From positions 30,001 to 62,000 of the forward strand of contig MWMI01000002.1 of NCBI GenBank assembly GCA_003568775.1: a stretch of 32,000 bases of DNA, given 5' to 3'. Shown one piece after another: positions 1 through 32,000 of the stretch. Position 1 is the first letter of the stretch, and each line of letters starts with the position of its first letter. Source of the DNA: Candidatus Nanoclepta minutus. Lineage in GTDB: Archaea > Nanobdellota > Nanobdellia > Nanobdellales > Nanobdellaceae. A program made the position numbers and the translations under genes. The notes under the pieces are model-generated. The model was not told the DNA's origin. It did no database searches and saw nothing but the letters and a program-made list of their open reading frames with translations.

Positions 1-84
1 CGAGACCTTCCTCAAAACCTCGCTAAATAAATAGTATTGTAATATAAATTGTGTACTAAATTTCTTAAAGGAAACTTGAAATCT

Positions 85-157
85 CTTAGCTACATTATAA
101 AATTTCGAAAGTATATTGAAAGGGATGAATATAATTAATAGTTTTGATTAGCTAAAT
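85..157. repeat. Intergenic repeat, copy A (pairs with 2382-2455)
   Basis: Hand alignment to 2382-2455 gives about 60 of 75 aligned columns identical with three 1-nt indels. Shared blocks are CTACATTAT, GTATATTGAAAG, TATAATTAAT and GTTTTGATTA. Weaker similarity extends about 25 nt further upstream. Confidence 0.6.
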
Positions 158-207
158 AGATATAAATAAATTAAAAATCTTATAACTTTTAAGGAAAATA
201 GTATAAA

Positions 208-654
208 ATGCCGTTAATAATATCTTCATATATTTACAGATCCGAATCACCTATAAAAAAGAAAGGTATATCTGCGATGTACGTAGATGTAGATAAAAAA
301 TACCTCAGCGAACAATACGATTTAACGGATCTGTCAAAAGAATATTGGGTTTATGGCAGGATAATTGAAGTAATAAAGGATTCACCTATATCAGAAGATG
401 AAAGGAAATTGTTGGAACAATATGTTATTAACAGAGAAGTTAAATTATTCTTAGTACCCGGTCTTTTTTATTCTTCTTATGATAGACTTCATTTTGATAA
501 TGACACATGGAGTATTCTCAGAGACATTGGTATTATTAGGGAAGAATACAAACTTAAAGTAAAGTTATACAAAGTAGAAATAATAGGATCCAATGGTATT
601 AAGGAAGGGGAAATTAATCTTTATCCTTATAGAGACATTATAGCAGAAAAATAG
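208..654 (+). CDS. Hypothetical protein, upstream partner of the PaREP1-like ORF
   Basis: ORF track. Co-directional with the next ORF and 11 nt from it. No motif recognised. An internal ATG at 277 (MYVDVDKK) is an alternative start. Confidence 0.45.
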   Translation: MPLIISSYIYRSESPIKKKGISAMYVDVDKKYLSEQYDLTDLSKEYWVYGRIIEVIKDSPISEDERKLLEQYVINREVKLFLVPGLFYSSYDRLHFDNDTWSILRDIGIIREEYKLKVKLYKVEIIGSNGIKEGEINLYPYRDIIAEK

Positions 655-665
655 ATTATAGTATT

Positions 666-1067
666 ATGGAAGAACTTATAAATGAAATTAGAAGAAGGTT
701 AAATATAATTAAAAGTTATTCTAAAAATTATATGGAATCTTTAGATAAAAAAGAATATGGAAAAGCTTCTGAAATGCTATGGGGTATTATAAATAACTTA
801 GCATCTATATTAAGTATTCTTAATGGAGGTAAACCTATTTCTAAGCATAGTGAACTTAGAGAGTTTATTGAGAGTCTAGCTTATATATTAAAAGATGAGG
901 AAATTATCGACCTTTTTAGATCATGCGAAATCTTACATGCAAATTATTTTCATAATTTTTTAGATGAAATTTTATTTGAAAGTTATAGAAAGGATGCAGA
1001 GAAACTTATCAATAAACTCCAAGAGCTAATAATAAGAGAGCTTCAAGCTAAAGGTATTAAAATCTAG
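666..1067 (+). CDS. PaREP1-family (HEPN-related) all-helical protein
   Basis: 133 aa. ASEMLWGIINNLA...KHSELREFIESLA...ILHANYFHNFL resembles the archaeal PaREP1/PaREP8 family signature as I remember it. Assigned from memory of the family, not from a search. Confidence 0.6.
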   Translation: MEELINEIRRRLNIIKSYSKNYMESLDKKEYGKASEMLWGIINNLASILSILNGGKPISKHSELREFIESLAYILKDEEIIDLFRSCEILHANYFHNFLDEILFESYRKDAEKLINKLQELIIRELQAKGIKI

Positions 1068-1088
1068 TTTTTAAATTTTTATTTTGGA

Positions 1089-1185
1089 CTATATAAGCCA
1101 TTTCCATAAAGGTATAAACCTTATTTCTTTGTTATCTATTTTTAAAACATCATTCATAATCACAAGTTATAACAATCAACTCTAG
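1089..1185 (-). pseudogene. Orphan relic of the 3' end of a COG1373-type ATPase gene (frameshifted)
   Basis: The minus strand reads LIVITCDYE, then a frameshift, then DVLKIDNKEIRFIPLWKWLI*. The intact gene ends LIVITWDYEDNLRIDNKEIKFIPLWKWLLV* (4886-4980). No ATPase body is attached. Confidence 0.65.
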
Positions 1186-1603
1186 ATTAAGAGATATTAT
1201 AAAGATTTAGCAATATGCTGTCTATTAAGATTGAGAAATATAAAATAAAAGAATATGAAATCGAATAAAAGACAACGGATAGAATTATTAAAAACGGTTA
1301 TGCTTTAACCAATTGATTTAGCTTTGATTGAACAATTGCTGGCATTACTATGGATACTAACAGAAATATTAGAAAATATATCAAACCTTTATCTTCTTCT
1401 CCAACTTTGAATTAATTGCTTCGTGTTCTAGAACAGCTTCTTTAAAGTTTTTCCAAGTATAATAAAAACATTCTGTTACTTTTCAAAAAACAACCAACTA
1501 ACCTTAATTTAGAAAAACTGCACTAGACTTTTAAAATACAGCAAAAATGTCTTTTCCTAGTTTATAATTATAATTTTAAAATTCAAATCTTAGATATTTT
1601 TAC

Positions 1604-2332
1604 ATGATCGGTATAATTGTTGGTAAAACATACGAAAATCCTAAAGAATTCTTAAAAGATTTTGAAATAGAAGCTGTAGCACAAGATAGTAAAACAATAG
1701 ATTATGTTAAAGAAATAATAGAAAATGCAAAGACTTTATATATTAGTATAAACCTTAGTGATGAGCTATTAGATGAGGAGGTATTTGACAAAATTGAAGA
1801 TATATATGAAAGGATCGTTGAAAAAACGAACTATAAAATAGATGATGATTATTTAAATGATATATTAGACAACGTTGAAAAAGGCTTATCTGATACGGTA
1901 GCAAACCACATCATAGATCTATTGAAGAGGTTTAGACTAAACAAATTAACATTATATAGACCTTCATCACCCCTTATACCATATCCTATAAATCCTCCTA
2001 ATAAATACAGAGCTCCCATTGATAAACGCGTACAGAAGGTATATACATTGGTAAAAGAAGGTAAGCTACCTTATGAGATAAATATATGGTTACTACGCGA
2101 TTTTAAATTAATATTATTTGATAATAAAATTTTGCGTTGTAGTCCACGCTATAAAATGCTCGAACTCTGTGATATAGCCACACCTATAAACGAAGTTTTT
2201 ACTAACAGTCCTATAGAAGATTGGGAATTTGAAAAATATAGAGAACAATTCGAAAGAATATCTGAATTCTACAAAAAAGTAAATTGTTATTTAATAACTT
2301 TACTTGATGAGTTAGATAACAAGATTACTTAG
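1604..2332 (+). CDS. Hypothetical protein (242 aa)
   Basis: Long ORF with ordinary composition and no recognisable motif. The stop TAG lies in a tandem 9-bp duplication (2330-2347). Confidence 0.5.
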   Translation: MIGIIVGKTYENPKEFLKDFEIEAVAQDSKTIDYVKEIIENAKTLYISINLSDELLDEEVFDKIEDIYERIVEKTNYKIDDDYLNDILDNVEKGLSDTVANHIIDLLKRFRLNKLTLYRPSSPLIPYPINPPNKYRAPIDKRVQKVYTLVKEGKLPYEINIWLLRDFKLILFDNKILRCSPRYKMLELCDIATPINEVFTNSPIEDWEFEKYREQFERISEFYKKVNCYLITLLDELDNKIT

Positions 2333-2381
2333 AGATCTTAGAGATCTAAGTATAAGTTCTTTTCAAGAAATTTTACAGCTT

Positions 2382-2455
2382 CTTAACCTACATTATGATA
2401 CTTTGAAGTATATTGAAAGAGATAGGGTATAATTAATGGTTTTGATTAACAAAAT
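2382..2455. repeat. Intergenic repeat, copy B (pairs with 85-157)
   Basis: See copy A. About 80 percent identity by hand alignment. Lies about 145 nt upstream of ORF 2599. Confidence 0.6.
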
Positions 2456-2598
2456 TACAGTCTTTTATAAGAACCGTATAACTCCTAAAATCTATAACAT
2501 TTTCGTGAAAAACAGGATAAAAATGTCAAGATTTATTCGTAAAAGCGCTTAAAAAGGTTATCGAAGTCTTTATATTTTTTATTTAATATAATACACTT

Positions 2599-3366
2599 AT
2601 GCATTATCCGTCTTGGTTAAAAATAAAAGAGCCATATCAAAAAGAAAACAAATGGTATTGTCCTTATTGTAATTCGGAATTTGATAGCAAAGAAAAAGCC
2701 TATCCAAGATTGGTTATGACTTTTGATTCTTTCCAAAGATCTTATAAAGAACATCCAGATCTAAGGATTTTCTTAGATGAGCAATGGCATACAAAAGAAG
2801 GACATCCATGTACAGCTTTCTCATTCTATTTTTGGGAGGAATATGAAAAGTATAGAAAAATGGAGAACTTTCCTAAATTAGAAGATATAAAAGTTAAAGA
2901 GGTTAGAAAAAAAGATAAGAAGAAAGCTTCTGATAATGCTTTTAGTTTTTTATCATTAAGGGAACCTGAACCATCTAATAAGGTAAACGATACTCAAAAA
3001 ATTAATACAAAATCTAATAACGTATCTAGTAACTTACCTTCCTATAAAGCTAGTAGTAAACCACCAAGTAACATAACAAAGAATATAGATAATAAGACAA
3101 ATCAAGCAGGTATTTTTTCACTTAAAAAGCTGCTATACTCCTTGGAGGATAAAACAATAATAAAAGATAGCATTTTAATTTTAATAATCAACTTTATATT
3201 CTTTAATTTAAAGATATATCAGTTTTTTAGCCTTTCCTACATCTACGATATACCCAGGTTCTTTGACAGGATAATTTCCTTCTTTTTATTTTCAGTTCTT
3301 ATAGTAAGTCTATCTAAAGCTTTTTCAAGGATATTCTTGCTATACACTGATATGCGAACCCTCTAA
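2599..3366 (+). CDS. Zinc-ribbon-like N-terminus, low-complexity linker and C-terminal TM segments; hypothetical
   Basis: CPYC...H...HPC near the N-terminus. An S/N/K/P-rich linker follows, then hydrophobic stretches (ILILIINFIFF, ISFFLFSVLIVSL). May be the N-terminal part of the next gene (see findings). Confidence 0.5.
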   Translation: MHYPSWLKIKEPYQKENKWYCPYCNSEFDSKEKAYPRLVMTFDSFQRSYKEHPDLRIFLDEQWHTKEGHPCTAFSFYFWEEYEKYRKMENFPKLEDIKVKEVRKKDKKKASDNAFSFLSLREPEPSNKVNDTQKINTKSNNVSSNLPSYKASSKPPSNITKNIDNKTNQAGIFSLKKLLYSLEDKTIIKDSILILIINFIFFNLKIYQFFSLSYIYDIPRFFDRIISFFLFSVLIVSLSKAFSRIFLLYTDMRTL

Positions 3367-3424
3367 AGATTGGATTGAGAAATATTATAGGGCTTTCATA
3401 TTTGATTCCAATCAGAAAGATATA

Positions 3425-4219
3425 TTGTTGGATATAATAGGACGAATAAATAACTATACAACTGATCCAAACAAATTCGTAGATATAGCAGTAGCATTTG
3501 TTCAAAACATCCCCTACGACTATAATAAGTACTATTCAATAATTAGCGAAAACACGAGATTTCCTGTAGAAGTTTTAGTTGACAATAAAGGAGTTTGTAG
3601 TGAAAAGTCTTTACTTTTAGCAGGTATCTTAGCATATGCAGGATACGATGTTATCCTATTCGAGTTTGAAAAAGAAAATCATATGGCAGTTGGAATTAGA
3701 TGTCCTTGTAAAAATAGCTTTAGGGGTTCTGGATATTGCTTTATAGAGTCTACATTACCAAATCCAATTGGGTATGTACCAGAAGAGTATATGGGAGGTA
3801 TAAAGTTGGTAAGCATCCCAAAGGTGATAAAAGTCAGTTCAGGAAGCAGGATGTATACAAATTGTTTTTATATAGATAACGATCCAGCAACATATAAATA
3901 TGAAATAATACAGAAGTTTAGAGAATACTTAGATAGAAACTATAGATTAATTTATAAAGAGGACTTAACTAGAAGTATTAACAGTCTCTATCTACCTTAT
4001 GGGTATATTTCTGGAATAACTTGGAAATTACCAATAGAAAATGGGAATCCTGATATTATCGTGGCAAAGATAATAAAATGCTATATCGAGGATAAGTGTT
4101 ATCAAAATATAGTATCATATGGAAACCTAAGAGCTGATTTAACTATTTATAGATATTATGGAGTAGACATTATAAATGAAGGTGGTAAATACTATTTAGC
4201 TTTGTTGTTGGCTAAATAA
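3425..4219 (+). CDS. Transglutaminase-like cysteine protease-fold protein
   Basis: Putative Cys-His-acid core: KGVCSEKSLLLAGILAYAGYDV, NHMAVGI, CFIEST. TTG start in the track; the frame is open upstream to 3308 without an ATG. Confidence 0.65.
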   Translation: MLDIIGRINNYTTDPNKFVDIAVAFVQNIPYDYNKYYSIISENTRFPVEVLVDNKGVCSEKSLLLAGILAYAGYDVILFEFEKENHMAVGIRCPCKNSFRGSGYCFIESTLPNPIGYVPEEYMGGIKLVSIPKVIKVSSGSRMYTNCFYIDNDPATYKYEIIQKFREYLDRNYRLIYKEDLTRSINSLYLPYGYISGITWKLPIENGNPDIIVAKIIKCYIEDKCYQNIVSYGNLRADLTIYRYYGVDIINEGGKYYLALLLAK

Positions 4220-4226
4220 CTCAATT

Positions 4227-4832
4227 TTACCATATATCTACTTCAATGATACCTTTTAGCCAATAATCCCTATCAAATTTATCCCATTCTTTTAATACAT
4301 TCATTCTAACCAAATTACAAGTTGGATATAAAGGACTATTTGATGCATCTAATTCTATCCATTTATTATCTACCTTTACATCAACCCAAACATGTGTTCC
4401 TCCTATTTTCTTTTTATCTAATAAAATATAGAGTCCACCTATAAGTCTAACCTCAAAACCTAGTTCTTTTAAGTATTCTGAAAGGGTTCTATTTCTAATA
4501 CCGCATTGATTATCCCATTTAGGGTTATAGTATTCCCAAAAAGGTGATTTTCCTTTTTTATTTTCATTAGTTATCCTTGCATCTATAAAATCTTTTAAGA
4601 TATAAAATAAATCCTCATAAGTTTCTATTAAGTGTTTTACATTTTTTAATTCCTCCATTCTTATTTCAAAGTTTATTGGTTTTTGTAAAAGTTTTATTAT
4701 ACTTTTAGGAGTATCCCTAACATTTACCTTAAATAAATTTTCCTTTATTTTCTTAGTTTTTTGCCTATAATTGTTTGCTATCTCTAAGTTAACATACTTT
4801 TCTGGGATTTTTAATAAAAAAGCAGTTTTCAT
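4227..4832 (-). CDS. Transglutaminase-like cysteine protease-fold protein
   Basis: Cys-His-Asp core: NQCGIRNRTLSEYLKELGFEVRL, GGTHVWVDV, WIELDAS. Convergent with 3425-4219, 7 nt between their ends. Confidence 0.65.
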   Translation of the reverse strand: MKTAFLLKIPEKYVNLEIANNYRQKTKKIKENLFKVNVRDTPKSIIKLLQKPINFEIRMEELKNVKHLIETYEDLFYILKDFIDARITNENKKGKSPFWEYYNPKWDNQCGIRNRTLSEYLKELGFEVRLIGGLYILLDKKKIGGTHVWVDVKVDNKWIELDASNSPLYPTCNLVRMNVLKEWDKFDRDYWLKGIIEVDIW

Positions 4833-4885
4833 AAAATTTAGATTTTATGAAAAATATAAAAAGCTAAAAATTCTAGTAAGTATCA

Positions 4886-6154
4886 CTAAACCAATAACCA
4901 TTTCCACAAGGGGATAAACTTAATCTCTTTATTATCTATCCTCAAATTATCTTCATAATCCCAAGTAATTACAATTAATTCTGGGTTATTTTCCTTAAAC
5001 AATTCATGAGCTTTTAATAGAGATCTAATTTCTCTTCTTTCTATTTCATCTTTAGAGTTAGCATAAGTTACCTGAATCAGTTGTTTTATGTTTAAGCCTT
5101 CTTTTATAACGAAGTCTACTTCATATTTGTTGTTTTTTCTCAGGTAATAAAATTCTAAATTTATGTTTTTATAATACTTTTTTCTTAATAGCTCTAAAAA
5201 TACTACATTTTCCATATCCCTGGATATGTTTTTATTTCCAAATAACCCATATCCAACATCTATCAAATAAATCTTTCTTGGTGATACTATTCTCTTTTTT
5301 AAGGATGACGAATATTCCCTAACTAAGAATAATATCATTGCGTCTTCGAAATAAGAAATATAGCTTATTATCGTTCTTTTAGTAACTCTTATTCTCTGTT
5401 TGAACAATCTAAATAACGAATCATAAGATAAATATTTAGAATAATTATTTATTGCAAAGTATAATAGCTCGTTTATTAGATAAACGTTTCTTATTTTATA
5501 TCTTTCCAATATATCCCTTTTTATTAAAACTTCCAAATATTCTTTTAGTATTCTTTCCTTTTGTTCATTTAAAACTACCTCGGGATATCCTCCATACTTT
5601 AGATATTCCTCTAAAGAACCCCTTATTTTATTATAATTTTCATAAAAAGCCTTTCCTTCAAGCATTATAGACCTAAATCTTAAAAATTCCCTAAAGCTTA
5701 AGGGTAATAAATTGTATGTTATTGATCTTCCTCTCAAGTGTGTTGCAATCTCTGTAGACAAAAGTTTAGATGAAGATCCCGTTACATATACTTCTAACCC
5801 TTTATCTAATAAATATCTAACTATTCTTTCCCAATCTATTATGTTTTGAACTTCATCCAATAAAACTATTGGGTTTTTATCTGGATAAAGTTCTTTATAA
5901 GCATCTAATATATCGATTATGTCTTCTGGTTTAGAATTATAAAAAATGGGATTTTCAAAATCGATATATAAATAATCTTCTGGATTTTTTATTAAAGAAA
6001 ATAGAAAATATGTTTTTCCTATTCTTCTAGGTCCAATAATACATATAGCTCTATTCTTTATTTTTTCTATTTTTAATTCTCTTTGTTTTACATCTGAAAA
6101 GTTTCTATTATGGAATTCAACAATATATCTCTTAACTAAATCTTTCTTAATCAT
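4886..6154 (-). CDS. AAA+ ATPase of the COG1373 type (ATPase core plus DUF4143-like C-terminal domain)
   Basis: Walker A IIGPRRIGKT and Walker B VLLDEVQ. The C-terminal YEVDFVIK...IQV is reminiscent of a PD-(D/E)xK-like module. 422 aa, typical of this expanded archaeal family. Confidence 0.85.
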   Translation of the reverse strand: MIKKDLVKRYIVEFHNRNFSDVKQRELKIEKIKNRAICIIGPRRIGKTYFLFSLIKNPEDYLYIDFENPIFYNSKPEDIIDILDAYKELYPDKNPIVLLDEVQNIIDWERIVRYLLDKGLEVYVTGSSSKLLSTEIATHLRGRSITYNLLPLSFREFLRFRSIMLEGKAFYENYNKIRGSLEEYLKYGGYPEVVLNEQKERILKEYLEVLIKRDILERYKIRNVYLINELLYFAINNYSKYLSYDSLFRLFKQRIRVTKRTIISYISYFEDAMILFLVREYSSSLKKRIVSPRKIYLIDVGYGLFGNKNISRDMENVVFLELLRKKYYKNINLEFYYLRKNNKYEVDFVIKEGLNIKQLIQVTYANSKDEIERREIRSLLKAHELFKENNPELIVITWDYEDNLRIDNKEIKFIPLWKWLLV

Positions 6155-6215
6155 TATATATTATAGAGTACCAATTTTAATAATTTTTGGTATCATAAAG
6201 TATACTAAATTACAT

Positions 6216-6257
6216 CTATAACAATAACCATTTCCACAAAAGAACAAATTATATCTC
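6216..6257 (-). pseudogene. Short relic of the ATPase gene 3' terminus
   Basis: 33 of 42 nt identical to 4886-4927, including an exact 18-mer CAATAACCATTTCCACAA (4892-4909 = 6222-6239). Reads EI*FVLLWKWLLL* versus EIKFIPLWKWLLV*. Confidence 0.6.
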
Positions 6258-6322
6258 CTATGAACTTTCTATTAAAAAAACTAACTCTTTATATGAATAC
6301 ACCGGATTTCAAGGATGGTGGA

Positions 6323-6445
6323 TTATACTCTCTTTCGATCGACAGTATACCATTTATGTCCTATGATCTTTACAAAACCTAACTCTTCTAAACGATAAAG
6401 TAAATATATCACGACACCTCTATTAATTCCAGTCTTACTTACAAT
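6323..6445 (-). pseudogene. In-frame wHTH-coding continuation of ORF 6446-6709 beyond its TAG
   Basis: 40 codons directly downstream of the TAG (6446-6448), in the same frame, encode IVSKTGINRGVVIYLLYRLEELGFVKIIGHKWYTVDRKRV*. This is a typical recognition helix plus wing and has no start codon of its own. Confidence 0.6.
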
Positions 6446-6709
6446 CTATTCTAATGTTAGTTTACCATCATTTCTTAACGTTTCTAATAGAACCTTTACT
6501 TTCCCCTCATAAGTAGACTCCTCTTTGCCATAGATTCTAAGTAATTTCCATTTATCTTCATTACTTAACTTTGCTCTATATCTTAAAATACTATCCGGAT
6601 TCTCTGCAACTTCTAATATTGGCCTTATTATTTCATCATATACCCTTCTCCCTCTCTCAGTTATTCTAATAATCTTAGAAGAATGGGAAAGAACGTCCCT
6701 ATCCCTCAA
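6446..6709 (-). CDS. wHTH-protein fragment (TTG start; probably part of a disrupted larger gene)
   Basis: 87 aa ending ...LLETLRNDGKLTLE*. The TAG falls between helix 2 and the recognition helix of a winged-helix motif. The N-terminus (RDRDVLSHSSKIIRITERG) looks like the wing of the HTH that ends the upstream ORF. Confidence 0.5.
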   Translation of the reverse strand: MRDRDVLSHSSKIIRITERGRRVYDEIIRPILEVAENPDSILRYRAKLSNEDKWKLLRIYGKEESTYEGKVKVLLETLRNDGKLTLE

Positions 6710-6714
6710 CCAAT

Positions 6715-7608
6715 CTAGATATTATGTAGACTATGGCTATAGTAGCTAACATTAAGCAACCTTGAAAATTCCCTTACAGTCACTTCTCCCTCACTTTTAT
6801 TCTTTAGATATTCAAGAACTTTTTTTGCCATTCTATAGGGCATATACCTATAGACCCTAATAACCTCCTTTTTACATTCCGGATTCTCCAAACATTCTAA
6901 GGTATCTCTTATCTTCTCTTTATTTACTCTATATGCTTTAGGTATCTTATTTCGATTAAAAGGATTTTTATATTCTATTAGGCCCAACTTCTCAAATCTT
7001 TTTAAACAAGAGTTTAATGATCCGGAAGACATATATGTTGCTCTTGCTATTTTACCAACCGATACTTCCCCTCCCTCATAAATATATTTCAATATTTCAA
7101 TGGAGTTTATTGATGGTCTCTTTCCCTCTCGCCCTGAAATTTGCCCAAATAATTCCCAAGGATCTATATCCAATTCGGCACATTTCTTAAGAATATAAGA
7201 GACAAAAGGTTTCATATATTCGCCAAAAGGAGTCAGAGTATAACCATAACTTTCTGGGGTAATTTGGACTCTTTTAAGTAAGCCTATTCTTACCATAGGT
7301 CCCCCTCCCTTTGAGTTTAGAGATACATACCCCCAATAGGTTGAAGGATCGATAGGCATTGAACCTCTATAAAGTCTCTTGTTTCTCTGAAATTCTTTGT
7401 AAGATATTCCTAAACATCTTAAAAACTCGTCAAATAATTCTATTTCATTCGTATAAACTTTACCATAACTTAAACATGTATGTAAAATGGCTCTTGGAAT
7501 TAAATTAACCGACTTAGACAGAATTTCCAACCTACTTTTATAGGATTCCTTTTTAAAATCTTCTAGAATATAATCTTTCTCAAGGTTTAGAATATCGTCT
7601 AATCCCAT
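6715..7608 (-). CDS. Multi-winged-helix DNA-binding protein (N-terminal portion of a probably disrupted gene)
   Basis: wHTH-like segments IEILKYIYEGGEVSVGKIARATYMSSGSLNSCLKRFEKLGLIEY and VLEYLKNKSEGEVTVREFSRLLNVSYYSHSLHNI*. The second is cut off in its recognition helix. Confidence 0.6.
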   Translation of the reverse strand: MGLDDILNLEKDYILEDFKKESYKSRLEILSKSVNLIPRAILHTCLSYGKVYTNEIELFDEFLRCLGISYKEFQRNKRLYRGSMPIDPSTYWGYVSLNSKGGGPMVRIGLLKRVQITPESYGYTLTPFGEYMKPFVSYILKKCAELDIDPWELFGQISGREGKRPSINSIEILKYIYEGGEVSVGKIARATYMSSGSLNSCLKRFEKLGLIEYKNPFNRNKIPKAYRVNKEKIRDTLECLENPECKKEVIRVYRYMPYRMAKKVLEYLKNKSEGEVTVREFSRLLNVSYYSHSLHNI

Positions 7609-7644
7609 TAATATACAAATAAGGTTAAGGTTTTATTATCTTAA

Positions 7645-7740
7645 CTTAGTAACAATCACTTCTATAAAGGTATAAACTTTATCTCTTTATTATCTATCTT
7701 TAGATATCCTCATAGTCCCAAGCAATTATAGGTTATTTAT
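7645..7740 (-). pseudogene. Orphan relic of a COG1373-type ATPase gene 3' end
   Basis: Aligns to 4886-4980 and more closely to relic 1089-1185. Reads IIAWDYED, then a frameshift, then YLKIDNKEIKFIPL*K*LLL, with both Trp codons of the LWKW tail changed to stops. Confidence 0.65.
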
Positions 7741-7767
7741 GTTGTATATTGATGTTACCAATATAAT

Positions 7768-9018
7768 TCATCTTAGAAGACCATAACTTCTATATAGATT
7801 TTCTTTTTCCTCACTAAGCAAACCTAACCTTATACAACTCCTTGCAACTTCAGAAGAAATAGGCCTTGGCTTTGATCTCCCCATTAACCACCTTTTTATA
7901 GTATATAATTTTATACCTAGAGATTCTGCAATCTCAGAATAACTTTTCCCCATCATTCGAAGTTCTAACGCCTGGATATACTTATCATATCTCTCAAATT
8001 GTTTTTGTAAACGTGAATATATTGCTGGAATATAAGGAAGGAGCCTGTGAACATTCACCCTATAGTATCGCCCATTTTTTGTTAGCAACTTATAACATCT
8101 TAATATATTAAGCATAAATGAAACTTCAAATGACCTCCTGAATTTTAATTTTTGCATAATCTCGCCTACCGTATAGTATTCTTTACCAGATGGATCTAAA
8201 AATACTAAAAGTATTTGAGCTAGATGTAAATCTTTACCGATAAATTCTTCAGGATGTAATACCTTCAATTTTATTTTAGAGGGGAGATAAACGTCTACTT
8301 CTATTTCTCTCGCAATTTGAATAATATCTTCAAATAACCATAATTCTTCCCCATATACTACCCATTCCCTTTTAAATAATGGAATTCTTTTATGGGTTAT
8401 ATATTTCGAAAATTCCTCACTCTTTTTAAGAAGATATAAAGAAGGTATCCTTAAATTTTTAGAGATTTGCTCAAAGATCTTTATTTCCTCATTATTAAAA
8501 AATTCTTTAAAAGCTAGATCATTTAAAATTTCGTCTATATTAGAATAACCAAGTTTTCTGTACCATTCCTCAAAAGCAGCGGAAGGATGTCTATAGGGTT
8601 CTGTTAATTTCTTAAAAATCAACCAATAGTAATTATACATAGCTGCTTTTTCTTCATTTTTAAACAAAGTTTTAGTTTCGTTTTCTATCCAACCCTTTTC
8701 TTTCATGCTAGATAAAGCCGCACCTACTCTTCTATAAGGAGGATTATGACGATATCCATAAGGTAATAATATGCACCCTTCTGTAAGCAAACTAATAAGT
8801 GAAAATAAATCTATAAAGTATATACCATCTTTTCTTCTTTTTAATGCAGAATAAAGTATACCAGCTATATGTGTATTATAAATTTCTGCACTAACCTGAG
8901 GATTTTGGGGTTTTAATTCTATAAATCTAGTAGTGGGATAATTCACGAATCTTAAGATCTCATCTAATGAAGGTTCCTTTTTAATCTTATATTTACTTGT
9001 GTATTTAACTTTAAGCAT
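7768..9018 (-). CDS. Large hypothetical protein with an internal wHTH-like segment and a C-terminal HTH
   Basis: 416 aa. C-terminal GKSYSEIAESLGIKLYTIKRWL resembles resolvase/transposase/sigma-region-4 type HTHs. YYTVGEIMQKLKFRRSFEVSFMLNILRCYKLLTKNGRYYRV is wHTH-like. No catalytic motif recognised. Confidence 0.6.
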   Translation of the reverse strand: MLKVKYTSKYKIKKEPSLDEILRFVNYPTTRFIELKPQNPQVSAEIYNTHIAGILYSALKRRKDGIYFIDLFSLISLLTEGCILLPYGYRHNPPYRRVGAALSSMKEKGWIENETKTLFKNEEKAAMYNYYWLIFKKLTEPYRHPSAAFEEWYRKLGYSNIDEILNDLAFKEFFNNEEIKIFEQISKNLRIPSLYLLKKSEEFSKYITHKRIPLFKREWVVYGEELWLFEDIIQIAREIEVDVYLPSKIKLKVLHPEEFIGKDLHLAQILLVFLDPSGKEYYTVGEIMQKLKFRRSFEVSFMLNILRCYKLLTKNGRYYRVNVHRLLPYIPAIYSRLQKQFERYDKYIQALELRMMGKSYSEIAESLGIKLYTIKRWLMGRSKPRPISSEVARSCIRLGLLSEEKENLYRSYGLLR

Positions 9019-9253
9019 GGTTTCTTATATTTATCTAAAAAATATATTTTTTACTACTCGGTTAAAGATAAATATTTTAAAGTTTTATAATAACGTTTCT
9101 TAAACTACATATTAACATAAACTCGTTAAAAATACCCTATTATAAGGATAGAAATTGATAGAGGAATTAAAGAAGGTATCTAATGAATATAAGGAAGACT
9201 ATGGGAGGTTTGAGGAACTAAAGCTTTTAATAGAGAAGACGTATATTTGAAGA

Positions 9254-9385
9254 ATGGAAACCATAGGGATAAGTAAAGAAACACTCTATACAATTATAGT
9301 TATTTTGTTGATAATTGCTGCTACAGCAGTTTGTACGTATCTTATTGAAAATACTAATCCACCTAGCTGTAAGCCATGCTGCTAA
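9254..9385 (+). CDS. Candidate 43-aa single-TM peptide with a Cys-rich tail (below the ORF-track cutoff)
   Basis: ATG...TAA encodes METIGISKETLYTIIVILLIIAATAVCTYLIENTNPPSCKPCC. A 31-codon TTG ORF (9155-9250) lies in the same frame, separated by one TGA. Confidence 0.3.
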   Translation: METIGISKETLYTIIVILLIIAATAVCTYLIENTNPPSCKPCC

Positions 9386-9773
9386 TAACAGCTGGAGATA
9401 TCGTTTATAGTAAAAGTAAGTAGATTAAGCCAAGCGCATTAGTTATACAAAAAATTTGTGTTGCATTAAGAGTATTTATTCTAACAATAGAGTATTCTAT
9501 GATACTTAATTATTTGATCCGAAATTCCTAAGAAATCTCTTTATTTTTTCAATAATATAGGAATCCTTGTAGAGTAAGAGATTCTTAATAATGTAAAATT
9601 TTAATAAAAATTACTTCTCAAATCTTTATAAAATACTCATGCTAATAACTAAGATAATACCTTTAATTTAGCATCTTCAATTCTTCAAAATACAATTAAA
9701 TTCATTATGTTTTTGGTTATAAAAATTTTTAAAGATTAATTTACTATTAATTAGTATAACATAGCGACAATTT

Positions 9774-10907
9774 TTGATGGAGGCGGAAGACTTATTTAAG
9801 TTATTTAAGTTAGCTGAAGAAGAGAAAATGGCAGTGTTATTGATTGGAAAGTATGGCACAGGAAAGAGTAGTGTTGTTTACGAGTATGGCAAAAAGAGAG
9901 CAAAAGAGTTAGAGGGGGAATTAGCAATATGGCATGAACTAAGCGAGGAAGAAAAGGAGAAAGTTATTAAAAATGCAGGAAAGTATTATGTTATTGTAGA
10001 TATAAAAGGCCCTATGATTAGTCCAGAGAACTTAATAATGCCACTCCTAGTAGATGAAGAGTTAATATGGGAAACACCGTTATGGGTTAAAGTGTTTAAT
10101 AAGGAAGAATCAGCAGGAATATTATTAATTGATAATATAGACATGGCCCCAAGTGGGCTACAGAGTACTTTATCCGAATTAATATTACAAAGGAAAATAG
10201 CTGAGGATAGTTTAGAATCAAAAAATTTATTAGTAGCAGCAGTAGGAAACGACTCAGGAAGTAATGAGTATGCAAACGAGATACCAAAACAATTATTAAA
10301 CCGTTTCATTGTTGTAAACACAGATAATATTTTATTAAATGTTGATTACTGGGTTAAATGGGCTTTACAAAATGATATAGATAAAAGAGTTATTGATTAC
10401 GTATTATACAAAAATAACCTATTTACAATGGCCAGGGAACCATTAGGACAATCAACAACCCCAAGAACACTACACATATTATCAGACATGATAAAAAATG
10501 AAAACAATATGGAATATATAGAACTTGTTAGTAAAGCATCGTTAGAAGAGCATGATGCTTTAGAATTTACAGAATTCATAAAATTATACGAAAAACTCAA
10601 AGATTTAGAGAAATATGTAAAAAATACAGAGCTATTAAACGAATTAAACGAACAAGAATTATTTATTGTTTCTATGAAAATTACAGATATGTATTTAAAC
10701 AATAAAGTAGATGTAGATAAATACTTTAACTTTATTGAGAGCGTAGCAAAGAAGAGAAGAGAATACAGCTTAACAATGTATAAATACATTAAAGATATTG
10801 TAAAGAACTCTGAAAAAACAAATATGTTAATAGAGAAGATATTACAGCATAAAGATAGTGAAATGCACAAGCTATTCAATGAGCTTCTTACTTTTTCAAA
10901 GCTATAA
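9774..10907 (+). CDS. MoxR-like AAA+ ATPase with a helical C-terminal domain
   Basis: Walker A LLIGKYGTGKSS. The Walker B region ILLIDNIDMAPSGLQSTLSELILQRKI parallels MoxR hhhDEINRAxxxxQxxLLxxMxE. NRFIVV parallels the DRF motif. ATG at 9777 is the more likely start. Matched in-frame by a CRISPR spacer (see findings). Confidence 0.75.
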   Translation: MMEAEDLFKLFKLAEEEKMAVLLIGKYGTGKSSVVYEYGKKRAKELEGELAIWHELSEEEKEKVIKNAGKYYVIVDIKGPMISPENLIMPLLVDEELIWETPLWVKVFNKEESAGILLIDNIDMAPSGLQSTLSELILQRKIAEDSLESKNLLVAAVGNDSGSNEYANEIPKQLLNRFIVVNTDNILLNVDYWVKWALQNDIDKRVIDYVLYKNNLFTMAREPLGQSTTPRTLHILSDMIKNENNMEYIELVSKASLEEHDALEFTEFIKLYEKLKDLEKYVKNTELLNELNEQELFIVSMKITDMYLNNKVDVDKYFNFIESVAKKRREYSLTMYKYIKDIVKNSEKTNMLIEKILQHKDSEMHKLFNELLTFSKL

Positions 10908-10909
10908 AA

Positions 10910-10937
10910 TTTTATTTTTTTAAAATTTTTAATTTTT
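10910..10937 (+). terminator. Oligo-T tracts downstream of the ATPase gene (archaeal-type terminator candidate)
   Basis: TTTTATTTTTTT followed by AAAATTTTTAATTTTT directly after the TAA at 10905-10907. Confidence 0.3.
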
Positions 10938-10942
10938 GACGG

Positions 10943-13900
10943 CTTTCAATATTTCTAATTCTTCTGAAACATGTATCTCCAGCAACTGCATTAAGGTATA
11001 TAAGAAAATTCTTTCAATATTTCTAATTCTTCTGAAACACTCAGCAGTGATAAATGAAAATCTGCAAATCTAACTTTTCCTTTCAATATTTCTAATTCTT
11101 CTGAAACGTCTTTTATACCACATATAACGATTTTGATTATGAAAGTTTCAAAACTTTCAATATTTCTAATTCTTCTGAAACCTATAGTATATAGCTCCTG
11201 TATATTCTCTACCTAAATTCTTTCAATATTTCTAATTCTTCTGAAACAAAAGCAATATCCAAATGCAACGATACATTACCCAATCAGCTTTCAATATTTC
11301 TAATTCTTCTGAAACTTAATCTAGCCCAAAGCATCTTATTTAACAACCAAATTAACTTTCAATATTTCTAATTCTTCTGAAACAAACATTAGAGACAAAC
11401 CAGTATAACATAAGATTCTTACACTTTCAATATTTCTAATTCTTCTGAAACCTAACAGAACTATAGCTACAACGCTCGCCAATACTATCAACTTTCAATA
11501 TTTCTAATTCTTCTGAAACTTAGGATATTTAGTAATTCTTTAGCTTTTTGTTCTGCATTCTTTCAATATTTCTAATTCTTCTGAAACCTCATTAAGGCAC
11601 ACTATTTAGATATAATCCTAACAATATCTCTCAATATTTCTAATTCTTCTGAAACGTTTTAGTAGAAAGAGCAGATCCTCCAGAGGGGAAGTTATTACTT
11701 AACTTTCAATATTTCTAATTCTTCTGAAACTCTTAGATATTAACTCTTCTACTTGTCCATTATCTAACAACTTTCAATATTTCTAATTCTTCTGAAACGA
11801 ATAATGTTTTTTGTGTTTTCTTTTTGCATATATGCATTACTTTCAATATTTCTAATTCTTCTGAAACCTGAAAGAAAAGCTTTTGAGTCTGTTAGAAAGT
11901 TTTATGATGATGTGCTTTCAATATTTCTAATTCTTCTGAAACTAGCATGGGAGAGGTTGAATATAACCTGCTCGTAAGAATTCTTTCAATATTTCTAATT
12001 CTTCTGAAACAACTCTTTATATTCTACCTTTACTATTTCAGTTCTTATTTTCTTTCAATATTTCTAATTCTTCTGAAACGCAAACCATAGAAAATCCGAG
12101 ATAATCTTCTTTTTCATCATTCTTTCAATATTTCTAATTCTTCTGAAACATTAGATTATCAGTGAGCAAGGTTATTAGCGATTTGTTTTATAGCTTTCAA
12201 TATTTCTAATTCTTCTGAAACACTTAAACAAAGTGGATATAATACGACTATTGTATGAACTACTTTCAATATTTCTAATTCTTCTGAAACGAAAAGATAA
12301 TAATAAAAAACGATTTACCAGAATTTATAACTTTCAATATTTCTAATTCTTCTGAAACTGTTTACGAGTATGGAAAAAGAAGGGCTATGGAATTAGGGCT
12401 TTCAATATTTCTAATTCTTCTGAAACGCTCATGAGATGGCTTTAGTTGAGGCTCACATAAGAAAAGTCTTTCAATATTTCTAATTCTTCTGAAACACCTT
12501 CTCAAACCCAGCCGTCTCAACCTTCACAGCCTCCACACTTTCAATATTTCTAATTCTTCTGAAACATTCGGTTGGATATCCTCTAAGCTTATATTATGTT
12601 GAAAATCTTTCAATATTTCTAATTCTTCTGAAACTTAAATGAGAGGTTTGAAATAACAATAGATACAAGATACAACAAAATAGAAACTTTCAATATTTCT
12701 AATTCTTCTGAAACTTATTAAGATATACAGAGTTTATTATACTTTGCCTAACGGCCAACAAGACTTTCAATATTTCTAATTCTTCTGAAACTGGGCCAAA
12801 CTTGCATTTAGGCTAACATTTGCCTTAATATCAACTTTCAATATTTCTAATTCTTCTGAAACCTTTAGCAGGTTCTGAAAAAGCTTTAACTCCAGCCATT
12901 AGCTTTCAATATTTCTAATTCTTCTGAAACCTTTTATGGCATCAATTATAGTTTTAGATGTCTTATAGAACTTTCAATATTTCTAATTCTTCTGAAACAG
13001 GTTAGGTATAATAGATGAACAAACCTTAAGGACATATTTATCTCTTTCAATATTTCTAATTCTTCTGAAACCTTATATTGGTTCTGGTGGTTCTCTCTCT
13101 GTTTCAAATGGACTTTCAATATTTCTAATTCTTCTGAAACCATGTAGATATAGCAGACGCAGAATATATAACATTCTCTACTTTCAATATTTCTAATTCT
13201 TCTGAAACGAAGAGGAATTAAGAAAAGTTTTAGCATACGAAGTGTATAAGCTTTCAATATTTCTAATTCTTCTGAAACATGCTTCAATAAAAACATTATA
13301 AAACATGTATGCATATATTTCTTTCAATATTTCTAATTCTTCTGAAACGAATGGGATAGGTATCTATTAGGGAAGTTTTTTGCACTTTCAATATTTCTAA
13401 TTCTTCTGAAACCATTATAATAGATTCTCTTTTCCCTAAAGCTTGATGCCACTTTCAATATTTCTAATTCTTCTGAAACGGTTGTGGGTATGCCTATAAC
13501 TAAAGAGGACTTAAAAGAAACTTTCAATATTTCTAATTCTTCTGAAACTTAATGAAGTTTATAACTTATTAAGTGATATTAGAGAAGTTAACTTTCAATA
13601 TTTCTAATTCTTCTGAAACGTAGAAATCATAATTATCTATCACCATATTACCGTATTCCCTTTCAATATTTCTAATTCTTCTGAAACAATGATGTTCGGG
13701 CTCTTTACTTGATAAGAGTGTCTACCTTTCAATATTTCTAATTCTTCTGAAACACAACAGCAGACATTAACAGAATTGGAAAGACAGCATCTACTTTCAA
13801 TATTTCTAATTCTTCTGAAACCACATGTAGAATATCATTTTATTTGAATTTTGTTTCATGACTTTCAATATTTCTAATTCTTCTGAAACGCTCAAGTCTT

Positions 13901-13955
13901 ACCGTCTCCGCCATGTTTCTAATTTGGCTTTCAATATTTCTAATTCTTCTGAAAC
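10943..13955 (-). CRISPR. CRISPR array: 44 repeats of 28 nt and 43 spacers of 36-52 nt
   Basis: The plus-strand repeat is CTTTCAATATTTCTAATTCTTCTGAAAC, which is GTTTCAGAAGAATTAGAAATATTGAAAG on the minus strand. All repeat starts were located by hand and 44x28 plus the spacer sum equals 3013 nt. There is one variant repeat (11628-11655, T to C at 11630). The strand is inferred from the ATTGAAAG 3' end and the cas2-proximal leader. Confidence 0.97.
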
Positions 13956-14243
13956 CTTAGTCTAATCGCATCTTTTATGACCTATATTATTCAAAACAAG
14001 CTTAAAAACTTTATAAAGTTCTGAATGCAGATAGAAAACAAAGGTTATATAAACCCCTGCAGATATTTAAAAATATTTTCTATAAACTTCTTATGACCTG
14101 ATACTTTTAGTTATATTCGTTAAAAGCCTAAATCTAGCCTTAAATTTCTTATAACACAACAGAATCCTATTATATAAATATAAAAATGTATAGATAACTG
14201 ATCTATCCGAAACAATCTATACATCTTAGTAGCTATTTTGCAA
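13956..14243 (-). promoter_or_regulatory. Putative CRISPR leader with candidate TATA boxes
   Basis: A 288-nt AT-rich non-coding stretch between cas2 and the repeat at 13928-13955. TATA-like TTTATAAA at 14010-14017 and TTTATATAA (minus strand, 14045-14053). Motif TTATGACCT occurs twice (13975-13983 and 14091-14099). Confidence 0.55.
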
Positions 14244-14507
14244 TTAGTATATATCGAATTCTTTCTTGACACCAATCTCTATTCTATCCTTCAAATATCC
14301 CTGACCTGGCAGAACATAAATAATAATAGAATCCTCATCTTTATTTATCATCTTCTCAAGCATCTTTTTTATATAATACAGAGTACTTTCTCTTATCTCT
14401 CCTTCAAAAACAGAGTTCTGGACATGATTTAAATACTTTTTCAAAAACTCTCTAACCTCATTTTGTCTTTCAATGGAAATATCATAGACTATTATCGCAT
14501 AAACCAT
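14244..14507 (-). CDS. cas2: CRISPR-associated endoribonuclease Cas2
   Basis: 87 aa. The N-terminal MVYAIIVYDIS is the beta1 strand with the conserved Asp. Ferredoxin-like length and pattern. Adjacent to the leader and to cas1. Confidence 0.9.
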   Translation of the reverse strand: MVYAIIVYDISIERQNEVREFLKKYLNHVQNSVFEGEIRESTLYYIKKMLEKMINKDEDSIIIYVLPGQGYLKDRIEIGVKKEFDIY

Positions 14508-14553
14508 TCTTGTCTAATTATTTAAAAGGTATTAAAGTTAAAATTGTAGGAAT

Positions 14554-15564
14554 ATGAAAAACATCTATATTTTATCGATCGGAAAAGTATATAGAAAGAG
14601 TAATAATCTCTACTTTATTGATAAGGATAAGAACAAAAGAGTTATACCAATAGAAGGTATAAATGCTATATACATAATGAATAAGGTTAGCTTAACATCA
14701 AATGCTATTCAAATGATACTAAATAAAGGAGTTCCTGTTCATTTCTTTAAAGAAGATTCAAAAATAGGTACATTTTATTATTTAGGATCTCTTTTACCTA
14801 AACAGAAGAAACCTTCTGGAAAAGTTCATATAGAGCAAGTTAAGGCTTATATAAACGTTGAAAAGAGGTCCGAGATAGCTTTAGAGATAGTAGACGCAAT
14901 AAGGTATAACATGATAAAAGTTATTGAAAAGTATAGAGAAGTTTACGATTATACAAAAACCTTAAGGAATCTGGATGTTAGGAAAGAATTTGAACAAAAA
15001 ATGACGGATTGGAAGGATGCAACGAACGTTATAAGGGGTATAGAATCAAATATCTGGGTTATATTTTATGAAGCTTTGGATAAGATATTGAAGACTTATA
15101 AGTTAGAGAGGAGGACTAGAAGACCTCCTAAAAACGAAGCAAATACTATCTTATCCTTCTCAAATGCTTTGTTATATGCTACTGTACTAAATGAGATATA
15201 TAAAACGCATTTGGATCCCACGGTTGGGTTTTTACATGAACCTTATGAAAAGGGAAGGTTTTCCCTAGTTTTAGATTTAGCAGAACCCTTTAAACCTATT
15301 ATAAGCTGTAGAATACTAATTTGGTTAATAAATCAAGGGATAGTAAAGCCAGAATACTTTAAGAAGGATCTGATGGGTGTTATGTTAAATGAAAACGGAA
15401 AAAGAGTTGTAATAAAGGAATTTGAAAGTAGGATAAGAGAAACCATAAAGATAAAAGGAAAGGGTAGGAAATCTATGCTGATTTTTATAAGAAAACAGGC
15501 TTATAATTTGGAAAAGGCTTTGGTAGAGGATACAAAATTTAAGGCTTTTAGATTAGTGTATTAG
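14554..15564 (+). CDS. cas1: CRISPR-associated integrase Cas1
   Basis: 336 aa. GIESNIWVIFYEAL and VGFLHEPYEKGRFSLVLDLAEPFKP match the conserved Cas1 Glu/His/Asp region. Divergent from cas2 across 46 nt. Confidence 0.9.
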   Translation: MKNIYILSIGKVYRKSNNLYFIDKDKNKRVIPIEGINAIYIMNKVSLTSNAIQMILNKGVPVHFFKEDSKIGTFYYLGSLLPKQKKPSGKVHIEQVKAYINVEKRSEIALEIVDAIRYNMIKVIEKYREVYDYTKTLRNLDVRKEFEQKMTDWKDATNVIRGIESNIWVIFYEALDKILKTYKLERRTRRPPKNEANTILSFSNALLYATVLNEIYKTHLDPTVGFLHEPYEKGRFSLVLDLAEPFKPIISCRILIWLINQGIVKPEYFKKDLMGVMLNENGKRVVIKEFESRIRETIKIKGKGRKSMLIFIRKQAYNLEKALVEDTKFKAFRLVY

Positions 15565-15588
15565 TCTTATCCTATGAAGGTTCTAAGT

Positions 15589-16245
15589 TTATAGGAGAAT
15601 AATCTCCTTACTATTTATCTTAAGAACCTTTACTTCTTCTTTAAATTTTAAAATACCTTTAGCCACTATAAACCTTTCTAAAGCATTTTCTACTATTATA
15701 TCCGCTCTACTGTTATAAATGTCTATCAGATCAGATGGAACTAACTGATAATTTGGTATATTTATTTCATTTTTCTCTTCAATAGTACCTTCTTTGGATT
15801 CCAATTTCCAACTGTAAGCTAGATAATCATTTTGACCAGCAAAGGGATAGTAATTTATAGGATTTGGGTCAATTTCTAAATTAACTTCTTTTGGAACTAG
15901 ATAAAATATATATTTCGAATTAACTATTAGTTCTGTATTTGATGGAGGTCGTTCAAAACCTTTGCTTTTAATCTGGATTATTCGCTGTATCTCTATAGTT
16001 TTCTCGAAAGTTAATAATTCGGATCCTACTAGGAAGTTCTTTAATATATTTTCTTCTTCTTTTGATTTGTTTCTTTTTTTGATTTTCCAAAAAGAAATTG
16101 GTTCTTTAAAAAAAGCGTTAAAAATTGAAAATATAGCTTTTTTTCTTGGAATTAAGAAAGTTTTTCTAGTCTTAACTGTATATGGGATCTTAAAAAATGC
16201 CAGGGGAAATTCTATTTCTAAAATATATGCCCTTTCTTTATTCAT
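15589..16245 (-). CDS. cas5: Cas5 (type I Cascade subunit)
   Basis: 218 aa. The N-terminus AYILEIEFPLAFFKIPYTVKTRKTFLIPRKKAIFSIFNAFF is typical of the Cas5 RAMP N-terminus. Overlaps the cas7 stop by 8 nt. Confidence 0.8.
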   Translation of the reverse strand: MNKERAYILEIEFPLAFFKIPYTVKTRKTFLIPRKKAIFSIFNAFFKEPISFWKIKKRNKSKEEENILKNFLVGSELLTFEKTIEIQRIIQIKSKGFERPPSNTELIVNSKYIFYLVPKEVNLEIDPNPINYYPFAGQNDYLAYSWKLESKEGTIEEKNEINIPNYQLVPSDLIDIYNSRADIIVENALERFIVAKGILKFKEEVKVLKINSKEIILL

Positions 16246-17410
16246 AGAATTTTAAATAATAGTTAAAGTTATTTAAGTCTAAATTTTTTAGTATATCTTC
16301 TACTAAGTTTTTTATTTCTGACGGTTTTTTGACAATTATTTTATCTCTATTATCAACCTTTAGATTTCCTACATAATCTATAACATATAGCTTCTCTTCT
16401 CCTTCTAACATATTGGCAAATTCTCTTAATTTCTCTATATCTAGTTGATAACCCTCGCTGAATCTTTCTACAACTTTTTCTATGATTTTTCCGTCTTTTT
16501 CTTCCTTAAAGATTTCATATTCTCTGTCTTTTTGATATTTTATGTTAACAAATGCTGATAAAGGTTTGATAGAATTTGTTAAAGCAACTACAACATATTT
16601 ATAATTTCCTTGATTTAATTGATCGGTAGATCTAGGTAGGACGAATTTTCCTGCTAATATTATTTCTAATAGAGCTCTTAATCTTTTCTTTCTTTCTTCC
16701 TCTTTTAGTATAACCATTTTTTCGTTGCTTCTATTTTGATCTACTTTGTCAGAATTTTTAACTTCCCCCAATATGTTTTTTAAATTTCTATCTTCATCTT
16801 CTTTATCCACGACTTCTTCTTTGTGAAATACTCCGATATAATTGTATATAATTCCATAAAATCTTCCTAAGAATTTTGCCTGTTCTATCTCAAAAGGTAT
16901 AGGATTTTCCCTTTTTGGAAATCTACCAGCAAATTCCGTTGTTACTGGTATAGGAAAGAAGCTTATTAAATAGGACATTTCTACAGGTGCTTTTCTTTTC
17001 CATGCACCACCCTTTTCTCCTTGACTTTTAGCTTTAGTAACCATATAACCGAATAGATCTTGATCTATATAATCTAAGAAGTTTCCACTATCTCCCTCTT
17101 GTTTTTTACCTATTTGCGTATCGCTAAGCGTTTCGAAGGGGTCTGTTTTAAATCCATAATCTCTTTCTAGAGCCAATCTTATCCCTTTTTTTATGGCTCT
17201 AGAGCTTACATACGGATAAATACCCTCTCTAGTTACAAACTTTTTAATAGTTATCCTTGTACCTACAGATTCGTCTGCATTTACGTTTCCCTCTACCTCA
17301 GTTACCACAACAAATTGTATAAATCTAGGATTTTTAACCTCTACCGATTCTTTATATTCTTGATTCATCATTTTGGTTCTCTTGGACTTTCTTTTTAGCC
17401 TTCGGAACAT
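16238..17410 (-). CDS. cas7: Cas7 (Csa2/DevR-like Cascade backbone subunit)
   Basis: VVTEVEGNVNADESVGTRITIKK...YPYVSSRAIKKGIRLALE is typical of the archaeal Cas7/Csa2 N-terminus. The start may be the internal ATG at 17371 or 17368, which reduces the overlap with cas8. Confidence 0.85.
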   Translation of the reverse strand: MFRRLKRKSKRTKMMNQEYKESVEVKNPRFIQFVVVTEVEGNVNADESVGTRITIKKFVTREGIYPYVSSRAIKKGIRLALERDYGFKTDPFETLSDTQIGKKQEGDSGNFLDYIDQDLFGYMVTKAKSQGEKGGAWKRKAPVEMSYLISFFPIPVTTEFAGRFPKRENPIPFEIEQAKFLGRFYGIIYNYIGVFHKEEVVDKEDEDRNLKNILGEVKNSDKVDQNRSNEKMVILKEEERKKRLRALLEIILAGKFVLPRSTDQLNQGNYKYVVVALTNSIKPLSAFVNIKYQKDREYEIFKEEKDGKIIEKVVERFSEGYQLDIEKLREFANMLEGEEKLYVIDYVGNLKVDNRDKIIVKKPSEIKNLVEDILKNLDLNNFNYYLKFYE

Positions 17411-18713
17411 GTGATAGCAAACCCAAGATAATTGAGGCTTTAATTAAATAAAATTTTGATAGATCGGAAGTTCTTAAATCATATATTAACTTACCAAATT
17501 TTTCAGATAAATCTTCTGATATATCTAAACCCCTAGACTTTAACCATACGATGTCCTTTTCGAACGTTTCCGCAAAGTATTCTGGTAAATCTTCGTTTCT
17601 TAAATCTTTTGCAAATCTATCTACTAATTTTTCAGTATCCGAAGGATCTTGAAATAATTCATAGATTTTAGAACCTAATAGTTGTCCTAAATTAAAATAC
17701 TCATCTAACTGATAATTTGTCATTTCTTTCATAAATTTAATTATGAAATACTTATTTAAAAACTTAATTGTTTTTCCAATTTGTTGAGAGCTTATTTCTA
17801 CCAATATTTTTACCAGATTATTTATAAAATTACTGTCTAATACTTGCTTAGCTAAAAGATAATAAGAGAATATATCTGCTATTTTTTCTACTGCTTTTTG
17901 TTGATTATATTTTTTTAAGATATTATGTAGTCTAATAAGAAGTTCTAAAATATAATAAAGATTTGTATTTTTTGGATTTATTTTACCCTCTCCTAGTAGC
18001 TCATAGATCTTCAAAAAGCCAGCTTCTGGTATAACAAATAAAGAACCTTCCATTTTTTGTTTTTTCCATACTATAACCTCACTAGTTCTTTTTATTTTAT
18101 ACTTTAGATCGTACAGTACTATAAAAATATTTATTAAAAAGATTAAAGTATTCCAATAGTCTCTATTTTTAAAAAACTTAAGCGTTGAGAGCTTTTTAAT
18201 AGTATCTGAAGGATATAGATTGTCGAATAAGTCATATATGTTTATATCTCCTTGTTGCAAGTATAAGTTGGGAACATAAAATACATATAAACCTCTATTT
18301 ATTAATACAGGAAATCCTTTTTCTAAAATATCCATCATCTCTTTTTTAGACTTATCTAAATCATAAATCTCATGCTCTATTTCATATGGATTTCTATTAA
18401 GGAATTTATCTTGGGTAATTATAGATGGTACTATATAGCTATCGAATTTATTTGATGAAAATTTATCAAAAATGGCTATTTTAAAAACCTCATCTAATTC
18501 CATCTGAGATAAAATTGATAAATGCTCTTCTTTTATTAACGGATATTTATTCTTATCTAGCGGAATATTAATATTAGGGTTTTTTCTTTTAATTATTTCT
18601 CCAATTTTCATTCTAACATCTCCTTTAACATTATGTATATTGCCCAACCAGTTTACAATATACTCCTTGTAGGCAGTATGCTTCGTAGACTTTCCAAAAT
18701 ATATATGACCCAT
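17352..18713 (-). CDS. cas8: Putative Cas8 large subunit (family not assignable)
   Basis: 453 aa, first gene of the cas8-cas7-cas5 unit. Called by position and size only. No motif recognised. Confidence 0.6.
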   Translation of the reverse strand: MGHIYFGKSTKHTAYKEYIVNWLGNIHNVKGDVRMKIGEIIKRKNPNINIPLDKNKYPLIKEEHLSILSQMELDEVFKIAIFDKFSSNKFDSYIVPSIITQDKFLNRNPYEIEHEIYDLDKSKKEMMDILEKGFPVLINRGLYVFYVPNLYLQQGDINIYDLFDNLYPSDTIKKLSTLKFFKNRDYWNTLIFLINIFIVLYDLKYKIKRTSEVIVWKKQKMEGSLFVIPEAGFLKIYELLGEGKINPKNTNLYYILELLIRLHNILKKYNQQKAVEKIADIFSYYLLAKQVLDSNFINNLVKILVEISSQQIGKTIKFLNKYFIIKFMKEMTNYQLDEYFNLGQLLGSKIYELFQDPSDTEKLVDRFAKDLRNEDLPEYFAETFEKDIVWLKSRGLDISEDLSEKFGKLIYDLRTSDLSKFYLIKASIILGLLSHVPKAKKKVQENQNDESRI

Positions 18714-18797
18714 ATTAATAAAGCATGTGTTGAAAATATTTTTAAGTTAATGATATTTAAAAATATTAAATAAATTAAATATTATCTTAAAGATATT

Positions 18798-21224
18798 ATG
18801 CATCGTATTTTTCTCGATATTAATAAAGCAAATAGTCATCAGAATAAATCTCTCAGTCATCATATAATAGAAATAATTGAATTTTCCGAAACTTTTTATA
18901 GGCTAGGCTATAGATTTGATAAGGATCTTCTTAGATTATTAGCAATATATCACGATTTAGGGAAGTGCTACTATCTTTGGCAAAAATACAGTATTCAAAA
19001 GAATATTAAGCTAGTAAAACATTCCGGTTTATCAGCATTTATTACTTATTTGATACTTGTAAAAAATAAAATGGAATTAGGAAATATCTTAAAAGTTCCT
19101 AATCTAAATCTAAACTTAGAATTAGGAACAGATGAAATAAAATACCTGATTTATCTTATCTTAGTTCATCATAGCGATTTAAAAAGGTTGGATGCAAATG
19201 CTATTGATTCTAAATTTAATTTAGGTAGCCCTTTTGAAAAAAATATCAATCAAGTAAAAGATCTTATGGCTATTTTACCTAACACAGATGAAAGTGAATT
19301 TGAAGAGTTTAAAAATTATATCATTTCATTTAATCCTTCAGATCTAGATCTTAATACTAAATACATTAACACATATGCGGCTTTTAAAATTGCTGATAGG
19401 CTTTCTGGTAGTTTTCATAGGAATTTAAGTAAAGAAGAAATTCCAAAGATACTGTATAAATTTGGAATAACCAATATAGATTTTAATCTAAATGAGGAGG
19501 TTATTAGAAATTTGTTAAGCAATAAGGAGATATCCGGGAAGGTTGATGAAAATAGATTAAGAGAGCAAATTAAATTTTTAGAAAATGATATTAAGATACT
19601 ATTAGCTCCAACGGGTTTCGGAAAGACTGTGTTCTCTATATTTAAGGGAATTACGAATAAAAAAATGTTAATAGCGTTACCTACGATAACCGCTATTAAA
19701 CAATTCCTAAAAAAGACTGGGGCAATAATAAATGAAATTGGTTATTTCTCTAATAATATTGGTACTTATTTTTATTTCTATAATCCATTCAAGACAGAAG
19801 AAGAAGATGACAACCTAATACTAAATGAATACTTTTTATCTCGTTATCTTCTAAAACCGATAATGTTAACTACTGTAGACCAATTACTGTTAACTTATCT
19901 ACAATCTAAGGAATATTACATAAAAAAATTTGCGTTACAGAATAGGATATTAATAGTTGATGAAATTCATCTATTAACACCAAAAATGTTGTATTTCCTT
20001 TTACAATTTCTAAAGGAGTACAGAAGTATATTTAGGGATTTCGTCTTAATGTCTGCAACTTTTCCAGAATTTTTAATAGATATAATTAGATCAGAATTGG
20101 AGATAAAAGATAGTAACATCATAAGGCTTTATAACTATTACCCGAAAAATAGAATCTGGATAGAATTTTTAAATGATGATTTTGAAATAAAAAAAGAGAA
20201 AAAAGAAAAACTGTTTGATGATATATATAAAAAATTGAAGGATATAACTAAAGATAAAAAGCCTAAAATAATAGTTTTATTTAATACTGTAATTAATGCT
20301 CAAGAATTCTATAAATATTTAAAAGAAAAAGGAGAAAATTGGGATATATTGCTATTTCATTCTAGGTACATATATAAACATAGAAAAGAAATAGAGAAAA
20401 AATTATTAAAGATTAGTAAAGCCGGGAGATTAGATAAACCTTTTATCCTAATAGCTACGCAAGTAGTTGAGGTATCCTTAGACATAGATCTTGATTACCT
20501 AATAACTGAGTCCGCTCCATTGCAGGAGTTAATACAGAGATTTGGTAGAGTATTTAGAAATAGAGATCAGAACTTACCCCCAAAAGAGCCCAACATTTAT
20601 ATATTTGGATTTTTAGAAGAGTCTAATAGAATATATGATAAAGAGCTGGTAAAGGAAAGTATTGACATTATTAAAGATTTTAGAAATATTGTTGATGAAG
20701 AAAAACTAGTTAAAAAATTAAATGAAAGCGAGATATATAAGAATACCTATTTGAAAGAATTTGAGGATGCTAGAAATAAATATGACGAATTTGTTGATGA
20801 ATTATTAAATAAATATGCTAACAGATTTTATTACATATTCGTAGAAGAAGATGAGGAGACCTTGAAAAAAATATCAAAACTGTTAAATATAAGAGATTCT
20901 ATAAACTCTTTAGTGTTCGTTAACCCAGAAGATTTAGATAAAAAAGAAGCTAAAAAATATAATAAACTACTAAAAGATTTAGAAGAGAGTAGGAAGTCGA
21001 GAGATTTCGTTAAGTTTTTTAGATCTAAACTATATCTGAGAGAATTTTTATTACCCATACCATTTTATTATATTCTACCGTTGTTAGATGTAGATAACGA
21101 GCTAGTTAGAAACGAGAAAATACCAGTAATACCACCAAAGGTTTATAGTAAGGAATTCGGGATTGATGTAAAAAAGTTAAAAGAAATTTTAGAGTCGAAA
21201 ATATTTGAGGAAATAATAATGTAA
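18798..21224 (+). CDS. cas3: Cas3 with N-terminal HD nuclease fused to an SF2 helicase
   Basis: HD region HHIIE...LLAIYHDLGK...LVHHSD. Helicase motif I LLAPTGFGKT, motif II VDEIH, motif III MSATFP, and later QRFGRVFR. 808 aa. Confidence 0.9.
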   Translation: MHRIFLDINKANSHQNKSLSHHIIEIIEFSETFYRLGYRFDKDLLRLLAIYHDLGKCYYLWQKYSIQKNIKLVKHSGLSAFITYLILVKNKMELGNILKVPNLNLNLELGTDEIKYLIYLILVHHSDLKRLDANAIDSKFNLGSPFEKNINQVKDLMAILPNTDESEFEEFKNYIISFNPSDLDLNTKYINTYAAFKIADRLSGSFHRNLSKEEIPKILYKFGITNIDFNLNEEVIRNLLSNKEISGKVDENRLREQIKFLENDIKILLAPTGFGKTVFSIFKGITNKKMLIALPTITAIKQFLKKTGAIINEIGYFSNNIGTYFYFYNPFKTEEEDDNLILNEYFLSRYLLKPIMLTTVDQLLLTYLQSKEYYIKKFALQNRILIVDEIHLLTPKMLYFLLQFLKEYRSIFRDFVLMSATFPEFLIDIIRSELEIKDSNIIRLYNYYPKNRIWIEFLNDDFEIKKEKKEKLFDDIYKKLKDITKDKKPKIIVLFNTVINAQEFYKYLKEKGENWDILLFHSRYIYKHRKEIEKKLLKISKAGRLDKPFILIATQVVEVSLDIDLDYLITESAPLQELIQRFGRVFRNRDQNLPPKEPNIYIFGFLEESNRIYDKELVKESIDIIKDFRNIVDEEKLVKKLNESEIYKNTYLKEFEDARNKYDEFVDELLNKYANRFYYIFVEEDEETLKKISKLLNIRDSINSLVFVNPEDLDKKEAKKYNKLLKDLEESRKSRDFVKFFRSKLYLREFLLPIPFYYILPLLDVDNELVRNEKIPVIPPKVYSKEFGIDVKKLKEILESKIFEEIIM

Positions 21225-21745
21225 TGAAATTCGAAAGCTATTCAGGGGGAATTTATATCTATTACTATTTCGTATGCAAAAGAAAACTATGGTTTTATGC
21301 AAACAAAATTACTATGGAAGATACTTCGGATCTGGTTCAAATAGGAAAATACATAGAATTATTCTATAAAGAAGAGAAAAAGCATGATAGACAAATAATA
21401 ATAGATAATACCATATCTCCAGATGCTATAGAAAATAAAGGAGATTTCTTATTGGTTTTAGAGGTCAAGAAATCAGAATCATTTAAAGAAGCTGCTTTAT
21501 GGCAATTAAAGTATTATTTATGGTATCTAAAAAACAAAGGATTAAACGTAAGGGGAAAGTTGGTTATACCTGAGGAAAAGAAAAAAGAATATATAGAGTT
21601 GACTGAAGAGGATGAAAGAAGGATAAAAGAAATATTGAATGAAATAAAGGAAATAATTAGACAACCAAGACCTCCAAAGGTTGTCAAAAAACCCTATTGT
21701 AAGTATTGTTCATATAGGATGCTTTGCTGGGAAGATGAACTCTAA
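21224..21745 (+). CDS. cas4: Cas4 (RecB-like nuclease with a 4-Cys cluster)
   Basis: Cys at FVCKRKLW plus C-terminal CKYCSYRMLC. Nuclease motif DFLLVLEVKK. The start overlaps the cas3 stop (TAATG). Confidence 0.9.
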   Translation: MKFESYSGGIYIYYYFVCKRKLWFYANKITMEDTSDLVQIGKYIELFYKEEKKHDRQIIIDNTISPDAIENKGDFLLVLEVKKSESFKEAALWQLKYYLWYLKNKGLNVRGKLVIPEEKKKEYIELTEEDERRIKEILNEIKEIIRQPRPPKVVKKPYCKYCSYRMLCWEDEL

Positions 21746-21780
21746 TCAATCTTATATTAATTTTCAAAAATTAAATATAA

Positions 21781-22668
21781 ATGAGATTGCTCCTAGAAGT
21801 AGTTTCCTTACAAGATGCAAAGTACAACCTAATCCATAATTACATAATCCAGGGTTTTATATACAACTTATTAAGGGATACAGAATTCGCCTGGTTGCAT
21901 TCTTATAAAGGTTTGAAGTTCTTTAACTTCTCAAACATATTCCCAATAAAGGATTTTAAAACAGATGAGAAATACAAGCTAATAATTTCCTCTCCAAATA
22001 AAAAGCTCATCCAAGTATTATACAAAAGGTTAAAGGAAAATAAGGAAATAAAGTTAGGTAGCTTAGAATTTAAAATAACTAACCTAAAGACTTTTGATAT
22101 AAAGTTAAGCTTTCCGTGGGAAACGTCAACACCCATTATACTAAGAAAGGAAAAAGAGGTATACTTATCAGATGGTTTCAAAATATTCATAGTCAGACTA
22201 AAAGATATGAACATACTTAAGGAGTTGGATTTTGAAAAGAAAAAGATAACAATAAATACTAATGAAGTAAAAGAGATAAAGGAAGAAGATTTAAAGTATT
22301 TAGATAAGAGTAAGTTTAAAATAATAAGGATAAAGGATGTTTACTTTAACTTTAAAAAGGATCATGGATTATTTGAATGGTTAGAAGAATTGAAAAGAAA
22401 CAGTATAATAAAATATAGGTCTTTCACTGGTTCTAAATTCGAATTAGAGGATAACTTATTCGATGAATTAGAGTTTAGGAAAACAGTTTCAATAAAAGTT
22501 AGGATAAAGGAGAGGGGAGATATAGTATACATAGGAAGTCATTGGAAGAAGCTAAACGTTTTAAGGAAATTGGATAATGAAGAGAGAAGGTTTTACAAGT
22601 TTTTATTAGACACGGGATTAGGCATATTGAATTCTTTAGGTTTTGGTTTTGTAAATCCAAGGGATTAA
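21781..22668 (+). CDS. cas6: Cas6 crRNA-processing endoribonuclease
   Basis: 295 aa. The C-terminal glycine-rich loop DTGLGILNSLGFGFVNP is the Cas6 hallmark. Last gene of the cas3-cas4-cas6 unit. Confidence 0.8.
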   Translation: MRLLLEVVSLQDAKYNLIHNYIIQGFIYNLLRDTEFAWLHSYKGLKFFNFSNIFPIKDFKTDEKYKLIISSPNKKLIQVLYKRLKENKEIKLGSLEFKITNLKTFDIKLSFPWETSTPIILRKEKEVYLSDGFKIFIVRLKDMNILKELDFEKKKITINTNEVKEIKEEDLKYLDKSKFKIIRIKDVYFNFKKDHGLFEWLEELKRNSIIKYRSFTGSKFELEDNLFDELEFRKTVSIKVRIKERGDIVYIGSHWKKLNVLRKLDNEERRFYKFLLDTGLGILNSLGFGFVNPRD

Positions 22669-22692
22669 TAGTTATAAAATCAATTATCCTTT

Positions 22693-22857
22693 ATGAAAGA
22701 ACCTTTAGATAGTAAAGATCATTTGAAGAAAATAATATTAGATACAATTCCATATGAACCTCCAGAAGAGGATGAAAAGCAATTTGTAGAAGAGGACATA
22801 AGAGAAGAAGGCTATATAGACTTTGAAGAACTATTAAGGAAATATAAAAAATCTTAA
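22693..22857 (+). CDS. Unlisted 54-aa acidic small protein
   Basis: ATG...TAA encodes MKEPLDSKDHLKKIILDTIPYEPPEEDEKQFVEEDIREEGYIDFEELLRKYKKS. It fills the cas6-to-methyltransferase gap, co-directional with both. Confidence 0.4.
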   Translation: MKEPLDSKDHLKKIILDTIPYEPPEEDEKQFVEEDIREEGYIDFEELLRKYKKS

Positions 22858-22881
22858 ATCCTCGAAAACAATTATTAATTT

Positions 22882-23610
22882 ATGTCTAAGGAAGAAAATT
22901 TAAGAAAGGAGTATGAAATAGTGGAAGGCTTTGAGAGCTATGATATAAGGTTTGAAGATGCAAAGAAAAGGTTAAAGAAGTTTGAGGAATTCTATAACAA
23001 TAATAAAAATTTCTTCGGTAAGAAAATACTGGATTTAGCATGCGGTGGTGGTTTATTCTCAAACTTTTTAGCCGAGAAAAGGCATATAGTTACGGGGGTC
23101 GATATATTAGATCCCATGCTAAAAATAGCTAAAGAGAATTCTCCAAAGAATAACCCACCAAAATACATAAAAGCAAACCTGTTAGAATTTGTACCTGAAG
23201 AAGAATTCGATACAACGATCTTCCTAGGAAACTCCATACCACATTTTTCTCCTAAGGATTTTGCAAAAGTACTGTTAAATATAAGGGAAAAGACAAGATA
23301 TTTTATAATAGCTTATAGAGACTCTGTTTCTTGGGGATTTGAGGGAAGATTAAAACAAATAATAATAGAAGAAGGAAAGGATTACGATGTAATAGACCTA
23401 TATAAAGGATACGATGGGGAAAAAGATTCAATAATAAAATACAGGATAATCTATCCAAAGAACGATAAGGTAGTATTAGATTATCATTTGTATAATCCTG
23501 GAATTGTAGAAGGTATTATGTTTGCAGTTGGATTTAGGTTAGTGAAGAGAGAAAAATATGGACCGATGAAATCTTTGGAAGAATATATAGATATCTACGA
23601 AAAGGTTTAA
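22882..23610 (+). CDS. Class I SAM-dependent methyltransferase
   Basis: Motif I ILDLACGGGLFS, followed by VTGVDILDPML. Confidence 0.8.
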   Translation: MSKEENLRKEYEIVEGFESYDIRFEDAKKRLKKFEEFYNNNKNFFGKKILDLACGGGLFSNFLAEKRHIVTGVDILDPMLKIAKENSPKNNPPKYIKANLLEFVPEEEFDTTIFLGNSIPHFSPKDFAKVLLNIREKTRYFIIAYRDSVSWGFEGRLKQIIIEEGKDYDVIDLYKGYDGEKDSIIKYRIIYPKNDKVVLDYHLYNPGIVEGIMFAVGFRLVKREKYGPMKSLEEYIDIYEKV

Positions 23611-23691
23611 GCAAGATATCTTAAATTGAAGATCACAACGTCCCTCAAAATATAGGAATATTTATAAATATATTCAATTTATAATTACTAT

Positions 23692-24723
23692 ATGGTAGTA
23701 GATAAAAAACCTATACTGAGCTTCCCATATGGAAGGATAGTCGTAGTCCCAGATACTCCAATAGACCTTACGGAGGGTACAATAGGAGACATATATCATA
23801 TATTTTCAAGAAATTTAAAAGATGGTAAGGTTCATTATACGGAAAAAACTCATTCTTCTCTTGAGAGAATTGCTGAAGAAGTTTGGAATAAACCAATTTT
23901 AAAGTATCAAGAGGTAAAACAGCTCCCAAATCCTTACAAATCTTTAGATGAAGTATTAAAGAATATTGATGGAAAGAAGGCAATAGTTGGTATCGGTAGA
24001 TCTTCTTTGCCATATCTCATACATACCCTAATGCATTACGAAAACTTAGGTGAATCTGGAAACGTTTACATTTATGTACCAACAAAATGGGAAAAAAGCG
24101 GTAGACAGATACAGAGTTCCCGAATACCTGTTGTATATGCTACCATAGAAAAACTTGTAAGGAAACATAAACCTGAAAAAATAGTAATCATAGACGATGT
24201 TATGGCTACTGGATATACGTTTAGAAATATATATCATAGCCTTGAAGGAATACTAAAGGACTTGGAAATATATCTCGTACCGGTTTCCCTAGATATGAGC
24301 ATAATCCTCATATCAAACCTTTCAAACTCAGGCAGACACTTGCCTATAGATAGTATATTATATAACTTCTTTACTAAGGAAATGCCATACTTCGAATATG
24401 GATTAGAGAAAGGTGAATGGAGGAATATATTAGAGAACTTTAGCAAAGTAGCTGGAAAGAGGTATAACAGAAAGGACCTAGAAGAATTATCCAAAGTGTT
24501 ATCTCATACGTATCCTGCAATAGTTATAAACAGCTCTGGGGGAGAAACCTATCCGGTTACTCATCTAATAAGAGATGCTGAAGAAGAAGTTGCAAAAAAG
24601 ATATATTATTCTACAGAAATTACAGATCTAATGGACTTGCAAGCAAAATATTTCCAGAATCCGTTGCTTGAACTATTAAACAAATACAAAGAAAGGATAT
24701 ATCATGCTCCAAGAACACTATAA
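23692..24723 (+). CDS. Phosphoribosyltransferase-domain protein with N- and C-terminal extensions
   Basis: KIVIIDDVMATGYTF fits the type I PRTase PRPP-binding signature. At 343 aa it is much longer than a minimal PRTase. Confidence 0.7.
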   Translation: MVVDKKPILSFPYGRIVVVPDTPIDLTEGTIGDIYHIFSRNLKDGKVHYTEKTHSSLERIAEEVWNKPILKYQEVKQLPNPYKSLDEVLKNIDGKKAIVGIGRSSLPYLIHTLMHYENLGESGNVYIYVPTKWEKSGRQIQSSRIPVVYATIEKLVRKHKPEKIVIIDDVMATGYTFRNIYHSLEGILKDLEIYLVPVSLDMSIILISNLSNSGRHLPIDSILYNFFTKEMPYFEYGLEKGEWRNILENFSKVAGKRYNRKDLEELSKVLSHTYPAIVINSSGGETYPVTHLIRDAEEEVAKKIYYSTEITDLMDLQAKYFQNPLLELLNKYKERIYHAPRTL

Positions 24724-24756
24724 AAAATTAAAATATTACCGAATAGTATCATAATT

Positions 24757-24942
24757 ATGGAAGATGGAAAGGATAGAAAAACAAAATTTAATTTTACAGG
24801 GAGCCTCTCCGCAATAGGTTTAGGAATTGGTTTATTACTCTATGCCCTAAACATTGTAGACAGCTTCTTCATAATACCTGCGATCATGTTCATTGGAACA
24901 GGACTGGGAACTATGCTTGATTTCTTATTTAAAAGGTTCTAA
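24757..24942 (+). CDS. Small two-TM membrane protein
   Basis: 61 aa with two hydrophobic segments (LSAIGLGIGLLLYAL and FFIIPAIMFIGTGLGTML). Confidence 0.45.
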   Translation: MEDGKDRKTKFNFTGSLSAIGLGIGLLLYALNIVDSFFIIPAIMFIGTGLGTMLDFLFKRF

Positions 24943-25066
24943 CCTAATTATTACATAGATTTTTGTTATATTTCATACCTACAACAATTATACTGATATA
25001 TAGCTTAATTCTAGAATCGGATATTGCATTCTATTATCCATCAAACCATGTGAAAAGATAATCAGC

Positions 25067-25086
25067 CTATTAGAACCCTCTAATAG
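25067..25086 (-). terminator. Hairpin downstream of the ATPase-methyltransferase operon
   Basis: CTATTAGA-ACCC-TCTAATAG is a perfect 8-bp stem. It lies 27 nt past the TGA at 25113-25115 and is followed on the minus strand by TTATCTTTTC. Confidence 0.3.
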
Positions 25087-25112
25087 AGTTCCTGTTATTT
25101 CACCAATCTGTA

Positions 25113-25604
25113 TCAGCTTCGTATTTTGTATATATAAATATCAAGCTTTTTATTATATATAACTAATTCTAAACCCGGAACTTCCCACATATAAGATATC
25201 ACATAAGTCCCTTTTCTAAGCTCTTTCTTGAACTTCCTAGCCAACTTCCCATTAACGGAAGGCCATTGAAATAAATAAATAACATCATAGTTTGACAAAT
25301 CTATCTTAAACATATCTCCAAACAAAACTTTACACCTGCATCTAATTATAGATATAAACCATCTTATTGGATCTATCTCTATACCTGTTACATGTGCCCC
25401 CATCTTCTTTGCTATTTTTAATACCTTTCCATAACCACAACCTAAGTCTATTAGCTTTTTTCCTTTAATATCTATCAGTTTAAAAGCCCAGATAACAGCT
25501 TTTGTATTAGAGCCACTATAACCTGCACCCCTTCTAAGAATGTATGGCCAAAGAAAATGAAAGACCAATACAACTATTACTGCTATTATAACCTGAACAA
25601 TCAT
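25113..25604 (-). CDS. Membrane-anchored class I SAM-dependent methyltransferase
   Basis: N-terminal TM helix MIVQVIIAVIVVLVFHFLW. Motif I LIDLGCGYGKVL, then VTGIEIDP. Its start overlaps the P-type ATPase stop by 4 nt. Confidence 0.7.
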   Translation of the reverse strand: MIVQVIIAVIVVLVFHFLWPYILRRGAGYSGSNTKAVIWAFKLIDIKGKKLIDLGCGYGKVLKIAKKMGAHVTGIEIDPIRWFISIIRCRCKVLFGDMFKIDLSNYDVIYLFQWPSVNGKLARKFKKELRKGTYVISYMWEVPGLELVIYNKKLDIYIYKIRS

Positions 25605-28123
25605 TTCCTAACTTTATTTATTAAATACTCAATCCATTTCCATATCTCTACTGCAAAGAAACAGATTAAACTTACCAATAAAACGTATAACCATCCTTCA
25701 ATTGGTAAAGGTACTGTCTTAAACCAATCTGGAACAAGATACAAAGCGATTAGCTGTAAAACCATACTCGCTAAGATCCCTAAGAAGATATATGGGTTTA
25801 TTGTAAGACTCTTCTTTACATTCTTAAAGAATGGTTCCTTCTCTTTTTGAGCCTGTATTCCATTAAACCACTGAACAACTACAGATGAAGTAAATATAAT
25901 TGAGTTCACTATCGCATATTCATAAATATTTAATAGATGCATATATAGAAATAGATTTGTCAATCCCATTAACAATCCAAAGTAAAGTATTCTAGCCATT
26001 TGATACCCATCAAAGAATAACTTTTCCGGTCTCCTAGGTAACCTATCCATTACATCTGTTTCCTCCTTACAAAGCGGGAATGTCTTATCCTGGACCCCAT
26101 CCGTAACTAAGTTAATCCATAGTATTTGAATTGCAAATAGGGGTAAAGGTAACCCCAATAGAATACTTAAAGAGATCAGTATCACCTCCCCAATAGAGGT
26201 TGATATTAAATAGTATACTACTTTCCTAAGATTATCTGCAATAACCCTTCCCTGCTTTATTGCGTCTATTATAATTCTCAAATCGTTATCAACAATCACC
26301 ATTTTTGCGACACTCTTAGCAGCTTCTGTTCCAGACCCCATTGCAATTCCTAGGTCAGCTACTCTCAATGCTGGAACATCATTAACCCCATCACCCGTAA
26401 CAGCAACTATCTCATCGTTTTCCTGCAAGACTCTTACAACTCTATATTTATGCTCCGGTAAAGCCCTTGCAATAACAGTTGTCTTCTCTAAAACCTTATA
26501 TAACTCTTTATCATCTAAGGAATCTATATCTTTTCCTGTTAATATCAAATCTCTTTCCCTCCATATACCGACCTCTTTTGCTATAGCCTTTGCCGTTAAT
26601 AAATGATCTCCTGTAATCATGATTATCCTTATCCCAGCCCTTCTAGCAACCTCTACAGCTTCTCTAACCCCTTCCTTTGGGGGATCATAAAATCCTATTA
26701 AACCAACTATCCTTATTTTCCATTTACTAAAATCATCACCGTTCCATTCCCCATAACCAAAGGCTAAAACCCTCAAACCGTTCTCCGTCATCTTTTCCAA
26801 AATTCTATCAAATTCTTTTAGATCCCTATTTATTGCTATTTCCTTCAAGGATTCATATGCTCCTTTTATAAACAAAGTTTTCTTTCCTTTAAACTCGTTT
26901 ATAGTGGCCATAAACCTATGCTTTACATCAAATGGATACTCCTTTACCCTAGGATACAGAGATCTTATCTTTTCGTATTCTTCCCCCAACCATTTAGCCA
27001 ATGCTCTATCTATAGGATCACCATGTCCATCTCTAAAGTTATTACATAAAGCCGAAACAACTTTTAGCATTTCCTCATCCTTAGCAAAAACCTCCTTAAC
27101 AGCTAATTTTCCCTCTGTTATCGTACCTGTCTTGTCTATAACTATTGTAGTTGCGCTCCCTAATACTTCAACAGCAGGTAAATATCTAACCAAAGTCTTC
27201 CTTTTGCTTAAAGCTAGTGCACCTACTACTAGCGTAAGTGTTATGACTATCGGTAAGCCTTCTGGAACAGAAGATACGAGTTGTGATATTAAAATCATAG
27301 CTATCTCAAGTATTCTCCTACCCTGATAGTATGCTATAATTCCTACAATTGTTAAAAAGAAGATTACAAAGATAACATATCTTCTCGTGAATACCTTCAA
27401 AGCTTTAATTACAGGACTCAAAGGAGGTTTTTCCTTAACCTTTTCAGTAATCCTAGCAAAATATGTCATCTTTCCCGTTCTAACGACTACACCTATACCA
27501 GACCCTCTAACAACGGTTGTACCAGATAGAGCCATGTTCTTTAATTCATAAGGTAAGGTTTCTTTGGGAAGTATCGCGGAATGATCCTTTTCTACAGGGA
27601 TAGATTCTCCAGTTATGGAAGATTCATCGATAAGTAAACCTTTGCTATCTATTAACCTTATATCTGCTGTAACTAAATCCCCTTCTGATAAAACCACTAT
27701 ATCTCCGGGGACTAGTTCTGAAGAAGGTATTTCTACTATCTTACCTTCCCTTATAACCTTAACCTTACTCTCCGTAAGCTTCTTTAGGGACCTAATAGAA
27801 ACTTCTGCCTTTATCTCCTGAAAATATCCTATAACCCCATTTGCAAAAACTAAAGAAGTTATAACAAAGAAATCCTTTATTTCACCTACCAATAAAGATA
27901 TTAAAGCTGCTATTAAAAGGATATATATTAAAGGACTATTGAACTGTCTTAAAAATATTTTCCATCTATTTATTTTCTCCTCTTCTAATGTGTTCTTACC
28001 ATAAATTTGGATCCTCTTTCTAGCTTCTCCCCAACTTAAACCATCAAGAGAAGAACCTAAACTATTTAATATATCTTCTACTTTTAAAGAATGAGGTACC
28101 TCTATTATATCTCTATTCATCAT
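25601..28123 (-). CDS. Cation-transporting P-type ATPase (P2-like; substrate not assignable)
   Basis: TGES (ITGESIPVEK), phosphorylation site DKTGTIT, MITGDH and hinge VTGDGVNDVPAL. Multiple TM segments. 840 aa. Confidence 0.95.
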   Translation of the reverse strand: MMNRDIIEVPHSLKVEDILNSLGSSLDGLSWGEARKRIQIYGKNTLEEEKINRWKIFLRQFNSPLIYILLIAALISLLVGEIKDFFVITSLVFANGVIGYFQEIKAEVSIRSLKKLTESKVKVIREGKIVEIPSSELVPGDIVVLSEGDLVTADIRLIDSKGLLIDESSITGESIPVEKDHSAILPKETLPYELKNMALSGTTVVRGSGIGVVVRTGKMTYFARITEKVKEKPPLSPVIKALKVFTRRYVIFVIFFLTIVGIIAYYQGRRILEIAMILISQLVSSVPEGLPIVITLTLVVGALALSKRKTLVRYLPAVEVLGSATTIVIDKTGTITEGKLAVKEVFAKDEEMLKVVSALCNNFRDGHGDPIDRALAKWLGEEYEKIRSLYPRVKEYPFDVKHRFMATINEFKGKKTLFIKGAYESLKEIAINRDLKEFDRILEKMTENGLRVLAFGYGEWNGDDFSKWKIRIVGLIGFYDPPKEGVREAVEVARRAGIRIIMITGDHLLTAKAIAKEVGIWRERDLILTGKDIDSLDDKELYKVLEKTTVIARALPEHKYRVVRVLQENDEIVAVTGDGVNDVPALRVADLGIAMGSGTEAAKSVAKMVIVDNDLRIIIDAIKQGRVIADNLRKVVYYLISTSIGEVILISLSILLGLPLPLFAIQILWINLVTDGVQDKTFPLCKEETDVMDRLPRRPEKLFFDGYQMARILYFGLLMGLTNLFLYMHLLNIYEYAIVNSIIFTSSVVVQWFNGIQAQKEKEPFFKNVKKSLTINPYIFLGILASMVLQLIALYLVPDWFKTVPLPIEGWLYVLLVSLICFFAVEIWKWIEYLINKVRK

Positions 28124-28430
28124 AAAAGATTATTTTTATATCCCTTTTAGGCTTTTCTATCCTTTCAAAGATATAAGTTACTATATAACTCCCGTCTTCA
28201 TTCTGTTTATATTCCTTCAAGTATACTTTCTTTCCTATCCTTTCTTCTAAGATAACCCTTAGATCTTCAAAGTAATCATAAGCCCCACAGGTAAAGCAGA
28301 TATGACCTCGAAACAAGATATCAAATTCCTTATCCCTGATCCCTAATAGTTTACATTCTGAGTTAAACTTAAGGTTGAAACCTTCTATAGCTTTTTCGAT
28401 CAACCCTTTATACATGATACAATGTATCAA
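28113..28430 (-). CDS. Small hypothetical protein translationally coupled to the P-type ATPase
   Basis: TTG start in the track; ATG at 28415 (MYKGLIEK) is more likely. Contains HICFTCGAYDYFED. Its stop overlaps the ATPase start by 11 nt. Confidence 0.5.
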   Translation of the reverse strand: MIHCIMYKGLIEKAIEGFNLKFNSECKLLGIRDKEFDILFRGHICFTCGAYDYFEDLRVILEERIGKKVYLKEYKQNEDGSYIVTYIFERIEKPKRDIKIIFYDE

Positions 28431-28470
28431 CTATTACTAATTTATAAATATGCTGAGTATTCAATTCTAG

Positions 28471-28974
28471 ATGGAGGTTAACAAAAAGGAGATAATAGAT
28501 ATAGCCCTAATCATATCTATCATTATTGTAGGGATGTTGCCTTTGTTCTTCTATCAAGGGTTTATGGAAGCTAGCCTCAAGAAAGAGTGTTTAAAGGCTA
28601 CCATAAATGCAATAAAAATAGAGATAAATAGACATCTTGAATGGTTAGAGACATCGGATGTTGAAAATAGAGGAGAAATTTTGAATAGATTAAACCAATT
28701 GATAGTTGATTTAGAAAAATACAAAGATATGAAAATAGAAGAATATACTATACCAGAGAAGAGGGAGGTTATAGGATGGATAGAAGGATCATACAAGATG
28801 GATAATTTGCTATACATAGAGAATATGACAAGATCTGGTCCCTTCTACCATATAGTCGGAATTAGAGGAAACGCTACAATCGAACCAAACAAAAAGTATT
28901 TAATGACAATATATTTAGTATATCCAAGATACTACCCATTTGAAAGCTACTATGTATATGTATACAAGTACTAA
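28471..28974 (+). CDS. N-terminally membrane-anchored hypothetical protein
   Basis: 167 aa with a single N-terminal hydrophobic helix IIDIALIISIIIVGMLPLFF. No other motif recognised. Confidence 0.5.
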   Translation: MEVNKKEIIDIALIISIIIVGMLPLFFYQGFMEASLKKECLKATINAIKIEINRHLEWLETSDVENRGEILNRLNQLIVDLEKYKDMKIEEYTIPEKREVIGWIEGSYKMDNLLYIENMTRSGPFYHIVGIRGNATIEPNKKYLMTIYLVYPRYYPFESYYVYVYKY

Positions 28975-28994
28975 GGAAATTTAAAGCGCCTTAT

Positions 28995-29435
28995 CTATTT
29001 TTTAACTTTTTCCCAAGGTTCTATTCCTCCCTCAACTATTTTAAAAATAGGATTTACCTCCAACTTATCAAGATCTATATTTTTTAATTCTTCATATTTC
29101 TTGCTATCCCTCCTTTCTAACTTCTTTAACAGATGATAATATTCATAAACTACCTGACCTTTAGTTATAGGTAACCTTTCTTCTACCTCCACAGGAATTA
29201 TCTTATTCAAATTAAACCTATAACCTCTTCTAATAGCTTCTAGATATATCTGATGAAGATAAGCGTTTATATACAACAAAGGATCTTTAGACTTCCTAAA
29301 CCTAATTAATTGAGGATGGTTCTTATAACCTTTTGTTCTACCTTCCAAAACCTTTTTGGCTAATAATCCTTCCCTCCAAACAGCCAATAAACCTTTCCTA
29401 TCCAAATATTTAGGATGTAAAGACCATAATCTCAT
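28995..29435 (-). CDS. Pyrimidine-dimer DNA glycosylase-family protein (T4 endonuclease V-like family)
   Basis: The N-terminus MRLWSLHPKYLDRKGLLAVWREGLLAKKVLEGRTKGYKNHPQLIRF matches the conserved N-terminus of this family as I remember it. Confidence 0.7.
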   Translation of the reverse strand: MRLWSLHPKYLDRKGLLAVWREGLLAKKVLEGRTKGYKNHPQLIRFRKSKDPLLYINAYLHQIYLEAIRRGYRFNLNKIIPVEVEERLPITKGQVVYEYYHLLKKLERRDSKKYEELKNIDLDKLEVNPIFKIVEGGIEPWEKVKK

Positions 29436-29449
29436 AAAAAATAAAAAAA

Positions 29450-29800
29450 TTAAATTTCCAATTCATTCTTCCATAAGCCGTGTATATTACAATAAGAGAA
29501 TGCAATTATCTTTCCTTTCTTATTTCTACTAAACCAGAACTCTACTATTGGCTCTGTATATACATCATACTCTCCATGAGCTCTGAATTCTGCTTTATAT
29601 ACTTCTACTGGATAGGGATTTCCCTCTGGCCAGAAGAATACCTGAATCCATGCTATATGATGCTCCTTAGTATTTGGATGAGGGATTTCCTTTCCTACAG
29701 ATACTCTAACTTTTACCTTATTATCCTTTTGCTCTAATACCTCTATTACTGGTACATGTTTTTCAGTCTTCCAATCAGAGGTTTGGAACATATCCTTCAC
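29450..29800 (-). CDS. sor: Superoxide reductase (neelaredoxin type)
   Basis: Close to the Pyrococcus SOR pattern: DWKTEKHVPVIE, GKEIPHPNTKEHHIAWIQVFF, YCNIHGLW. GTG start in the track; ATG at 29791 is possible. Confidence 0.9.
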   Translation of the reverse strand: MKDMFQTSDWKTEKHVPVIEVLEQKDNKVKVRVSVGKEIPHPNTKEHHIAWIQVFFWPEGNPYPVEVYKAEFRAHGEYDVYTEPIVEFWFSRNKKGKIIAFSYCNIHGLWKNELEI

Positions 29801-29880
29801 TTTAGCTCCTCAACTTCCTTTTTGCCTTTTTCTATTTCCTTAACTTGTTCGGGATCTAACCTCTTTAATACCTCTAAGAA
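29797..29880 (-). pseudogene. In-frame continuation of the ferritin-like ORF beyond its TAG
   Basis: 27 codons after the TAG (29881-29883), in the same frame, encode FLEVLKRLDPEQVKEIEKGKKEVEELK*. Joined to the upstream ORF it gives ...EEKTHVG-x-FLEVLKRLDPEQ. Confidence 0.6.
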
Positions 29881-30078
29881 CTATCCTACGTGAGTCTTCT
29901 CTTCTCTAGCTATCTCTAAGAAAACTTTTCTTAAGGTTTCGTCTTCAGCTAATGATGCTAGCTGTTCGTATAAGTTTACTGCATCCAACTCTGCAATTAA
30001 ACCTATCCTTGCAAGTTCCGCATCTCTAACTTTTCTATCTTTTATTTTATCAAATCCTTTTGGTATTTCAGAGATCAT
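29881..30078 (-). CDS. Small ferritin-like / rubrerythrin-family protein (ExxH type), interrupted by an amber codon
   Basis: ELDAVNLYEQ...IAREEKTHVG carries the ExxH di-iron-type motif of small ferritin-like (EncFtn-like) proteins. The ORF stops where homologues, as I remember them, continue HVGEF. Confidence 0.65.
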   Translation of the reverse strand: MISEIPKGFDKIKDRKVRDAELARIGLIAELDAVNLYEQLASLAEDETLRKVFLEIAREEKTHVG

Positions 30079-30106
30079 TGTTGTTTCTTTTTCTTCTTAC
30101 ACGCCA

Positions 30107-30772
30107 TTATAGTTTTTTATGACAGAACCACCAATCGAAGCATTCAATTTCGCCTTTTTTAGCTCTCTTCTCTCTATCCTCCTTATCCTTGATATTAGAA
30201 GCTGGTGGTATTATTACATCGTTTCCTACCAAGGACGAAGACTTCCATTCTAATTTATCTACATACCAGTTAGCTGGAGTTGCAACTTTGTTCTTATCTG
30301 CAGTTTGTAATGCTAGAACCAATCTATATATTTCCGTTATATTTCTTCCCGTTTCCTGTGGATAATAAACTATTGCCCTAATTACCCCTTCTGGATCTAC
30401 AATAAATACGGCCCTTACAGTATTAGTACCCTTGTATGGAGATATCATACCCAACTTCTTCGCCAATTCTCCCTGATCATCTGCTATTATTGGGAACTTT
30501 ACTTCCACTCCAAGCTTTTCCTTTATCCACTCTATCCACTTTATATGAGCAAACACTTGGTCTATAGACAACCCTATGAGCTCTGTATTTATTTCCTTAA
30601 ACTTTTCATGCATCTTTGCAAACTCTACAAACTCTGTAGTACAAACTGGTGTAAAGTCTGCTGGATGGCTAAACAAAACAAACCACTTTCCCTTAAAGTA
30701 ATCTGGTAGCTTTATCCTTCCGTGTGTTGTTGCTACTTCAACCTCTGGAAACTTTTCACCTAGTACGACCAT
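30107..30772 (-). CDS. Peroxiredoxin (archaeal Prx6-like thioredoxin peroxidase)
   Basis: The peroxidatic Cys motif [14 protein letters not shown] and the C-terminal CFDWWFCHK Cys pair resemble the Aeropyrum-type Prx. 221 aa. Confidence 0.95.
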
Positions 30773-30822
30773 ATTATTTTATAGTACTAAAACCTTAAAA
30801 ATTTTTACTATCATAGTAAAAT

Positions 30823-31257
30823 ATGGTACGAAAACCGGAGATAGATAACATAGATGAAAGGATATTAAACTTACTAAGGGACAATAGCAGGTCATCGTAT
30901 ACAGAAATAGGAAAAATGCTAAACCTTTCAGAGGGGGCCATAAGAAAGAGAGTAAGAAAGATGATTGAAGAAGGAGTTATAAAAAAATTTACAGTAGTAA
31001 TAGACTATAAAAAGGTTGGAAAAGTAGAATCATTAACGGGAATTAACGTTTCTCCAGAAGGCTTATTAAAAGTAATAGAAGAAATAAAGAAAATTGACAA
31101 GATAGATAAGATTTATATAACAAGCGGAGATCATACTCTAATAGTTGATATAGTAGCTAACTCTTTTGAAGAACTAGATGAGATTCATAAAAAAATAGAA
31201 AGTATAGATGGTGTTATTAACGTTTATCCTGCTCCAATACTAGAGATCATAAGATAA
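30823..31257 (+). CDS. Lrp/AsnC-family transcriptional regulator
   Basis: N-terminal HTH ILNLLRDNSRSSYTEIGKMLNLSEGAIRKRVRKMIEEGVI plus a C-terminal RAM-like domain. 144 aa. Confidence 0.9.
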   Translation: MVRKPEIDNIDERILNLLRDNSRSSYTEIGKMLNLSEGAIRKRVRKMIEEGVIKKFTVVIDYKKVGKVESLTGINVSPEGLLKVIEEIKKIDKIDKIYITSGDHTLIVDIVANSFEELDEIHKKIESIDGVINVYPAPILEIIR

Positions 31258-32000
31258 TACTATCAATCCAATCTAATATCTTATTAGCTACATACTTCGC
31301 TCTCTCTGAGATCTTCCCCTCATATAGAAGATCATTAAGGTTATGAGTACCTCCCCTAACAAAATACAAATCCTTTTTCTTAGATCTTATCCTCTCATAT
31401 AAATAATAAGCACTTCTGAAATACAAAAGCTCGTCCCTAGTACCCTGAACGATTAAGGTCGGTAAATCTACTCTACTAGCATATAAAAGTAAGGAACCAT
31501 CCAAAAATAAGCCTAGTTTAAGTATTTTTTCTAGATCAAGGATCCTACATTTGGTTAAACCCAAAATTATCATCCTACCAAACATACTACTCCTAATATC
31601 TCTAGGAAAGAACTTCTCTATATTCAATTTCTTCCTTCCTGCGAATATATATTTAACTAAATAAACTAAAAAGTAAAAGGAAATCCTTCTATCGATCTTG
31701 GGTAGAACAACAACCGGAGGACTTATTAAGATAATCCCATTTATCTTTGGTTTTCTAAGAGTATAATATAGTAAAGCATAACCAGTTCTAAGGCTATATC
31801 CTAATAAAAAAATCGGCTTATTCAATCCCTTCAAACTTTTAGGGACATAGTCTATATTCTTTAGGTTCCTATACAAGAAGGGCTTCGTATTCTTAATCAG
31901 GTTATATCTTTCTATTTCAATAGCTGATAAAGTATAACCTCTTTCGTTAGCAAGTTTAGCGAAGTTGTGAAAGATCTTACTATAGGAGCATATACCATGT
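31247..32000 (-). CDS. Alpha/beta-hydrolase-fold protein (partial; runs off the window)
   Basis: The frame stays open upstream of the track's TTG start to the window edge (HGICSYSKIFHNFAKLANERGYTLSAIEIERY...). Also LLGYSLRTGYAL near the nucleophile-elbow position, GTRDE and GGTHNL. Confidence 0.7.
   Translation of the reverse strand, partial: HGICSYSKIFHNFAKLANERGYTLSAIEIERYNLIKNTKPFLYRNLKNIDYVPKSLKGLNKPIFLLGYSLRTGYALLYYTLRKPKINGIILISPPVVVLPKIDRRISFYFLVYLVKYIFAGRKKLNIEKFFPRDIRSSMFGRMIILGLTKCRILDLEKILKLGLFLDGSLLLYASRVDLPTLIVQGTRDELLYFRSAYYLYERIRSKKKDLYFVRGGTHNLNDLLYEGKISERAKYVANKILDWIDSIIL

Follow-up and report, generated by a model that had tools for sequence, protein, structure and literature searches.

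The ATPase gene at the end of the CRISPR array

An orphan gene encoding a MoxR-class AAA+ ATPase occupies positions 9777..10907 on the + strand of the window (the whole stretch of 32,000 nt analysed here), as indicated by its open reading frame, a match to the PHROG profile phrog_1297, the AF2 model and fold matches (see below). The frame extends from 9774 (TTG) or 9777 (ATG) to 10907 and comprises 377 or 376 codons without internal stops. The ATG at 9777 is the more likely start than the in-frame TTG at 9774, and the database record of the resident protein (P0001) has the ATG start and a length of 376 aa. The gene-poor gap reported upstream in the preliminary description of this DNA was found again: positions 9019-9773 hold only ORFs of at most 43 aa.

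Downstream of the gene lies the only CRISPR array of the genome (10943..13955, minus strand), which consists of 44 repeats of 28 nt, with the repeat end ...ATTGAAAG, and 43 spacers of 36-52 nt. Its leader faces cas2, whereas its trailer adjoins the ATPase gene. With the stop codon ending at 10907 and the last repeat starting at 10943, the gene does end 35 nt from the array, as originally noted. The terminal repeat is perfect; the sole variant repeat is internal (11628). The 35-nt junction (10908..10942) carries T7, T5 and T5 runs on the + strand, likely the archaeal oligo-T terminator of the ATPase gene, and is A-rich on the minus strand. The suggestion that the minus strand shows no T-tract terminator was right for the gap but not further on, where a T6 run (10813..10818, minus strand) is the first oligo-T that a read-through transcript of the array, antisense to the gene, would meet. 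As this run is located about 125 nt beyond the last repeat and within the gene, some 95 nt from its 3' end, antisense read-through would probably overlap no more than the terminal ~95 nt. A hidden degenerate repeat was sought in the 3' end of the gene and in the gap. The best candidate, in the gap, matched at 16/20 positions. Of random windows, 2.8% score as well, and no spacer would separate the candidate from the true repeat; it was rejected as an AT-rich chance match.

One spacer (12359..12398, + strand) comes from a close homologue of the ATPase gene, in agreement with the earlier claim that the gene's family is represented among the spacers. It resembles the gene segment 9875..9914 (+ strand) at 31/40 positions, the differences falling mostly on third codon positions, and GGG follows the segment on the + strand. 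The spacer translates as VYEYGKRRAMELG, which is nearer to the corresponding sequence of the homologous protein P0003 (VYEYGKRRAKELG) than to that of the resident gene (VYEYGKKRAKELE). At a threshold of 72% identity, none of the other spacers had a match in the genome or in metagenome loci L002-L009, and blastn-short searches with the spacers yielded noise.

No integrase, att site or tRNA that could represent the border of an element was found in the 32,000 nt, and neither Rfam nor tRNA scans of this stretch returned a match. Scans for sigma-70-type promoters and hairpin terminators, models that are not applicable to an archaeon, stayed at the level of shuffled sequence. Signs of decay are present nearby in the form of three relics of the 3' end of a DUF4143 ATPase gene and a broken wHTH gene. 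The ATPase gene itself bears no marks of a pseudogene: there is no frameshift, internal stop or truncation, and both termini align end to end with those of the homologues P0003-P0005. Approximately 8% of random substitutions in this ORF create a stop codon, and the probability that no stop has arisen is 0.07 after 30 neutral substitutions. An ORF so prone to stops and yet intact must have become a relic very recently or else be under selection.

Family, fold and nucleotide-binding site

The MoxR-like AAA+ identity proposed from the sequence was supported by both profile search and structure prediction, which led to phrog_1297 and to phage and NorQ/CbbQ-type folds, respectively. The match to phrog_1297 (E=2.6e-34) places residues 3-356 on positions 10-345 of the 356 positions of the profile. 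With Pfam AAA_5 the resident protein scored 21.8 bits, the gathering cut-off being 22, and 33 of 60 relatives matched this model at E <=0.001; because Pfam alone stays below threshold, the MoxR assignment is based on the PHROG, fold and profile evidence. An NCBIfam search with the resident protein returned nothing relevant. The AF2 model (pLDDT 83.8) matched proteins of phage G (gp566), PBS1 and RaK2 in BFVD with E values of ~1e-14, and the nearest ESM Atlas clusters were 53-100% viral. In the PDB, the best folds were those of NorQ, NorQD and CbbQ2 (9qh7, 9qh4 and 6l1q; Foldseek E values 1e-6 to 3e-5, TM scores by target 0.56-0.62). When compared with PDB sequences, a profile built from 60 sequences reached midasin and the Clp/NtrC AAA+ domains and aligned the DEiN motif of the family over midasin DE(V/L/M)N; a profile built from 10 sequences found nothing meaningful. 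Two features of the MoxR clade were recognized: a helix-2 insert, predicted by the AF2 model as a beta-hairpin (E89-93/E96-100) that precedes the strand bearing Walker B (E114-120), and an arginine finger just N-terminal to strand 5 (PMC7159879). Judged from these sequence and fold matches, the family is virus-dominated and typical of mobile elements.

The protein is composed of an AAA+ alpha/beta core (residues ~1-183), a lid (~184-245) and a family-specific helical domain (~246-377). The C-terminal part had been characterized as K/E-rich helical sequence lacking a recognizable partner domain; it does, however, have a definite structure. Its ~190 aa correspond to the AAA lid plus the helical domain, and K and E make up 24% of it, as they do of the whole protein. 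The helical domain is common to the entire phage-type family, is confidently modelled (pLDDT >90), and in the resident ATPase is conserved to the same degree as in P0003.

The clean Walker A motif recorded earlier (GKYGTGKS, residues 25-32, 9846..9869) is present in the uninterrupted frame, and its G25, G28, G30 and K31 do not vary among 60 members of the family. Also kept, and invariant in the family, are the sensor-1 Asn159 (10248..10250), Arg177 of the NRF motif (10302..10304), which is the arginine finger preceding strand E178-182, and Arg231 of QSTTPR (10464..10466), the sensor-2 arginine in the lid (all on the + strand). The Walker B motif, GILLIDNID (residues 115-123, 10116..10142, + strand), is degenerate. 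In the family alignment this segment reads IDEIN, relative to which the resident copy has N121 in place of the catalytic Glu, D123 in place of the conserved Asn of DEIN, and L118 in place of Phe. Position 121 is Glu in 162 of 166 family domains and position 123 is Asn in 145 of 166; Asn at the former and Asp at the latter occur solely in the resident copy. Asn at the catalytic position, as first read from LLIDNID, is real, departs from the MoxR Walker B pattern (hhhhDE/DExN), and is private to this copy rather than a neutral variant of the whole lineage. The homologue P0004 carries D-D at the motif, and alleles from hot springs read IDEINMT.

In NorQ, the E109Q replacement left ~2% of the ATPase activity and stabilised the hexamers (PMC9976466). 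In the resident ATPase DNID replaces DEIN, while every residue for nucleotide binding and ring contacts (Walker A, sensor 1, the arginine finger and sensor 2) is retained. The protein probably still binds ATP and assembles into oligomers, but very probably has lost hydrolysis, and with it, we infer, its function. In a relative-rate test P0001 had accumulated 21 substitutions and P0003 11, a difference that is not significant (chi2 = 3.1). As a trend, the P0001 branch has changed faster and in more radical ways.

Distribution of homologues and the missing partner

The ATPase gene was detected in 3 of 21 genomes of the order, namely G000, G012 (two full copies and two fragments) and G013, and was not found in the two genomes of the same genus. 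A search of five related genomes for the CRISPR repeat was negative, as were searches of those two same-genus genomes (77-82% complete) for Cas1 and for the left neighbour. A scan of genome contigs returned solely distant bacterial relatives with 25-30% identity, and viral contigs of IMG/VR, scanned with the protein and the alignment, contained no relatives. The homologues are sporadic and typical of viruses and mobile elements; they are not ordinary chromosomal MoxR genes. Their loci contain arrays of paralogues, vWA genes and small AAA genes, and in nanoarchaeal loci tandem paralogues of ~280 aa are encoded just upstream of the ATPase.

All six homologous loci with downstream DNA (L002, L003, L005, L006, L022 and L023) encode, directly 3' of the ATPase, a protein of 442-450 aa with DUF2201_N and DUF2201/VWA domains (phrog_1314), and the ATPase and partner genes overlap or are separated by 3 nt. 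The preliminary description had stated that no vWA or other usual MoxR partner is adjacent to the resident gene. This is correct for the locus, where the CRISPR array starts 35 nt past the stop codon, and extends to the assembled genome: when all ORFs of the homologous loci were compared by tblastn with the whole genome (575 kb, 88% complete), the ATPase alone was found. The partner may be encoded on unassembled DNA of the same organism. The earlier wording, true as it was of the locus, hid the fact that the family has a conserved vWA partner.

P0003, which at 82% identity is the homologue closest to the resident protein, is encoded on a 16.8-kb contig. No homologue of the vWA partner was found on a contig of this size, which is weak evidence as the word-based search can miss a diverged partner; a corresponding search for a homologue of the left neighbour, likewise weak as evidence, found none. 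Because no vWA homologue was seen on a contig of the size of that of P0003, the subclade formed by P0001 and P0003 might work without a vWA partner.

Origin of the gene and comparison with known systems

On balance, we consider it rather likely that the ATPase gene is a stranded single-gene remnant, and a young one, of a mobile element or virus infecting nanoarchaea of this family. Two options had been put forward for the gene, a remnant of an integrated element and a CRISPR-adjacent accessory ATPase. The former is favoured by the virus-typical family, the sporadic distribution, the absence of the partner only here and the spacer; the latter found no support (see below). The loss of both the partner and the catalytic residue points most likely to a recent leftover of a kind of element that is still targeted by the array.

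In the element, the product would form a MoxR-class AAA+ hexamer translationally coupled to the DUF2201 protein, which has metallopeptidase-like and vWA domains. By analogy with NorQ/NorD, CbbQ/CbbO and p618/p892 of Acidianus two-tailed virus (ATV), the vWA protein would hold a client and the ATPase ring would remodel it, the clients possibly being the tandem upstream paralogues. At the present locus the ATPase gene alone would have been left, joined within 35 nt to the array trailer. It seems that the array no longer has a degenerate last repeat of its own, a hint at recombination or deletion at the trailer end. Deprived of its vWA adaptor, the ATPase would have no means to engage a client, and most likely it is functionless as a chaperone and heading to decay. 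The intact frame suggests that the release from constraint is only recent, and the spacer from a close allele shows that the host CRISPR system currently targets elements of this family. Features that speak against a relic are the intact 376 codons, the retention of the other functional residues and of the C-terminal domain, and the non-significant rate excess. The same direction is taken by the lack of an integrase, att site or tRNA at a border, by the chance that the P0001/P0003 subclade does without the partner, and by the incompleteness of the assembly.

A different origin of the same features is conceivable, although we regard it as unlikely: the host may have domesticated the ATP-binding but hydrolysis-dead copy as a poison subunit, which would join the MoxR hexamers of an invader (subunits 70-80% identical) and stall them. 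Such a protein would block maturation of the element and would amount to decoy immunity at the protein level, beside a spacer against the same gene. It would explain why the ORF is intact when neutral drift would soon have broken the frame, and why F118L, E121N and N123D cluster at the catalytic centre with the other sites and the C-terminal domain kept. The stable hexamers of NorQ E109Q (see above) and the stalling of mixed AAA+ rings by Walker B Glu mutants are consistent with this possibility, as are the location of the gene inside a defence island and the circulation of related DEINMT alleles in the same and another hot-spring sample. On the other hand, this is a single instance with no second genome carrying such a copy, broken genes fill the neighbourhood, a relic of recent origin would account for the intact frame just as well, the excess in rate lacks significance and co-assembly is hypothetical.

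It is somewhat less probable still that the protein is an active solo ATPase, belonging to a partnerless P0001/P0003 subclade and using Asp123 or another acidic residue as catalytic base, in which case it would be an ordinary working accessory chaperone. The intact ORF and the failure to find a vWA homologue on a contig of the size of that of P0003 would fit, and the D-D of P0004 indicates some tolerance at the motif in the subclade. However, Glu is present in nearly all family domains, Asn is incapable of acting as a general base, and even the E-to-Q exchange costs the closest characterised relative ~98% of its activity. Moreover, a partner is encoded in all six readable loci, and the word-based search can overlook a diverged one.

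A dedicated accessory role with the type I CRISPR system or the array (adaptation or the handling of crRNA, for instance) is very improbable. The short distance of 35 nt and the convergence of the gene with array transcription are what could suggest it. Against this, the repeat of the window is absent from all ten homologous loci inspected (L002-L008, L022, L023 and L026), PADLOC assigned the ATPase to none of its families, the family is virus-typical, and the gene was not found in the same-genus genomes. In addition, the gene is at the trailer end, away from the cas operon, and a spacer of the array targets its own family. Finally, an error of sequencing or assembly as the source of the D-N motif or of the gene-array junction is hardly credible: MAG and co-culture assemblies often break or are mis-joined at CRISPR arrays, but an independent assembly of the sequencing run covers 8500-10622 at depth 70 without differences or variant reads and bridges the junction with a 379-nt contig (10593-10971), and a 206-nt contig from the run of a second study is identical across the Walker B motif.

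The gene should be annotated neither as a working MoxR chaperone nor as a cas-associated gene, but as a partnerless, probably catalytically dead copy of a mobile-element gene. It gives access to the mobile elements of Nanopusillaceae-type nanoarchaea, of which very little is known and in which a MoxR + DUF2201 module follows tandem ~280-aa paralogues; the element has been seen in at least three genomes and in several hot-spring and other metagenomes, and is targeted by the host type I CRISPR system. Recombination or deletion at a trailer end rarely leaves visible traces; an element gene joined exactly to a perfect terminal repeat would be one. Should the poison-subunit reading be the true one, it would represent a novel type of defence in which a fossil gene acts in a dominant-negative manner.

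Among known systems, the phage ATPases of phrog_1297 (Bacillus phage G gp566, PBS1/AR9, PA5oct) resemble the resident protein in the full-length profile, in the three-part architecture including the C-terminal helical domain, and in the full-length fold (BFVD E ~1e-14, Atlas TM 0.74-0.82). The order of phrog_1297 followed by phrog_1314/DUF2201 is the same in phages and in the nanoarchaeal homologues, the function of the phage module being itself putative. The resident copy differs from the phage module in lacking the DUF2201 partner, in having DNID instead of DEIN and in being part of a cellular genome, next to a CRISPR array. With NorQ/NorD and CbbQ/CbbO (CGN subfamily) the family shares a single AAA+ module, the helix-2 insert, the arginine finger before strand 5 and a vWA partner. 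Sequence identity to NorQ/CbbQ is, however, ~15%, there is an extra C-terminal helical domain of ~130 aa, and the resident copy has no catalytic Glu; the partner of the family has a metallopeptidase-like domain instead of the N-domains of NorD/CbbO, and no metalloenzyme or Rubisco client. For the tail-development chaperones p618 (MoxR) and p892 (vWA) of ATV, remodelling of virion proteins has been proposed (cited in PMC9964418 and PMC7159879); the pair is a precedent for a MoxR + vWA module in a virus of hyperthermophilic archaea. The domain sizes differ, and the present gene is a host-resident orphan. Engineered Walker B Glu-to-Gln trap variants such as NorQ E109Q have likewise lost the catalytic carboxylate and retained the nucleotide-binding residues, whereas the E-to-N change in the resident ATPase, accompanied by N-to-D two residues on, is natural and its effect is predicted.

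The ATPase gene and its family

The gene is an uninterrupted reading frame that extends to 10907 (+) and starts at 9774 (TTG) or, more probably, at 9777 (ATG). It belongs to a genome assembly (G000) of 575,637 bp in 9 contigs, 88% complete, of which the window (GC content ~28%) is G000:C3:30001-62000; the genomes of family relatives measure 0.4-0.8 Mb. The encoded protein (P0001) has the Walker A motif GKYGTGKS (residues 25-32) and the Walker B strand GILLIDNID (residues 115-123), as stated in the preliminary description. DNA of the window is present in hot-spring metagenome runs. When the source run was assembled independently, 8500-10622 was covered at depth 70 with zero differences, and a 379-nt contig of this assembly spans the gene end into the first repeat of the CRISPR array, which rules out that the motif or the junction is an artefact. 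A 206-nt piece from a second hot-spring study was identical to the window across the Walker B motif.

With Pfam AAA_5, P0001 scored 21.8 bits, just under the cut-off of 22, and a PHROG profile search matched residues 3-356 to phrog_1297 ('ATPase', E=2.6e-34). AlphaFold2, given ten homologues, predicts (mean pLDDT 83.8) an alpha/beta AAA+ core whose Walker B strand is preceded by a beta-hairpin (89-100), then the lid and a well-ordered additional helical domain (~246-377). The top PDB folds were NorQ, NorQD and CbbQ2, MoxR ATPases that act together with vWA proteins; NorQ is the closest characterised relative by fold. Matches to viral models were stronger than those to the PDB and full-length (phage G gp566, PBS1 and RaK2 proteins, E ~1e-14), and the nearest ESM Atlas clusters were 53-100% viral, with TM 0.74-0.82 across the whole chain. 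In a 60-sequence profile the family motif DEiN was aligned with DE(V/L/M)N of midasin AAA modules. Among the 1.84 billion representative proteins of a library, 289 belong to the family at E<=1e-30. The profile, model and fold evidence thus shows that what had been taken for a K/E-rich tail with no recognisable domain is the C-terminal domain that proteins of this virus-typical MoxR subfamily normally have; K+E makes up 24% of it, as of the whole protein. P0001 is a new, degenerate member of an already known phage/mobile-element MoxR family.

In a ten-sequence alignment, eight homologues cover the Walker B motif: seven have IDEINM, LDEINM or LDEKNM and one has IDDINM; IDNIDM was found in P0001 alone. 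Among the 166 family domains covering the motif, position 121 is Glu in 162, Asp once, Gln once (in the degenerate half of a long protein) and Asn only in P0001; position 123 is Asn in 145 and Asp only in P0001. Since both Asn121 and Asp123 are private to P0001, the Asp-Asn Walker B is not a lineage-wide neutral variant. F118L, K148E and P173Q are likewise unique to P0001, at columns that otherwise do not vary. The P-loop residues G25, G28, G30 and K31, sensor 1 (N159), the Arg finger (R177) and sensor 2 (R231) were kept. In NorQ, the E109Q replacement leaves ~2% of the ATPase activity and stabilises the hexamers (PMC9976466). By analogy, P0001 probably binds ATP, may form rings, and would hydrolyse ATP poorly or not at all.

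The vWA partner and the homologous loci

The ten close relatives of P0001 all come from metagenomes or MAGs. Metagenome loci (L002-L009) and loci of two genomes of the same family, G012 (L022-L025) and G013 (L026), were compared. In all loci with readable downstream DNA (L002, L003, L005, L006, L022 and L023) a gene of 442-450 aa overlaps the ATPase gene or is separated from it by 3 nt. Its product (phrog_1314) combines a DUF2201_N metallopeptidase-like domain in the N-terminal part with a DUF2201/VWA domain in the C-terminal part. When every ORF of the homologous loci was searched by tblastn against the whole G000 assembly (88% complete), only the ATPase gene was recovered; therefore the earlier statement that no vWA partner is adjacent is correct. 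The family possesses a vWA partner, and the copy encoding P0001 has lost it.

Upstream of the ATPase-vWA pair, nanoarchaeal-type loci contain two to five tandem paralogous ORFs of ~270-290 aa (L022:1034-5415, L023:744-3773, L004:208-1943, L026:177-3132 and L003:3-623), which are 30-60% identical among themselves and had zero Pfam or PHROG family matches. They may be clients of the chaperone pair or else structural proteins of an unknown element. At least two complete copies of the module, together with fragments, occur in G012. The DNA beside the module in L022 (G012:C6, 7931-19790) encodes an AAA protein of 243 aa that resembles the MCM P-loop and has a counterpart in L003 (82% identity), a 661-aa protease of the thermopsin family, a complete MCM of 710 aa with 36% identity to that of G000, and an MCM truncated to 285 aa. 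The extra MCM copies suggest an integrated element, and the G012 module looks like an integrated or multi-copy element; an integrase or tRNA border was sought at this module and none was found.

The 21 kb contig Ga0180302_10000281, returned in both orientations as L006 and L009, contains a self-inverted duplication (genes at 86-3914 (-) mirrored at 4041-7869 (+)), probably a hairpin artefact of the assembly. Near its MoxR-vWA pair are genes resembling those for glutamine amidotransferase and amidoligase.

The CRISPR-Cas island and the gene-array join

The window contains a complete type I CRISPR-Cas locus with cas2 (14244-14507 (-)), cas1 (14554-15564 (+)), a Cas7/Csa2-like gene (16238-17410 (-)), cas3 (HD + helicase, 18798-21224), cas4 (21224-21745) and cas6 (21781-22668). 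The sole array of the genome (10943-13955) has 44 repeats of 28 nt and 43 spacers, whose lengths vary widely (36-52 nt). Read on the minus strand, the repeat has the 3' end ATTGAAAG; the leader is therefore the non-coding flank by cas2, and the trailer abuts the ATPase gene. Homologues of Cas1 and of the 416-aa HTH neighbor (7768-9018) were not detected in two genomes of the same genus (77-82% complete), and the entire island may be strain- or species-specific.

Between the stop at 10907 and the terminal repeat lie 35 nt, in agreement with the preliminary description. This repeat shows no deviation from the consensus. Within the array a single variant occurs, in an internal repeat at 11628 (CTCTC…). 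CRISPR arrays usually end in a degenerate repeat; to judge by the perfect terminal repeat, the ATPase gene may have been joined to the array in an event that took away the original trailer end, either a deletion or a recombination between array and element DNA. The exact join is the one unusual anatomical detail in ordinary CRISPR-island biology. On the plus strand, T7, T5 and T5 runs past the stop, and another T5 just before it, fit predicted oligo-T termination of the ATPase gene. The minus strand was said to have no T-tract; this holds for the A-rich 35-nt gap and fails within the gene, where a T6 occurs at 10813-10818. As this is the first such run, a predicted read-through transcript of the array would be antisense to only about 95 nt at the 3' end of the gene.

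The ATPase family is indeed represented among the spacers: spacer 12359-12398, the sole spacer matching the genome at 72% or more, agrees with gene positions 9875-9914 at 31/40 nucleotides, the differences being mainly at third codon positions. Its translation, VYEYGKRRAMELG, is nearer to the closest homologue P0003 (…GKRRAKELG) than to P0001 (…GKKRAKELE), so the spacer was acquired from a related allele and not from the resident copy. The resident gene is tolerated because of the mismatches, two of which are handle-proximal. The source sample contains a low-depth diverged ATPase allele (depth 5.3 vs 70). Low-depth contigs from this sample and from the second study, corresponding to 10296-10622 (run X1) and 9948-10439 (run X2), represent alleles 12-20% diverged, one of them with the canonical Walker B IDEINMT; in the second study, contigs of alleles ~80% identical to the resident gene carry this motif. 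The element family is evidently present where the host organism lives.

The upstream gap, described as gene-poor, is 755 bp long and holds small ORFs only; Rfam gave no match in it. Two of these (31 aa and 43 aa, 9155-9385 (+)) may be real small genes, the longer one encoding a predicted membrane peptide with a hydrophobic core and a C-terminal CKPCC. Farther left, a 55-nt segment occurs in four copies of 64-80% identity (1093-1147, 4893-4947, 6223-6277 and 7651-7705). It forms the 3' end of the AAA_14/DUF4143 ATPase gene 4886-6154 (-), which is intact; the other three copies are detached intergenic relics (D6) and suggest that paralogues in this flank have repeatedly recombined or decayed. 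The MarR/wHTH gene 6715-7608 (-) extends into two more wHTH-like open frames (6446-6721 and 6323-6445); in the region 6323-7608 (-), a frameshift and a stop have apparently divided a single gene into three frames.

Relic or retained gene

We consider it probable that the ATPase gene is a young relic. The partner is lost, the catalytic centre has changed three times within six residues, the left flank with its D6 relics and split wHTH gene is decaying, and the gene occurs in only 3 of the 21 genomes of the order, being absent from the two same-genus genomes. The branch leading to P0001 has accumulated more, and more radical, substitutions than that of P0003 (21 vs 11), a difference that is not significant (chi2 = 3.1). 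Against a relic stands the intact frame: in a simulation with the base composition of the window ~8% of random substitutions created a stop, and the probability of finding none was 0.18, 0.07 and 0.03 after 20, 30 and 40 neutral substitutions, respectively. The gene was therefore either stranded recently (fewer than ~30 neutral substitutions since) or is under continuing selection. In a minority reading that is more exciting and testable, and to which we assign a low probability, the hydrolysis-dead copy would be retained as a poison subunit against incoming elements. That P0001 is a still-active solo ATPase is improbable. A CRISPR accessory function, proposed earlier from the position beside the array, is very hard to credit, because none of the homologous loci is CRISPR-linked and PADLOC found nothing; by no criterion is this a CRISPR-associated gene.

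P0001 is best compared with the NorQ/NorD, CbbQ/CbbO and ATV p618/p892 pairs, its closest mechanistic models. Compared with a working member of its family, P0001 is without two defining features, the catalytic Glu and the vWA partner.

What the first reader, a model, noticed from the sequence alone, without database searches (positions are those of the whole stretch)
12359..12398. CRISPR spacer is an in-frame, wobble-diverged match to the ATPase gene next to the array
Spacer TGTTTACGAGTATGGAAAAAGAAGGGCTATGGAATTAGGG aligns without gaps to 9875-9914 (TGTTTACGAGTATGGCAAAAAGAGAGCAAAAGAGTTAGAG) inside ORF 9774-10907. Identity is 31/40 and the first 15 nt are identical. Six of the nine mismatches are at third codon positions of the ORF frame, and four codons differ only synonymously. 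The encoded peptides are VYEYGKRRAMELG (spacer) and VYEYGKKRAKELE (gene). This is the pattern expected for a protospacer taken from a diverged homologue of the gene, such as a virus, plasmid or paralogue, rather than chance AT-rich similarity. In the inferred crRNA orientation the chromosomal site is flanked by 5'-CCC (complement of GGG at 9915-9917), a CCN-type PAM like those known for crenarchaeal type I systems. However, five mismatches fall within the 13 PAM-proximal nt (positions 2, 7, 10, 11 and 13), which should spare the chromosome.
Basis: partly seen in the sequence, partly recalled or inferred. Interest (0 to 1): 0.8.

Follow-up and report, generated by a model that had tools for sequence, protein, structure and literature searches.

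The report
CRISPR spacer from a mobile-element ATPase homologue
A CRISPR spacer in the tiny symbiotic archaeon Candidatus Nanoclepta minutus resembles the gene beside the array because that gene is a leftover of a mobile element (virus or plasmid) family the array targets, which is normal CRISPR biology, although the leftover's exact join to the array is unusual.

Summary
Spacer 12359-12398 matches 9875-9914 at 31/40, in frame, with 6 of 9 mismatches at third codon positions. No shuffled spacer comes close, and only 3 of 5925 natural AT-rich 40-mers reach 31/40.

- The window is Candidatus Nanoclepta minutus, with a type I-B cas locus.
- The ATPase family is tiny: 14 proteins in 5.8 billion.
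- Its closest member (82% aa) lies on a 16.8-kb metagenome contig of 24 co-oriented, almost entirely unannotatable genes. This looks like a mobile genetic element (MGE), either virus or plasmid.
- That contig carries perfect protospacers for two other spacers of this array (40/40 and 43/43, flanks CCA and CCT).
- It matches the focal spacer at 35/40 inside its ATPase gene.
- No exact protospacer was found anywhere.
- The chromosomal site has a CCC flank but mismatches at positions 2 and 7, so self-targeting is unlikely.

New finding: the chromosomal ATPase is itself an MGE relic. Homology to the MGE covers only this gene and stops exactly at the first repeat. A second, related chromosomal contig shows the same arrangement with a different truncation point. 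This suggests recombination between spacers and their protospacers, which is inferred and not shown.

The parts
12359..12398 (-). Focal spacer. It is number 21 from the ATPase (trailer) end and number 23 from the leader. The crRNA is inferred to be the reverse complement.
   Evidence: It matches 31/40 to 9875-9914 and 35/40 to L001 2790-2829, which lies in the ATPase homologue of the mobile element.
9875..9917 (+). Chromosomal partial match (9875-9914) plus the GGG flank (9915-9917), which reads CCC in crRNA orientation.
   Evidence: There are 9 mismatches, including crRNA positions 2 and 7.
9777..10907 (+). Intact 376-aa MoxR-class AAA+ ATPase gene (NCBI BXU00_01425). It is interpreted as a relic of a mobile element. 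Its Walker B motif reads DN instead of DE.
   Evidence: 100% identity to the Candidatus Nanoclepta minutus protein, and only 14 homologues exist; weak AAA_5 hit. AlphaFold2 pLDDT 89, best fold matches NorQ and CbbQ. E120N; dN/dS 0.10-0.19.
9722..9776 (+). Upstream region conserved with the mobile element and with L003. It ends in the element's invariant start context AATTTTTGATGG.
10908..10942 (+). Intergenic cassette of the element plus the first 4 nt of the lost VWA gene (ATGG has become ACGG), directly abutting the first repeat. This is the 'pseudo-spacer' junction.
   Evidence: Homology to L001 ends at 10942, which corresponds to L001 3858. L001 continues with TGG, a PAM-compatible flank.
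10943..13955 (-). CRISPR array with 44 repeats and 43 spacers. The reverse complement of the repeat ends in ATTGAAAG, the expected 8-nt 5' handle.
   Evidence: The orientation is inferred from the handle, from the CCN flank lying 5' of the protospacers, and from the position of the cas genes and the putative leader.
12291..12330 (-). Spacer adjacent to the focal one. It matches the mobile element perfectly.
   Evidence: 40/40 to L001 5434-5473, 3' flank TGG, which gives PAM CCA.
13549..13591 (-). Spacer with a perfect match in the VWA gene of the element.
   Evidence: 43/43 to L001 4921-4963, flank AGG, which gives PAM CCT; 33/43 to L015 with the AGG flank conserved.
13413..13451 (-). Spacer with a partial match in the VWA gene of the element.
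   Evidence: 34/39 to L001 3976-4014 and 30/39 to L002. Neither relative has a CCN flank at this site.
13956..14243 (-). Putative leader: an AT-rich non-coding stretch between the last repeat and cas2.
   Evidence: Inferred, not tested.
14244..22668 (.). Type I-B cas locus: cas2 14244-14507(-), cas1b 14554-15564(+), cas5 15589-16245(-), cas7 16238-17410(-), putative cas8 17352-18713(-), cas3 (HD plus helicase) 18798-21224(+), cas4 21224-21745(+), cas6 21781-22668(+).
   Evidence: Cas1b TIGR03641 scores 339.5 against a cut-off of 304.1. Type I-B Cas7 TIGR02585 scores 110 against 72.75. cas8 is assigned by position only and has no family hit.

Best explanation
The spacer is an ordinary immune memory of the type I-B CRISPR-Cas system of Candidatus Nanoclepta minutus. 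It was acquired from the MoxR-type ATPase gene of a mobile genetic element (MGE) of the family represented by metagenome contig L001. The actual source was a variant that is not in public data.

The spacer resembles the gene next to the array only because that gene is a chromosomal relic of the same MGE family. The two sequences are diverged homologues, which explains the in-frame, wobble-biased mismatches. The chromosomal copy has a CCC flank, but its 9 mismatches include seed positions 2 and 7, so it should not be cleaved.

Shown: the match, its non-random character, the closer MGE homologue, the perfect protospacers on that MGE with CCN flanks, the type I-B locus, and the relic nature and exact junction of the ATPase.

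Inferred: the direction of crRNA transcription, immunity in vivo, and the way the relic came to abut the array. For the last point I propose homologous recombination between a spacer and its protospacer. Either an incoming circular MGE integrated at a spacer, or a new spacer recombined with a resident integrated copy and deleted the DNA in between.
For: Match and controls.

Identity of the organism and rarity of the family.

The MGE contig has 24 co-oriented genes. Only the ATPase and the DUF2201_N/VWA partner are recognisable, as PHROG viral families 1297 and 1314. GC is 25%.

Four of 43 spacers hit the contig, two of them perfectly, with NGG 3' flanks. GG occurs at only 2.6% of positions.

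Relic evidence:
- Window/L001 homology is limited to 9722-10942 and ends at the first repeat.
- In the other contexts that extend past the ATPase (L001, L002, L004, L005, L007-L012, L015) a VWA gene lies downstream, directly or, in L015, after one inserted gene.
- L003 is a chromosomal contig carrying an AGOG glycosylase gene. It has the ATPase, then about 100 nt of a decayed VWA 5' end (start codon lost, 1-nt deletion), then the same 28-nt repeat.
- The L003 junction is followed by AGG in L002, and the window junction by TGG in L001.
- The trailer-most spacer of L003 matches the VWA 3' end of L001 at 37/43 with a TGG flank.
- The window ATPase groups with the MGE copy and not with the L003 copy: neighbour-joining (NJ) bootstrap 92.5% against 3.5%.

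Precedents from the literature: a CCN PAM in Pyrococcus furiosus (PMC5737086) and spacer/protospacer recombination (Varble et al. 2019, as summarised in PMC8616872).
Against: - No exact protospacer was found, so the true source is unknown. It could be a paralogue or provirus elsewhere in the N. minutus genome, which I could not read.
- On L001 the focal site has a TCT flank, not CCN, and mismatches at crRNA positions 1 and 7.
- Whether L001 is a virus or a plasmid is unresolved. There are no hallmark genes and no terminal repeats. Structure prediction of one conserved MGE protein failed.
- For the recombination idea, only one junction per locus is visible.
- No degenerate repeats lie upstream of the ATPase.
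- The PAM coincidence at the junctions is post hoc (P about 0.004), and NGG is common after the MGE's ATGG start context (6 of 16 cassettes).
- An assembly error cannot be excluded without reads, although two independent assemblies agree and the L003 relic is decayed.
Confidence: 0.85

Rival explanations
1. Chance similarity between two AT-rich, lysine- and glutamate-rich coding-like sequences.
For: With natural AT-rich 40-mers, 3 of 5925 reach >=31/40 somewhere in the window, so such matches are not impossible.
Against: - No shuffled spacer comes close.
- The match is in frame and wobble-biased.
- A homologue of the same gene matches even better, at 35/40, at the homologous codons.
- That homologue sits on a contig with two perfect protospacers of the same array.
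Confidence: 0.01
2. The spacer was taken from the chromosomal ATPase itself (self-acquisition). The two copies then drifted apart, and the gene escaped autoimmunity by mutation.
For: The chromosomal site has a CCC flank. Self-derived spacers are known in Pyrococcus furiosus (PMC5737086).
Against: - Divergence at the site (22.5%) equals the gene-wide window/L001 divergence (about 19%), so there is no local excess of escape mutations.
- Reaching 9/40 differences would take far longer than arrays usually persist.
- The spacer agrees with L001 at 6 of the 9 differences.
- The neighbouring spacer is a perfect hit to the same MGE.
Confidence: 0.04
3. The protospacer lies in a paralogous ATPase elsewhere in the N. 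minutus genome, for example an integrated provirus. That would make this a true self-targeting or provirus-controlling spacer.
For: - Only 32 kb of the genome is visible.
- One Nanopusillaceae metagenome-assembled genome (MAG) carries two copies of the ATPase-VWA pair (L011 and L012).
- A second MGE-like gene lies in the window at 1604-2332.
Against: - The exact spacer, with the array context excluded, was not found in genome contigs. The N. minutus genome may not be in that collection, because one search did not return it.
- The protein search found no family member with the peptide RRAMELG.
Confidence: 0.08
4. The crRNA regulates the neighbouring ATPase gene, since it is antisense to the ATPase mRNA and partly complementary to it.
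For: The inferred crRNA is complementary to the sense strand of the gene. The array and the gene are convergent.
Against: - The locus is type I-B, which targets DNA, and no type III genes are in the window.
- Nine mismatches including the seed argue against binding.
- The better match to an MGE explains the sequence without invoking regulation.
Confidence: 0.02

Closest known systems
Type I-B CRISPR-Cas adaptive immunity with a 5'-CCN PAM, as characterised for spacer uptake in Pyrococcus furiosus (PMC5737086)
   Same: - A repeat whose transcript would carry the ATTGAAAG 5' handle.
- A cas1, cas2, cas4 adaptation module and a cas3, cas5, cas7, cas8, cas6 effector set.
- Spacers of about 40 nt.
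- Protospacers preceded by CCN.
   Different: - The host is a DPANN nanoarchaeote (an ultra-small symbiotic archaeon) with a very small genome.
- Spacer length is unusually variable, 36-52 nt.
- Nothing here has been tested experimentally.
Recombination between CRISPR spacers and phage protospacers (Varble et al. 2019, Nat Microbiol, staphylococci; summarised in PMC8616872)
   Same: DNA of the mobile element is contiguous with a CRISPR repeat. The boundary is the point where a PAM-flanked protospacer would end.
   Different: - The known case is a laboratory observation of phage-CRISPR hybrids that drive transduction.
- Here it is a fixed chromosomal relic at the trailer end of an archaeal array.
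- It is seen in two lineages with different break points.
- It is only inferred from sequence.
MoxR-class AAA+ ATPase with a VWA partner (NorQ/NorD, CbbQ/CbbO), and the ATPase/VWA gene pair of large phages (PHROG 1297 and 1314)
   Same: - Predicted fold: Foldseek E 1.7e-7 to NorQ, target-normalised TM-score (TMt) 0.64-0.67.
- Walker A motif present.
- The adjacent DUF2201_N/VWA gene is present in the MGE copies.
   Different: - The chromosomal copy has lost the VWA partner.
- It has Asn instead of the Walker B Glu.
- It has a long helical C-terminal extension that NorQ lacks.
- The Pfam AAA_5 score is just under the cut-off.
Self-targeting spacers and CRISPR autoimmunity
   Same: A spacer resembles a gene of its own chromosome, and a PAM-like flank is present.
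   Different: Identity is only 31/40, with seed mismatches. The true target is a homologue on an MGE.

Membership tests
Type I-B CRISPR-Cas locus | Repeat-spacer array with regular spacing | tested here: met
   44 repeats of 28 nt and 43 unique spacers.
Type I-B CRISPR-Cas locus | Subtype-specific Cas proteins above curated cut-offs | tested here: met
   Cas1b TIGR03641 scores 339.5 against 304.1. Type I-B Cas7 TIGR02585 scores 110.1 against 72.75. Cas3 is a fused HD plus helicase protein. Cas4, Cas6 and Cas2 are present. Cas8b was not recognised by any model.
Type I-B CRISPR-Cas locus | Protospacers in foreign DNA with a conserved 5' PAM | tested here: met
   Two perfect protospacers on L001 have CCA and CCT flanks. 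L015 keeps the AGG flank. The L003 spacer hit has a TGG flank. GG background frequency is 2.6%.
Type I-B CRISPR-Cas locus | crRNA processing and interference activity | not testable with these tools
   Needs small-RNA sequencing and interference assays.
Spacer with an identified protospacer | Exact or near-exact match (3 mismatches or fewer) in a foreign element | tested here: not met
   The best match is 35/40, on L001. There were no exact hits in viral, metagenome or genome contigs or in the phage records.
Self-targeting spacer (autoimmunity) | Near-perfect match to the own chromosome with a functional PAM and an intact seed | tested here: not met
   The match is 31/40, with mismatches at crRNA positions 2 and 7. 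A PAM-like CCC is present. Only the 32-kb window was searched.
MoxR-class AAA+ ATPase | AAA+ fold of the MoxR clade | tested here: met
   AlphaFold2 pLDDT is 89. The top Foldseek hits are NorQ (E 1.7e-7) and CbbQ.
MoxR-class AAA+ ATPase | Pfam AAA_5 above the gathering score | tested here: inconclusive
   21.8 bits against a cut-off of 22. The L001 homologue matches PHROG 1297 'ATPase' at 1e-39.
MoxR-class AAA+ ATPase | Walker A GxxGxGK[ST] and Walker B hhhhDE | tested here: not met
   Walker A (GKYGTGKS) is present. Walker B reads ILLIDN in the window copy and FIDD in L003, whereas all 11 other homologues have DE.
MoxR-class AAA+ ATPase | Adjacent VWA-domain partner gene | tested here: not met
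   The partner is present next to the other homologues examined whose contigs extend past the ATPase. In the window only ACGG of its start remains before the first repeat.
Spacer/protospacer recombination product | MGE DNA joined to a repeat exactly at a PAM-adjacent protospacer boundary | tested here: inconclusive
   Both junctions (window and L003) fall where an MGE relative has NGG. The post hoc P is about 0.004, using the GG frequency. The actual donor sequences are unknown.
Spacer/protospacer recombination product | Reciprocal second junction, or repeats on the other side of the inserted DNA | tested here: not met
   No repeat-like sequence (19 of 28 nt or better) lies upstream of the ATPase in the window or in L003. 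L002 begins with a partial repeat fused to ATPase codon 6, but that may be an assembly chimera.

The most novel reading that the evidence does not exclude
Spacer/protospacer recombination may have fused fragments of one MGE family to the trailer end of nanoarchaeal CRISPR arrays more than once. The retained ATPase is intact, under purifying selection, stripped of its VWA partner, and changed at the Walker B glutamate in both lineages (E to N and E to D). It may therefore have been kept as a hydrolysis-deficient, dominant-negative copy that poisons the hexameric ATPase of incoming elements. That would be an innate decoy sitting beside the adaptive system. In addition, the terminal pseudo-spacer could still give a crRNA against the intergenic cassette that the element repeats before most of its genes.
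Probability: 0.08. Interest if true: 0.8.

Novelty: new member of a known kind. Interest (0 to 1): 0.48.

Why it matters
It links a cultivated DPANN nanoarchaeote to a previously unannotated mobile-element family through four CRISPR spacers and a CCN PAM. Few such host-element links exist for these organisms.

It also explains an apparent self-match without invoking autoimmunity. A gene beside a CRISPR array can be a fossil of the very element the array fights.

If the precise relic/repeat junctions reflect spacer-protospacer recombination, they would be natural archaeal evidence for a process so far shown mainly in laboratory staphylococcal phage systems. That process bears on how arrays, and the DNA next to them, are rearranged and moved.

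Tried and rejected
- Exact-spacer scans found nothing in IMG/VR, the metagenome contigs or the GTDB genomes. The last two used a pattern built to exclude the array itself.
- BLASTN of the whole array against GenBank phages found nothing.
- A wobble-degenerate pattern for the spacer peptide found nothing in IMG/VR.
- The repeat is absent from IMG/VR.
- The ATPase has no relatives in IMG/VR. In GenBank phages it has only distant MoxR-like hits of under 33% identity.
- The more distant ATPase loci L004-L012 carry no spacer matches and no CRISPR arrays.
- I tried to decide between virus and plasmid. Apart from the ATPase and VWA genes, every L001 protein tested lacks a significant Pfam or PHROG hit. 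PDB sequence searches were empty.
- AlphaFold2 of the conserved MGE protein P0015 gave pLDDT 58 and no meaningful fold match. The rebuilt 16,781-nt contig has no terminal repeats.
- Rfam found nothing in 9000-14600.
- The N. minutus contig is not in the encoding-contig index, so I could not extend the window.
- The JGI sample identifiers do not occur in the paper library, and the species description paper is not held.
- The idea that both array-adjacent ATPases are significantly enriched in changes at invariant residues was rejected. The counts (4 and 2 unique deviations) are within the range of the other members. One shared column is expected by chance about one time in three.
- The test for selective retention of the ATPase against the decayed VWA stub in L003 is inconclusive, because it rests on a single indel.
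Full report
**1. The observation**

The array occupies 10943-13955. It has 44 copies of a 28-nt repeat (CTTTCAATATTTCTAATTCTTCTGAAAC) and 43 unique spacers of 36-52 nt. Spacer 12359-12398 aligns without gaps to 9875-9914 at 31/40, and the first 15 nt are identical. The match lies in frame with ORF 9774/9777-10907. Six of the nine mismatches are at third codon positions, and four codons differ only synonymously. The peptides are VYEYGKRRAMELG and VYEYGKKRAKELE.

**2. Chance**

- None of 1720 shuffled spacers exceeded 72.5% identity to the window outside the array.
- 2000 shuffles of the focal spacer gave at most 28/40.
- Natural AT-rich sequence is a fairer null, so I also used real 40-mers from related low-GC loci. 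Of these, 3 of 5925 reach 31/40, which means about 0.02 such hits are expected for 43 spacers.
- No other real spacer exceeds 28/40 in the window.

**3. Setting**

The ATPase is 100% identical to a hypothetical protein of Candidatus Nanoclepta minutus. To the right of the array lie a putative leader and a full type I-B cas set: cas2, cas1b, cas5, cas7, a probable cas8, a fused HD-helicase cas3, cas4 and cas6. The reverse complement of the repeat ends in ATTGAAAG. The crRNAs are therefore most likely transcribed from the minus strand, starting at the cas side. This makes the ATPase end the trailer. The orientation is inferred.

**4. Where the spacer came from**

The ATPase family is very small, with 14 proteins in 5.8 billion. 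The closest member, P0002, is 82% identical and has VYEYGKRRAKELG at the spacer position.

P0002 lies on a 16,781-nt JGI contig (L001 plus L013) with these features:
- 24 tightly packed genes, all on one strand, at 25% GC.
- Only the ATPase and the next gene (DUF2201_N plus VWA) match any Pfam or PHROG family at significant scores.
- Both of those match phage protein families, PHROG 1297 and 1314.

Four of the 43 spacers hit this contig:
- 12291-12330 at 40/40.
- 13549-13591 at 43/43.
- The focal spacer at 35/40, inside the ATPase homologue.
- 13413-13451 at 34/39.

The two perfect protospacers are followed by TGG and AGG, which read CCA and CCT in crRNA orientation. GG occurs at only 2.6% of positions. 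At 6 of the 9 positions where the spacer and the chromosome differ, L001 agrees with the spacer. The focal spacer and its perfect-match neighbour are adjacent in the array, which fits acquisition from one element.

No exact protospacer was found in any collection, so the true donor is an unsampled variant. On L001 itself the focal site has a TCT flank and mismatches at crRNA positions 1 and 7.

**5. The chromosomal site**

It has a CCC flank, but its mismatches include crRNA positions 2, 7, 10, 11 and 13. From what is established about seed requirements in type I systems (my own knowledge, not tested here), it should escape interference. No other spacer matches the window, so there is no sign of self-priming.

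**6. What the ATPase gene is**

Its predicted structure is confident (pLDDT 89). It is most similar to NorQ and CbbQ, which are MoxR-class AAA+ proteins that work with VWA partners.

- In the other loci that extend past the ATPase, a DUF2201_N/VWA gene lies downstream, directly or (in L015) after one inserted gene.
- In the window, homology to L001 covers only 9722-10942: the gene, its short upstream region and the intergenic cassette. It stops at the first repeat. Only ACGG remains of the ATGG that begins the VWA gene.
- A second contig, L003, comes from another metagenome and carries an archaeal AGOG glycosylase gene. It has a 72%-identical ATPase, then about 100 nt of the VWA 5' end with a lost start codon and a 1-nt deletion, then the same 28-nt repeat.

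Two independent assemblies therefore show an MGE relic joined to this array type, cut at different points.

**7. How the relic came to abut the array (inferred)**

- Both junctions fall where an MGE relative has NGG immediately downstream: TGG in L001 and AGG in L002.
- The trailer-most spacer of L003 is a 37/43 match to the VWA 3' end, again with a TGG flank.
- The window ATPase groups with the MGE copy rather than with L003: NJ bootstrap 92.5% against 3.5%.

I read this as recombination between spacers and their protospacers. Either an incoming circular element integrated at a spacer, or a new spacer recombined with a resident copy and deleted the DNA between them. The second route would also remove a self-target. 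Spacer/protospacer recombination has a laboratory precedent (Varble et al. 2019, cited in PMC8616872).

Weak points:
- Only one junction per locus is visible.
- No repeat remnants lie upstream.
- The PAM statistic is post hoc.
- NGG is common after the element's ATGG starts.

I put this part at roughly 0.45.

**8. State of the relic**

The ORF is intact, and pairwise dN/dS is 0.10-0.19. The Walker B glutamate, invariant in the 11 other homologues, is Asn in the window and Asp in L003. This overlap is not statistically unusual, and the time since capture is unknown. Decay in progress and a retained, altered function both remain possible.

**9. Verdict**

Mechanistically it is ordinary CRISPR immunity: a spacer from a diverged MGE homologue of a chromosomal relic gene. 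Two things add value. One is the host link to a new nanoarchaeal element family. The other is the precise relic/array junction seen in two lineages.

Noticed in passing
L001 (JGI 3300005801 Ga0079640_1000435), upstream of 16 gene starts between 1212 and 12259: Sixteen consecutive genes (starts 1212-12259) are preceded by TTTTTGATG (AATTTTTGATG in most), and several by an almost identical cassette of about 38 nt (TTAATTTTTTAAATTTTAAAATTTTAAATTTTTGATGG). The spacing is very regular. The window ATPase keeps the AATTTTTGATGG part. The cassette may be a promoter plus start context, and it is also a multi-copy target or recombination substrate.
   Followed up: partly
window 10132-10134 (codon 120 of the ATPase); L003 ATPase, same column: The Walker B catalytic Glu is invariant in the 11 other homologues. 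It is Asn in the window copy and Asp in the other array-adjacent copy. It is the only column where both depart from an otherwise invariant residue, but the overlap is not statistically significant.
   Followed up: partly
L002 1-24 (JGI 3300020567 Ga0213465_1064035): The contig starts with a partial copy of the same CRISPR repeat, with one mismatch, fused directly to codon 6 of an ATPase homologue that is followed by an intact VWA gene. It is either an assembly walk from a spacer into the element or a real left junction of an integration.
   Followed up: partly
window 1604-2332 (+): This 242-aa ORF with no family hit is 31% identical over 226 aa (E 4e-22) to L001 gene 11665-12252. It is a second gene shared between the chromosome and the element, lying 8 kb from the ATPase.
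   Followed up: no
window 9019-9773: About 750 nt of AT-rich sequence between the HTH gene and the ATPase holds no ORF of 80 aa or more. It has no Rfam hit, and only its last 50-80 nt are shared with L001 and L003.
   Followed up: no
window 11628-11655: This is the only variant repeat in the array (CTCTCAAT instead of CTTTCAAT). Spacer lengths are unusually variable, at 36-52 nt.
   Followed up: no
L012 and L011 (Nanopusillaceae archaeon MAG KM4331-08); L010 (labelled Candidatus Paceibacter): One nanoarchaeal MAG carries two copies of the ATPase-VWA pair, on contigs with very different coverage (81x and 19x). L012 also has a homologue of MGE protein P0015. An 8.5-kb contig with the pair is binned in a bacterial CPR genome, which is probably a mis-binning.
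   Followed up: partly
L014 and L015 (JGI 3300020567): These are further diverged fragments of the same element family, from the same sample as L002 and L003. L015 has an extra gene between the ATPase and the VWA gene, and L014 carries a LAGLIDADG gene. The family is diverse within one site.
   Followed up: partly
window 17352-17410: The putative cas8 ORF (17352-18713) and cas7 (16238-17410) overlap by 59 nt as listed. The cas8 candidate matches no Pfam or NCBIfam model.
   Followed up: no
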